In this document: positions 1-64,000 of the stretch, in pieces | Position numbering within the stretch: position 1 is the stretch's first letter | Layout: each line of letters starts with the position of its first letter | Assembly (NCBI GenBank): GCA_013265495.1 | Contig: MU057991.1 | Span: 186,001 to 250,000 of the forward strand | Direction: 5' to 3' | From: Vicugna vicugna | Lineage: Eukaryota | DNA length: 64,000 nucleotides | Notes under the pieces: generated by a model | Database searches by the model: none | Told to the model about the DNA's origin: nothing | The model's input: the letters and a program-made list of their open reading frames with translations, nothing else | Program-made: the position numbers and the translations under genes

Positions 1-1117
1 TTTTTTAATCAAATGTAATCCAAAAGAATCCACAAGGAACAAAAAAATCAAATTTTAGATAAGGCCAGGGCAGTCCAGAGCCATCCTGGAGCGGAGGCAA
101 GGGCTGAGCGCCCCCAGGACTCCTCCGAGAGGAGGGCTGAGAAGACCTAGGGGTCCAGGCTTCTCTTGGGCAGAGCATGCTGACCGGCGAAAGGACCTGT
201 GACCTCAGGATTCAGACTGTGTTTTATTAACCCGCACAGTTACGGTCTGTCTCTCCGTCTCTGGGGCTGAGCAGCATCCTTGGTGACCCCCTTGGACCTC
301 AGCGCCAACAGCACCCACCCCTGCTCCTCCCAGGGCTCCTGAGGTCCGGGAGGAATTGCACACACTTCTCTGGCCGGGGTCTGCAGCCCCCTGCCCTGAC
401 CCTGTGGTCCAGGACCCTGCAGGACCCTGCAGCTCCATGCGTCCCATCCCAGGAGGGCAGGCCTGGCTGCGTGCAGGGCCCTTCCCTCCCTCCTCTCATA
501 CCAGTGTCGGGAGTCCCGTTTGGATTCCTGGAGTCCTGCGTGCCCTTCACCTGCCTGGCTTTGTGGCCTTCCCACCGTCCCCGGGAGCATGAGGGGCGGT
601 GTCCCGGGTTTCGTCCTCGGCCCCTCTGTCCCCACAGTCTCCCACAGGCGCCCTGTGGGCTCGGGGCCCCCAGAACCCAGCTCTGGCTGGCCGCTTCCCG
701 CCTTGGAAGAAGCCTTGCAGTGAGCTCTGGGGCAGTGGGTGCATGTGTGCCTCAGGGTCTGCTCCCCCAGTCATCGCTTCTGTCACCTTGAGCCCTCCCT
801 GCAGGGTCCAGGGCCAAGCCCCATCTGGCTGGCTGGTATCTGCTGAGGGAGAAGTTTGGCGGGACGTACTGCAAAAGACTGATCATTTATTTCCAGGCGG
901 AGACGGGGAGTGCCTTAGGTTTTGTCTTTTCACGTATTCAGTATGTTTCCACCTTTTGGAGGTGGAGTTGACAGACTGCTGGTGGCAGGCATGTGAGCCG
1001 TGGCATCGAGCACCTGCACAGGGACGTGCTGCTACCTGCGCCCGGTTCCCCATGGGGCTGCGGGCGCATCTCAGAGCTACGGTGTGACACCCACGCTAGG
1101 CGGCGGACCCTGGAGCG

Positions 1118-1118
<1 letters not shown>

Positions 1119-1164
<46 letters not shown>

Positions 1165-1165
1165 C
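1119..1165. repeat. (GT)n(GC)n microsatellite
   Basis: Directly visible. Confidence 0.95.
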
Positions 1166-1639
1166 TCTGCCAGCTCATCACATGGTGGGTCCCTGTAACC
1201 ATCCGCACGTGACATTGCATACAGACATTGCCGTCACCGCCGAGGTCTCTCCCTGCTCAGGGTCACACCGCCTGCCTCCCCACCCTTGAGCCTGGCTCCC
1301 GCTGGTCTGCTCTCCCTGCCTGTGACTTTGTCACCTGAGGATGTTGTACAGATGGAACCACACGGTGTGTGACCTTTGGAACTCAGCCCGTTCATCACCC
1401 AGCTCTGTGCCCTGGGCCCTTCCAGGCTGCTGACCCCCACAGGCGTGGCTGGCCGGCCCGGCACGGGTGGGATGGCACGCATCCATTTGACCCCTCAGCT
1501 GCCAAAGGACATTTAGGTGTTTCCAGTTTGGACTGTTACATATACAGCTGCGTGAACCTGCAGGTGTGGGTTTGTATGTAGACGTTAATTTGCATGTTCT
1601 TGGATTGATGCTCAGGCGCGCCCTCATGGGTCATGGGTT

Positions 1640-1778
1640 TTATTTTTTTTAATTTATTAACTAGGAATGTTGATTGATTGATTGATTTACTTACTTAACT
1701 TAATGGAAGTACCGGGGATTGAACCCAGGACCTTGTACATGCTAAGCAGTTGCTCCACCACTGAGCTACGCCCTCCCC
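1640..1778 (-). mobile_element. tRNA-derived SINE (vic-1-like)
   Basis: ggggattgaacccaggacc...ccactgagctacgccctcccc. Confidence 0.8.
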
Positions 1779-2298
1779 TACTTTTTTTTTTTTTAAAGAA
1801 ACATCCAGACTGTTTTCCAGAGTGACCGTCTCAGCTCACGTTCCCATCAGCAGTGCGTGCGTGACCCAGTAGTTTTCTCTGCTTGCTCACCAGCACTTGG
1901 TCCTTGTCACTGCCTTTTTTTTTTTTAACCATTACTGTTGTAATAAACGTGTGGGGACATCTGGTTGTGGCTTTGTTTTGTGTTTCCCTGTTGGCTAATG
2001 ACGTCAAATGTCTTTTCAAGCCCTTATTTTCTGTCCGTGTGTTTCCTTCTTTGGTGAAATGCCTCTTGTGTCTTTTGTCTGCTTTCTGATTGAATTTCGT
2101 ATTTTTCTGTTTGCCAGTTAAGCCTGTGATCCATTCTGAGTTAGTTTTTTGAAGTAAAGTGTGCGGTTTGGGTCCAGGTTTATGTATTTACTTTCGCTGG
2201 TGGCTCTCCTAGGAGTGGCTCCAGCACCGTGTGTTGAAAGGCTGTGCTTCTCCCATTGACTTGCTGTGGCACTTTGTCAGAAATCACTTGCCCGTGGA

Positions 2299-2430
2299 GG
2301 GGAGGGCACAGCTCAGGTGGCAGAGCACGTGCTTACACGCATGAGGTCCTGGGTTCAATCCCCAGTCCCTCCTCTAAAAATACACATAAATAAAGCTTAA
2401 CACTTCTCCCTCAAAAACACAAAAAACAAA
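2299..2430 (+). mobile_element. tRNA-derived SINE (vic-1-like, camelid)
   Basis: ggggagggcacagctcaggtggcagagcac...gaggtcctgggttcaatcccc with A/B boxes and an A-rich tail. Confidence 0.8.
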
Positions 2431-3157
2431 AACCTACCGCCGCCAGCAACCAAAAACTCAGTTGCCCGTACTTGCGTGAGGCTGTTTCTGGGCTCTGTGT
2501 CCTGTTCCCTTGATCCGTGCGTCTGTCCCTGGTGCCAAGACCACAATGTCTGGGGTGTAATTAGATAGTAAGTCACTGGCGGGGTGATTCCTCTCACCTG
2601 ATTTCTTTTTAAGAAAAGAAGCTATTCTGATCCCTTTGCCAGTCCATTTAATGTTTAGAATAAGCTTGTCTTTCTACAGAAAAAAAAAACCCTGCTAGGG
2701 TTTGAGGGGAAGGACGTTAAACCTGTGTCCATCGGGGGGTGAGGGAGAACTGACGTCCTCAGCGTGCTGAGTCTTCTGATGCCCGGTGGCTCTCCTGTCC
2801 TTTGACGGCTCTCACTGGCGTTTTATGGCTTTCAGCCTACGCGTCCTTGTGCACACTTTGTTAGACTGACTAGTGTTTCGCTGTCTCGGTGACTGTAAAT
2901 GGTGCCCTGTCTTCATTCTGGTCTTCACGTGCTCATAGTTCAGTCTGAGGAAATACGGTTGGTTTTTACGGAGTGTCTCGGACCCTGTGACCTTGTGGAG
3001 CTCGCCCATCCTTCCTAGGGTTTTCTTCTCCCGTCAGGATTCTCTGTGGAGGCTGTCATACCGTCTGCAGATTCTCGGGCAGTTTCGTTTCTGTCTGGCT
3101 GATCTGTTTTTCCTTTCCTTCCCTTCCCCTTCCCCTTCCCCCTCCCCTCTCCCCTTC

Positions 3158-3223
3158 NNNNNNNNNNNNNNNNNNNNNNNNNNNNNNNNNNNNNNNNNNN
3201 NNNNNNNNNNNNNNNNNNNNNNN
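3158..3223. other. Assembly gap (66 N) within a (CCCTT/CCCCT)n tract
   Basis: Run of n characters. Confidence 1.
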
Positions 3224-4508
3224 CCCTCCCCTCCCCTCCCCTCCTCTCCTCTCCTCTCCTTTCCTCCTCGCCCTGGCTGGGGGGCTCTAGCTCTGTGTTG
3301 AATGGGAGGGTGAGGCGGACACCGCTGACTGTGCAGATGCAGAGGGTCCGCATTCAGTCTGTCACCGCCGAGCGCGCTGTCAGCTGTCGGTGCTCAGTAG
3401 ACGCTCCTCCCCAAGCTGGGGAGGCTCCCCTCCAGTCCTGGTTGTCCGATCGTGTGTATCAGGAATGGACGCTGAACTTTGTGCAGTGCTTCTTCTGCAT
3501 CAGTTGATATGACCATGGGGGATTCCGTGTGGTGGTGACTACAGTTGTAATACAACGAATTGCACTGATGTTCAAATACCTCAGCAGCCTTGTGTGTCTT
3601 GGAACAGTCATGTTGCAAACCTTTATCTATATATTGCTAAACTCTTTCTGCTGGACAAAAAGTCCTTAGGATTTTTTCATCAATATTCGCAACAGGTATT
3701 GCTTCAAAGATTGCTTTCCTTTTTTTTTTTTCTTACTGTCTCAGTCTGGTTTGGGGATCAGGTTAACGCTGACTTTATAAAGTGAGTTGGGAAGTGTTGC
3801 CTCCCCGTCTATTTTCTAGAAGCTATCGTACAGAACTTTTGTTAATTTTTATTTCAGCGTTTGGTAGAATTCTCTGGTGAAATCGTCTCAGCCTGGGGAT
3901 CACTTTTCCACGAATGTTAAAACCATGAGTTCAATTCCTTTAGCAGTCACAGGGCTGTTCTGATTACCGTCCCTGCTGGGTGAGCTGCAGTGGTCTGCGT
4001 GTTTCAGGGAGCAGGTCACCGATCCGAGCTGTAAGATTCACACCGTGCTGCTGGTCATGGTGTTTCCCACCCTCTTCGTGTCTGCAGGGTCGGTAGTAAA
4101 GTGACGTTTCTTTCCTGAACTTGTTAGTGTCTTTCTCTGTTTTTCTTTGTCACGCTTCCTAGAGACCTATTGATTTCATCAGTATTTTCAAAGAACCAGG
4201 TTCATCGCTGTGTGCCGGACACCGTCCACTGCTCACGTGTGGGGCCCGGAAACCCTCCGCACGGCGCCACCACTCAGGTGCCGTGTAGCCCCACTTACAG
4301 ATGCGGGAGCCCAGACACCGATGACGAGATGACTCACCTGGGATCTCACCGCCAGCAGGTGGTGGAGCCGCAGCTGCATCTCAGATCCCCACGCCAGGCC
4401 CCCAGACTCTGCAGTGGGCGAGCATCCAGAAGGAGGGACCACAGAGTTCTTGCCTTTGGTAAGTGGAGTGTGTGACAACATTCCTTCCTTCCTTCCCGTG
4501 ATGGGCAG

Positions 4509-4700
4509 CAGAGGGGCTTGAGAAAGCCTCGGAAAAACTCAGACACCGCTCATCTTTTTCTGCAGACGTGCTCTGCACCACCCCCAGGACACACGTCAGC
4601 AGGTACATCGGCCGCCTCCTGGAAGCCCGCCGGGTGGAGCTGGGGATGGAGGACCTGAGCGGCTTCACGCTGAAGTACAGGCAGGCTGGGCGAGGGGGAG
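4509..4700 (+). pseudogene. ADCY1: ADCY1 pseudo-exon 9
   Basis: QRGLR-ASEKLRHRSSFSADVLCTTPRTHVSRYIGRLLEARRVELGMEDLSGFTLKY (cf. RRALRTASEKLRNRSSFS...NRYISRLLEARQTELEMADLNFFTLKY). A 1-nt loss near 4525 puts TGA 4656-4658 in frame; a further 2-nt loss occurs near the donor. Confidence 0.88.
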
Positions 4701-4886
4701 GTAGGTGCCGGGGTGGGGTACCGGTGGGAGTCGGGGTGGCGGGAGGCTGGGGCCCTGGGACGTCCTGAGAACGTGGGTGCGGCCATTCTCAAGGCTGCAG
4801 TGGTTCTGGGCATCCTCGGCACCCTTGGGGAGAGCCTGGTGTCTCCGGGAAGCCAGGGCCACTGACGGGGGATTCCTGTCTTGCGG

Positions 4887-4983
4887 TGCCACCAGCTTCA
4901 GGGCGATGTTCCACCAGCGCCGTCGCCCTGGGCCTGATTGTGGCCGCCTCCCTCGGCCTCGTCTACCTGCTGATAACCCCGCA
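4887..4983 (+). pseudogene. ADCY1: ADCY1 pseudo-exon 10
   Basis: CHQLQG..STSAVALGLIVAASLGLVYLLITP (cf. YHQLQDEYFTSAVVLTLILAALFGLVYLLIFP); acceptor is cgg not cag; 1-nt deletion near 4906; gtaagt donor. Confidence 0.88.
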
Positions 4984-5881
4984 GTAAGTGCTGTTCTGGG
5001 TCCGTCGGTCAGAGGGCACCACGAGTCCCTTGCCTGTCAAGTTCAGGTTTCACTCCCGCAGTCACTCCCACGGTGCCCTGCCTCTGGGGCCAGCCTGAGC
5101 CACACGCCAGCTCTCCACTTCCCGGAGGGACTGGCTGTGTGAGCCTGCTGGCCGCTGTGCGGGCAGTTCCTTCTCAGCTTTTAATTTTAAATGGACTCAA
5201 TTCTGAGAGCGCTCCGTCCACAGCACACGCACCGTTGGTTTCCGCGTGCTTGTCGCCCAATTTCCCGAAACATTAAAATGAGAAAAAGCAGGCTCTGGGA
5301 AGGGGCACAGATATGATAATTTAAATAACGTTTAATCATTACGAGTCCAAGTGAGTTTGGCAGTGTTTGTTTTTAAGTAAGAAAGACCCCAGAAAATCTC
5401 CACTTTTTTCCCAGACATGCCGCTTTCTTAATAAACCTCCCGAGTGGAGTGACTCCTGGGAGTTTGCAGGAAACGTGTGGAAGCCACCCCCAGCCCCAGA
5501 CACCGGGCTCATAGAGGCCGTCTGCATGGCCCTACCTGGGGATCCAAGTTTTTCTAGGAAAGCCCTTTCCAGATGAGGCCCAGGCAGAGGACAGTGCCCG
5601 GCAGCCAGGTCTGTGCAGCTCTCGGCCTTCCTGCATGAGGAGAGCACCTCTCAGGCGCTCCCAGGGCTGGAGAGACCCTAGGGTGGCGGGGAGGTGAGGG
5701 GGGGCACAGGAGGGGCTCCTCTGTGAGAAGAGGACCAGCACGGGCAGCCCCCCAGAGGCCGCTGCTGCCTCCCTGGGGCTGGGACCCGGGTGGGGCAGGG
5801 GAGGGAGGGCGGGGCCCCGGGCATCCTCTGGGCACAGCTCACCCGGCCCAGCCCGCAGGGACTGTGTGTTGTCTGTCCTAG

Positions 5882-6023
5882 GGGTGTGGCTGCCTGCTCC
5901 TGCTGGTGTTCTGCATCTGCTTCCTGGTGTCCTGTGTCCTGTACCTGCTCATCCTCTGCTCCAGCCGTGTGTGTGTGTGTATGTGTGTGCGCGCGCTCCT
6001 TACCTGCTCATCACCTGGTCCAG
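5882..6023 (+). pseudogene. ADCY1: ADCY1 pseudo-exon 11, with internal repeat expansion
   Basis: LLLLVFCICFLVSCVLYLLI (cf. LLLLVFCICFLVACVLYLHITRVQ); 1-nt deletion near 5892; exon end repeated with (GT)n. Confidence 0.88.
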
Positions 6024-8109
6024 GTGTGTGTGTGTGTGTGTGTGTCCCTGTACCTGCCGATCACCTGAGCAGGCGGGTGCGTGGCCTCTGCCTGCCCTCT
6101 TGGCGGGACAGGGGGAGGCAGTTTGTCCCTCGCCCTCCTGGCAGGTGAAGAGCTGTCCATGGGGGAGAAGCTCACTAGGCCCATCCCGTGCGGGTGCCGT
6201 GTGGAGTTCTGGGCCGTGCCGTGTAGACACAGGGGTGGATGTGGATGGTGACTGAGTGAATGAACACAAGGAGTGACGCTGTTCTTTCCAAGAGGAGGGC
6301 CCTGTGCCCCGTCGGGTGACCGTGCCGCAGACGGGGGCCTCCGCACCCTCGAGGACTCCTCGTTGGCTCTGGAGCCAGGGTTGAGCCCGTGGCCCGGTGC
6401 TGCCCGAGGCTCCCGGGAGGGGGCTCTGTCCTTGTCCTGCACACCTTCCACACCTCCTGAACCTCCTTTTCCGAATGTCCCGTTTCCCCACTACGCCCCC
6501 AGTTGGCACATCTGACAGACCCAGGGTTTTCTTTGTACAGTTGTTGAAAAGAGCTACTCGAGAAGGCTGAATCTAGTTTCATTTACTTAAATTCTTTCTT
6601 ATTCACAGGTACCCTCTTGATTGAAGTTGAGAGAAAAATGCCGTTTGAATAAACAGCCACAGTGCGGCTCTTTGATTTCATAGATGGAGCGGCCTCGGGT
6701 TCAGTCAGCTGAGATTTCCCGCTTCAGGTAACCCGGCTTTATTCACCTGATGTCAGCTGAAAGCACAGCAAGTAGATGCTGGCTTTTAAGGCCTGTCACC
6801 CTCGTCCCCAGTGCTGGGGACCCGTGTGCCCGGTGGACGAACGGTTCTCCTGCTGGAGGGGCCCGGGCTCCGCCAGCCCCGTTCTTTCTGAACGTCCACT
6901 CGCCCTCCTCGCCCTCCCTCATCGGCCTGCGCGTTGTCCCCGGTGGCGGGGCAGGAGGCCGCCCGGGCGGAGCGCACGGTCCCCACGGCAGGCGGCTTCA
7001 GTCCACCCGGCCGGCGCGTGCCTGTTCAGGGGCGGCCCACATGCTCAGACACTGCCCTCCCCAGGCCCTGGACGTGGCAGCGGGGCTCTGAGCTCACCAC
7101 AGGGCTTGTGCGGAAGGCTGTGGGGCCCGGCGACGGGAGGCGCGTGGTCGGCAGGACCCGGCTGGGGAGGAGGGGGGCCGGCAGGCGGGCAGAGCTGTCC
7201 TGCAGGGCCCAGCGCGCACGGAGGGAGGCGGGTGCCGGGGGCACGGCTGTGCCCGCGGCTGGGTTAGGTCCACTGCAGCCGCGCGTCCTGAGAAGGCCTG
7301 GGAGTCACAGACGGCCTTCCTCTGTGCCATAGGAGTGGCCACAGCCAGGGCGTCAGGGCCGGCGTGGCAGCTCCAGGACCACCTGGGCCCTTCACCCACC
7401 CCACTGGCTCCCTCGTCACCAGGGGCTGCCAGCTCCAGGGCCTTTGTGAAAGGGACGGGAATCAGAGCTGATGTTCACAAAGGCCTGGGAGCGGGGCCTG
7501 GGACACCACTGGCTCCACTGAACATTCTTAGAACAAGAGGAGGGGCTGGTGAAGCAGAGGCGTGGGATCCGTGTCGGTCCCGCAGGCCAGGTCGCTGTGA
7601 CCAGAGGAGGCGCTCTGCGGGACTGGGGGCGGAGGGCGCGGGAGCAGGCGGCTGGAGGGTCCGCGGTGAGGGCTGGAACGGGGCAGGGCGGCCCCGAGCA
7701 GACGCGAGGGCCCAGCTGAGGCTGGGCGGCCTGCCGAGGGCGCGCCTGCGGCCGTGCTGGCCCTGGGTAGGCACGTGGAGGGACCAGGGCTGAGCGGGCG
7801 GGGCGGGGGAGGAGGAGCGGTGAGGAGGGCGCCAGAGGGGCGCACACTGGACTGGCCCCTGGGCACCTGCAGGTTCAGGTGCGCTTCGCTCTCGGGGGCG
7901 CCAGGCCTCCCTGGTTCCCGGGGACACGAGCGTGGTGTGACTGGGACGGCAGCCCCCTCATCTTTCCCCCCCAGGCCCGATGCTCATGGTCATATTTCAG
8001 CCTCATTTTCCCATCTCCTGTCCCAGTCACCCCTTTGTGGTTTTCTGAGCAAAGGCAGAGGGGATCCTTCAGGAGGGTGAGTCCTAACTCGGGCTTCCTC
8101 CCCTCCCTG

Positions 8110-8626
8110 TGTTACCGAGTCCAGACTCGTTCCTGCTTGCCGCACGACAGGCCAGTAAATCGGAAGACGAGGTGTTGGGGCAAGGAATAGCGACTGTATT
8201 TGGGAAGCCAGCAGACGGACAGGATGGCAGACTGCTGTCCTGGAGAACCATCTTCCCCAAGTCAGAATCCAGGCTCCTTTGATACTAAAAAGGGGAGGGG
8301 GTGTGGTTGGCTGTTGCAAACTTCTCTGTGCAGGAATCCTTTGTTTCTGCAGCTGTCCCGGGGCCAGGTCACGGTGCCTCTGCAAACCTCCAGCAAAACA
8401 AAGGTTATTTTCTGTTCTGCAACTTGTTACCTTTATAGGAGTGCGAAGGTGTCAACATCCTTCAAGGGCAGAGCCCCGACGGGCTGTCCTGTCTGTTTCA
8501 GGCTAAAGGCAACGCTGTTTCAAAAAAGGTGCAGAGTCCGCAAGACTGAACCCAGAAAACAGGGCACAGGGTTAAAGCCAAGGGAACAGGTCTCCCGTGG
8601 AGTCAGGTTTGTCCTTTTCTGTTACA
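8110..8626 (-). mobile_element. ERV1-type solo LTR, family B
   Basis: TG...CA ends, 4-bp TSD cctg; homologous to 38652-39150. Confidence 0.88.
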
Positions 8627-10523
8627 CCTGCTGCCCTGCAGGGCTGGCCCCCCAGCCCTCCCCACCCTGGACCCCGAGCGCCGCCTGCAGGGGGTGGGGA
8701 GGCAGGGAGGGGGTGTGCAGCGCTGGTGAGATAAACTAGACACGGCTGATGGATGGACGGTGACTGGAAAGTCAGAAAACCTCTAGGTTTTCCCTCGTTG
8801 GGGCGGGAGAGGGAGCCTCAGCAGAGGGCGGTGACCCTGGAGACAAACCCAGCCGCTCCTGGTCCCCGTGTTACAGCGTGTCCTACCTCGGCCCCAGGGG
8901 CTCCCGCGGTGTATGTGTGTGGGACTGAGTTCATTTGTGTAGCATAGATGAAGTCAGTGTTTTTTAAATTTCAAATTGCAACTCACTAGGGCTGTAAATT
9001 TTTTTTTTTTTTGGTGAGTTGTGAACAAAAGCAATGGAATAGGAATGGATGAAAATGTGAGTCAGTGTCAGTCACCCACAGGGTGTCCTGGAATCTGCTC
9101 CAGCTGTGTGTCTCTGTGTGACTGTGATCTACAGCATGGTTCTTGGCTTGTCGCCCGGCTGGAAGCCTCTGAATGCCCTGCGCCCCCCCCCCCCACGGGA
9201 GCAGGTGGTCCAGGGAGCCGGGCCTCCCTTCTCCCGGCTCCCAGCACACGCAGGGCAGGAGCCCAGCCGGCCAAGCGGAGACGGGCGTGCTTATGCGGTC
9301 GTCCCATTTGCCTATGCTGTTCAGAGTCCACGGCCACAGGCCTCGGGCACAGGGGGGCCGTCGCTCAGCGGCCACCTGCCTCTCCCGACCGTTTGGCGCA
9401 GCTGCGGTTTCTTCGTGTCGTGTCCCGGTCACGGCACACTCCACAGCTTCTCTCCCTGCAGGGCTCAGGCTCTCGCTCCCGATTTGCCCTGCGTCCCCCT
9501 GCCTTGTGGCCTCGTCCTGTTGGGGTCCTTCGTGAAATTCAGCGCCGGCGGTGAACGGGCCTCTGGCCGTGGGGTCCAGGACGCCTACCCTGACATTGCC
9601 GCCGAGTCGCCTTGAGACAGTGACAGCGAGCTTTGAGGACGTTGCAACAGCTCACACCCCACTGGGCTGCCTTTAACTAACTGTGGGCCCCATTCTGCGG
9701 GCGTTCTCCATTGTTCATGTCCGACCAGCTGCCTTTTTTTGGTGTTGTGACAAATTAGTCCTCGAGCCGTCACTTGGTCTGCATGCGCGCCCGTCTCGGC
9801 CCCCTGTGTGAGCTGAGCAGCCCGCCCTGTGTCCCGGTCTGCGGAGGGAGGGAGTGAGGCTGGTGGGGTCTGGGCCCCGGTTCCTGACCTGCAGAGCAGG
9901 GAGTGTAATGACCCCGACTCCACGGATAACCGAGTACGTGGCCCAGGGCACCCTCACCCTCGCTCGGGGGTGCTTTCTGTGAGTCCCGCGGTCTCTGTTT
10001 TTCTTTCCGTTTCCAATGTCAGAAGTGTGATTCTAGGACCTTCCGACTTCATCCATGAAATCATCTGTTGAGTGTTGCAAAAATGTATTTAAATAGGCTT
10101 CAAGTAAAATTTCTAGTAACTTAACAAAAGTTGTATAAAGCCTGTGTGAAGAAAGTGATAAAACCTAACGTGTCCACAAGAAGAAACAAATAAAGGGGAA
10201 TTTTACCATTTCTGAGACAGAAGGGCGCAACAGAATGAAAGTGTCAAGTTAATCTACTCAGGGAATTTCGGTGCCAGTCAGTGTCACGGGGCGGAGCGGA
10301 TGTGGGAGGCGCTGCTCTCTTCAATTTAAAGATGTCACTTTTCAGGTTTCAAATTTTGGCAGTGTTTTCACCTGGAAGGTTAATTATATGAAAACAGTCA
10401 GAAAACGTGTGGCGGATGAGAGCGTTCTGATGCTTCTCGCTGTTCTGTGCTGTGAATGGTCTACTGTGGCCACCAACGACTTTGTAAAAGAGGCTGTGTT
10501 TTCAATAGCGTTTTATGGTTCAG

Positions 10524-10613
10524 TGTTTTGCAGGGTGCCTGGCGATTCAGACCCGCACCGTCCTGTGCATCTTCATAGTGGTCTGAGTCTGCTCCGTGGC
10601 CCCAGGATGTGCG
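10524..10613 (+). pseudogene. ADCY1: ADCY1 pseudo-exon 12 with in-frame stop
   Basis: CFAGCLAIQTRTVLCIFIVV*VCSVAPGCA (cf. CFPGCLTIQIRTVLCIFIVVLIYSVAQGCV); TGA 10584-10586; cag/gtgag boundaries. Confidence 0.92.
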
Positions 10614-11074
10614 GTGAGCATGTCTGCAGGGGCAGGGCGTGGTGGGAGCCGTGAGGTGCAGGGATGAGGGGCACCTGCAGGAGCCGCACTGGAGGTCTGA
10701 CCCTAGGGTGGCGAGGGGTCAGAGATGGGCCTGGGGTGCCCCAGGAAGCCAGGGCAAGGAGGACGTCACCCGGGGGGGAGATGTGATCGGCCCTACGTGG
10801 TGTGCCGGGGACAGGAGCCGGGCAGAGAGATAGGACGGAGAGGTGGTAGGGAGGAAGAGGATGGACCTAAGTGGTTTAGGAGGATGGCAGGGGCCTCGTG
10901 CCCCCCAGCCCAGGACCTGGGGCTCCGCTTCTGGTAGTGAGGGGCCTTGAAGGGCCACGAGCAGGCGGGAGTGTCCGAGGCCCAGCTGGTGGCACTGGCG
11001 GAGTGGGTGGAGCGGGAAGCTGGAGAGGGCGGGGGAGCAGGGGGTGCTGGGTGGGGCCCCTCCGTCCCCTCCAG

Positions 11075-11328
11075 GTGGGCCGCCTGCCCTGGGCCTGGGG
11101 CTCCAGCCCCAACGTGTCCCTGGTGGTCCTGCCGTCTGGGGGCCGCGCCCCAGTGCTGCCCGCCCCACCCTGCGAGTCTGCACCGACGCCCTGCTTTGGG
11201 GCCTCGCGGGCACCCTCCCGCTGGCCACACTCCTGCGGGTCTCCTCCTTGTCCAGAGTGATCCTGCTCACGTGCTCACCGCGTCCTGCTCCTGGTCCTGG
11301 AGTCCAGCGGGCACACGAAGGCCGTGGG
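11075..11328 (+). pseudogene. ADCY1: ADCY1 pseudo-exon 13
   Basis: VGRLPWAWGSSPNVSLVVLPSGG...PCESA / ALLWGLAGTLPLATLLRVSSLSRVILL / LVLESSGHTKA, spread over different frames; donor appears to be gc; 3' boundary approximate. Confidence 0.88.
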
Positions 11329-11589
11329 GCAGGCCCGTGGGCGGGCGTGCGAACCGCCGCCCGGGAGGCCCTGTGTTCCGGTCTGTGGCTAGAAGCTCGT
11401 TAGTGCCAGGCGTCACCCCCTCTTCACTTGGGCGCCAGTTCCAGCAGGTCCTTGGGCTTCTCCGGGAGGTGTGGCTCTCAGCCCGGGTCGGTCCCAGGCG
11501 CCTCTGGGGGAGTCGCGTCTGAGGGGCCCTCCGTGCACGGGCCCTGTGTTCTGGGCACTGACGTGGGTTTTCCTCCTCCTCCTCCCCAG

Positions 11590-11717
11590 CGGGCGGCAGC
11601 GCCTCCAGGCGCAGCTTCGAGCCGATCGTGGCCGTCCTGCTGTTCTCACGCGCGCTGGCCCCGCGCAGCCGGCTGGTGGACGTCAAGCTGCGGCCGGACT
11701 GCGTCTGGGCCACGCGG
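11590..11717 (+). pseudogene. ADCY1: ADCY1 pseudo-exon 14
   Basis: SRRSFEPIVAVLLFSRALAPRSRLVDVKLRPDCVWATR (cf. SGRSYEPIVAILLFSCALALHARQVDIRLRLDYLWAAQ); donor gcagga. Confidence 0.88.
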
Positions 11718-14700
11718 GCAGGAGGAACCCCCTGCTTCCTTGGGGGCCGGCAGCTGGCAAGGGAGTCTCTTGGGCGGGGTGCGGGTGGGGGCTCCCGGTT
11801 AGACGCCGGCGGCCGTGTGGGCGGCACCGTCGGGGAGGAGGTGCCGGGGGCAAGGAGCAGGCCCGCAGGGCGGCAGGAAGGGGGCAGCTGTGAACCGTGT
11901 CTGGCAGTTGGAGTTCAGCTGTCTGGCCAGCAGTGAGCGCCCTGTCCCCAGAGGCGTTCTGGCAGGAGGGTGACGGTACAGACGTGACAGCAGGTCTCCC
12001 CAGCCAGTCGGATGCGGAGAGAGAGGAGAGAGTTTATCACAGGGATGGGCCCGTGAGGTCGCGGAGGCAGGGCAGTCCCGCGGCCTGCTGTCCGTGGTGA
12101 GAGGACAGAGGTGCCAGGGTGTACGTGTTCCACTTCGAGTCCAGAGGTCCGAGGAGCAGAGCCCTGCTGTCCGGGGGCGGGGGGAGCTGGACACCCAGCT
12201 CAGGCAGAGCGCGAATGCACCCTCCTCTGCCTTGTCCTTCTGTTCAGGCCCCAGGGGACTGGGGGACACCCGCCCACCGAGGGCGGCTTCTTCCCTCCGC
12301 CTAGCGGCTCAGAGACTGACTCTCCTTACGCACCTGCTGGGACGCAGCCGCAGTGACGCTCACCAGCCCTCTGGGCGCCCCGTGGCCCTGGCGAGCTGAC
12401 ACCAACCAGCAGCCCCTCCCCGCGTGCTCGGCCCGGGCCTGGCGCCCCGTAGGTGCTCCGCACAGCTGAACACCCTGCAGACGCTGCGGTACCGACGTCC
12501 GGCAGTCCCTGGTCCCACTGGGGCCCCAGGACAGCCGCTGCTGGGCTGTCCTCTCCGTGGGAGAGAGGCAGGGCGGGGCAGGGGCGTGTGCCACCTGCGG
12601 TGGGGACAGAGGCAGTGGCCGCACCGATGAACACGACTGCTCACCTCTAGTTCAGTAAGCCTGTAAAAGACTGACGCTGGCTAAGCGTCACTTGCCCCTT
12701 TGTGTGCAACAGCTTCACTGAGATGTGACTCACAGGGAACCCCGGCAGTTCTCGGAGTCGTGCAGCCATCCCCAGTCAGTTGTAGTGTATTTTTCCTGCC
12801 CCCCCAAGACCTCATGTCCGTTTGTAGTCAGTCCCCATTTCTAGCCGCACCCCCCAGCCCTGAGCCACCTCTAATCTGCTTTCTGTCCCTGAGGACTTGC
12901 CTGTTTCTTTCATTCTTCAGCCTGTCGTCTTCAGTTAGTGCCCGTTCTGCACAGACTGGCCCCCTGTGTGTGGCCAGTGGGAGCCCCGAGCCAGGCCTTG
13001 GCGGGAGAGTCCCCGATTCTGAGGGGCCCGGGCCCGGCGCTGTCCTCGCTTCATACGTGGATTCTGGATTCCGGGAGGGCAGGGGGCTGCTGAGATCTGA
13101 GCGTCTGGCTTGCTCTCCATGGGCGGGGGCGCCTGGGGGGTGTCTGTGCCGTGTGGGGCGCAGGCGGGGCCTCTAGGGAGGGTGCACGGGTGAGGGCATC
13201 TGGTCCTGACCCAGCCCCTGCTCGGGGCCCCTGGGCTGCTGCCCTCATCAGTGCCAGGGCCAGACCACACCCCGTGAGTGTGTCCACACGATGCCCGGCC
13301 AGGCTGCTCGGGGAGCCTGGGCCTCTCCGGGCCTCCTGGAGGCTGAGACGTGACCGAGGGAGGGTGAGGGGCTGCTGCTGGGGAAAGGGGACATGGCGTA
13401 CGGCAGAGGAGGAGCTTTGCAGAGACCCCCAAGCGGGAAGGGTGGCCCGGAGACCGCCGAGGAGTCCGGGGCCTCCCTTCTCTCTGGGCCGGGCTGACCG
13501 CCAGCCCCGGGGCCAGGAGGGCAGGATCCCATCCCTGTCTGGGAGGCGGCCTAGCAGTGGAGTGTGAGGGGGCAGGGGGCAGGGCTCCCACAGTGACGGG
13601 AGCCACCAGGAGGGCGCCTTGGGCGTGGTTGGCCTCTGGGCGGGGGGTGGAGGTGGGAGAGGTCTCAGGCGTGGAGCAGAGGGCAGAGGGCACGCTCCAG
13701 ACGGGTGAGGTCAAGGGAGCGGATGAGCATCTGAAAGGTGGTGCGGGTGTAGGACGACCTCAGGCTGTGTGTTACCCAGGGCACCACATGGAGGGTCCTC
13801 ACCCCAGACCTCGGGGGCCGGGGGGCAGTCTGCACAACTCGGGACAAGGGGGGCCACCAGGCAGGATTCATGACCGTCGGCCGAGGGACACGGCCAGCCT
13901 GCAGTGCCCAGGCTGCGAGGGACCTGGCCACGCTCTCCCCCTCCCTCCCGCTCGTGCTGGTGCTGCTGCCTGGCCGAGCCCAGCCAGAAGCAGGCGGCAG
14001 GAGAACCTGCAGGGAGCGTCCCCTGGATGGTCCCGCGGTCGGAGCAGACCCCAGCGGGAGAGACCGGCACACGCCGGCCGGGTCCTGGAAGGGGACTTTG
14101 GCCACTGCAGTTTGCCGCAGCCACGCCAGGTGAGGGAGGACAGCCTGTCTGTGGTGAGCTGTGCCTCTGCACTTGGTCTTGTCCGGCTCTGGCCGGCCCC
14201 ACCGTGAGGTGAGCTTTCCGGGGAGCTCAGGGCCACAGGGACCCGCTGGGTCGCAGGGGAAGGGCTGCTGACGCTGCACACACTGACCTAGTTTTCCAAG
14301 GATGTGCAACAGCAAACGCCTCTTCCCTGTAAACACTGCAAGACAAGAACATTTCTAGACTTGGCCCGTTCGCCTCCCCGGATTCTTAAGCCCACCAGGC
14401 AGGCATCCGAGTGCCCGGGCAGCCGCCGAGTTGCCAGACCAGAGCCTCGGTGGGTTAATTATTTATTGAGACCTGGCTGGTCCTGCGGCCCTGAGTGAGC
14501 ACACGCGCTTCCCTCCCGATGGCGCCTTCAGCCTCTTCATCTGTAACTATCGGAATGCTTTTTGCTGCGATGATTTTTCCTCTGAATTCAGTGCATAATC
14601 ATGAGGGCTGTTACTCTTTTGATTGTATTAGGACGGGTTCTTTCTCTACAGGTGATGTTTGTTCTCAGGGTAATTCTCTGCTGTGCAGCTGCCATTCCGG

Positions 14701-17443
14701 GGGCGCTGGGAGGGAGGGCCGGCACGGATGGGGCGTTCCCCGTGGTTGGGCCGAGCCGAGGCTGCTGCGCCTCCTTCTCCAGCCGCTTCCCTTCGCGAGC
14801 TTCCTTTGGCCACGCGCGCGCCGGTAAAGTCATCCTCAGGGCCGTGGGACGTGCGCGCCACCCTGCCCGTGGCCCTGACTGCACGTCCGAAGGGCCGTGT
14901 GTGGACTTCATGCTGTTGTCTGTTCCCGGCCCTGGCGTCTCCTCTGGGCCGCTGGGGCGGGTGCATCTCCGCAGACACCCCCCCCGCCACCCCCCGGGGA
15001 CGGTGCTTCGGGCTGAGTCACAGCGGTTCCGCGGCGCAGGGCCAGGGGAAGGGCCGCAGACCAAAACGTCGGCGAACGTTCCCCACTCGAGGGAAACCAC
15101 ACGTGATTATGCAGGAAGAGAGCTACTCTGACGGCCCGTAAATCTGTCACAGTTGTAAATAAATTGAAATAAACTGAAACAAATGTAAAAAGACAATTGA
15201 AAGAAATAAACCAAGAGCCAATGCTTTTGATCACAAAGGGATCCACCAAGATTTTTTTAAGTTGAATCATATCCAGTTACACCAAATGCATTAAAATATC
15301 ACGACCATTATCATTTTCGAGGAAAAAAATATTTGTGCCACTAACAAATAAAACAAAACCTGCTATTTTAAAAACCTTGTTTCCTTTCTCTTTCTCTCAT
15401 CCTTCGATAAAACCACCTTGTGTGTTTGTCAGGGCACACGTGTCACAGGAAGACAATGGCACATGGCTTAGGAGCCGCCCCCGGCCCCTCCCAAGGCCTG
15501 GCTTCCCACACGGCTGTGTCCCCGGCTGCGACCTCGGCCCCGTCCCCGGCCACGTCTCCTCCTGTCTGCAGGGCCCACGGTCACCGGCGCCGGGCCCTGG
15601 GGCTGCTGGCGCCCTCCTCGGCCCTCAGCCGCCGCCGGCCCACCCGCTGCGAGGAACAGGATGCAGCCCACCCTGCGTCGGTCTCCATGGTGACGGATGC
15701 CCCCCGTGCCCGCCCGCGTTGGTATCCCCGAGGACGTGCTGGGGGCGGCCTGGGGCCCCTCACGTCCTCCCTCGGGGACCCTCAGCTGCTCGCTCTTCAC
15801 TCGCAGGATCAGGACGGGCTCCGGCAGCAGGACGCCGACCAGCTCGACCGCTCTTATGACAGCAATCGGCGACACCCCTCACGTGTCACAAGGTGTCGTG
15901 CCCCCTCCTCGCCCCGTGACACGTAGGGACGGCGCCTCTGTGAACGGGCGTCTGACACCAATTCACGGAGGGGATGCGCGCGGGTTCACGGCCACGAGGT
16001 GGGACCCAAACCAGGTGTGCCGGCCTCCACGTGGGGGTGGGGGTGGGTACCCGGGCTGCCGGCCAGCAACATGGCATCACGGTGACATTGTCACCGCACT
16101 CAGGAGCGTGCTGTCCCCGTAAGGCTGGCACACGCTTACGGATGTTCCCGAAACGGAGCTCGGTCCCCGGCTCCGATCGGGCGCTGGGTGTGGAAGCCAG
16201 GGAGGGCCATGGGCGGCCATCACCCCTGGGGGCCAGCGTCCGACCCGGGGCTGCCCTCAGCGGCTGTCAGCAGCTCCCCTGCGGCTGTCACTGCGGCCAC
16301 TGGGTGGGGCTGTCACCGCTGGTTTCCTTAGTCCCTGCCAGGCCCTGAGCGAGGAGGCCAGCCAGCCGGGACCCAGGCTGCACCTGCCTCTGCTCTGCCT
16401 TGTCCCCCTGCTCAGACCTGCCGGCCTCCGTCCTCTGCCCCAGGAGGTCGGTGCCCAGCTGAGCGACCCTGGGGCTGGGCCTCCCGCCACCAAGTCCCCT
16501 GCAGCGTTCCGCGTGTCTCTGTGCCCCGAGAGACAAGGAGAATCCAGAGCACGTCGGAGCTCACAGAGGGGCCACCGCGTGGCTCCCGGCGTTGCCGGTG
16601 GGCCTGGTGTGCCCTGGAGGCACGCCGGAGGTGTGGGGGCCCCGTGTGCCCTGGGAGTGGGCCCGCGCCCCAGGAAGGGCTGCTTCAGGCATCGGGTCCC
16701 CAGAACATGGCTGGGTAGACCCCGGAAATGGGGGCTGGCCCCTCGCTGTCTTTGGAAAGTTCCAGCTGATCGGGGTGACGATTCATCCAGAAGTTGGTGG
16801 GTTCTCTGGGCCCCTAACGTTGATCCGGTCACTCTGCCTGGTGGGGGCTCGGAGATGGGCGCAGTTGGCGGTGAGTTTGGATAATTGGAAAGAAACGTGT
16901 TAAAGGCGTAATGACCCAGAAGCCGTATTAAAGACGGTGAGTCAGACATTACTCAGGACTGTCGTGCAGGTGCAGGGACCCCTGCGGTGGGGTTTCGCGG
17001 TTGGGGAGAGCGACGAGGCTCGACCCCAGATAAGCAAGGGCAAGTGAGCGTTCACAGCCCAGGGCAGAGGTGGGGCGGTGGATGCAGAGCTGCTAAGAGG
17101 AGGCGCCAGGGGTGAGGGCTTCTGAGCTGACGGAACAGGACTCACGCTGAGGACAGGCCGGGGTGACCGGACGGCACCTGGGTGGCAGCTGAGGGACCCG
17201 GTCAGATGTCTGGGGTGATGGGTGTCAGGGAGGGGGGGTGTCCAGGCGAACTGGCTCAGCAGGCTTCTTGCTACAACTAGACAACGTGGAAATGAACAGG
17301 GATGCCCCGAAGTCAGGGCCCAGCTGGGAAGAGGGTCCAGGCTTTGGACCAGGGGAGGATCTTGCCAGGGGGCGGGTTGTCGAGTGAGTGAAGGCAGCTG
17401 GGTGGGTGGGCGCGTGGCTGCTGGGGGATCCCGCCCTCCCCGG

Positions 17444-17557
17444 GCAGAGGGGGAGCAGGACAACGTGGAGACGGTGAAGCTGGACAAGGGGGTCGTCTTC
17501 AACCTCCTGCCGGCCCCCATCGCCCAGCACCTCCTCACGTCCAGCCCCCGGAACGCG
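17444..17557 (+). pseudogene. ADCY1: ADCY1 pseudo-exon 15
   Basis: AEGEQDNVETVKLDKGVVFNLLPAPIAQHLLTSSPRNA (cf. AEEEREDMEKVKLDNRRILFNLLPAHVAQHFLMSNPRNM); acceptor cgg; gtgag donor. Confidence 0.9.
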
Positions 17558-18546
17558 GTGAGCATGCGGCCTGCGTGGCAGCGGCTCCCCGGGCACCGAG
17601 ACCCAGCGGGTGCTCCCCCAAGCCGAGCTGGCCTGCTGGGGGCTGCAGGGTGGCAGCTGGAGGTCTGACCAAGAGGGACCCCCCGCCGGCCGCCTAAAAT
17701 CACAAAGGGTGGCCATTTCGACGCCCTCAGCTGCACCAAGGATGGGAGGCCCTCTCTGCCCACCCCCAAGGGCAGGGCAGAGGCTGGGCCATCAGGAGGC
17801 CCCTGGGTGCAGGATGGACAGGTGCCCAGAACTGCTGCGTCCTCCCCTTTGATCCTGGAAGAGAGTGTAGCATTCACCGTCCCGACGAGGCGGGAGATCT
17901 GGCTTCAGGAACCCACACTCCAGGGGGAAAGGGCGATTCACAGCCCGCGTGTTCTGGGTGGCGCCCCCTCCTGGCTGAGTTTGTGTGGACGGCCTGGCCC
18001 TTCCTGCCCGGCCCTGCCCGCCTGGCCCTGCCCGCCAGGCTGCAGGGCTGGTGGTTCATTCTGTCCTCCGTGCTCAGTGCGATCGGGGCCATGGCCTGGA
18101 GGGGAAGCTCTAAAACCAGCCCAGCCGCCCAGCACAGGGCTTGGAAAAGCCGACTCAAATATAAAGGGGCTCAGGTTGGGGTTTTAGGTCCCAAACACAC
18201 AAACCCCAAGACTCCTCTTGACCAGCTCTGGCCTGACGTAGCTCCCGGGCTCATCTCTCATCCTGCTGGGCCTGGCGGTGTCTGGAGCGGTTTGTCTTCC
18301 CACAACAGTGCGTCCCTCCCTGGTGCCTCCCCCCTCATGGGGGGCTCTGCTCTCACCCGTGAGCTGGACGACCTCGCGGCGTCCTGGGTGCTCCGAGCCC
18401 CCTCTCGGTGTGGCGCGGGGTCCCAGCACGTCCTTGCAGCCCTGGCAAGGGTTCCCGGGGGGGGGAAGCTGTCTGCAGCAGCAGCCCTGAATGCTGCTCT
18501 GGTCACCGCTTCGGCGCTGGTGGCTGACCTGACCTCTGCCCCCCAG

Positions 18547-18676
18547 GACCTCGACTGGCATTCCTGCTTGCAGGTGGGGGTCATGCTGGCCTCCAGCCCC
18601 AACTTGAGCTGATGACAACGACGTGGGGGTGGAGTGTCTGCGCTCCCGAAACGAGATCATCGCCGACTTGGATGGG
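18547..18676 (+). pseudogene. ADCY1: ADCY1 pseudo-exon 16
   Basis: DLDWHSCLQVGVMLASSPN / DDNDVGVECLRSRNEIIADLDG (cf. [41 protein letters not shown]); about 17 nt missing, TGA at 18610-18612. Confidence 0.92.
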
Positions 18677-19274
18677 GTAAGGGCCGCCCCACTGCCCTGA
18701 CTCCCTGGGGCCTGAGGGCGCCTGGCAGTGCAGCCCCCAGTGGCTGTGATTGTGCCTGCTCTCTGCGGATGGCAGGGGGTGGGGCACATGCACTGTGTCT
18801 CCTTGGGAGTCCCAGCCGACCTTGGCCTTTGAGGAAGGGGCTTTCCCTGGGGTTGGGGAGGATGGGTGCTGGGCTGGGAGGCAGGATGCTAGCGCCTGTG
18901 GCCTACCTAGGAAATGCTGGGCTCAGGTGGGTGGCCTCACCTAGAGGATGGATGGCGGGCCCCTCTGTACCCTCCACCCCGAGTCCCGTGTCTGTACGGG
19001 TCTCCCTCCCTCGCTGGGTGGTTGTGGGCTCAGGTGTGAGAGACGGTGTGTTGTGCATGTCTCCCCTCCCAGCTCCTCTTTTAAATGCCTTTGCAGGCGC
19101 CCCTGAGGCTGGGTTCCTCAGTTCAGCCCCAGAACTTGTCCTGTAGCCAAATGAGGAGGACACATTGCTTCCCAGCACGTGCCCATCTGCTCCGCAGTGG
19201 CTCCTGGTGGCTGTACAGGGCAGTGACTTGTCTAAAATGTCATGTAATGTTTCACGTTTGCATTTCAAACAAGG

Positions 19275-19373
19275 CTCATAGACACAGACCTTTACAAGGA
19301 CCTGGAGAAGTTCAACACCGTTGGGAGGACCTACGAGGCTGCCGTGGGGCTGGCGGCCACGGCGGGGACCCAG
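19275..19373 (+). pseudogene. ADCY1: ADCY1 pseudo-exon 17
   Basis: LIDTDLYKDLEKFNTVGRTYEAAVGLAATAGTQ (cf. LMEKDFYKDIEKIKTIGSTYMAAVGLAPTSGTK); KIKTIG motif destroyed; AG displaced by 1 nt; gtgagt donor. Confidence 0.92.
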
Positions 19374-19853
19374 GTGAGTGCTGGCCGGCTGTCCAGGTGT
19401 GCCCCGCTCAGGACTGGGTCCCAGCTCTGCCCCCAACTGATCAAGGGGCCTGCTGGCTGCACTGAGGCCAGCAAGCTCTCAGCCCTGCTCGTTCCCACTC
19501 ATTTCCCCGAGCTTCGGGGCCTGGACTCCAGCTCTCTTACTGAACATTTAGGGCCTTCCCCACGGCCGTCCCCCACCTCCCCCTTCACAGCACAGATGGA
19601 GCCTCAGGGGACAGATCCCTGGCCCTGGGTGGGGGCACAGCCCTCCCCGCTGCTGGGGACCTTCACTCAGGAGAACGGGCCTCCCCCAGGGACGGGGTCC
19701 CCCTCACTCGGCCCAGACCTGCCCTCGTGCACAGAAGGGGTCCTGGCCTGGCCCTGCGCCGACCCCCTGGGTGTCCTGGGGGCCAGGCGGGGGCCGAGTG
19801 GCCCAGCTCCAGGCTGGGATCGGCCCTGCCCCCTCCCCCGGTGCCTGGACAAG

Positions 19854-19861
19854 TGACATCA
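19854..19861 (+). promoter_or_regulatory. CRE-like element TGACATCA upstream of the candidate ORF
   Basis: One mismatch from TGACGTCA; about 70 nt upstream of the first ATG. Confidence 0.35.
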
Positions 19862-20048
19862 CGAACTCCAGAGCCCAGCTGGGGGAACCATTTCCTAGAA
19901 CCCGGCTGGCCTCCCCTCCCCCGCCCAACAGATGGTCGTCAGGGACCTGTTTACCTGGAGACGGAACGCCCCGCAGGGTTCCGAGCGGCCAGTGGTGACA
20001 CAGAGGACCCTGGCCTCAGAGGCAGAGAGCTGTGGGGCCCTGGCAGCC

Positions 20049-20597
20049 ATGGGGGGCCTGCTCCCTGCCCCCTGGGCCCCGTCCCCCCGGATGCTGGAGC
20101 GCCTGGGGGGCGCCCTGCTGCTGCTCTGGGAGAGCCTGACCCCGGTGCTTCCCTGGGGGGCCCTGGTGTGCGTGGCAGGGCTGCTGTTCCTAATACACAG
20201 ATGGTCCTCCTCCCACAGCGGGGAGACCCCAGGCGAGGGGCGCTCTCCCGACGACGGGGACGCCGTGCCAGGGGCTGAGGGTGCCGGGGACCCCGCGGGA
20301 AAGGCTGGCGGGAGCCCGGCGCCCCCGCCCCCCCAGGGGCGCCGGGAGCCCTCCGGCCCCCGAGCACCAGCGCGCCCCGGGGAGCAGCCTATGTGTCCAC
20401 GATGCCGGGAGCTGCTGGCCCAGTACGTCGCCACATGGAGGCAGCGAGTCACAGAGAAGGAGGAGGAGAAAGCAAGGCTGCTGGAGGCGATCGCCAGGAG
20501 GGAGCGGGCCCTGCAGGACACAGTCACCCACCTGGAGGCCCTGGCTGCGCACCTGCTGAGCGCCCCCCGCCGGCCCCCCGCTCTGACCCGGGTCTGA
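20049..20597 (+). CDS. Candidate intronless gene: 182-aa membrane-anchored coiled-coil protein (221 aa if the ATG at 19932 is used)
   Basis: gcagccATGG Kozak; hydrophobic segment LGGALLLLWESLTPVLPWGALVCVAGLLFLI; Pro/Gly linker; CPRC; charged heptad helix RQRVTEKEEEKARLLEAIARRERALQDTVTHLEAL; downstream ATTAAA. Confidence 0.55.
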   Translation: MGGLLPAPWAPSPRMLERLGGALLLLWESLTPVLPWGALVCVAGLLFLIHRWSSSHSGETPGEGRSPDDGDAVPGAEGAGDPAGKAGGSPAPPPPQGRREPSGPRAPARPGEQPMCPRCRELLAQYVATWRQRVTEKEEEKARLLEAIARRERALQDTVTHLEALAAHLLSAPRRPPALTRV

Positions 20598-20822
20598 GCC
20601 CTGCAACCACCGCACCCCGTCCGTGTGGGTGTCCAGGGGGTGCGCGACCATCCAGCGCTCCCTCGTTTGTCCTGGTGGTGCCTCGAGGCCACAGTGTCTC
20701 CTGGGAGTGGGGCGTTGTCCCTCGCCGGGAGAGTGTTTAAATGTCCATGTTTTCTCTAAAGTTCCCACTTCCTCCATTGAAACCCTTAGGAATGTAGCGT
20801 ATAGTGTTGTATTTGGGTGGAG

Positions 20823-20828
20823 ATTAAA
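20823..20828 (+). terminator. Poly(A) signal ATTAAA for the candidate ORF
   Basis: Ends an AT-richer ~225-nt 3' UTR-like stretch; followed by GT-rich sequence. Confidence 0.45.
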
Positions 20829-23119
20829 TGCCCCTGTGACCTGAAGCATCCTCTCAGTGTGTCCTGCTAGAGATGTGTGAGACGATGGGAATTCTCTGCA
20901 CATCAGGCCGCTGTTGACAACGTGGAGGTAACTGCTGGGTATTGACCTGAGCAAATTTGGGGTCATTTCAAAACCTAAACAAAAAACCCCCCAAAACAAA
21001 AGACATCATTAAAAAAGGGGAAAAAAGAAACTGGACAAAAAGAAAAACTTAAGCAAGAGGATCCCATTCTAACTACGTATTATTTCTATTAGCTTAGTCT
21101 TAATTTATAGTTTGTCCCAAGTTCATAACAGTTCTGTACTAAATTCATAGATTAGAAAAGTTTGAGTTTTTGCAACCACTGTTTGCTGTGTTGTCATTTC
21201 TTGTTCACCTCCCTTGTCTTGTTTCAGATGGTTTGTCATTTAGCATTTCTAAGTGTAACAATTAATACATTTTCTTTTGATTCGAAACACACACACCAAA
21301 GGCTGCAAGCGGGCTGCTGTCCTCACCCCCACCCGGGGCCTGGCAGGAGGAGGGGAGTGGGGTCCTCTGAGCCGGGGAGGGGTCTCTCAGGGGTTTGCGT
21401 GGAGCCCTGGGTGCTGGCCCGGGGTGGGGGTCATCACAGAGATGGAGGAGGAGGACCGAGGGGCTGTGCTGGGCAACTGCGGGGTCAGGAAGAGGACTGA
21501 GAAGACGCAGAACCTTCTGGTGACCCTGCCGCCCTCGGGCACTGAGTGAACCCTGGTGACAGCTCTGCAGGAGAGCCCTGCGGAATCTTTGAGAATAGGA
21601 GGGTGACCTCTGGGAAAGCTGCTTCCCTGAGGAGCCGGGTGTGGAGTCAGACACGTGTATCTGGACTCCACGTGGTTCCTCCCCCTGAATCCTGGGGTCC
21701 CACCTCCCAGCTGCTCCCCCAGCAGGGACTCCCTGGGCAGAGGGAGGGGCTGGGGCGCAGGGGGAGGATTCCCGCGTGTGATGCACTTGCCCCCTGAGCA
21801 GAGCCACTCGGAGGTTCCCCGTGGGGACGCGAGGTGAACTAGGTTTCCTCCAGTGAGTGCACATCCGTGGGAGGAGCAGACTCGGGGACGCAGGTGCCCA
21901 CCAGTGTGGTCTGGACACGCCCTGCCGGGCCCTGCGTGGCTCTCCGTCTGTGCCCGCAGCAGACTTGGTGGGCGGGAGGTCAGGGAGGGCTCCCTGGAGG
22001 TGGCGGCCCTGAGGAGGGGTAGGATTTCCCACCAGCGCTCTTCACCCGCTAAGGGGCCCGGGAGCCCCTGGAGAACTTGCTACAGAGCAGATCCTGACGC
22101 CCAGGTTCTTGGCTGGTGTGACCCTCAGTGGTCCAGGAGGTGATTTTCCAAGCCGGGAACAGCTGGATTCACTAGGGTCCTGAGATGATCACGGGGGGAG
22201 GTCATAGGGGCAGGGAAGGCTCTCTGGGGCGCAGCCCAGGCACAGCCTGGACGCGTGTAGGGCCTGGCGGGGCAGAGGGAGGACTTCTGAGGCCCATGGT
22301 GCCATGGTACTGGACCCCAGTCCAGCACGGCCGATGGAAGCCATGGACGTCACACTCTTGTTCTGAGGGCGGGAGGGGCCCTGGGAGCCGGGCCCCGGGC
22401 CAGCCACCTGTCGCCCGTGGCAGACGTCCCATCGCAGAGCCAGCCCAGAGCAGCAGTGGGAGGCTGCAGCGGCCTGGGGACGTCTGGCTGCGTCCCAGCC
22501 CCACTGTATCTTGTCACCCACATCTGAGCCGCATCCCCGCGTCTCTGCCCCAAGCCCGTCCCCCTTCCCACGTCCCTCGCTGCCCCTCAGAGCAGAAATG
22601 CCTTCCCCCAGCTGCTTACACCAGGGCCAGCCTCTGCGGCCAGCGCCGTCTCCGCCCCCGGGCAGCGGGGGCACCGTGTCCACTTAGTGGCTTCTGTGCC
22701 CCGACAGGCGGCGCAAAGCCAGACGCGGGGAGGGACGGCGCGACCCCGCCTGCCCGGGGCTCCCAGGCCGCACCTGCTGGTGCTGAGGCCCGAGGCCGTG
22801 CGTTCAGCTGGGCAGGGCGCTCCGTGCTGGGGATTTAAGGTGAGTGAGGGTGTCCTGTGCTGCCGCCCTGGTGAGGCCACCAAGTGCCCCTCCTCCTCCC
22901 GTCTATGCTGGGGAAGGTCTGGGGGCTGCGGTCACGGGGTGCGTGGATCACAGGGTAGCTCCGCTGCTGATCATCCATGAGCCCTGAGAGGCGGCTCAGC
23001 CCCCGGCTCCCCAGCGTGAGGCCTGCGGTGTCCCAGAGCTGCTGTCTGCGTCCATTCTGTTCCAGGCGGTTTTCAAACACGCCTGCAAGGTCTCACACAC
23101 GCCTCCCATCCAGGGCTGG

Positions 23120-23490
23120 GGTTTCTGTCGTAGGTCAGACGGCTGCAACTACACAACACAGACCGGGGGCTCAGCAGCGCTCATGGTCACAGCTCTGGAG
23201 GCTGGAAGTCTGCGATCGAGGTGCCCGTGTGCTCGGGTCCTGCTGAGAGTCCTCCTCCTTGGCTTGGAGGTGCCACCGTCTTGCTGTGTGTTCACATGAC
23301 AGAGCCAGAGAGAGGGGGGACCAGCTGTCTGGCATCTCATAAGGGCCCTAATCCCACCACGAGGGCCCCACCCTCGCGACCTCGTTTAAATGTAATTATC
23401 CCCCAAAGGCCTCATCTCCAAACATCCTCACGTTGGGATTCAGGGTGTCAACATACGGATTTTGGGGGTGACCCAACTCAGTCCCTGGCA
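23120..23490 (-). mobile_element. MaLR (MLT1-type) LTR
   Basis: cacagctctggaggctggaagtc...aagggccctaatccca...ccccaaaggcctcatctccaaac. Confidence 0.7.
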
Positions 23491-24029
23491 CCTTTGTCTT
23501 AGGCCTGTGGCGCTGCCTTGCTGATAAAACGTGGGGGTGCAAGACCTCCACAGCTGGCTCAGAAAAGGAGCCGCGCTCACTTCTGGCACACAGCCACCAT
23601 GCTCTGAGGACGCCCAGGCCACGTGGGACGTCCGCACGGAGACGCCCCAGCTGCCGCCCCATACGAGGTCCAGCTGGTGGCCCGTGTGAGGGGCAGTTTA
23701 GGGGGGACTCCAGCCCCAGCCCCCGTCTGACTGTGACCACGTGACAGAGTCCCAGGGAGCACCGTCTGGCTGAGTCCTGTCAACCCCGGGAACCCGGAGG
23801 GCTGGTTATAATAAATGTTTATTGTGGTTTATGTCCCACAGCTGCAGGGAACCAGGACCGCGGTCCTCACTGGCTGCTTGTTCAGTTACTGCTCCATTAG
23901 GCCCCTGACTGGAGTGCACACAGTCTCATCACCCCTGGGCTGCATTAGAATGAAGGGCCACAGCGTTCTGGCCGCCATCGCCACACAGGCACTGAGCCTT
24001 GTGTTAGCAAGGTCCTGTAGCTCTTTGTC

Positions 24030-24212
24030 TGCAGAAGTGGTCCTCAGCCCGACCTGCATTTTGGAATCGCCTGGGAAGATTTTAACACATCCCATGCCCG
24101 GGCAAACAGCCCAGACCGGTTCAATCAGAAGCTTTGGGAATGTGGCCCAAGAATTAAGACTTTTTAAAGCCCCTCGGGTGATGTCAACGTGCAACCCAGC
24201 TTCAGATCCACG
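24030..24212. mobile_element. MER5-type hAT MITE
   Basis: gtggtcctcag...ggaatcgcctggg...ggtgat...gtgcaaccc; similar elements at about 53540-53695 and 59150-59245. Confidence 0.6.
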
Positions 24213-24472
24213 GACACAGCCAGTGAGGATCCAGCCCAGCTCAGCACACAGCATCGTGACGCCAGCCGCCCCGGCCACGCCCAGGAGGGCACGGCTCCTG
24301 TCCCTGGGGACACAGGGCCCCGTGAACATGGGGGTGCATCTGCTCTCCACTCCTCACCTAGCTTATCCGTTACCCAAATGCCCTTCCCTCTCTTTTTATC
24401 AGGGCCCAGAGTCGAATGTCCCTCATGGAATGCCCCGATCATTGCAGGCATATGAATGTTCCCTTTCTGCTC

Positions 24473-24503
<31 letters not shown>

Positions 24504-25759
24504 GACTCTAAAACCCAGCAGGTTAAAACAATAGACATTTATTATTTCATACCAATGTGTGGGTGGGGAGCTCAGCGGAGGCTTAGCTGGGTGGTTCTGA
24601 CTTGGAGCCTCTGATGAAGGATCAGGGAGGTCTCATCCGAAGGCTTGACTGGGGCTGGGACCCACGAGCAAGATGGTGCGTGCATGGGGCTGCCATGTCA
24701 CTGCTGGCTGTCAGCAGGAGGCCTGCGGTCCTTTCCATGGGGGCTTCCCTGTGGGGTGCTTGACTGTCTCTATGTCATGGTGTGTCGGCTTTTATGACCT
24801 GGCCTCAAGCCGCACACCAGCGCTTTGCACTGTCCTGTTGGATTTCCAGGTCAGGCTTCCTCATGGCAAGAGGCGCCCTCGGGCAGGGACATGAGATGGT
24901 GGGAGGACGCACTGGGGGCCAGCCTGGAGGCAGGCTATCACCCCGGCCCCAAGCCCCTCTTTCTCCTCCCACTCTGCACCCACAGTCCCCAGTCCTGGAG
25001 GGTCTACAGAAGCATCTGAGAAGCTTCTAAAACGAATGCCTCTCAGATGCCACCTAAGAGGTTTTGATCCAATCAGACCTCAAAAATCTGTGTTTTCAGG
25101 CTTCCAAAGCGCCCCCTGTGATCACAGAGGGAACACACGGTCTGTGGAATTTTGGCCCTTGGTTTCCAGTCCGGGTGGGTCTCTTTTAGACTGTGTCCCC
25201 ACGGGCCAGGCCACATGAGGAGGACCCTGTGGTCCAGGACGGGAGCCCCGTGTTGGTTCAGGAGCTGCCCGTCTGCGCCTCGCCGCTTCTCCGGACGCCC
25301 CCTACTCCCAGGCTCCGGTCACCCCCACCCCGGTTGCAGCAGTCACTCAGCTGACCACATTCATGGACACAGACCTTGGCCCCTGGTCCCTGGAGGAGAG
25401 TGGTTCTGAAGACGGGACAAGTGGCCTTGTGACTTCATGCAACCGTGCATGGCCCGTGACCACAGGAAGGAGGGGGCCTTTGAACACGTCTAACTCTGTC
25501 CATCTCGAGGACGCAAGGTCTGCAGGTCAGCTGGGCAGGTCGTTAGCTGTGCTGGACACGCTCCACGCCCGCCCAGTTCCGGTCTGTATTTCACAGCACA
25601 CGCTCTGCAGCCAGATTCCCCAGGTTCAAATCCCACCTCTTCTACTTACTGTCTTGTGATTAAGGGCAAATAACGACCGTTTCCGTGGTCCTGGTCCTGC
25701 GTGTGGCAGCTGGCGGGAGTGTCTCTGGTCCCTGCTCGTCTTTTACCCTGTGCTGCCCC

Positions 25760-26900
25760 GGGGCGCTGCGGGGACCACGGCCTGGGCAGCTGGCGGTGCA
25801 GTGGCTCAGGGAGGGGCCCCAAGCCGAGCCTGTGGGGCTGGCAGGCCCTGAGAAGGGGGTGCTGGATTTGGGATTCACGAAGGAAGAGCTCCGGCAGGAA
25901 CCCCAGGCTGTGCGGGAAAAAGGAGTGAATGAGGGTTCCTGGGGTTCTGACTTGACAGTGGGGAAAGTCGGTGCCACTTGCTGAGATGGAACCGGCAAAG
26001 GGAGAGGAGGGGAGTTGGTTGAAGGGGCAAAACCCACACAGGGGCCAGCAAGACCTCCCAGGCAGGGCCACTGCCTTCCTGCTTTTGGGCTTCTGTAAAA
26101 CAGCTTGCTTCTAGGAAAATGAAAATGACCCCTAAAATTCCATTGGTTCCCAAAAGCTCACTCCTGATTGGTCCATTTCTAACACCTCATTTGCATACAG
26201 GGCAAACTTAACCGACACAGAGAGGGCCCAGAGCTTGGAGTGGTAACTCCTCCGGGCCCGCCGACGTCATGAGCCTGGGTTCTCCAACGCTCCGAGCATC
26301 GCTGGGTCTCTGGACAGGATTCAGGTTGCTGTCACAGGCAAGAGTTTTGCTTTGATTTGACCAACCTGGAGACCCTGCCAGACATCTGAAGAAGCATCGA
26401 GATATTTGAGTTTGGAACGCAGGGCAGCACGCTGGGGCTGCAAATAGATGTTTAATAATCGTGAGTATTTGGATGTGAGTAAGGCCCTGGGACTGGTGAG
26501 ATGGCCTGGGGGCGACTACAGAGGGAAGGGAAAACTCAGCGTCGAGGGCAAGGAGCCGGGGTAGACCAGCGAAGCCAGAGGGAGAGGAGACACTTGCAGG
26601 AGAAAAGTCTGGCGCTGACACGAGAGGATGGGGTCCCGAGCACACAGGGAGGGGCTGCCTCACGAAGGAGCAAGTTTGGTTCAGCAGCTGCCCCGGCAGG
26701 ACAGGGGGCGGGTGGCCCCGGGCGCAGGGAGCTGAGCACACGTGACGGGGGGAGATCGCGGCCTCGGTGGACTCGGGGAGGTGGGGGGGGCCTGGACGGA
26801 GAGTGAGGGGGTCGCGGGGCGTTCCAGCTGGGAGCGGCGAGAGGGAGCAAAGGGGTTCTGGAAGCGCGGCGGGATCCCCGAGTAGGGCCGCCCCCGGCAC
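25760..26900 (-). mobile_element. L2 fragment split by LTR family A
   Basis: Purine-rich L2-like motifs (gctgagatgg..., gagacc...gacatc..., ggggctg..aatagat) continue on both sides of the LTR. Confidence 0.55.
26020..26336 (+). mobile_element. ERV1-type solo LTR, family A (internally deleted), inserted in an L2
   Basis: tgaaggggcaaaacc...gttgctgtcaca; one CCAAT/octamer module. Confidence 0.85.
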
Positions 26901-29900
26901 GGACGGCTATGAAGGGACGGGTCAGCAGCGGTGACAGGGGCCGAGGTCACACACCCGGCAGGACAATGGGGCTCCCGCGCTGCCCGGCCCCCCACCCCCG
27001 GCGGGCTGGCTGCACTGTGAAGCAGGAGTCAGCTGAGGCAGGGGACCTCCTCTGCTCCAGGACCCTCAGAGGGGAGCCCCAGGATGGGGGATCCATGCCG
27101 GGAACACGGGGCACATGAGCCCCGGGGGCATAAACACACGCTGCTGGGAACCAGCTGGCCTGGCCCCCACTCCTGGGGTCCTGGGAGGCCCCGTTCCAGC
27201 GCTCGTCCTGGGCGGCTGCTCTGCTGACGGACCATCTGAAGAAGAACCTCCCAGCCGGCCTCTGACGCGAGCCCTCGGGACTGGAAGGCCCTCGGCCCTG
27301 CACTGTGAGATGGTGAGGACAGCGACATCCAGGTGCCCCGGGTTCAGAGGATTCCTGCCGCTTAGAACTCGGTCAGGAGAGAGGTCCTCGTCCATCTCCC
27401 TGGATATTCCGATTGGGTCATGTCTCAGCCTTAAGCGTCTGGAGGGATGGCGCACTGGCGGGTCAGCCTCGTCCCGGACGAGGCCATGGCCTTCCGTTCT
27501 CGGCTCTGACAGCCTTACTTCGAGTGCAGACGTCTCCATAAGAAGGGGGAGGCTTGGCTGGGGTGCGCGCGCACACACACAAACACACACACACACACAC
27601 AGCAGAGCCCCAGGATCACAGCCCCTGCTCTCAGGATGGTGGGACCTCTCCACTCCCTGCCGCCGGGTTCACACACAGAGAGTCCCCGATGCCTCCGCTC
27701 AGAACACAGCTCAGCTCTGGGGTTCATCCCCCGTGCACCCCATTTCTGATATCCATGCTGCCTTTGGGTTTTGACCAGCACTGTCACCGACCGTGGCCGC
27801 ATGGGAGGCTCGGGAACCCACGTGCAGTGGTCTGGACTTGTGGCCGTGACCTCAGAGGCTCTCCCTCCCCATGAGCTGGCCTTCTGCCAATGCGGTTTTG
27901 ATTTTCTGGCAGGTCTTCCTGGATGTACCCTCTTCTTTTCGCTGTGGCCTGTTCCCCAGCATGTCCCCCCCACCCCCAGATGCTGGCCCACCCAGCCACG
28001 TGAGTCCAGGGGTGGCGTCAGGGACGTGGAGGGCAGCTGGGGTGGCTTGGTTGCTTTGAAATAGTGCCCCTGACTTCATGGAGGTTGAGGAGAGGTTTTT
28101 GGCTTTTAAATATATTTTTGCTCTTTGGATGGAAACGCAAGACACCCCCCCCCCGCGGTGTTCGTGACCCTCCGAAAGAGGGCTGGCGTGATGCATGAAT
28201 GGTATTTGTGGACGTAATTGTAAGACTGCTTGTTCCAAGTTCAACGCAGCAATCATGGGAATGTGGCGACGTCGGATGACTGAGTGGTCGTCTTTCAGCA
28301 TCAGTTCAGGGATGGGGGAGAGTCGACGTGAGCCTGTCAATCACGTGGAGGGAGAGTGATGCTGGGACGAGACACAGGGCTCAAGGAGGGGCAGCGGGCA
28401 GGAGTGAGGGCGGTGCTGTCTCCCGGGGGGCTGTGTGGTCCAGGCTGTGCCCTCTGGGAGGCAGGCTGGGCCCACGGTGGGGGGTGGGCTCGGCAGTACC
28501 GGATTCTGAAGGCAGCACCCCTCACCCCCCCAGTTAGTGCCCGGGGACCCGGGACAGCCAGGGGCCGTCTGCTGGCCCCAGCAGCGCGGGGGTCCTAAGA
28601 GGGTCTGGGCAGGCATGGGGTGGCTGGAGGCCTGGACGGTGTTTGACAGCACGAGAGCCACCCTGGAGGCACCTTCAGGAGCACACGGGCACATTTTGAA
28701 GCGTGCTGACTTCTAAAAAGAAACGCCCCCGCGACGTGGGCCAGACGTGTCTGCCCATCCCGCTGGTCACCCTCTGGCTTCCCTGTCTCATCCTTCTGCT
28801 CTGGCGTCCGACTGTTGATGTTTCTGGCTTCCAGATTATGGCTTTGCTTCCGAGGCACTAGCTCGGTCTTTCCCAAGCGTGCCTCGTCGTGGGTTTGCGG
28901 CAGCGTATTTAGCCAAACTTCCCTGGGCTCCAAGTGTCACATGATGAACATGGAGTCTCACTCAGGTGCCCATTGGGGCGGGACGTCCCAGCTTCGGCTA
29001 CGGGGGTCATCGCTGCCCAGGGCGGCCGTGAGCGAGAGCGTCCGAAGTGTTCACGTGAAGACCCCCACAGTGAGAACAGGCAAAGGCCATTTCTTCAGAG
29101 CTGCCCGGAGCCCAGAGTCACCCATCGCCACCTACGTTCCATCAGAGACTCACAGGCAGGCAGAGCCGCGGGAGGCTTTCCAGCGCAAGGAAGAGGAGGC
29201 TGCAGGAGCGCCTTGCCTGGAAGCTGTGCGAGTCGGGGGGCTGGAGGCGGCTCCTGGGGGCGTCCTATGGGATGCTTTAGAGGTACGTGCTTGGCTTCCC
29301 CGGTGGGTCCCGAGTTGGAAGTAGGGACAAAAGGGAACTGTCCGCCACTCATCGAGTCCTGGGCATTCGGGGCTGATTGCTCCAGGGGTTCATGACTGGC
29401 CTTCTGGGTTGCTTCCAGAGACAGCAGCCTGCCTTCCTGCAGGGGGACCCACAGCCGGGGCCGCTTGCTGTGGGCCAGAGGGCGCTTCCCCGGGCAGGCC
29501 GCTGCAGGTGGCGGGCAGGGCTCCGCTCTTGCATATAGTCTGACCATTGTCTGTTTGTATATCCAGTCTCTCAAGTGCTTGGACAGAGTAATGAGCTTCT
29601 AAAAGGGGGCTTTTTGATCATTGTCACCTCCACCGAGGGAGCCCAGACGGCTCACCTGGAGAGTCCTGTGCAGGTGCATGGCTTCTCTGCAGCGTGTGTG
29701 CCCTGGGCCGTGTCCGGAGCTGGCTTCCTGGCCTGGCCTTTCTGAGCAAACTCAGCCCAGGCGTTGGCCGTGTGGCCAGGGCTCTGGGTACGAACAGGTG
29801 CTGAATATCGGGGTTCCACAGCTGATGCCATGCTCTTTGTGTTTTCAATTATTTACCCAGCACCTTCTCCAGGCCAGCGCGTGCCCTCTGCGGGCAGCCG

Positions 29901-31384
29901 GTCTGCACCCTGATCCCTCTCCCCCATCACATCCTTTGATGCATCCTTTCCTTTCTCCCTCCCTCTCTCCTTTCCTTGGATCTCCAGCTTTCCATGACTT
30001 TCTGTTAATCCTGATTGCTCCCCATTTTCACAGCTTCCAAAATATTCCCAGACTGGGCAGGTGTGTTGGTTTTCCTCAAGCGGTCACAACAAACTCCTAT
30101 AAATTTAGCAGCTCAAAAAAAAAACCCCAAAAAACCAAACCTCACACAGTTGTTATCCCACAGCTCCGGCGGTCAGGGGTCTCGCTGAGCCAACATCGAG
30201 TGTCAGGCAGAGCTTGCTCCTTCCGATGGCGCTCGGGGACAGTCTGTTTCCTCACCTTTTCTGGTTTCTGGAGGCCAGGAGAGTTTTCCCTGAGTCCTGC
30301 GAAGCTCCTGGAATCAGGCCCCGCTGGCCTTCAAGGCCCAGCCCTCCGGGGGCTCCTCGTCCCGGGGCCGGATCCCCGGGCTGGGGAGACTGGCCTCGGC
30401 GCCCCGACCCCCGTGGGAGGACCCCTGCGTTATAATTACTCTGCGGTTTGTGGGCCGCCCACCCGGGCGGATGGGACCTGAGTGCATCGCGAGTCCGCCC
30501 CTCCCACTGGCCTTGTCGGGGCTTCTTCCTTAGGTTTTTAGCTACAGAAGATCCTGTCTGGTAGCTTCGTCTTTATCCTCAGGTGTCCTGCACAGAGCTG
30601 TGGTTTTGGTTTTGGTTTTGGTTTTGTTGTGTCTGTCCTGAGAAGCCAGGAAATGCTTCTGAAACCAGGTTTAGAGACGCTTCAGTGTTGGCTGGGCCCG
30701 TCGGGGGGTCCCTGAAGGTTCTGTCCCTCTCCTCCAGGCACAAAGACGCACGGCCACGTGGGCTGAGGTGACAGGGGTAGGGCATGCTGGACTCACCCCC
30801 TCTGGAGCCATGCATCACTCCGCTGTCCTCACGTGCAAACGCGGCCCCGCTTCCGCGTCGCCACACGCCCAGGGCAGGGCAGCAGACAGAGGGGGTGGGA
30901 CTCTGTCCTGTGCCGTCTTGTCACTTGGCTGGGTCACAGTGGGACCGCCTTGCAGGGCTGCTGTGGGACTGAGGGGAGCCCGCTGGGTGCAAGGGGCAGG
31001 GACGACGAGGGGCGAGGACCTGTCCACAGGGGACGGCCTCTGGCCAATGGCGTGTATTGGAGGTGGCCAGTCCCCTGGGGTGTCTGACAGGTCACTGGAC
31101 CAGGGGCTTGGAGTCAGGATGAGAGCAGAGGCCCGGCGTCTTGGCCTCGACTCAGAAGGGCCCTGATCACACAAGGGGGCCTGCGACACTGACCGCAGGG
31201 CAGTGCGGAGGTCAGAGACCCGGCTCCAGGCCCCGCCCCAGCCGCCCCAGCCCAGGTCCGTGCGGGGTGACGGCGCCGAGGCTGCCGAGCGCTTTCTGTT
31301 CACACTGGGCCTCGGTGGCCGGGGCTGGCCTGCAGGTGGTGCTGTCGGCCAAGCCAAGGTCTCTAATTCCAGGAGCCTCCTCAA

Positions 31385-31692
31385 GTTCCAGAGTCCAAAC
31401 TCGTTCTGCTTGTCGCACGACAGGCCGATAAATCGGGAGACGAGGTGCTGGGGCAAGGAGGAGCGACTTTGTTCGGAAAGCCGGCCGACCGAGAGGATGG
31501 CAGACTGACGTCCTGGAGAACCATCCTCCTCCGGTCAGAATTCAGGCTCTTTTTATGCTAAAAAGGGGAGGGGGTGTGGTTGGTTGTTGCAAACTTCTCC
31601 GTGCAGGAATCCTGTGTTCCTGCAGCTGTGCCCGGGGGTCAGGTCATGGTGCCCCTGAAAACCTCCCAGAAGACAAAGGTTATTCTCTGCTT
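31385..31692 (-). mobile_element. Truncated LTR, family B
   Basis: Matches the 8115-8415 portion of the full copy. Confidence 0.8.
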
Positions 31693-34686
31693 CACATTTG
31701 TGCCCTGGGCATCAGTAGAGGACGGAGGACGCTCCCTGTAGCTCCCGGGAGGCCGGATGCCCTCACTGGATGCCAGGCAGTGGCCCCCCTTGGAGGCATG
31801 GGAACGCCACGCCTGACCAGGGGGACGCCCCCATCGCACCCGTGGGCAGTGTGGGCGGCAGGCCTTCTCCGTGCCCTGTTTTCACACCCTGGGGCCAGGC
31901 CTGGAGAGATCTGTCCATTCAAGGCTCTTCCCCTGCCCCTGTCAATGACCCGCTGCAGGAAACCTACAGACTCCGGGGTTTGAAGCCGCCTGACTGCCTG
32001 CCCCACGAAAAGCAAGACATGCTTCTTCCCCGGGCAGGTCCGGCTCCCCGCCAGCTCTTCTGAATGTGCAGTGTTTCCTTCCCTGGAGCCTGCTGCCTCC
32101 TCTCCACCTGGACGTGGGGGTGTCTGGGCCTCCCTGGCTAGCCGGCCTCAGCCCTGTCTTCCCAGACTGTCCCCACCTCACACATCTTTTTCAGGTAATT
32201 TTTATCTTCCCGATCATCCCTTTGCTGGTCTAACAAGGCTTCTCCTTGGAACCTGCTCCCGGTACCGGGGGCTGCAGGTGACAGCTAGTGTCTGTCCTCC
32301 TATTTTTCTGCGACGTGTGTGGCTGGGCACGCGGCCACCAGCCCAGACTGCTTTTCCCCATGAGGGTGGCTGTGTGCGGACCCGGCAGCCTGGGAGGCCA
32401 GCGAGCGTGAACTCAGCCCCTGAGCCGCATCCTCAAGGACAGGAGGCCCACCCTTTCCTGCCTTTGTCTGCTTTTCGCCCGGAGCGTGGATGTTGTGGCT
32501 GGACGTAGAGCAGCGATCTTGGACGGGGAGTTAAAGGCTGTGTGCTGAGGACAGCAGGTGAAGCCAGAGAGGAAAAACACGGGTCCCTGAGGGATGGTTC
32601 AAAGCTGTATTTAAATTTTAAAAATTTCAAAGTTGTCTTTAAAAAAAAAAAGTTAATAACTTATATACATGGGAGAGTCCCAGAAAAACTGAGTTACTTT
32701 TAAAGTCTTCCTAACTGCTTTTTTTCTCCATGTATTATGTGTATAACTGGGGGAAAAAAAAACCCTTAAATTCCTATCATTTGAGGCTTGTTTAAAATTT
32801 TTACTTTCTTAATAAAGACTTCCATTTTCTCATATCAAAGAAAATAAATAAGCTAGTTGATCATTTGACTCCAAATGTTCCACTGTTTTGATTTTTAAAA
32901 AAAAGGATATTGAAGTACTGGCTGCAGAGGTCTGATTTGGACCCCTGATTTGTCTCTAAATATTCAACTCTTTTAAAAAAAATTTTGCTTTTTCGTATTC
33001 TTTTCCATTATGGTTTATTACAAGATACTGACCGTACTTCCCAGTGCTCCACAGTACGACCTTGTGGTTTATCTGTTTTATATAGTGGTTTGTATCTGCT
33101 AATTCCAAACTCCTAATTTATCAACCTCTCCACCCTCTTCCCCGCCGAGTAACCATAAGCTTGTTTTTTATCTGTGAGTCTGTGTCTCTTTTGTAAATCA
33201 ATTCATTTGTGCCATAGATATACAAGCCTTTAATTAGCCTTGCATTTCACTGGCCCTGGTCTCCTGTAAATTGTCTGAGCTCCCTTGACTGTAAGGGAGC
33301 TTCTCCCGTGAGAAGGGAGAAGCGAAGGAGACAGGGATGGAGGGGAGGGTGCAGAAGGTGGCGTTCCTAGAGCAAGAAGAAATAGTCGGTCCTTTTCTGT
33401 GTTCTTGCTTCTCAGAAAGCTGATAACGTGTTTTTGTCTAGGGTGAGCGGAGAAGCCTGGGCCTTCTTCTCATTTCTGACAGAACACAGACAAAACGAGA
33501 CATGCCTGGGCCCAGCCCCTTGGACGTGGTTCAGAGCTCAGGCCCAGGGCTCCTCGCCTGGGCGGGCGGGAGTGGGGCTGGGGACAGAGGCTGTCCCTTG
33601 CTGGTCTCCAAGTTCTGAGGCCTAAACTGGCTGGGATCATTTGCGGGGACGTTGGCCACGGTCCTCGATGGCGCCGGCCAGCCCCCGGATTTTATGATCT
33701 GCGAGCTCCTTTTCCCTGGTGAGATGTGGAGTGATCTGTTTTCCTGATCCACTTCCTTTAACCTTAAACTCGGGTCACGGACTGCAAGGAGGCCGCTCTG
33801 TGATTTGCTTGATGGTGAAACCAGAGTAGGGAGGCTCCTGCAGGCCTGAAATTCAGGGGCGCAAAATCCCAGCAAACCCCAAATAGGATTAAACGTCTGT
33901 TAGGAAGCTACACGAGGTCCTGGTTCTCTGGCTTCTTGATCTTTTTAAGCCAGTGAGGTCCCGTCCGATCCACAGAACCCCCCTCTTCCCAGCCTCTCAG
34001 ACTGAAAGATGATATTCTGTGATGTACAACCCGCTGCGCCGGCGGCCGGAGGCAGAGGCTGGGGACCCCGGAGAGCCGGCCGCGGGGAGGTAAGAGCTAC
34101 CTGCGCAGACTCGTGGGTCTGGCTGAGTGAGAGGCATGCTTGCCAAGGAGGGCCTGTGTGCATCTGTGAAAACTTCACAGGGAAGGTGGGGTGTGAGCTC
34201 AGCCCTCCAGGATGGGCGGGGTAAAGGTCAGCCCAGCGGGAGCTCGGCTCCTGTAGCGATGGAAACGCAAGACGGGAGATCCTTTGGGAGTGAGGGACCC
34301 GCATCCCATCAGGGACGTGAGAAGGAGCCGCCAGGGCTTGAGCCGCAGGAGGAAGGTGGGGGCTGAGCCGGGCAGCGAGCCGGCCTGTGCGGGGAGGGGG
34401 CCACGTGGCCCCGAGCGGGGTCCCAGCTTCCTGCCTAACTGTGCGCAGAGGTTTCTGGAAGTGACCTGGAGAGTCAGTTGACTTGGCAGTCTCAGGGCAG
34501 CTCCTTAAGGAAAGAATTTAAAATTCCATCACGGGCTGCACGCGTGTGGAAATCAGAACGAGCCGTCCTGCAGAAGAGGAGGGTCGGGGTGACGCCGGGA
34601 GACGGTCTCCAGGGGGCAGTCCCGGCACAATGGGAGGAAAGAGGCTCAGCCAGGCCCCCTGAGTGTGACAGTTCAGAACTCAGCAC

Positions 34687-35032
34687 TGTGACAGCAACCT
34701 GAATCCCGTGCAGAGGCCAAGAGACACTCAGAGGGTTGGAGAACAGGGGTTCATCACGCCCGCGGGCCCAGCGGAGTTAATGCTCCAAGCTCTGGATCCT
34801 GTCTGTAGGTTTACACAGGCTTTTATAGGGTTTTAGGTTTCAATTAAATTCATGCCGTATGCAAATGAGGTGTTAGTAATGGACCAATCAGGAATGAGGT
34901 TTTGGGAACCAGTAGAATTTAAGGGGTAAGTTTCGTTTTCCTAGAAGCAAGCTGTGCGCTGCACATCTCGGATCAGTTTTTGGGAACCAGTAGAATTTAA
35001 GGGGTAAGTTTCGTTTTCCTAGAAGCAAGCTG
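34687..35032 (-). mobile_element. 5'-truncated LTR, family A, fused to the PFAS retrocopy
   Basis: Reverse complement of family A; lacks roughly the first 80 nt. Confidence 0.85.
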
Positions 35033-36200
35033 TGCGCTGCACATCTCGGATCCGGCCCCCTGTGCCGGTGGCTGCACCACTGAAGGGCGGCTACTCCTGT
35101 GGGCAAGCTGTGGGTCTCTGCTGTGAAGACAGCATGTCTCGGCCCCTGACGTTGCCGAAAGCAGCTTGGCCGTGTGGGGTCCTTGGGCCGTAGGAGTTGG
35201 ACTCCCTTCCCATGGAATGCACGGCGGACACGTCCGTTCCAGAGCTCCCTTCCTTCTGGGGTCTGTGCTCGCCCCGCCGGAGCCTGGAGCCTCCCATCCC
35301 CCGAGTCAGAGGTCACCCCGGCCTAGGGTACAGCCCATCTGCTGTTGTCACAGAACTTGAGGACGTTGCTGGGGCTGGATGCTGCCTGGGTGCTCATGAT
35401 GGACTCAGACAGGGAGTGTGCCAGCTCCTGCCCATCCACGTGGAGTCGGCCCTTGAAGACCCAGTGTCGGCTGTGTCACTGCTGGACTGAGCCAAGTCGA
35501 AGGCCTCCACGGTGCTGGGGTTCCGCTGCAGCTCCCGGAGGCGCTTGGTGTAGAAACCCGGGTCCCAAGAGTCCGGGGCCAGACCTGGCTCTGGTTGGCT
35601 TTCTCCAGGGCAGCAGACTGGCCCTCGGCCAGTATGTCGACTGGGCCACCTAGCGGGGCTGGGATGCAGCCAAGGGAGAAGCCCTGGATGGGTCGGGGGA
35701 ATTGCTGCTCCGTCATCCAGTCATGCAGGGTGGCCAGAGCGACGGCGTCCATCTCAGCTGAAGGGGGCGGGCAGCGCCGGGTCCTCTCCACGCGGTCCCC
35801 AGCCCCCAGCCCCCAGCCCCGCGGCCTGGCACACTGACACGATGCTGGTGGAAGTCGGGGTGGAGAAGGTCAGCCTGGGCCCGACCTCCAGCCACAGGTC
35901 ACTGGGGCAGGGAAGGAGCCAGGACCCCTGGGCGACAGCGTCCAGTAACCAGGGGCAGCCAGGTCCTCGGCACGTGGGGAAGCATCACCTGTCCAGTTCA
36001 CGCTGCAGCACAGCTCGGTCTTGGTGCCCTGCAGCTCTGGCGGTTCCTCTTGCAGCTTCCTTTGAGGGTCCCCACAGGCTGCTCCCTCGTGGCCAGAGGG
36101 ACGGACATAGATGTGCAGGACTGAGGACATCTCTGCAGACACTGTTGCTGGAGAGGCAAGCTAGGTTCGCGGTAGCTGCTCCTGCAAGTCCCCGGGTTCC
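35030..36200 (-). pseudogene. PFAS: PFAS (FGAM synthase) semi-processed retrocopy, 5' part only
   Basis: ATG at 36130: MSSVLHIYVRPSGHEGAA...; ALATLHDWMTEQQFP; ALEKANQ; HSRHWVFKGRLHVDGQELAHSLSESIMSTQ...VLKFCDNS; LLRPKDPTRPS...VFTAETHSLPTG...RIRDVQ. Frameshifts and deletions; one 117-nt intron-like insert. Confidence 0.93.
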
Positions 36201-36739
36201 TCGTATTTATTGTTTTCAATAAAGGAAATAGAACGCTTAAATGTGCTTAAAAATTAAGTAAAAAAATTTTTTTAAGTACTAAAAATGGTCTCCAAAGAGC
36301 TTTTTTAAAAAAAATTTATTTTATTGACTTAGAGTTTACAAGACCGTGTCCATTTCTGGTGCACAGCACAGTGCTTCCGTCACACATGAACATACATATA
36401 TTCGTTTTCATGTTCTTTTTCACCGTGAGCTACAAGATCTTGTATGTATTTCCCTGTGCTGTACAGTATAATGTTGTTTATCTATTCTATAGACACCTGT
36501 CAGTGTCTGCAAATTTCAGACTCTCAGTCTGTCCCTTCCCACCCCCTTCCCCCTTGGCAACCACAAGTCTGAATTCTATGTCTGTGAGTCTGTGTCTGTT
36601 CTGTATTTATGTTCATTTGTCTTTTTCTTTTCTTTCTTTCCTTTTTTTTAGATTCCACATAGGAGCGATCTCATGTGGTATTTTTCTTTCTCTCCAAAGA
36701 GCTTCTGTGAATATGATTTATCAATATCTACCGAAGTGG

Positions 36740-37960
36740 AACTTAAAAGGTGAGGAAATTTAACAGTATTTACTAATTCGCTTCAAGGCAACAGCAATAA
36801 ACCAATTACATGTCAACATACGTGAACAATTTTATGGAAAATAATTATATTTTCAATAGAAAGTGTAGTGCAAAGAGCGCTCTGTTCTGTATTTTCCCAC
36901 ACCTCTTGGATCTGTTGCAGTAAGCTGTTATGGCTGAAAGTTTTGCAGAAAATCCACAAAGGGGAGGAATATTTAAATATTCATTTAGGATAATTGCCTT
37001 TGTAGCCTTTGGATAATTGATCTTCTTTTTTAATATTGCACTAAAACTCAACAGTGGTAGTTTATTTTTTTTTTTTAATTTTTCTTTTTTGCTTTTCTGA
37101 ATCATCCTATTTATTATCATTATAATTTTTGCAGGGAGAGGTAATTAAGTTAATTACTATTATTTTTTTTGATGGAGATACTAGGGGATTGAACTCCGGA
37201 CCTCATGCGTGCGAGGCATGCAGTCTACCACTGAACTGCACCCTCCCCACAACAACAACAGTTTCTTAAAAGGTTAGTTGTGCTGTGGAATTTGAAACAT
37301 GTCAATTAAGTTTCATACTCTGTTACGTTAAAATCCGCTGTTCTGTCTTTTTGCAGTTTGAGTAGGTGTTTTAACCATGTGTGACTTTGTCACATTTTGT
37401 GACATTAGTCATTTGGAAAATATTGGATCCTTGAGTTTTGAAGGTTTTCAAGTGTTGATACATTTCATTATATAATACCCAAAAAAGTACATCTCTTACT
37501 ATCACCACTAACCTTATTAGAGAGGTTATTAGATCAATACCAGAGGCAAGTGTGAAGGTCATGGTGGCAGATTCAAGTTTTCCAAAATTCTAATCTTTGT
37601 TAAAAAACTTGAATTCTCTCATCTGCGGTATTTGCTCTCAGTTACTTCTTTGAAGCATCATTGGTTTGTCCATTTTTGAGAAAAAGTCTGCCTACTGTCC
37701 ACGTTTGAATACCGTATGTGTCCATCAGCTGCTCTTTCAAGAATAAAGTTGGTGTCCACGAGAAAGCTGGCCGGCTCCGGCCGCAAGCCACCTTCGGCAC
37801 CGGGGACCAGCGCCCTTGAGCACCCAGTCACCCAGCCAGCACGCTTTACCCATCCTTCTGACTTCATCTCACAGGGGATCAAAGGACATACGTCAATGGG
37901 CCAAGAGTTAATGACTTAATCGCTTTTACCAATTTATCAAGAAGCTTCTTAAGAGAAACT
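36740..37960. mobile_element. Charlie-like hAT DNA transposon remnant (interrupted by a SINE)
   Basis: aaccaattacatgt, ttagtcatttggaaaatattgg, caagttttccaaaattctaat motifs. Confidence 0.45.
37125..37248 (-). mobile_element. tRNA-derived SINE (vic-1-like)
   Basis: Same head and gaggtaatt tail motif. Confidence 0.75.
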
Positions 37961-38651
37961 GACCTCACTTACCGTTGGTGTCACATTTATTTCTTTTTTA
38001 AGTCTAGTCAGTTGCAATGTGTCAATGTCCGGTATTCAGCATATTTCAGTCACACATATACATGCATGTATGTCCATTTTCATGTGGAAGGGGTAAATTG
38101 GGAGTCCGAGATTTGCAAATATTAACTACTATATATAAAATCAATAAACAAGTTTCTGTATAGCACAGGGTGTTACTTTTTTTTTTTGATGACTTTTAAA
38201 AAACATCTTTATTGCGCTATGGTTCCTGTACAGAAAATGACACGTACTTCAGAGGTACAGTTTGATGAATTTTGATAGATGTATATACACCCATGAAACC
38301 ACCACCACAATCAAGAGAGCTCACATCTCCATCACTTTGCTCGCGGCTGCGTGCCTGGCGGGGAAGAGTGCAGGGTGGTGGCGGGCAGTCTGCGCTTGCG
38401 CCTGTGAAGGCGCCGGCGGTCCTAGGCGAGGCTTGCCTTCATGCTCCTGTACGGTGAGGCTTCCATCTTTAGTCTCCATTTACTAGTTGGCGTTTTATTT
38501 TAAAGAAAAGAGCTTTTATTTCTCCTGTATTTATTTGCCTTACATTGGCATGGAATCATGTGCTCCTGTGTGGTGCGATGAGTTATAATCTGTTACTATC
38601 ATCCCTTATTTTGTTGTTCAGATTGTTGCCGATCTGGAAATCTCTTGGAAC

Positions 38652-39150
38652 TGTGACGGAAAAGAACCAATCTGACTCCGTATGAGACCTGTTCCTTTGG
38701 CTTAACCCTGTGCCCTGTTCTCTACTCTGCACCTGAAACAACGTTGCCTTTAGCCTGAAATGCACAGGGGAGCCCATTGTCAAGGCTCTGACCTTTAAGG
38801 ATATTAACATCTTCGCACTAATATAAAGGTAACAAGTTGCAGAATAGAATATAACCTTTGTTTTGCTGGAGGTTTGCAGGGGCACCGTGACCTGGCCCCG
38901 GGGGACAGCTGCAGGAACAAAGGATTCCTGCACCAAGAAGTTTGCAACAGCCAACCACACCCCCTCCCCCTTTTTAGTATAAAAGGAGCCTGAATTCTGA
39001 CTTGGGGAAGATGGTTCTCCAGGACACGAGTCCCCCATCCTCTCGATCTGCTGGCTTTCCCAATAAAGTCATTATTCCTGCCCCAACACCTTGTCTCCTG
39101 ATTTATTGGCCTGTCGTGCGGTGAGCAGAACAAGTTTGGACTCGGTAACA
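38652..39150 (+). mobile_element. ERV1-type solo LTR, family B
   Basis: TG...CA ends, 4-bp TSD gaac, TATAAAA and AATAAA inside. Confidence 0.9.
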
Positions 39151-40837
39151 GAACTGGTTCTCATCTGCTTCTTTCCGCCCCACGAGGATGGTCTCAGTGT
39201 CCTGTCCCTGCCACCAACTGGCCCCAGAACTGCACGGTCATGTGGACTCTGGGCCTGTGATCAACGCTCCCTGCATTTCAGCCTTGAAAGACGCTGTAAT
39301 ACGGTGATACCTTTTTCTCTCTCACATCCAGCCTTTCTTCAGCCTTCGGTTTTGTGTAGCCTTTATAATGTGGTCTTTTAATTTCAGGAGATGCCTCAAA
39401 ATTTATATTACTTTAGAATTTCAGCCCAGGTGCTACTAAAAATTTTGTTTCTGTGGTTGGTTTAACGAAAGATCTGGATGCATGCCTGGAAGAGCTTCCT
39501 TTGCAGAGGTGACACTTCTAAGTTCTCCTTTGATACTGATATCATATATAATATCGTTTATAATTTATTAACGGCTATATTTGCCAAAGCAAATGGACCA
39601 GCCGCTGTCTTCATGGAGTGTAAGCTGTGAAAGAGACAAGGCAGACACACACAAAGAAGAGAGTGGCTGGTTCCTGCAATTTGTCCTTTTTGTTTGTTTT
39701 TATTATTTATGGTTTACTGACATTCATGCATGGACCAGGATGAAGCAGTACTGGCCCAAATCGGACAAGGGAAGTAACACTTCCTGGCACTTGCCAGGAC
39801 AGTCGAGTTCACGGGGTGATCTTGGCAGGCCTGCCGGGTGTGGGCCGGTGGCTCCTCACTTAACAGCTGCTGGGAGTCTCACCCCCTATTTTAATGGGGT
39901 TTCCTCTCGCCAAGAAGAGCCCCCACAGCTCTGATAAAGCTAGCGCTGGCCTGGGTGCCATGCCCGTGGAGTTGGCGGGCACAGGCCCATGCCGTCCACA
40001 GCGACAGGAGACCCGGCTGGCAGGGTCACGAGGTGGGACCTCTGCTTTCCCGGGGGCAGGAGCAAGACTCGGGCAGAGGTGGCATCTCCAAGCATCCCTG
40101 AAGCTGGCAGCACACGGCAGGGCCCTGTCTCTCCTTTGTGCTCAAGGACAAGTGTGTGGACACCCGAGAGGAAGGACTGGTGCATTTGCTTTGGAAAGAT
40201 GCGGACCTGGCTGCCAGCACAGCAGCCACCGGGGGGCCAGCAGCGTCCCCACAGAACAGCCCACGGTTTGTCATGCATCTTATAAAGGGGGGCAAAGCGA
40301 GGCCAGGAGGGTCTAATGACCTGTCCGTGAGGTCAGGACCTGACCGTGGAGGTCAGGGTCAGCTGCTTCTCGAGGGCGACAAGGATGAGGTGGGGGAGGC
40401 GGGACCACGGTGTGCAGGTGGCAGCGAGGACTAAGCGGGAAGCGGGGAACGGATGGAATTAGGGGACCCAGGTTGGCCGGGGCGGGGGTGGAATTGCACC
40501 AAATCCTGTCCTTTGAGTGAAAAAGCTGCTCACAACCCAGGTGGACTGCGGCAGACCCTCCAGCATCCTTCCCCAGCCCCCTGCGGGCATCGCACGGCTC
40601 ACCAGGCTGGGGGCCTTGGCCCGGGGCCAGGGGGGCACGGGCGGCTGCCAGCGGGCCTCTCCGGCGCCCCGCTCCTCCGCGGACAGAGCCACCTGGCTCT
40701 CCTGTCACCCTGTCCAGACACTTTGGCTTCAGATAATCAGCTGATGACATTCAGCCTTGTTCCAGAATGCCAGCTGGAACCCTGGGGTTTTGGTCTGGCG
40801 CTGCCCTGGGAGCCCTGCCTCTGCCTCCCTGCCCACT

Positions 40838-40839
<2 letters not shown>

Positions 40840-40892
<53 letters not shown>
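40840..40892. repeat. (GT)n(GA)n microsatellite
   Basis: Directly visible. Confidence 0.95.
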
Positions 40893-40894
<2 letters not shown>

Positions 40895-41669
40895 TGCACT
40901 GGACAAGAGTGGACCAGGGCGGGGGGACCAGGAGGAGACAGCCAGCGCCTTTCACGCCTCTCAAATCTGGCTCACTGCTCTGCTGTCATAACTCGGTTAT
41001 CCCTTATCACCAGAATTTGCGTTGCCCTAGGAGACACCTGCTTCCCAAACCCGAAATTCAAAGAACCACATGTTCTTTCAACGTGCATTCTTCCCCGCTT
41101 GTAGGAAGAGAGCCTCATGTGACAAAATCCTGTCCCCTTATGGTTTATGGCTTCCCAGTTTTGGGAACAGGCTGGGGCATGGAGGCATTCTATAAAAAGT
41201 TTACTTTGAATTGATGAGAAAATTATCATGCTGGTCTATTTTGTAGAAAGTCTGACTTCCTTCGAGGTGAGTCCTTTGGAAATGATGAAGCGCAGATCCC
41301 TCGACCCCCTGCCGGATGTAGGATGGGGCTGGGGACCCCCCAGGCCGCCTGGCATCTGTTTCATACCAGCTTGTAAGTCACATCAGTGGCTCATTTGAGA
41401 CTCTCGCTGCCCAGGAAGTGGCTCCTCTGGTTAACCAGCCCAAGCAGGCATCCTGCTGTTTTTCAGGGAACATAAAACAAGGTAAGCAAAACAGCGTTTT
41501 CCCACCCTCTGGGTGAAGCCCGCTGCAGCGCTCTGACGGGGGGCCCTCATGCCTCAGCTAATTTCCACATCATCCTGTTTAGGGCGGGAGATCCGGGGCG
41601 ATGCTGGCGTCCAATGGGGAGGCAGATCCCCTGTGAAAAGCAGAGCAGTTTATTTTTTTTAAAATTTCA

Positions 41670-41797
41670 TTTATTTTTGGGGGAGCAGGAGGAGGCAATT
41701 AGGTTTATTTACTGATTTATTTTTGGAGGAGGGCCTGGGGATCGAACCCAGGACCTGGTGCATGCTAAGCACATGCTCTGCCACTTGAGCTAGACCT
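41670..41797 (-). mobile_element. tRNA-derived SINE (vic-1-like)
   Basis: ggggatcgaacccaggacc...ccacttgagcta. Confidence 0.75.
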
Positions 41798-44700
41798 TCA
41801 GCCTCCGAGCAGTTTCTGTTCACTGTCTCCCACGGGCCACACACCTCCAGGATCCACTGTCTGCACAGCACGCACTGGGCGACAGACCTCAGCCCGGACC
41901 GCAGTGCGGACATTCAGTGTCAGTGCGGCCGGTACGTGAGTCCTGAAGACAGTGACCCGCTGTGTTTGAGATGCAGTTGGCTCAGCTGTGAAATGGAAAC
42001 ACGTATGAGACACGAGGCCAGCGTCCCGCAGGGGACGGACGCCCCGTGAAGACCCCAGATGTGCAGGAGGAAGCGTCTGGGTCCAGATTCCTTTTTCTGA
42101 ACTTTGAACCCTCTCCGCATACATGGGCACGTGTTTCTTTTATTTTAGGCAGATCATCTGATCTTGGGACTTCGGAGGTGCTAGACCTTAAGGACCCGCT
42201 GACCCTGCCCCCTCACTGTAAGCGTCGGGGGGGGGGGCCCGAGGTCACCCCAGCGGTGAGTGGCAGAGCCCCGGGGGGCCTCTCAGGTGAGGAGGGGAAG
42301 GTGTGCTCCTGTGCATCCGAGAGATGAAACCACAGTCACTCACGCACTGCGTCTGTGTGTTTCTTTTAACTCTGGCTTCGGCATCTGTAGGGTCGCCATC
42401 AGCTCATGCTTTCGAAGCTGCCTTCAAACTCCTCGGTTTCTGGAAAACGCACATGCCTGGGCTGGGCTCAGACAGTGGACTTTGCTTTTATGTTGGGAAG
42501 GAAGGCTCTCAGAAGCCCCTCACACCTGCCAACTGGTCTCATCACAGAAGGATGGGGTGTCTGGCTGCCGAGAACACGTGGTGAACATCCACGTGGGACA
42601 GGCAGTGCCGTGTCAACCCCTTTCTCACCCTGGAGTTTGCCAGTAATGTTCCTGCTTTTTCAGTTCTGTTCTAAGTTAAAGGATGCTAGAGTTCTGGAGC
42701 GAGAAGGCACTGGATGGTCCAGCTGCCTGAGCTCGGACAGGAAAGTCCACTTGAAGGCACACAGTGAGTGGCTCGCAGACTCGGACCAGACGGGATCCTG
42801 TGGCTTCTGCCCCAGATGCCGGTCCACATCTGTAGGGCCGCGGGCACCCCCATTTCTTGTTGAAGTTTGCTTATGACGACCACACGGAAGGTGATTTGAG
42901 GCTTAAGTTACGTGCACTGAAGGCCAAGAGGAATGTGGCTTTTCATGAGACCTGTCTGTTCCGGGGTCACCCTCTCTCCTAATGGGGTAGGTTTTGATCA
43001 GGTCATCTTAGAACCCACAAAAGGCGCTCTTGAGAAATAACAGGACCATTTCTGTTTTCTGCAGAGCTGTTCAAAACTAGAGGCGCAATGACATCATTAA
43101 TGATTTATAAAAATTGCCCATTTCTGTTTGCAACCCTTGCACACGGAGCAGCCCTCAATGACCTGGCCAGGGAGTCCCCTGACACTGTGCACCTGGACGA
43201 GGGGAACTGTCACCGGGTCCACCGTGCAGGACAGAAAGTCACCTGGGCTACACGCAGGCAGGACAGCACCCGGCATTGTCCTCAACTTCTGCCTGAGTGT
43301 AAAAGCAGCTACCGCACTGGAAATGAATTAGCGGCAGCTGGACAAAACTCGAGGAATCTTACCAACATCACGCAGAAGCGAAAAACAGTCCCAAGAGATC
43401 ACCCAGACCAGGGATTCATTTTCAGAGGCATAAAAATCAAGCCACAGGAAAGCATAGACTGTTTAGAAATTCATCACCTTTGGGATAAAACAGCTTTTCG
43501 ATTCAACGCACAGTTCAGGGTGGTGGTTATGTCTGAGCCGGCTGCAGCGCAGATGCAAGAAATGGGTGACTTTCTCATTTGTAAACGGGGCGATGGGTCA
43601 AAAAAGCAGGGGAGGGGGAGAGATGTTAGGCCAACTTCTGGACAGAACTTCGGACTCGCGTCGATTAAGCAAGACGTCTTATTCTGACAGTTTCAGACCA
43701 TCTACCAGCAAGAAGATTCTTTATAATCTACGTTGATTAGAAATGAAAACACCGAACTAAATGAGGCCACGGCCACAGTGCCTCACCGTTCACTCGTTCT
43801 GTAGCAAATGATCTTAACTATTCACGTCCTGTTCTTTTAGACGGAGGACGTTGGGGAGACCAGGAGGTAGACCGAGCTGCAGTGTGCAAGGGATGGCAAC
43901 GTCCTAAAAGAAAGTTGGCTTTTAAGTTTGTTTTTAGTAAGTAAATGCGTGACGGTGCTTGACCGGGTGGCTGGTTGCAAGATGGTTGCTGTGGTTCCAT
44001 GCATCAAGCTCTAATCGAGGTGGGAAGGTGGGCCACTGTGTGGGGCCCGAAGCAGAGATGGTTTGGGGGCTCTGATGTCTTTCCACAGCCCAGTGGATGG
44101 GGCTCCCGCACGGAACAGGGCAGAAATGAACCAGAGGGCGGCACAACTGAGTGGAATTAAGACCCAAGTCAAGACAACGGGAAAGGCTTTACGGGGAGAA
44201 AAAGACAAGAGGGTCCTTCCCTTCCGCCCACGTTTCCTCTAGAGGCACGAGGGCAGACAAGCACCCAGGCAGAGAGGCGGGGGGCGTGTGCCGTGGGTCC
44301 CGTCTCAGGGAAGGATGTGCAGGAGCCTGGGAAGCAAAGCCAAGGTGACAGGAGCCCTGAGGACTGCCAGCCCCTCTTCCCCAGGGCTCCCCTTTAGCCG
44401 GGTGGCCTCAGTTAGGGTCGGTTTAACAGGACCTGCTCACATCCAGCAAGGAGGGGGCAGGGGGCCTCTGAGAGCCTCACCTCTACCAGTGGGTGGAGTT
44501 TGACTCGGTCTCCTTGCTCTGAACCTTGTTCTCAGAATTCCTGGGGTGCAGCCGGGGGCAGCTCTGGGCCCCGGTAAGCCTGCTACACCCCCACCGTCCT
44601 CTCTAACGTGGCTGCCTCTGCCTGAGCCGTGCCGTCCGCTCCGCCGCGGTCTCTCAGCTGCCTTCTGGTCTCCTCCGGAGGCTGCGTCCCCTCCCTGAAC

Positions 44701-44899
44701 TTGGACCCGCTTAGCTGGGCCCAGAGGTCCTGCTCCAGTTTTCCAGACCCTCTTTATGGTTTGGATGCTGCCCTTCCTCCCACTTGCTTTCGGGGTTCTG
44801 CTCCACACTGAGTCTAACACAGTTTACAACTGGGGGACTCCACGCTCCCGGGCACCCCCATATTCTGGGGACACATCCCAGCCCCCTGGGCACTCCCTA

Positions 44900-45319
44900 T
44901 GAAGGGGCAAAACCCACGAAGGGACCAGCAGGACCTCCCAGGCAGGGCCACTGCCTTCCTGCTTTTGCGCTTCTGTAAAACGGCTTGCTTCTAGGAAAAC
45001 GAAACTGACCCCTAAAATTCCATGGGTTCCCAAAAGCTCCCTCCTGATTGGTCCATTTCTAACACCTCATTTGCATTTACCCCTAAAATTCCATTGGTTC
45101 CTGAAGGCTCACTCCTGACTGGTCCATTTCTAACACCTCATTTGCATGTGGCATGAACTCCATTGAAACCTAAAACCCTATAAAAAAGTGTGTAAATCTA
45201 CAGACGGGGTCCAGAGCTTGGAGTGGTAACTCCTCTGGGCCCGTGGATGTAATAAACCCGAGTTCTCCAAACCTCTGAGTGTTGCTTGGTGTCTCAACAG
45301 GACTCAGGTTGCTGTCACA
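44900..45319 (+). mobile_element. ERV1-type solo LTR, family A
   Basis: TG...CA, TSD ccta; 71-bp internal tandem duplication. Confidence 0.9.
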
Positions 45320-46634
45320 CCTACAAGCCTCAGTTTGCCACCCTGTCTGATGGGGTTGTAATGAGCCCACTGATCGCCACCCTGTTGAGTTTGTGTCTTT
45401 ACCCGAGCCCTGTGTCCCCGCCGAGTTCCTGATGTGCGCACTGGCCATTACCAGCCCGACGGCATTTCCTCCCTCTGATTATCTGCTACCGCAGCCCAGG
45501 GTTCAGGTGGTTGGCAGAGAATCCTTGATCCTGGGAGGGTGAGTGACTGCTCGGCCCAAATGGGTGACGCTCGACTGCCCTGCAAGGTCACGGTGGTGTT
45601 GCTGCCCTCGGTCGGGCTTCTGACAGATGACACACAACCAGACTCCTGGATTTTCTGGTCCCAAGGCACTAGACCTGCTTATCCTCCTTACCTACTTATC
45701 GTTGCCCCATCTTCTTGCCTGGAATTCTGACTCGCTGACTGGAGGCGTGGCAGCCATCCTGCCCACCTGGGTGACAATGGAATCCAACACCGTACGGATG
45801 GCCGTGTCGGAAGATTCTGGTGCTTCCTCTGGCTTAAGGCTTGGAAGTCTGGGAATTCAGGTTGTTTTCTGACAAAGGGGAAGGTCTTCGGCAGAGGGGA
45901 AGGCGTCTCCTGCTGGAAAAGCGGGGTGGCCTGAAGCCTGTCCAGCTCCGGGGACGGGGGCCCCTGATGGAGTTCGCAGGCATTGGGGGTGTGGGGGCGC
46001 CTTCCTCTGGCTCCGGGATGAAGAGAGACATGGTCGTCTGTGGGTTGGTTCTCTCGTCCAGAGGTGGCTCCGTCCCACCCTGGCAGCCCAGAGCGTCCAC
46101 GAGTTCTTCTTGGAAAGTTTGTCCTGCCAGGATTTTCCAGACCCCCTCGCTGCCACCCCCTCCTGCTCACGTATGTGGGGGTGTATTGCTCTGCCTGGAA
46201 AACCAGAGAAGCTTTTGCAAGGCTAGTCCAGGAGTCACATGAGCCTCCTACCAGCTGAGTCCCAGGGCTGCTCCTGGGTTTCCAGGCCCCGTGGGTGGTG
46301 TGGGAGGGGCTCCTTCACTGGGGCCCTGAAGGCAGGACCGGGAGGCCAAAAGCAGCAGGACCACTTGACTTTTCCCACATTCCAAATGTTTTCTGCTGCT
46401 GGTTCCTCTAGCCAGGAGCCTTAGAAACATTGTTCTGTCTCTTAAGCATTAAAATGTTACATGTGGAAACTCTGATCTAGGATGGACAAGCCTTGGATAC
46501 TGGGATCGGCAGCTCAGCTAAAGAAACAAGATGCAAAACCAAACCACAGGTTTGAACTGTGCAGTGTATGTCCTCTCACTGAGGTCCTCTCTCCTTCCCT
46601 CGCCCCTCGCATCCTGAAATAAGGAAGCCTCTCT

Positions 46635-46900
46635 GTTGTGGACTGAACGTTGGCACCCCCCGAATCCACGTGTGGAAGCCCTAACCTCCAGTGATGGTGG
46701 TTTTTGGAGACGGGGCCTTTGGGAGGCAGAGTTAGGTGAGGCCGTGAGGGTGGGGCCCTCCCGATGAGATTAGTGTCTTTCTAAGAAGAGACTTGCTCCC
46801 TCTTCTTTCTGCCACGCGAGGCCGGGAAGAGGCCAGGACACAAATCTTTCTTCACGTTGACCTTGGGTTTCTCAGGCCCCAGAGCTGTGTCAGCCACTGT
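46635..46900 (+). mobile_element. MaLR (MLT1A-type) LTR fragment
   Basis: tgttgtggactgaa...gaagccctaacc...ggagacggggcctttgggagg...gagggtggggccc. Confidence 0.7.
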
Positions 46901-48117
46901 CTGCAGGTTTGTTTTTTTTTATGGCAGGCGAGCTGACAGAGACACCTTCACCGTGGAGGGGCTCGGTCACCCCCGGAACCGGCTCCCCGCATGCCACATC
47001 CTCCCTGCCACCCACGGGCCCCCCAGAGCACGACTCTCTCCCCACTGACGCACTCTCAGGAGATATTCCCAGGATTTCGTTCTGGGGAGGGAGACCAGGA
47101 GGGAGCGAAAAGCAAACAAGAAATGGCCAAATGTTTTGCTGCGAGTGGAGGGGAGGGAACTGAAAACCATTAAATTTGTCCCAACACAGCTGCCAAAATA
47201 ATATATATTCATTACCAAAAAAACCCCCCAAACAATGTAAATGGATTGAAAATAAAATGCAAAATTCCCTGCCTGCCACTTAATTTTTCCCTTATATCAT
47301 TCACGCCTCAGCCCCAGTCTCCACCATTAATGGGCTGACGTGAGTATTTCCAGATGTTTCCAGATCGTGTGCACATGCACGCACAAAGGAGGTAGACACA
47401 AAATGTGTGTTTTTTTTTTTAAATATCGTTCAGCCTCTTGCTCTATTTCACTTACATAACGAGGCTGAATCTCCGTGGTGGTGCCTGTGGATTTATCCTG
47501 CTATTTCTCACAACCGCACAGAATTCCATACCACGAGGCACCATGATTTATTTAATAATGTCTCTTTTGATGGACGTTAAAGTTTAAATTTTTTTTTCTC
47601 TATTGCAGATAATGTTTTAGTGAACATTTTCATTCATGTACGTTTGTATGGCTGCTTGAGTATTTGTCTTGGCAAACAAAATACCCCAGACTAGGGGACC
47701 GATTTCTCACAGGTCTGGAGGCTGGGACTATGGGATCCAGGGGTGCATGGTCAGGTCCTGGGGTGGGGGCTGTCTTCCTGGCTTCTCATGGTGGCCTCGC
47801 GTGGCAGGTGACCACTGGCCTCTTTCTCCTCCTGCACGGACATTAATCTCACTACGGGGCCTCAGCCTCTTGATGGGACCTGACCCTAAGTGCCTTCCCG
47901 CGGCCCCACCTCCAAATACCAGCACGGGGCTTCAACAGGAATCTGGGGTGGGGGGGGGACGTGTTCAGTCAATAATAAGGTTTTAGTAGAGCTGATATCC
48001 ACAAGTGAAATTGTCATATTGAACGACATACACATTTAAAATGTTTACAGTCTTCCAAAAGTTGATGACACTTTATGTTCCTGCCAAAGTGTGTGGTGGA
48101 AAGGATTTATCATTTCA

Positions 48118-48362
48118 TTTTTTCCTTTCCTTCCCTTCCCTTCCCCTCCCTCCCTCCCTTCCTTCCTCTCTCTCTCTTTCTTCTTCTTGCTTTCTTGCTT
48201 TCTCTTTCTTTGTTTCTTTCTTTCTCTTTCTTTCTCTTGCTCTTTTCTTTCTTTTCTTTCTTTCTTTCTTTCTTTCTTCCTTTCCTTCTTTCTTCCTTTC
48301 CTTCTTTCTTTCTTTCTCTCTTTCTTTTCTTTCTTTTCTTTCTTTCTTTCTTTTCTTTCTTA
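48118..48362. repeat. Polypyrimidine (TTTC/TTCC)n tract
   Basis: Directly visible. Confidence 0.95.
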
Positions 48363-48624
48363 CCATTTCATTTTAATTGGCATCTTCTTGATTGTTAGTG
48401 AAGCCGAACGTATATTTTCACAAGTGTTACCAGTCATTTCTAAGTTTTCCATGAATTGTCCACTTAGACACGGTCAAAGTTTTAGTAGGGTGTTTAACTT
48501 TGTTAGGGGTCCATTGGAGTTCTTCATATTTTAGGACACTAATCCCTGATGCATCTCAAGGTTTACTTTTTTCCCTCATATAAATTTTGACTTTTTGATG
48601 TGTTTTTCAAATTTTATTTACTGA

Positions 48625-49155
48625 TTTATTTTATTGAAGTCTAGTCAGCTTACAATGTTGTGTCAATTTCTGGTGCACAGCATAATGCTTTGGTCATATT
48701 TATACATACATATGTGCCTTTTCATATTCTTTTTCATTATAGGTTATTATAAGATATTGAATATAGTTTCATGTGCTCTACAGCAGAAACCTGTTGTTTA
48801 TTTTATGTAATAGTCAGTATCTGCAAATCTTGAAGTCCTTGTTTATCCCTTCGCACCCTCTTCCCTCCTGGTAACCACAGATTTGCTTTCTATGTCTGTG
48901 AGTCTGTTTCTGTTTCATAAATAAGTTTGCTTGTGTTTTATTTTTTTAAGATTCCACATATAAGTGATATCACATGGTATTTTTCTTTCTCTGTCTGACT
49001 TGCTTCACTTAGGATGACAATGTCCAGGGCCATCCAGGTTGCTGCAAATGGCATTATGGTGTCATTTTTTATGGGTGAGTAGTATTCCATTGCATAAATA
49101 TACCACAACTTCTTTATCCAGTCATCTGTCGATGGACATTTAGGTTGTTTCCATG
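48625..49155 (-). mobile_element. Younger L1 3' end (related fragments at about 32975-33215 and 36310-36695)
   Basis: gattccacatataagtgatatc...catccaggttgctgcaaatggcatta...gagtagtattccatt. Confidence 0.8.
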
Positions 49156-50034
49156 TGTGTTATTTTTTTTCTTAAAAATCTTTAAGAAAAACTTAGTGGC
49201 CCTGTTGCCAGTCTTTTCTTGACGGCTTTAGATTTACATTGTCTTAGCATCACTTTCCTTGAGCTTCAGGAAGAATCACATACATTTTACCCCAAACTTT
49301 GTTTCTTTTTTTTTTTTTTAATGTTTAGATTGTTAGCCCATCTGGAATTGGAAATAAGACCATAATTAATAAATGCATAGATGTTTTCTCCAACATCATT
49401 TAGTGGAGAGACTGTTACTACTGCAGTATCTGGAAATGTTATCACCATCATATGCTACATTTCCATGGATACGTCTGTTTCCAAAATTCTTATTTCTTTC
49501 TATGAATTACTTCCGGTGACTACATTGGTACTCCGCAGCTTTAATGATGTTCATCTTATGTGGTGTATTTTTACATCATTGACATTCCTGCTCAATTATA
49601 TTCCCAATGTTCTTGGCTGCTGTTGAGCACTTTCGTTTTTAGAGTCCAAATTCTAAAATGTTTACTTCCCAAAATAACGATTGAAATTTTCAGTCGTATG
49701 GCATTGAATTTGTTTAATAATTAGGAGAAAACTGGTATCTTTACAAGATTCACTTCTCATATCCATGAATACAATGTATCTTTCAGTCTTCTTTTATGCC
49801 TCAGCAAAGTTGTATCGTTTTGGAACTCAAACTTTTCTTGCACATTTAAGTGGATTCTCAGCTCTTTTGTAACTTATTTGCTATTTCAAATAGGATTCTT
49901 TTTCATTACATTGTGTAATTAATAACTGACGGTACTTTGGAAAGTTATTGATAGCAATTCTGTGTGGCCACCCTAGTACATTTCCTTATTCTACTTTTTT
50001 TTGTTAATAGATATTTTGTTTTTCAGCCATTTGC

Positions 50035-50255
50035 TTTGGAGTCAGCAAATTTCTTCTGTAAAAGGACAGGTAGGAAATATTTTCAGCTTTGCAGGGCATT
50101 GGATCCTGTTGCCCCTACTCACCTCTGCCTCTGTGATGTGACAGCCGTCACAGGCAATGAAAGAATAGATGTGCTCTGTTCCCATAAAACTGAATTTACA
50201 AACACAGCCTGCTGGCTGGATTTGAATCCTGGGCATGGGACAGGTTTGCTGATAT
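50035..50255. mobile_element. MER58-type hAT MITE
   Basis: cagcaaat..ttctgtaaa..acaggtag..aaatattt..ctttgcaggg...gtttgctga. Confidence 0.6.
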
Positions 50256-50401
50256 TCTAAAGATGCAAATAGATCATATGTGAGTAATAAAAATTTTTCC
50301 TTGTCTCCAAAACTGGACGTCAGAAGAGTGTTGAAATGATAAAGGTCACTCTTGCTTTGCTGTTATTTAAGATGTTGGTATTTCACTGTTATGTTTCTTA
50401 T

Positions 50402-50814
50402 TGAAGGAACAAAACCCATAAAGGGGCCAGCAAGACCTCCCAGGCAGGGCCACTGCCTTCCTGCTTTTGCATTTCTGTAAAACGGCTTGCTTGTAGGAAA
50501 ATGAAACTCCCCACTGAGAGTCCTTTGGTCCCCAAAAGCTCACTCCTGATTGGTCCATTTCTAACACCTCATTTGCATTTACTTCTAAAATTCCATTGGG
50601 CCCCCAAAGCTCTCTTCTGATTGGTCTGTTTCAAACACCTCATTTGCATATGATGGAAACTTCATCAAAACCTAAAACCCTATAAAAGCCTGTGTAAACC
50701 TACAGCCGGGGTCCAGAGCTTGGGTCCTCTGGGCCCATGGGGGTGATAAACCTGAGTTCTCCAGCTCTCCGAGCGTTGCTTGGTCTCTCGACGGGATTCA
50801 GGTTGCTGTTAACA
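50402..50814 (+). mobile_element. ERV1-type solo LTR, family A
   Basis: TG...CA, TSD ctta(t); 71-bp internal duplication. Confidence 0.88.
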
Positions 50815-52449
50815 CTTATTACAATGTTTGGTAGATATTTTTACCCAGTTAAAGGTGTTTTCATGGATTCCTAGGTTCCTAAGGGACTTTAACAGCAGCA
50901 GTTGTGCGCTCGGTGTGACTGCCGGGGCAGAGGGCGAGGCTCCGTCACGGGGCCCAAAGTACAGATGGCTGCCCACAGGCTCTTTATTACAGCGCTTCCT
51001 GAGTTTGAGACCAGGGCGAAGCTTAGATGTGATCTTATGGCTTTAACTCTCCAAGATTTTAAAAGTCTTTTTCTGGGTGTGGAGCCAGGACACTGACTGC
51101 CAAGCCTGGAGAGCTGGCCCCTGGAGACAAGCCCTGAATGAGGGGAAAACCCACGCAGAAGCAGCCAGAACCATCCGCGGGTCCTTCTCAGACCCTCCCC
51201 TTCCTGGGAAAGCTTTTATCCCCCCCCTCCCGCCCCCCGGAGGGCTGTGATGACTTTCACAAGGTCATTGGCCCGCAGGCCAAATCTCTTCAAGCTGAAA
51301 CCCCATCTGCTCAGAGCTTCAGCTAGAATCCTGGGGGCGGGATGTGGGGGGGAGGAGGGTGCTGGTGAGTTTGCCCTGAGGTGAGTGTGTTCGCTCTGGG
51401 ATGGAAGCCACGAACTGTCCCTTGGGGGTGTCATTTGAGGCTCCGGGCAGCTAGGGCCCCAGAACTCTGTCCGTCTGTGTCCACCTCTTCTGCTGAGGCC
51501 TGACCCCCGATGGGGGATCTAAGAGGCTTAGCCCCTCCCAGGGTGCCGGGCAATCCCAGGGGGGTGTGTGTGGGGGGTCTGGCAAGTTCCCTGGATCTGC
51601 AGTGCTTCTAGGATCTAGTCCTGAAGTCCTGCCTCCACGTGCATTACAGCCCCGCTCAGCCCTGCGCTGGTCCCTGGTGTGAACGACCCTCAGGCTGAAC
51701 CGCACTGAACAGAGCAGCGGCTTTTCTGGAAATGATGGACGGTCTTTGGCCTCCATTAGACTGGTTCTCCTTGTGGGAGACACGAGGTGGAGCCCGGGGA
51801 GGGCGGGCTGGACCGGGCTGCCTCCTGCCTGCCCGTCTCGGGCCCTCCCCATCGGGTCTGGAAGCTGGTCCCTCCTCCTCAATGTGTGGCCCAGGCTCCA
51901 TCAGAAGTTTGCTCTTTCCCAGTTGCTGGGGGTGAATTTAAACCCCGTAAGTCTCACCCTCACGGCCAGTTCAAAGGAGGAAATTCTTACTCACTCAGCT
52001 GTGCAGGGAGCGCAAGGCCGAACTGTGATCTGCATCTCAGCAGAACGACTTTGCTCAGCACCAGTGGTTTCCTGGCTGGGTGAGTCACAATACGGGTGCT
52101 GGGACCAAACACGGTCCCTAAGGTCACCGGCCGGCCACGCACCGCAGGCTGATGGTGGGAGCCGAGCAGCTGGTTCATGAACTCAGAGTTTAGGACTGAG
52201 CAGAATCACAACAGAACATCTGTTTGCTTTGTCGCTCTCAGGAAACCAAACCTCACTTGCTATAGAATAATCTCCTACACCCAGGAATTCCCTCTTGGCT
52301 CCGTGAAGGAGGAGAGACCAGGTGGAACCTGGGAAGACGGCATTGAGAGGACCCCCCCCCTCACTGAAGGTCATCATTCCCGGGGTGGGTGGTGGCAGGG
52401 GGCATAGGTCACTCTCCATAATTTCTCCTGCATCTTGCAGTTTTGCAAA

Positions 52450-55400
52450 CTAAAGCTGCTCTAAAAATAGTTTATTAATTAACTTTAAAAAATTACCAGG
52501 AAAGATGACCCACAGTAGGTGGGATAAGATCAATAATGAATACCAACACTGCGTTGTTAACAAGAATACAAATTTTTATAAGGTCCTTAAGAATAAAGAA
52601 CAATGAATAATATACATCTATTTTTTTTAATACCCCATATACAATCAACATGTTTTGATCAACAGTGTAAACCAGATAAAAGAGAATCTTGCTTTCCATT
52701 TGTACAAATATTGCTTTTCTCATAGCAAACCTTTATACCGTTGAAACGTACCATCGATAGAGAGCTGTTGCTTGTTTCAGAAGGAAGTTATTGCTGGCTG
52801 TGGCTAATTGCTTGTCACACATCCATCTTTATTTCCAAGGGTTTACATGATACAGGTGAGATTACTCTGTAGCCAAATTAAGTCAAAAGGGCTTCTTTAA
52901 AAAAAAAATAAGTAAATGCACCTAAAAATGTGTAGTTTTATCTGCCAGGTGACCGGATGGGCAGTCTTAGCATTTCTGCTGGCATTTCAGACAGACAGGA
53001 GGAATTTGTAACCTCGGAGGGCAGTCTGTGCCTGCATTTCCACGTGGAAAAGGAAATCGTGCTAATTGCTTCAGTTTTCCCCCCAGATGCAATGTATACA
53101 AAAAATATAAAACGTGTTTCTTAAAGCAAGAATTCTCTTGTTGGACTCCTGTTTTTATAAACCCCATCCAACTCCTTCTGCAACCTTCTGGCCGCCTCTC
53201 TTTGTGATGAACTGGTGAGTCCAGGGTTTGCTTTCTTCCCGGGCAACGGAGCTACCCTTCAGGGAGGGCAGCGAGCTGCTTGCACAAGCGGCAGGGACGC
53301 TTGGCACCAGTGCCCCCTTTAACAGAGGACACGGGACAGAGGTGTCTGCTCTGTATTTCCTTTGCTTTTCATGGATTGCTCCCCTCTGGCGCTTGGGCAC
53401 GTGCGTGGAGCCTCCCCGTGCACCCGGGTTCTTAATGCTCATGATGGATGCTGAGGTCTTTGTGCTTAGAGTCTGCTCAATCCCGAGGTCCCTATGCCCG
53501 CAGAACTGGCCTGCAACCCCCACACCTGCGGCCGCCCCTAGGCTGGTGGTTCTCCGCCCTGGCTGTACATCAGCATGACTTTAAGACCTTTACAAAGTGT
53601 ACATCCTGGGTTTCACTGCCCCGGGGCACGAGAGGGCCGCAGGATTTTCAAAAGCGCCCCTGTGATTTCTCTGTGCAGCTGGGGTTGAGAACAGCATCCC
53701 TTAGGGAGGTCACGCTGAGGCTGGAAGACTGTTGGGGGGGGTTCGTTAAACGTGCTAAAACATTATCAGGGTTTGTGGCTGTTTCTAATCTATATTGTCA
53801 ATGCACATCAAGTATAGACATAAAAATAAAATAGCTCCCATCAAAGTCAGATGGGTGTATATAAACCGACACAGAATTACATCACTGTGTCTGTCGGTTA
53901 CAGGGTCATTTTGGCAGATGACTGGGGTACCACGCAGATGGATCTGCCTTTCGGCCACAAGGAGAGCAATTCTTTTCTGCTGAATCGCCCTCGAGCCAAC
54001 AGAACGTGCTTCAGACCAAGACTCAATGTGCTTTCCAGCTTTTCCTCACCTGATAGATCTATAAAAATGATTCTCCTCCTGACCGGGACGATGCCCTGGC
54101 TTAGCTCTGCAAAGACGCTGCGGTTTTTCTGAGACAGAAGAGGGTTTTCTCTCGCAGCAACTAAATCTCTTGAAGCAGAAATGTCACTTTCGAATTTCGA
54201 TGCGCTTGCAGCCTAAGGTATAAACTGTTTCTTTTAGTAGAAAAACGCGTCTTCCTAAAAAATAGACCTTACAAAGTTCAGTGCTCAAAAATGTACAAAA
54301 ATAGACTCAACATTTAAAAATCCTGCCTGAATGTGTCTGTAAGAGTAGAGAAGCGTGTGGCCCTGATGCGGCTGGTGGGACTGCTCAGAGGGGCAGGGGT
54401 CTTTACGCAGGAAGGTGTGACAGCCCCGGCCGGGGAACAAACAGATCATCGTGTTGTGACATGAACAGTGTGCGCATCGCAGGAACCAGATGCAGAGCAG
54501 ACCTTCAGGGCCATTTCAACAGCGGTCACTTGGGGTGAGCAGCCATTCTCTGGGGCAGAAGATTGATTTTTCTTACTTCTTAGAAAACAAACTGTCCAGG
54601 GCTTCATAGAGGCTCAGACTGGGGTATGGGCCACCGTTCAGGATGCGTTAGCTGCTGGTGACAAGGACCCAGAGGGTTTGGGAATGGCCACTCAAGGCCA
54701 AGTCCCAAGGCGCATCGCTCTGGCCCTGCTCAGGGACTCACTTCCACACACAGACTCTGCCCTGACTCGGGAGCGCGGTGTGGACGCTCAGGCCTGTACC
54801 ACGGAAGGCGACCTTTGCGACGGGGGTCTCGACCTAGGCTGCCCGTTGCGACAGCATGGGGAGCCCCTAGGATTCTGATTGAACTGGTCTGAGGAGACCT
54901 CACTTCTTCTTTTTAAGTTGGGCAGGTGGCCCCAGTGGGCTGCGAAGGACAGAACCCCGAGTCATATACCCCAGCAGCCTCGTCCCACACACTGGCTGTC
55001 CCCCACCCCTCGGGAGCTCTGAAAAGCCCCTCAGTGGGGGCTGCACCCGAGACAAAGTCAATCAGCCTCTTTTTGGTTGGGACCCAGGAGATTCCCAAGG
55101 GCAGCCAGTCTGAGAGCCACCGCCTTTGCCCTCCTGCCAGGCAGGAGGTTCAGATGTTTGCAGTTTGCGTGGGGAGGGGGCAAAAGCTCACAATTAGGAA
55201 CTTTCACCAAATCCCTGAGCCTTGTCATCACCTGGGGTTCAACCTGCCACCCCCACTGTACTCCTGGTCATCAAATCAGGGACAACCTGGCCTCGGCAAA
55301 TTCCGGGTTCTGAGATGACAGAACTATTTTTGTAGAGATGATGAAGATTCTACAAGAAGATGTGAACCAGGCATTGCACAGCTGGCCCCTGGACAACTCA

Positions 55401-58040
55401 GGGTCTGGGGCGCTGCCCCTCCGAGCAGGGGGCTCCCCCTGTGACCTCATAGTGAGCCTCTGACTCCTTATCTGGAGATTCAACTAACGGGTGGGTCTCG
55501 CAGTGGTGCTGCTGAGGGCATCCACGTGTCAGTGGACCCGCGCTGTTCAAACCCGTGTTGTTCAAGGGTCAGCTGTAAATGTTAGCTTCCCACCCCGATC
55601 TGTCTTCAAAAGCCAGGTCTGGGGCTGGGGCCATGGGGAGAGGTTCCAGGAGCCGGCGGAGGGGGGAACAGCTCACAGACTCTCTGTGGGGCCTCAGGGA
55701 CTGGGCGTCAACTAGGAGGAACCAAGGACAGGAGTGTAAACTTTGAAATCTGGCCCCCTGCACCCCCTGGACACAGTGAGAACATTTTGGGGAGCACGAT
55801 CTTCAAAATGAATTTAGCAATTAAGGTTTTATGCGGGAAAACTGAACTACAAAGGAGGGAAAGCGTGGGCCGTTCTTGCTGGTTTATTACGTTCTAGTAA
55901 AACGTTTCAGATTTACAAAGACTAGGACTTTGCTGCTGAGCTAGACCAGCATGTTGCTGTCTCAGCAACCAGCACCCTGCTGCTCAGGGCTGAAGACCTG
56001 GCTACAGTATTTCTGCTCTGACATGAAGAAATCATCAAAGTGGTTTACGGGCAAGGGCAGAAAATGCCAGATTCTTACAAATGGCGTTTTGCCTTTTCAG
56101 GAGTCCTCTCCGGATGCCCCGTGGGGGACCGGCATGAAGGGCAGCGGGGCCTGGAGGCCTGCTTCCCTAGGGGGTCCTCGGGCAGGTGCTTCTGGGGCTG
56201 GGCTCCCTCTGCTCAGAAGGCACTTCCCACATCCCTGGTGGCTGAGAGCCTGGGGGTCTCTCTGCGCGACCCCGTGACGGCCTCCTGGTCCCCCAACCCT
56301 CCCTGCTCGGGGCTGTCACGTCTTGCCTGGCAACTCTCATACTGTTTTAAGGTTCACATTTATGACCCAGCTTTTTTTTTTTTTTTTTACCAAATTGTGA
56401 ACTTCATGGATTCAGGGACTATGTTTTATTTGCTTTTTTTAATCTTTAGGAGGACCTATGCCAGGCTGCTGAGATGTTTAAAGGTACTCAGAACACGATG
56501 TGATGGAATTGAGTTGAATACAGTTTCTATTTCCACTGGGACAAAATTAGAGACTTTGGCGACAAAACCGTGGGGCCCTGATGCATCTGAGTCAATAAAT
56601 AATTAAAAGGCTAAAGGAAAATCATGTGCGGGGTGTGTGTGTGTGTGTGGCGGAGCACAACCCTTGACTGAAAAGATGGTCTGGCTAAGGTACGTTGACT
56701 AGGAGCGTTTACGACAATGTCTACAAAGAACCGTGTTCACGATCGGGGTGCAGGGACACAGGTGAGAAAAAGTTAGTGTCCTAAGTACAGAGGGTCCTTT
56801 AATTGCAGAGAGCTATTTTAAGGGAAAATGATTTTTTTCTGCCCACATACCTGCAAGTGTTCTGAAGAACTTATCACCAGTGTCAAAGTCAAATTTCCTT
56901 TTTACCACCTGGGTTCCACTTAAGACATCGCGGTGTCTGCGCTGCACCTGTAAGACGCGCCAGCAGCGCGGAGGGCCAGGCGTTCCCGCATCCCTGCCCG
57001 GAGCCTGGACCGTTTCATCACCAAGGCGAGGAGGGGCTTTGGGCGCAGCGTCCCCGTGAGGCGCAAAGTACCGAAAAAAAAAGCCAAAAACCTTTATAGT
57101 AAAATAAAAAGAAAATGATTTTCCATGAAGAGACTAAACTAATTTTTTTTTGGGGGGGGATGCTAAAATAGTTTCCAAGAACAGCCTCGTTTCTGCAGTT
57201 TCCTGAGATACACCTGTCCCCTGAGCCCCAAAGGACTTGATGGAATTCCTCGGAGGCTCAGATTTGGGGCACTCTCATTCCGTCTCAGCGAAGGGCTGTT
57301 GGTCTGAACGCTGCTGAATCAACTATGAGCCGATCTTGGATGCTGTTCTTGTCGATGCGAAGAGCGGACTGAGTTCCAAAACAATGGAATGGAAAATAAA
57401 CAGGTCAGTCGAAGACTCAGAGTCAGAGGACACTGGTCAACCAGCGGAGGGGAAGTACCACAGGGACATCCGTATAAAAGAAAGTCTGAGAAAGGATTCT
57501 ATCCCCTCTGTTTCTTCCTGGCCCAGGAAGGGATCAAAGTGGCTTATCCTCTTACACCTGCCGTGATTCGATACAGGACCCATCGGGCCCCAGCTGAGGA
57601 CGCGGAAGACTGGCTGGTTTTTCAACTGTCTTGCAGTGGAAGGGTCCCAGTGGAGCCAACGGAAGCCCGTGTCAGCCCGAAGCCTGGCCCTTGCTTCTCG
57701 GTCACAGTTGGGCCTGGGTCAGCTCGGTGCCACATGAGCCCACTGCAAGCAAAATCAAAGGCGAACTTCTGCCTAAGTGGGCGACGCTCCTTCCGGATGC
57801 CTCACAGTCTGGAGATGAAGGAATGGCCCTGGAACTGTGCAAGGTGCATCAGAGCCGGGGGCACTTCTTGGTTGAAAGACAGGACCAAACTGTGGGTCCC
57901 AGAGTTAAGGTGGGCATGGCTGTCAGGACCGCGAAGCTGCCTTGGCTTGGTCCCGGGGGCTGAAGGGAGCGGAATTTTTCGGGTGCCGCCGTCCCCCTGC
58001 GGTCACGCCCCAGTGAGGTCCCTGCTGGCTGGCGCTGCCC
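52450..58040 (-). other. EGFR: EGFR long 3' UTR (approx. 5.6 kb)
   Basis: Follows the stop codon; stretches such as ttccattccattgttttg and the CA-repeat block near 56640 resemble the recalled human EGFR 3' UTR; ends in an AT-rich block with AATAAA. Confidence 0.65.
52471..52476 (-). terminator. EGFR: Putative distal EGFR poly(A) signal AATAAA
   Basis: tttatt on + strand at the end of an AT-rich, repeat-free block (52440-53160) typical of a terminal 3' UTR. Confidence 0.6.
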
Positions 58041-58348
58041 TTAGGTACTCTGCATCCCCAGCTGCAGGGCCCTCAAGGATGGCGTTGGCGAGAAGGCCTG
58101 CTGGTAGTCGGGGTTGTCCAGGCTGATCTGGGGGGTGCCCTTCTGCGCCCAGAGGGCAGGGCCGGAGAGGGCACCGTTGACGCAGACGGGATGGGCGGTG
58201 TTGAGATACTCGGGGTTGTCCACGGCGTTGCTGTGCGAATTCTGGTAGTGGGGGTCCCTTCCAGGCGCCGGGTGCAGAGGCTGATTGTGATACACGGGGT
58301 TCTGGACAGAGCCCGCCGGCCTCTTGGGGATAGACTGGTTCACGTACT
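58041..58348 (-). CDS. EGFR: EGFR exon 28 coding part, ending in a frameshifted tail (TAA 58041-58043)
   Basis: [24 protein letters not shown]...NPEYLN...DNPDYQQAF then [16 protein letters not shown]. The canonical tail ([19 protein letters not shown] at 58003-58005) lies in another frame. Confidence 0.9.
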
Positions 58349-59004
58349 CTGAAAGGGAAAAGCAAGCAGGGGTGATGGGCAAAACACATCCCGTGCAGGA
58401 CCCCCCACCCCCGGCCCCGGCTCATCCTGCGCCCTGCGAACACTCCCCAGTGAGGCGACAGGTGACAGAGGGCAGGGACGCCTGGGGAGACTCTCTTGCT
58501 GGAATAAAGCGTGCTCCTTCATGTCCTTCTCAAAGCAATGGGCACGTCTGTCCTCTGCTCATTGAAAGTTCTCAGAGCGCAGCCTCGGGGTGTGGGTGTG
58601 CGCGAGCAGGCAGGGACAGTCCGGGGACGGAACTTACATGAGGGACACGTTTACAGGCCAAGACTGGAGGCAGGAGACGAACGGGGTCAGATCTGTCACA
58701 TACACACACACGCACACGCACACTCTCTCCCTCTCACACGCTGACACTTGTGCATCCTTGCTGTCTGCTTCACATCCTAGGAAGTCTGCAGACTGACTCT
58801 GAAAACAACCTGGATGTGACTTGAGCCCGATGGGGACCCGTGTGGACGCTCAGTTGCTCCCCCTGCTTCTGGCCTCCCTCCCGTCCTTGCGTCCGCACGC
58901 GGGCCGCGGGCCCCACCTGGGGGCCAGCCTGGAGGAGGCAGCCAGCCAGGGATGCGCAGGCCGGCTAGCGCTGGCCGGGGGAGGCTGAGGAGCAAGACAC
59001 TCAC

Positions 59005-59110
59005 CAGGCGCCGGGAGGAAGGTGTCATCGAGGCTGTCCTCGGTCAGGGTGCCGGTGGGGTCTGAGCTGTACCGTTGCAAGAAGCTGTCTTCTTTGAGGG
59101 GATAGCTCTG
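59005..59110 (-). CDS. EGFR: EGFR exon 27 (includes Y1045 Cbl site)
   Basis: [35 protein letters not shown]; tandem cagcag acceptor (start 59110 or 59107), gtgagt donor. Confidence 0.95.
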
Positions 59111-59648
59111 CTGGGAAGGGAGCAGGCGAGGTTACCCTAGCCGGCGCCGCTCCCTTCAGCACGTGCACGCATCACCTGAGAGCTTGCTAAAGCGCAGGTC
59201 CTGATTCAGCAGGTCTGGGGGAGGGCCCGAGAATCTGCATTTCTAACGACATCACCCACAGCTGGGGCCCACGCTGGGGCCCGCGGAGGAGGCTGCATTT
59301 TAAATTTTATTTAATTTTACTTAATTACAAGTGAATTTTCAGTAGCCACAAGTGGCCAGGGGCCTCTGTACTGGTAAGCGTGGCTGTCACCGTCCCCTGG
59401 GAGGTGGCCCCGCCCCAGAGATCCAGGTGTGGGGTGATGCTGGCACTGCTGGTCCCTGAACCACATTCTGGATCGCACTTGGACAAGGGATGCTGAAGTG
59501 CCGCCCTTAGGACAGAGGTCAAGGGAGGGAACAATACAGGGAGGAAATTCAAGACGATCTGGGTTAAGGTGGGTGGTTTGTAATGTCTAACCGAGCCACG
59601 GTACAGAGCGGTGACTTAACTTAACGGTTAATAGGTGTCCATACCTAC

Positions 59649-59696
59649 CCCGTTTCTATCCACGCAGGCCACGGTGGGGGTGTTGCTGGTGGCGCT
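59649..59696 (-). CDS. EGFR: EGFR exon 26
   Basis: SATSNTPTVACVDRNG; tttttcag acceptor, gtaggt donor; 48 nt. Confidence 0.95.
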
Positions 59697-60016
59697 CTGA
59701 AAAAGAATCACAGCTGTTCACGGCGCACCCGGGCGCACACCTACAGTCCCCGAAACCAGGAGCCGGGCCTCAGGGAGCAGGTGCATTTACAGGTGCTTTT
59801 TTCCATCTAGATTCATTAGCTTAAAAAAACCCCCTGTTTTGCTCTGTTTCATTCTACTCCTTAGGGGACCTAAAAGGATTACAATCTAGTGCGCATCAGG
59901 GCAGTCAAATGATTAACACGCTTAATCGATTCATTCCGATTCTGGCTTTACCAGCAGGTTAAAATGTACTTTTGTCTGAGCTCCACTGGATGGGGAGCAT
60001 TCGCTCTTAAGACTCA

Positions 60017-60292
<276 letters not shown>

Positions 60293-60539
60293 CTACTGAG
60301 GTGGGCCTGGCGTCAGCAGGTGCTGCGTGTATGCAGATTTAATTCTAATTCCCCCTCCAACCCCACCCGCTGTTCTCAGAAAGACAGCTCGTCCTCCCTT
60401 CTCCCCATCCTGCGGTGAACGTGCTGCAAATTCCCTGATGTCCAAAAGCCCCCGAAGGAAGTGCAAACGGCTCAGGGGGTAAAAGGAGAGCCCGAAGCTG
60501 GAGCATCCATTGAGTGTGTGCTCTGCCGTCAGGGCGGTG

Positions 60540-61230
60540 ACGCTGCGATGGACAGTAAGACACACACGTTCGATCTTTGCCCCTGTTCCCGACAGAGCTC
60601 CCAGACCCTCGGAACTTCCTACACGATGAATGCAGAATGGTGTCTCTCATGAGGAGACGTTTTAAAGGTGGGGGCTGGTGGCCAGGAGAGCCAACCATGT
60701 GATCAGAGGGCGAGCGCCTCCAGGTCTACTCCTGACCTCCAGCGAGGGGAGGGGGACTGGGGGCCAGAGCTCTTGCCCGTGGCCAATGACTTGGTCATGC
60801 TGATGTAATAATGAAGCCACCATGAAACCCGGAAGGATGGGGTTCAGGGAGCTTCCGGGGTGGTGCACCCGCGGAGATTTGGGAGCGTGTGCCCTTCCCC
60901 TACACCTCGCCCCGGGCACCTCTTCTATCTGGCTGTTCCTGAGTTACATCCTTTTATAAGTGAGTGAGATGTTCCTCTGAGTTCTGAGAGCCACCCTAGC
61001 AAGTTAACGGAATCTTCTGCCAGTTGGTCAGAAGCCCGGCTCACAGCCTGGACTTGGGACTGGCACCTGAATTTGGGAGAGGGGCGTGGCTTGGAGGACC
61101 GTGGCGTCTGATGCCACTTCCAGGTAGACAGTGTCACACTGGGCTGGTTTGCAGGACACCCGGCTGGTGTCGCAGAACTGATGGCTCGGTGGACCCCCCC
61201 CCCCCACCGCCCCGGCAACACACACATCCT
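60540..61230 (+). mobile_element. MER21-like LTR in EGFR intron 24
   Basis: ggttcagggagcttccggg, tggctgttcctgagtt, gccagttggtcagaag, tccaggtagacagtgtca. Confidence 0.6.
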
Positions 61231-61568
61231 GGAATTGCTGAGCCAAACTTTCAAATGATTTGCATGCATTATTTCACTGAATCATTAAAACATGGGTTTG
61301 GTTAACCTAATGTGGTCCTGAGCCCCGTTCCTTCATGAGACTAAGATAAGGCTTTGGCCAACTGGACCACGAAGATGACGGGGATGGAGTGTGCCGGGCT
61401 CAGACGGGGGGCCTCAGGAAGAGCCCCACTGAGCTTGCGCCCTGACCCAGGCGCACTGAGACCAAAGGTGTGACCGGGGGACGGCACAGGACGGAGCAGA
61501 GCGACACGCGATGCTCATGAGGGGGATCTCCCCGCTGTGGGGGCGGGGCGCAGACTGTGAACTGGCAC

Positions 61569-61666
61569 CTGGATGACAAGGTAGCGCTGGGGGTCCCGGG
61601 CCATCTTGGTGAACTCGATGATCAGCTCACGGAACTTTGGGCGACTGTCAGCATCGATCATCCAGC
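61569..61666 (-). CDS. EGFR: EGFR exon 24
   Basis: (C)[32 protein letters not shown]; cag/gt boundaries; 98 nt; phase matches exon 23. Confidence 0.97.
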
Positions 61667-62924
61667 CTGGGGAGAAGAGCACAGCACAGTTACAACCCTG
61701 AGAGAAATGATACGGACGGCATCACGGAAGGAAAGCATTTGGGGTGAGACTCCTTTAGACCAACAAATGAGGACGGGACCGAATCTCTGTGACAGACTTT
61801 TCAGCCCTGGCAAACTAGCACTGACCGCTGTTTAAAGACCACGGTGACACAATATGTTTGAGTCAAAACGGCAAGAAAATGCTCTCATTTTCTACGCCTC
61901 CTCTTCCGGGGGCCAGCATCCTGGTGGCACCACCGTAAGTGACCCAGAAGCCTAACGACATGACACGCATCGCTGGCTGTGAACTGTCGCGGCGGTAGGG
62001 CGTCCGGACTCGGTCACCGTCCGCACTTGACATTCAGCCTCACCCGTGTTCACTCGGCAGCCCTGTAAGCTGGGAAGCAGGCTCAGCTTAGGGAAATGTA
62101 GGGAGTTTCCTTTAGGAACCTCGGGGTTTGGGGGCGCCACACCCTGCTGCTTTCGTTGTGGTACGTGCTCGGCCATCACAGGTGCTCCCGGGGGGCGCTC
62201 GGTGCCCTCCCGGGGGAGGCTCTGTCTCTCGGTCGTGCCAGTGCATTTGGTGGCACAATGGCCCAAGTCTGGACTAAACACTCTGGAGGAACAGCTGTCA
62301 CCTGGAAACCCTCACAATTCGGGGGGCCCGTCTTTATCTTCTATCCGCAGGATGTCAAGCCAGTTTAAGCCAGAGAGCTTTGTGACTTTAGACCGATCGT
62401 GTCACCTCTCTGGATCCCCGCTTCCTCAACCCAAAGCAAGGAAGTTAAAACTGAAGATCTCTGCGCTCCCAAGTGCAGAGAGACTCAATATTTACACGAA
62501 CTTGGCCCCATAAGCTCCCTGTGCTGCCTTCTTGGGCGAATGCCTGTCACACGTGTCATGGCAGCTTCGAGCCCATGGAACTGGCGATCCGATGACCCTG
62601 TGGCATCACAGTCCAGCCACACGCTCTTGTGTGGATGACAGTTTTTACTTGCTGCACTGTGGGAGACCGCACCTAAATCCACCCGCCCTTGAAGGTTTAA
62701 GCTAAAGCAGAAGTGCTGATTCTGTAAACCTCACGTGGTTCCTCATTGTTAGGCATTTGAAAACACTCGGTCTCTTGGGTAACAGATTCCAAAATGCTCG
62801 GGTAACAGATTCCAAAATGTGGGGGTGCTTTTTCCACTGAGCAGCTCAGCGGGAGAATATTTTGGTGTCGTGGTGCATGAAGGATTTTTTTTTCTTTTTA
62901 AAGGCCCTGTTCTCAAATATTTTT

Positions 62925-63060
62925 ATTTTGTTTTATTTGGGGGGAGGTAAGTAGGTTTATTTAATTTCTTTTTCAGTGGAAGTGCTGGGGATTGAACCCG
63001 GGACCTGGTGCACGCCAAGGGTCCCACACGCTCCACCACTTGAGCTATCTATTCCCCCCC
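62925..63060 (-). mobile_element. tRNA-derived SINE (vic-1-like) in EGFR intron 23
   Basis: ggggattgaacccgggacc...ccacttgagctat. Confidence 0.75.
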
Positions 63061-63120
63061 CCAACCCCGTCCCAGAGGACTTTGATTTCAATTGCTTGTC
63101 GCCAGCGTGGGCAAAGGTCA

Positions 63121-63441
<321 letters not shown>

Positions 63442-63638
63442 TCATGGCGCCTCGTCTTAGTCATCAGTGTTGACACGCTCTTTCTAATGCTGAAAAGCCA
63501 ACGTTTCCGTGGCCTTGGGCACTGTGCTCAACGGCTGAACACCTCAGTTTACCTCTCTGTAAAGTGGGATAATGACAGCGTCTGTATCTCAGAGGCTGGC
63601 TGTGAGCCTCAAACAAGACCACACAACTGAAACGCTCA

Positions 63639-64000
63639 CGAAGGGGCAAAACCCACAAAGGGACCAGCAAGACCTCCCAGGCAGGGCCACTGCCTTCCTG
63701 CTTTTGTGCTTCTGTACAATGGCTTGCTTCTGGGAAAATGAAACTTACCCCTAAAATTCCATTGATTCCCAAAAGGTCACCCCTGATTGGTCCATTTCTA
63801 ACACCTCATTTGCATCTACCCCTAAAATTCCGCTGGTTCCCAAAAGCCCACTCCTGATTGGTCCATTTCTAACATCTCATTTGCATATGGCACGAACTTA
63901 ATCAAAACCTAAAACCCTATAAAGGCCCGTGTAAACCCGCAGACGGGGTCCAGAGCTTGGAGTGTTAACTCCTCTGGGCCCGCCGGCGTGATAAACCTGA
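63639..64000 (+). mobile_element. LTR family A in EGFR intron 22, antisense to EGFR (runs off window)
   Basis: Same sequence as the 44900 copy, including the 71-bp duplication and TATAAA. Confidence 0.88.

What the first reader, a model, noticed from the sequence alone, without database searches (positions are those of the whole stretch)
4509..19373. ADCY1 is a decayed pseudogene here: possible lineage loss of the neuronal Ca2+/calmodulin adenylyl cyclase
Seen: nine intron-separated ADCY1 exons carry independent lesions. These include frameshifts in exons 9, 10, 11, 13 and 16, in-frame TGA at 10584, TGA at 4656 and 18610, AG-to-GG acceptors (4885-4886, 17442-17443) and GT-to-GC donors after exons 13 and 14. 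The C2 motif KIKTIGSTYM has become KFNTVGRTYE. There are too many lesion types for homopolymer sequencing error. Established: the second Lys of KIKTIG specifies ATP binding in adenylyl cyclases. ADCY1 loss causes the barrelless phenotype in mice and DFNB44 deafness in humans, and the enzyme functions in pain sensitisation and plasticity. Inference: if no intact copy exists elsewhere, this is a unitary loss of a normally conserved brain gene.
Basis: partly seen in the sequence, partly recalled or inferred. Interest (0 to 1): 0.85.

Follow-up and report, generated by a model that had tools for sequence, protein, structure and literature searches.

The report
Decayed partial duplicate of ADCY1
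The broken ADCY1 exons in this window are an old, incomplete spare copy of the gene, one of many in this camelid genome, while the full-length gene sits on another contig, so this locus does not show that the animal has lost the enzyme.

Summary
Window 4509-19373 carries nine intron-separated ADCY1 exon remnants (exons 9-17, residues about 538-942 of a 1134-aa reference), and 9 of 9 carry lesions.

The reading as a unitary gene loss does not hold. The window is part of a 32-kb partial duplicate (exons 5-17, no promoter, no exons 1-4 or 18-20) in contig C1196. Introns align to the parent, with a noncoding K2P distance of 0.19. It ends 67 bases past exon 17 against an unrelated inverted repeat, and an EGFR-like kinase exon lies 44 kb further on.

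At least 11 contigs hold copies of the exon 15 region. Copies range from 74-83% through 90% to 93-96% identity.

The only full-length, 20-exon ADCY1 is on contig C7489, 238 kb from a RAMP-family gene.

One caveat matters. In this assembly that locus has two in-frame TGA codons (S481*, R599*) and a change at the catalytic arginine. Each lies in a patch identical to a younger pseudogene copy. I could not tell whether these are real gene conversion or an assembly artefact, because the read-mapping call was lost.

The parts
1..19439 (+). ADCY1-derived duplicated segment. It continues upstream of the window to C1196:173061. It is homologous, introns included, to the full-length locus at C7489:5237478-5270351 (intron 4 to 67 bases past exon 17).
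   Evidence: blastn, (73-85% identity per block). K2P is 0.19 over 19494 noncoding sites.
4509..4700 (+). Exon 9 remnant. It has 1-nt and 2-nt deletions, and the shifted frame meets a TGA at 4656.
4887..4983 (+). Exon 10 remnant. The acceptor is AG to GG at 4885-4886, and there is a 1-nt deletion.
5882..5964 (+). Exon 11 remnant. It has two 1-nt deletions, and the donor is GT to CC at 5965-5966.
10524..10613 (+). Exon 12 remnant. It has no indel but an in-frame TGA at 10584-10586 (TTA in the parent).
11075..11328 (+). Exon 13 remnant. It has three 1-nt deletions, and the donor is GT to GC at 11329-11330.
11591..11717 (+). Exon 14 remnant. It has one extra base at its 5' edge. The GC donor at 11718-11719 is ancestral, because the parent also has GC.
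11825..16967 (.). A 5.1-kb insertion in intron 14. It is absent from the parent (C7489:5267878 joins 5267883) and from copies C4396, C9594 and C2069. It is shared in part with copies on C2204, C11330, C1124 and C10509. Its origin is unknown.
   Evidence: Pfam matched 0 of 42 ORFs.
17444..17557 (+). Exon 15 remnant. The acceptor is AG to GG at 17442-17443, and there is a 3-nt in-frame deletion.
18547..18676 (+). Exon 16 remnant. It has 16-nt and 1-nt deletions, and the shifted frame meets a TGA at 18610. The deletion is not shared by copy C10509b.
19275..19373 (+). Exon 17 remnant. The acceptor is AG to GG at 19273-19274. KIKTIGSTYM has become KFNTVGRTYE, so the adenine-specifying Lys is now Asn.
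19439..19452 (.). 3' breakpoint of the ADCY1 segment. Homology to the parent ends here and homology to the repeat arm begins. Parent and arm share the short motif CAGGGACCA at this point.
19444..23807 (+). One arm of an inverted repeat, 93-99% identical to C1196:155416-162834 on the other strand. It belongs to a different multi-copy family (C6935, C2989, C6950, C8258, C10306, C3241, C2791 and others). The ADCY1 segment lies between the two arms.
   Evidence: No named family was found.
63253..63411 (-). EGFR-like kinase-domain exon. It is genomic context only and not part of the pseudogene.
   Evidence: Pfam PF07714, E 2.8e-12. PDB EGFR chains match at E 1e-28 over 53 residues.

Best explanation
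Window 1-19439 is the 3' two-thirds of an old, non-processed, partial duplicate of ADCY1, made by segmental duplication. About 33 kb of the gene, from intron 4 to just past exon 17, was copied within the camelid lineage to a site downstream of an EGFR-like gene.

The copy lacked the promoter, exons 1-4 (the N-terminus, the first membrane domain and the start of C1) and exons 18-20 (most of C2). It could therefore never encode a cyclase, and it has since decayed neutrally. It shows frameshifts, stops, lost splice sites, a 5.1-kb insertion and a strong AT-to-GC drift.

It was itself re-copied, giving a family of at least 11 ADCY1 fragments of several ages. The ancestral full-length gene is elsewhere, on contig C7489.

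Shown directly: the homology including introns, the boundaries, the lesions, the copy family and the existence of the full-length locus.

Inferred: the timing (camelid stem lineage), the mechanism of the breakpoint, and that the copy is not expressed as anything useful.
For: - Colinear DNA homology, introns included, runs from C1196:173061 to window 19439 against C7489:5237478-5270351.
- Exons are nearly as diverged as introns (K2P 0.165 against 0.19), which indicates no constraint.
- 9 of 9 exon remnants are damaged.
- The genome-wide scan gave no PF00211 match on C1196.
- tblastn found no match to residues 943-1134 in the window. Upstream of the window only remnants of exons 5, 7 and 8 were found.
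- Homology to the parent stops at 19439 against an inverted-repeat arm of another family.
- 11 contigs, counting this one and the parent, match the exon 15 region. 9 places on 8 contigs match the exon 12-14 region.
- A subset of copies (C2204, C11330, C1124, C10509) shares the 5.1-kb insertion, so duplicates were themselves duplicated.
- A full-length ADCY1 with 20 exons, 88-100% identical per exon to the pig reference (81% in the C-terminal exon 20), lies at C7489:5177805-5281504. It is 238 kb from a RAMP-family gene.
- The window copy carries 2 of 6 camelid-specific residues (S653, S783) and the non-camelid state at 1 (V684). This places the split on the camelid stem.
- At aligned sites the copy is 60.8% GC against 54.4% in the parent. 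Sites that are AT in the parent and GC in the copy number 1976, against 714 the other way.
Against: - The protein tree does not place the window copy. Its branch length is 0.52 and no supported clade holds it, so the timing rests on only 6 informative columns.
- Copy counts come from searches that score only the best candidates. Many copies lie on small contigs that may be pieces of one copy, so the number of distinct loci is uncertain.
- The origin of the 5.1-kb insertion and the identity of the flanking repeat family are unknown.
- Whether the fragment is transcribed was not tested.
Confidence: 0.92

Rival explanations
1. Unitary pseudogene. This locus would be the lineage's only, ancestral ADCY1, decayed in place.
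For: The lesions are many and real. No fully open ADCY1 reading frame was found anywhere in this assembly.
Against: - Only exons 5-17 are present, and homology ends abruptly against unrelated repeats.
- A complete 20-exon locus with near-perfect exons exists on C7489, beside a RAMP-family gene.
- The window lies beside an EGFR-like exon instead.
- The window copy is 19% diverged from that locus, yet shares camelid-specific residues with it.
Confidence: 0.02
2. Assembly or sequencing artefact. The lesions would be errors in a GC-rich, hard-to-sequence copy of the real gene.
For: The region is 60-67% GC. The assembly is fragmented into 12405 contigs and contains N runs.
Against: - Divergence from the parent is spread evenly over 19494 noncoding and 1634 exonic sites. 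It includes 10.6% transitions and 6.0% transversions, not only indels.
- There is a 5.1-kb insertion shared with other copies.
- Other copies carry different lesions at the same exons.
Confidence: 0.02
3. The fragment is not inert. It would be transcribed, for example as a non-coding RNA or as part of a chimeric transcript with a neighbour, and it could supply sequence to the parent gene by gene conversion.
For: Younger copies do share 100%-identical patches with the parent locus, which suggests sequence exchange within the family.
Against: - At 19% divergence this old copy is a poor partner for conversion.
- Exons show no more conservation than introns.
- Three acceptors and two donors are lost.
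- No expression data could be read.
Confidence: 0.05

Closest known systems
Non-processed (duplicated) pseudogenes produced by segmental duplication, including partial gene fragments in duplication-rich regions of mammalian genomes
   Same: It keeps the parent's introns and exon order and covers only part of the gene. It has no promoter of its own, decays neutrally, is flanked by other duplicated sequence, and has been re-copied into a multi-member family.
   Different: I found no report of an ADCY1 fragment family in any mammal. Four full-text searches turned up nothing on camelid ADCY1 copies; beyond the listings and abstracts I read only one passage, in PMC10808162. The copies span three age classes, which points to repeated duplication of one gene region.
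ADCY1, the Ca2+/calmodulin-stimulated membrane adenylyl cyclase (class III cyclase with domains C1 and C2)
   Same: The sequence is derived from it. Exons 9-17 encode the end of C1b, the second membrane domain and the first part of C2. The window copy is at most 70% identical to any ADCY1 in the 406-column alignment (best: Camelus dromedarius, 388 columns), read with X at the breaks.
   Different: It lacks exons 1-4 and 18-20. 9 of 9 exon remnants are damaged, and the KIKTIG Lys is replaced by Asn. The genome-wide scan gave no PF00211 match on this contig.
Gene and pseudogene pairs that exchange sequence by gene conversion, such as CYP21A2/CYP21A1P (named from memory, not from a call)
   Same: In the full-length locus the two nonsense codons and the catalytic Arg change each sit in a 250-330 bp patch that is 100% identical to a younger pseudogene copy. 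The surrounding sequence differs by about 5%.
   Different: This concerns the parent locus and the young copies, not the window's old copy. The direction of transfer is unknown, and it is not shown that the patches are real rather than an assembly effect.

Membership tests
Functional ADCY1 gene | A complete open reading frame across about 20 exons, encoding two membrane domains plus C1 and C2 | tested here: not met
   Only exons 5-17 are present in the contig, and exons 9-17 in the window. Frameshifts or stops occur in exons 9, 10, 11, 12, 13, 14 and 16.
Functional ADCY1 gene | C2 catalytic and specificity residues. These are the Lys of KIKTIG and the Asn/Arg of the NxxxR motif. Their roles are recalled from AC structural work, not taken from a call. 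| tested here: not met
   KIKTIG reads KFNTVG. The exon carrying the Asn/Arg motif (exon 19) is absent from the copy.
Non-processed duplicated pseudogene | Retains the parent's introns and flanking intron sequence | tested here: met
   Colinear blastn blocks cover the introns at 73-85% identity.
Non-processed duplicated pseudogene | A parental gene exists elsewhere in the same genome | tested here: met
   C7489:5177805-5281504 holds 20 exons. All 18 introns examined (2-19) have working splice sites, 17 GT-AG and one GC-AG; the intron 1 donor was not inspected.
Non-processed duplicated pseudogene | Disabling mutations and no selective constraint | tested here: met
   9 of 9 exon remnants carry lesions. 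Exon K2P is 0.165 against 0.19 for noncoding sequence.
Processed (retrotransposed) pseudogene | Intronless, with a poly-A tail and target-site duplications | tested here: not met
   Introns are present throughout.
Unitary pseudogene (lineage-wide gene loss) | Sits at the ancestral, syntenic position of the gene | tested here: not met
   The window lies beside an EGFR-like exon. The full-length locus lies 238 kb from a RAMP-family gene. That RAMP3 neighbours ADCY1 in human is recalled, not tested.
Unitary pseudogene (lineage-wide gene loss) | No other copy of the gene in the genome | tested here: not met
   There is a full-length locus plus many partial copies.

The most novel reading that the evidence does not exclude
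ADCY1 really is inactive, or is being inactivated, in this South American camelid, but at the other locus. The syntenic full-length gene on C7489 carries two nonsense codons (S481* in exon 7, R599* in exon 9) and R995C plus a Gln in place of the catalytic Arg in exon 19. Each lies in a patch identical to one of the gene's own young pseudogene copies. This suggests that a gene region which kept duplicating has poisoned its parent through gene conversion.

The parent lineage shows only 6 private amino-acid changes, against about 27 in copy C7991. Any such inactivation would therefore be recent.
Probability: 0.35. Interest if true: 0.75.

Novelty: new member of a known kind. Interest (0 to 1): 0.4.

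Why it matters
For the finding as written, the result is corrective. A striking claim, the loss of a conserved brain and cochlear cyclase, rested on a spare fragment and should not be passed on from this locus.

Two things remain of interest.

First, the ADCY1 region has been duplicated again and again in this camelid. Copies sit at roughly 75-83%, 90% and 93-96% identity, and they drift strongly towards GC. This makes a tidy natural series for studying duplication hotspots, biased gene conversion and pseudogene decay.

Second, such a family is a trap for annotation, read mapping and gene-loss screens, and it may be a real hazard to the parent gene. The only full-length ADCY1 in this assembly has two stop codons shared with its copies. 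If reads confirm them, the loss of Ca2+/calmodulin-stimulated cyclase in South American camelids would bear on hearing, cortical map formation and pain plasticity. If reads refute them, they are a documented example of paralogue-driven assembly error.

Tried and rejected
- **Read support for the stops in the full-length locus.** The look-up of sequencing runs listed 24 runs, and the best held 0.49-0.57 of the sampled words. Neither expression nor the reality of any lesion could be checked against reads.
- **Fetching more copies for a family tree.** There is therefore no DNA tree of all copies.
- **Protein tree.** It did not place the window copy because of its long branch, so I used shared derived residues instead.
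- **Identity of the flanking repeat family.** Pfam matched 0 of the 22 ORFs of 100 aa or more lying within window 19444-23807. Over the whole set outside the ADCY1 part, 2 of 150 ORFs matched, one a kinase exon and one a sub-threshold RhlB match at window 243-770. A protein search gave 1 unnamed hit. The atlas gave nothing usable, best score 0.75.
- **The 5.1-kb insertion.** Pfam matched 0 of 42 ORFs, and no tandem array was found.
- **Uniqueness of the EGFR side of the window.** The search was swamped by an interspersed repeat and was not informative.
- **Earlier scan notes.** Nothing on ADCY1.
- **Literature.** Four searches found no paper on camelid ADCY1 copies or loss. In PMC10808162 I read one passage, about a goat ADCY1 copy-number variant, which is not relevant.
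- **Codon counts.** The rows for exons 18-20 used a wrong frame and I dropped them. I re-assigned three changes polarised to C7489 (348, 826, 839) by hand, because the Camelus protein shows C7489 is ancestral there.
- **Per-residue table.** I dropped by hand runs of differences that come from tblastn reading into introns (388-390, 536, 652-662, 938-941, 1003-1021).
Full report
**What is in the window.** The window is G000:C1196:186001-250000 of a 2.03-Gb, 12405-contig assembly. It is GC-rich, at 59-68% over 4-36 kb.

tblastn with a 1134-aa ADCY1 reference (P0012, Phacochoerus, obtained) gives ten colinear + strand matches from 4517 to 19373. They cover residues 541-942.

I defined the exons on the full-length locus of the same genome and aligned each to the window. 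This gave nine remnants, exons 9-17, at 4509-4700, 4887-4983, 5882-5964, 10524-10613, 11075-11328, about 11591-11717, 17444-17557, 18547-18676 and 19275-19373.

All 9 of 9 are damaged:
- Frameshifting indels occur in exons 9, 10, 11, 13, 14 and 16.
- Exon 12 has an in-frame TGA at 10584.
- Acceptors have changed from AG to GG before exons 10, 15 and 17.
- Donors are lost after exon 11 (CC) and exon 13 (GC).
- KIKTIGSTYM has become KFNTVGRTYE.

There is one correction: the GC donor after exon 14 is also GC in the full-length locus, so it is an ancestral GC-AG intron and not a lesion.

**It is not the only copy.** The exon 17 stretch has three other matches in the genome. Two of them (C7489, C7991) read an intact KIKTIGSTYMAAVGL.

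A 10-kb query from the window matches long stretches at 74-78% identity on C7991, C7489, C4396, C10509 (twice), C2204, C2069 and C9594. It also matches shorter stretches at up to 81% on C1124, C11570, C6145, C9926 and C3885. The next 9 kb adds C11330.

Counting only places that overlap the same piece gives these totals:
- 9 places on 8 contigs hold the exon 12-14 region.
- 11 contigs hold the exon 15 region.

Both totals count the window and the parent. These are lower bounds in one sense, because the tool scores only the best candidates. They may be over-counts in another, because small contigs may be parts of one copy.

**Extent and borders of this copy.** Homology to C7489 runs, introns included, from C1196:173061 to C1196:205439 (window 19439). 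This matches C7489:5237478-5270351, that is, from intron 4 to 67 bases beyond exon 17.
- Upstream of the window there are decayed remnants of exons 5, 7 and 8.
- Nothing in the window matches residues 943-1134.
- The genome-wide Pfam scan for the cyclase domain gives no match on C1196.
- A 5.1-kb insertion (window 11825-16967) interrupts intron 14. The parent and copies C4396, C9594 and C2069 lack it. Copies on C2204, C11330, C1124 and C10509 share parts of it. Copies were therefore themselves copied.

At window 19439-19452 the ADCY1 homology gives way to a different sequence. That sequence is one arm of an inverted repeat, with window 19444-23807 being 93-99% identical to C1196:155416-162834 on the other strand. 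The parent and the arm share the motif CAGGGACCA at the join. The arm belongs to another multi-copy family that I could not name.

About 44 kb further on, on the minus strand, lies an exon that matches the EGFR kinase domain.

**Age and mode of decay.** Over 19494 aligned noncoding sites the K2P distance to the parent is 0.19. Over 1634 exonic sites it is 0.165, so the exons of the copy are not protected.

The copy is richer in GC at aligned sites, 60.8% against 54.4%. Sites that are AT in the parent and GC in the copy number 1976, against 714 the other way. This fits GC-biased conversion at the new site, although without an outgroup the direction is inferred.

A protein tree of 17 rows (window copy and C7991 read with X at breaks) groups the Camelus proteins with C7489 and C7991 (support 90/98). 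It groups C7489 with C7991 (91/90). The window copy is left on a long unresolved branch.

Of 6 columns where all camelid ADCY1 sequences differ from 11 other mammals, the window copy does the following:
- It shares the camelid state at 2 (S653, S783).
- It has the non-camelid state at 1 (V684).
- It has a third state at 2.
- It is unreadable at 1.

I read this as a duplication on the camelid stem, after the split from other artiodactyls and before the split of Old and New World camelids. This is an inference from few sites.

Copy C10509b does not share the exon 16 deletion or the exon 17 changes, but it has lesions of its own. Most of the decay therefore followed the copying.

**The full-length gene.** C7489 carries all 20 exons in order over 104 kb (5177805-5281504). 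Per-exon identity to the pig reference is 88-100%, falling to 81% in the C-terminal exon 20, whose best database matches are Camelus ADCY1 at 93-96%.

Splice sites are in order for the 18 introns examined, introns 2-19 (with boundaries refined by eye). I did not inspect the intron 1 donor. Exons 1, 3 and 4 were found only there, although one search ran with a stricter filter.

A RAMP-family gene lies 238 kb upstream, one of 3 such matches in the genome. From memory, RAMP3 neighbours ADCY1 on human 7p, and EGFR lies about 10 Mb away on the same arm. On that basis C7489 is the ancestral site and the window copy an intrachromosomal transfer. I did not test that synteny against another genome.

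**An unresolved complication.** The C7489 reading frame is not open in this assembly.
- Exon 7 reads TGA where Camelus and pig have Ser481.
- Exon 9 reads TGA where they have Arg599, a CGA-to-TGA change.
- Exon 19 reads GACRPQYD...ASQMDS, where all references have GARRPQYD...ASRMDS. From memory, the second Arg is the catalytic Arg of the C2 domain.

Each of these lies in a patch that is 100% identical to a younger pseudogene copy, while the copies otherwise differ by 4-7%:
- exon 7 with C7305 (95.5% identical overall);
- exon 9 with C7991, about 260 bp;
- exon 19 with C7991, about 250 bp (sliding identity).

C7991 is plainly dead. It has stops at 735 and 869 and frameshifts in exons 6 and 13.

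Only five copies of the exon 7-8 region exist: C7489, C7305 at 94%, C7991 at 93%, C4396 at 83% and C1196 at 76%. No better ADCY1 is hiding in this assembly. Further copies at 90-95% cover intron 4 (C11056, C4515, C10538, C1583).

Measured against the Camelus protein, C7489 has 6 private amino-acid changes and C7991 about 27. This is after I removed intron read-through artefacts by hand.

In exons 5-17, changes polarised with the old copy give 7 synonymous and 4 replacement changes on the C7489 branch, once three CpG or GC-biased parallelisms are re-assigned. The C7991 branch has at least 8 and 17. So C7489 was under purifying selection for most of the time since C7991 arose.

The shared stops are therefore best explained in one of two ways. 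One is recent sequence exchange between the gene and its copies. The other is paralogue reads shaping the consensus during assembly. I cannot tell which.

No ADCY1 protein closer than the Camelus models (96% to exon 20; no camelid protein at all for exon 1) appeared in two database searches with C7489 exon 20 and exon 1. This is weakly in line with the gene being unannotatable there. An earlier scan note calls this genome a South American camelid, and the 93-96% identity to the Camelus proteins agrees with that.

**Verdict.** The interpretation as a unitary loss is not supported by this locus. What is here is an old, partial, non-processed duplicate pseudogene, a member of an unusually large ADCY1 fragment family.

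Whether the animal has a working ADCY1 depends on two codons of another contig. That needs reads, which I could not lay.

Noticed in passing
G000:C7489:5248234-5248375 (L006) and 5260195-5260389 (L008): The only full-length ADCY1 locus of this assembly has in-frame TGA codons in exon 7 (Ser481) and exon 9 (Arg599). Each sits in a patch 100% identical to a younger pseudogene copy (C7305 and C7991 respectively).
   Followed up: partly
G000:C7489:5276252-5276376 (L009): Exon 19 of the full-length locus reads GACRPQYD...ASQMDS instead of GARRPQYD...ASRMDS. The change includes the catalytic Arg. The stretch is identical to copy C7991 over about 250 bp.
   Followed up: partly
window 19444-23807 and C1196:155416-162834: An inverted repeat, 93-99% identical, brackets the ADCY1 fragment. 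The left arm carries about 2.8 kb of extra sequence. The arms belong to a separate family with copies at 66-86% identity on at least 13 other contigs (C6935, C2989, C6950, C8258, C10306, C3241, C2791 and others). A 232-aa stop-to-stop open frame (182 aa from its first Met) with a coiled-coil-like end lies at window 19899-20594, and it has no named relatives.
   Followed up: partly
window 63121-63441 (-): An open frame contains an exon that matches the EGFR kinase domain (53 residues, E about 1e-28 against PDB chains). I did not check whether this is the genuine EGFR gene or another duplicated fragment.
   Followed up: partly
window 8110-8627, 31387-31688, 38659-39152 and 48600-49157: Interspersed repeats of about 500 bp have very many copies genome-wide at 82-87% identity. 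They swamp whole-genome DNA searches launched from this window.
   Followed up: no
G000:C7305:12173-36956: This 65-kb contig holds ADCY1 exon 6 and exon 7 copies, followed 20 kb later by an exon 2 copy. That order does not fit a simple colinear copy, and may mean tandem or rearranged duplicates.
   Followed up: no
window 3158-3223: A run of 66 N, either an assembly gap or a withheld stretch, lies inside the duplicated intron 8.
   Followed up: no

Follow-up and report, generated by a model that had tools for sequence, protein, structure and literature searches.

A truncated, probably dispensable copy of a CTAGE5-like gene family beside an adenylyl-cyclase-like remnant in Vicugna vicugna

In the 64,000-nt stretch of Vicugna vicugna DNA analyzed here (the window), the open reading frame (ORF) at 20049-20597 is very likely a truncated duplicate from an intronless CTAGE5-like gene family. 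On balance, we favor the reading that this shortened copy was duplicated beside a cyclase remnant and is now a dispensable, decaying spare and not a new testis gene, the family itself being a likely offshoot of cTAGE5/MIA2. The evidence consists of homology to the family, two in-frame deletions in the linker, the absence of the second coil and the proline tail, and frameshifts in the two closest copies. The original prediction had described an intact, intronless transmembrane and coiled-coil ORF and proposed a lineage-specific testis gene or retrogene. Its observations were confirmed, the single exon stands and kinship to cTAGE5 is likely, but lineage specificity does not hold and a fresh retrogene is unlikely.

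Translation from the ATG at 20049 to the TGA at 20595-20597 gave 182 amino acids with zero stops, and the start lies in the context GCCATGG; the open 182-codon frame and its strong Kozak start were thereby borne out. "Intact" holds for the open frame only, since about 320 of the roughly 500 family residues are missing. A second ATG in the same frame at 19932, absent from the original prediction, would extend the product to 221 amino acids. Its context is weak, and it is probably not the start, since family members begin at the Met of position 20049 in the alignment. The hydrophobic segment comprises residues 31-49 (Kyte-Doolittle 19-residue mean 2.07). In the predicted model it is followed by a Pro/Gly spacer (pLDDT 42-50) and by one charged helix of residues 117-171 (pLDDT 95-98 across residues 121-170), with CPRC at residues 116-119, so that hydropathy and model recover all the elements previously named. 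The model contains two N-terminal helices, and its membrane topology is predicted only; because its pTM is 0.33, only the helices are trusted. Both TGACATCA upstream and the AT-richer region with ATTAAA downstream were found as well, GC content falling from 0.74 within the ORF to 0.42 at 20721-20828. The ORF is a single exon, contiguous and collinear with its relatives and with no GT..AG among nine listed contig joints, and "intronless" holds for this locus. A frame of this length is in itself unexceptional in this DNA, as the window has 13 ATG frames of at least 182 amino acids where 40 local shuffles gave 5.2 +/- 2.0. It is homology and not length that places the ORF above chance. The features discussed below are as follows.

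19272..19373, + strand: remnant of an adenylyl-cyclase-like exon, followed by the donor GTGAGT at 19374 (eight of ten PDB matches are adenylyl cyclases)
19428..19438, no strand: candidate junction between cyclase-derived DNA and the CTAGE5-like segment (contigs of run X15, one each)
19530..20048, + strand: upstream flank co-duplicated with the gene, presumably including promoter and 5' region (contigs of 87-89% and about 95-97%)
19854..19861, + strand: TGACATCA, candidate CRE-like site, one mismatch from CRE (motif count)
19932..19934, + strand: upstream in-frame ATG of weak context (relatives start at the 20049 Met)
20049..20597, + strand: ORF P0001, very likely a truncated member of the intronless CTAGE5-like family (translation, homology, profile)
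20085..20216, + strand: N-terminal helix (residues 13-30) and predicted transmembrane helix (hydropathy, residues 31-49; model, residues 36-56)
20274..20280, + strand: probable scar of the in-frame 126-nt deletion with GCTGAG microhomology (shift against P0002; loose ends and joints at 20279-20291)
20391..20408, + strand: probable scar of an older 12-codon deletion, which makes CPRC (alignment to relatives)
20397..20561, + strand: predicted single charged helix, residues 117-171, the family's first coil (model; 43-54% identity to relatives)
20598..21300, + strand: 3' region common to close copies, ATTAAA at 20823 and 21008 (contigs; C-terminal queries negative)

Homologues were searched with phmmer in 1.84 billion representative proteins (E up to 0.001). 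Six of the seven matches are genuine (P0002, P0004, P0005, P0007, P0008 and P0009); P0006, a tandem-repeat protein, was dropped as a repeat artefact. P0008 bears the NCBI name "ER export factor CTAGE5-like" from Equus caballus and is recorded for two Equus species, while the P0009 cluster includes "CTAGE family, member 5-like" from Camelus ferus. The NCBI name CTAGE5-like is thus attached to two of these six homologues or to members of their clusters. P0005 (502 amino acids) clusters with a Cervus fragment, and a search started from it led to five further relatives whose clusters hold reindeer and yak records. The deer, reindeer and yak members are 479-521 amino acids long, and the long members overall 465-521. 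The named records, all from automatic annotation, are XP_023485919 and XP_070453704 of Equus and EPY79975 and EPY79977 of Camelus ferus; further records, likewise annotated automatically, are CAI9709397 and CAI9176021 of Rangifer, MXQ82234 of Bos mutus and the fragment KAF4020673 of Cervus. The family is thus recorded from deer, reindeer, yak, horse and camel, and the term "lineage-specific" had to be given up. The contigs of the Camelus ferus proteins P0016/P0009 (EPY79975, EPY79977) are equal in length (2,449,314 bases), which suggests that these CTAGE5-like copies form a tandem cluster. In the open-licence full texts searched, the ungulate CTAGE5-like family was not found described.

A profile was built from six ruminant proteins with the ORF left out. 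The ORF scored 75.7 bits in two stretches (residues 1-104 and 121-171). As controls, 500 shuffles of the protein reached at most 2.8 bits and the reversed protein -9.6, and the other 1384 of the 1385 six-frame pieces of the window reached at most 5.7 bits with the same profile. On this sequence comparison with shuffles and window pieces, the ORF is gene-derived and not lineage-specific. The homology is collinear and in one frame from the first Met through the anchor, the linker and the first coil, with 34-51% identity to family members in the alignment; compared with the ruminant members, residues 1-52 are 54-60% identical, the linker 26-32% and the coil 43-54%. The ORF and the intronless CTAGE5-like proteins have the start Met, the N-terminal helix, the PW-led transmembrane segment, the linker frame and the first coil in common. 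In contrast to the long members with their 465-521 amino acids, the ORF has 182, lacks the inter-coil linker, the second coil and the proline tail, and has two linker deletions of about 42 and 12 codons.

Pfam gave no family for the ORF from either start, and nothing above the cut-off for eight relatives or for 52 plus-strand pieces chosen from 167 in the first 1-22 kb. Since even the cyclase-like exons were missed, the sensitivity of Pfam here is low. Foldseek with the ORF model yielded no match, and the ESM Atlas returned for the ORF a single weak plant cluster at 0.75, which is uninformative, with low recognition. The exact ORF protein is absent from 15 billion sequences, and no locus was confirmed in scans of JGI metagenomes for loci with the flanks.

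To compare other copies, contigs from four of 24 listed sequencing runs (DNA run X15; RNA runs X1, X2 and X11) were aligned to 19200-21200 at 85% likeness; the comparison covers 32 of the 106 pieces, with 40 of the 248 differences and 12 of the 38 indels. In X15, contigs 98-99.7% alike chain across 19200-20351 and cover 20407-20731 and 20800-21107. The frame is gap-free over 20043-20351 and 20407-20597; records 17 and 19 together carry six substitutions beyond those listed, and 20352-20406 lies outside the listed pieces, so that this sample may carry a nonsense allele. The two gaps of record 19 fall behind the ORF stop. Record 17 spans the scar of the 126-nt deletion without a gap. By these contigs, a second DNA sample, distinct from the window, confirms the locus, its neighborhood and the deletion. 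On the same 2 kb X15 has 53 contigs, 42 of which are less than 99% alike. Taken with the contigs that cover the flank at 87-89%, this indicates a multi-copy family that was duplicated together with its flank.

The contigs over the upstream flank fall at 87-89% (X1 records 1-2, X2 record 22, X15 record 16) and at about 95-97% (X1 record 3, X11 record 8, X2 record 23). Further upstream, the PDB matches of the cyclase-like exon have E values of 0.24-0.98, and the name ADCY1, which follows the original prediction, is provisional. Of the ADCY1 remnant said to adjoin the ORF, the cyclase-like character was thus weakly confirmed, while a second candidate cyclase exon gave no match. At 18547-18680 lies a segment that presumably represents another cyclase exon; its frame is interrupted by a stop at 18610-18612. 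About 60 nt past the cyclase-like exon, one X15 contig departs from the window after 19433 and another joins there; with one contig each, this is only a hint that 19433 may be the join between two duplicated segments. TGACATCA occurs four times on both strands of the window against 1.4 expected, and sites within one mismatch of CRE number 29, or one per 2.2 kb. Judged by these counts its frequency is near chance, and control by CREM, or in the testis, is putative; the motif occurs in none of the CREM papers among the matches listed. An A-rich tract lies at about 20968-21050. An interspersed element of 300-420 nt that contains an internal tandem unit of 71-78 nt occurs five times in the window (26021-26349, 34674-35052, 44901-45319, 50403-50813 and 63640-63999), and a second element family lies at about 8133-8626, 31385-31689 and 38652-39149; both presumably represent solo LTRs.

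Compared with the family, the ORF lacks about 42 codons after residue 77 and 12 codons near residue 115. Both deletions are in frame, and the family frame is kept throughout. By diagonal shift against P0002 the first deletion amounts to 126 nt. It lies at GCTGAG, which also flanks the additional stretch in the RNA-seen copy (see below), and was probably mediated by this microhomology. None of ten aligned relatives has Cys at either CPRC column; by this alignment, CPRC is a deletion scar unique to the ORF copy. Behind the coil, the ORF has 10 residues as against 231-285 in five long members. C-terminal queries from eight relatives gave no match above shuffled background (0 of 8) in the three forward frames of 20598-21400, and hence the second coil and the proline tail are missing from the locus and do not merely lie behind the stop. 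Among the short forms, P0008 ends 37 and P0007 68 residues past the coil. A copy of about 85% in the RNA runs X1 and X2 has 328 letters where the window has 171 (20560-20732), which suggests that camelid-like copies lost their C-terminal half in steps.

A copy of about 94% is present in three RNA runs from three studies, two of which are labelled reproductive system. Its contig depth over the gene is 158-188, 181 and 31, compared to about 10, 9 and 4-6 upstream, whereas the DNA depth of X15 is flat at 44-50; as contig depth is a poor measure according to the tool, this is a weak hint that the copy is transcribed. In this copy the long linker is retained (+118 nt), 27 nt are missing and 1 nt is added. 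Accordingly, X11 record 10 covers 537 window bases with 629 letters and X2 record 24 covers 498 with 590, each an excess of 92 nt between the 5' part and 20579, which puts anchor and coil out of frame; in X1 the copy is split over two contigs. P0002 differs from the ORF by +126, -1 and -7 nt before the coil (net +118) and by +1 and +5 after it, part of which could be gene-model error, and P0015 is likewise frame-shifted in its 5' part. Thus, the frame is not conserved in either of the two closest copies (the RNA copy of about 94% and P0002), which may be paralogues; frame disruption in relatives was one of the outcomes named in the original prediction as refuting it. No long RNA piece of the ORF allele is among the 32 of 106 pieces listed. 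The transcript of about 0.9 kb suggested in the original prediction is unsupported for the RNA-seen copy, which extends past the ATTAAA at 20823 to 21058 or beyond 21200. Position 20043, where RNA contigs start, was rejected as a transcription start because a DNA contig begins there too. The summed depth of DNA and RNA is very high at 20004-20070 (581 in X15 versus about 45 nearby), and eight DNA contigs have a common 2-nt gap at 20024; this segment is probably the conserved 5' end of many copies.

Signs of selection on the frame were also assessed. Of the 13 substitutions listed, two were set aside on account of the indel at 20409; the other 11 comprise eight replacement and three silent changes. 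They come from the 40 of 248 differences listed, against a frameshifted partner copy, and the ratio of 8:3 agrees with the site ratio of 2.44. Divergence is 5.4% in the ORF versus 7.2% in the 3' region (27/503 versus 30/415, p 0.27), and a second comparison gave 25/460 versus 40/552 (p 0.25). These tests are weak, and no constraint is visible in them. In simulations, this GC-rich frame gained no stop at 1.5-3% divergence in 55-74% of cases. If two to three indels are assumed for each lineage, the chance that a copy keeps its frame under neutrality comes to roughly 1 in 10. This is not a low value, considering how many copies there are and that an open frame had been chosen for the original prediction. 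Of the 44 members listed for the ruminant clusters, 20 have full length and the remaining 24 are pieces from the N- or C-terminal side, as would be expected of a birth-and-death family; the 44 are not independent loci, and some pieces may be contig ends or errors.

The family likely descends from cTAGE5/MIA2, judging from the automatic NCBI names, an ESM Atlas match and the architecture. The full-length relative P0005 maps at 0.94 to the TGO1 and "MIA SH3 domain ER export factor 2" (MIA2) clusters of the Atlas with 182-185 shared features, at a recognition of 1971, under the 2300 mark of the tool. Together with the CTAGE5-like names, this match lends support to the loose resemblance to cTAGE5/TANGO1 that had been pointed out before. 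A profile search (882-2515-aa proteins) found no MIA2 or TANGO1 among 7997 candidates, which is weak evidence, and a PDB profile search found no MIA2/MIA3 record. According to the passages cited, cTAGE5 comprises a signal anchor, a transmembrane segment, two coils and a proline-rich domain (PMC3128532), with a 38-aa lumenal stretch and one transmembrane pass (PMC5851698). Its second coil binds TANGO1 and its proline-rich domain Sec23/24 (PMC3128532, PMC5851698); the region of the first coil binds Sec12 (PMC4164946), via residues 61-115 directly behind the membrane (PMC4927275). Like cTAGE5 and TANGO1-short, the ORF would have a short N-terminus, a predicted membrane anchor and then a coil. Unlike cTAGE5, it is a single exon with a long disordered linker after the anchor, and it lacks the second coil (TANGO1 and Sec22 binding) and the proline-rich domain (Sec23/24 binding); the likeness is one of predicted architecture. 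Since these two defining domains are missing, the ORF is not classed as cTAGE5 proper. Moreover, its coil lies 65 residues from the anchor, whereas the Sec12-binding stretch of cTAGE5 adjoins the membrane (PMC4927275).

In primates, copies of CTAGE5 arose as retrocopies (PMC2394760), and the passages cited name CTAGE2, 4, 6, 8, 9 and 15 as CTAGE retrogenes (PMC7829582). The ORF family resembles these in being intronless, multi-copy and, as is likely, cTAGE5-derived. In contrast to the primate-specific retrogenes, the hoofed-mammal family is far more diverged and is found in several lineages, and the ORF copy appears to have been moved by DNA duplication. The primate CTAGE retrogenes are near full length and close to their parent.

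Other origins of the ORF are much less probable. A frame that arose de novo or by chance in GC-rich sequence would agree with the 13 frames of such length in the window and with the missing Pfam family, the low Atlas recognition and the missing fold match, but same-frame collinear homology from residue 1 to full-length genes of other orders speaks against it; the profile score of 75.7 bits against its controls refutes this explanation, which we regard as extremely unlikely. That the ORF is a decayed phosphoglycerate mutase fragment is practically untenable. The idea derives from one PDB sequence match (E 0.0069) at residues 91-170, a stretch that matches the CTAGE5-like family at about 45-50% identity, and the family profile finds no such match at E up to 1; both profile results, from PDB and from the ruminant-only profile, refute it. 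A recent cTAGE5/MIA2 retrocopy inserted in the cyclase remnant, comparable to the primate CTAGE retrogenes, is very unlikely, even though the single exon, the A-rich tract and the known primate retrocopies (PMC2394760) would fit. The nearest relatives form a divergent intronless family, with no MIA2 record or spliced parent among the matches, and a long Pro/Gly linker separating the anchor from the coil is characteristic of this family. Furthermore, about 500 nt of upstream flank are common to paralogue contigs, and close copies continue through the A-rich tract. A flank common to paralogue contigs of 87-89% points to duplication at the DNA level; the recent retrocopy is largely refuted by flanks and nearest relatives, and the fresh retrogene of the original prediction is unlikely for the same reason.

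It is possible, but in our view rather doubtful, that the ORF is a working short gene, encoding an ER-anchored single-coil protein of reproductive tissue that would bind its own longer paralogues or coil partners in the cTAGE5/TANGO1 system, would act as a decoy or spacer without a COPII link, and whose frame is kept by selection. The start, the anchor and the coil are kept and are better conserved relative to the ruminant members than the linker (54-60% and 43-54% versus 26-32%), although this conservation may predate the truncation. Both deletions are in frame, and the second DNA sample has the same frame, gap-free over the two intervals given above. The copy of about 94% is enriched over the gene in RNA with flat DNA, in two of three cases from the reproductive system, by a depth that is a poor measure; this RNA-seen copy (+92 nt) and P0002 are, however, both frameshifted, no long RNA piece of the ORF allele is among the 32 of 106 listed, and the exact protein is absent from the 15 billion sequences. 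Short anchor-plus-coil forms recur in horse (P0008), and P0007 is also short, but these forms end at differing places, as expected of random decay. In addition, a 65-aa disordered linker follows the anchor, as opposed to the Sec12-binding residues 61-115 of cTAGE5 at the membrane (PMC4927275). An even bolder and quite improbable proposal is that hoofed mammals express in the reproductive tract an undescribed, fast-evolving, intronless offshoot family of cTAGE5 whose members lose the COPII-binding half time and again. The ORF would then be a live camelid member with anchor and single coil, amplified in a cassette with cyclase remnants, and a germ-cell decoy or tuner of TANGO1/cTAGE5.

We return to the shortened, decaying spare copy as the preferred reading. 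An intron-free family of hoofed mammals would have arisen as an offshoot of cTAGE5/MIA2, and one copy would have been duplicated as DNA, with its upstream flank, next to the cyclase remnant. Its linker would have lost 126 nt by microhomology, and the spare copy may now be decaying with its frame open so far. Counting against this, the ORF lineage kept the Met, the Kozak context, the anchor and the coil while its sisters took several frameshifts. If translated, the product would be an ER-membrane protein with a short N-terminus and one cytosolic coil. As the parts that bind TANGO1/Sec22 and Sec23/24 are missing, it would not be expected to act as an export co-receptor and would at most bind coil partners.

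Overall, the ORF locus most likely adds just another shortened copy to a gene family with rapid turnover. The family, with its open ruminant members of 465-521 amino acids and its CTAGE5-like names in horse and camel, is more interesting than this copy. Should germ cells translate its short members, the TANGO1/cTAGE5 export system would have deletion mutants provided by nature.
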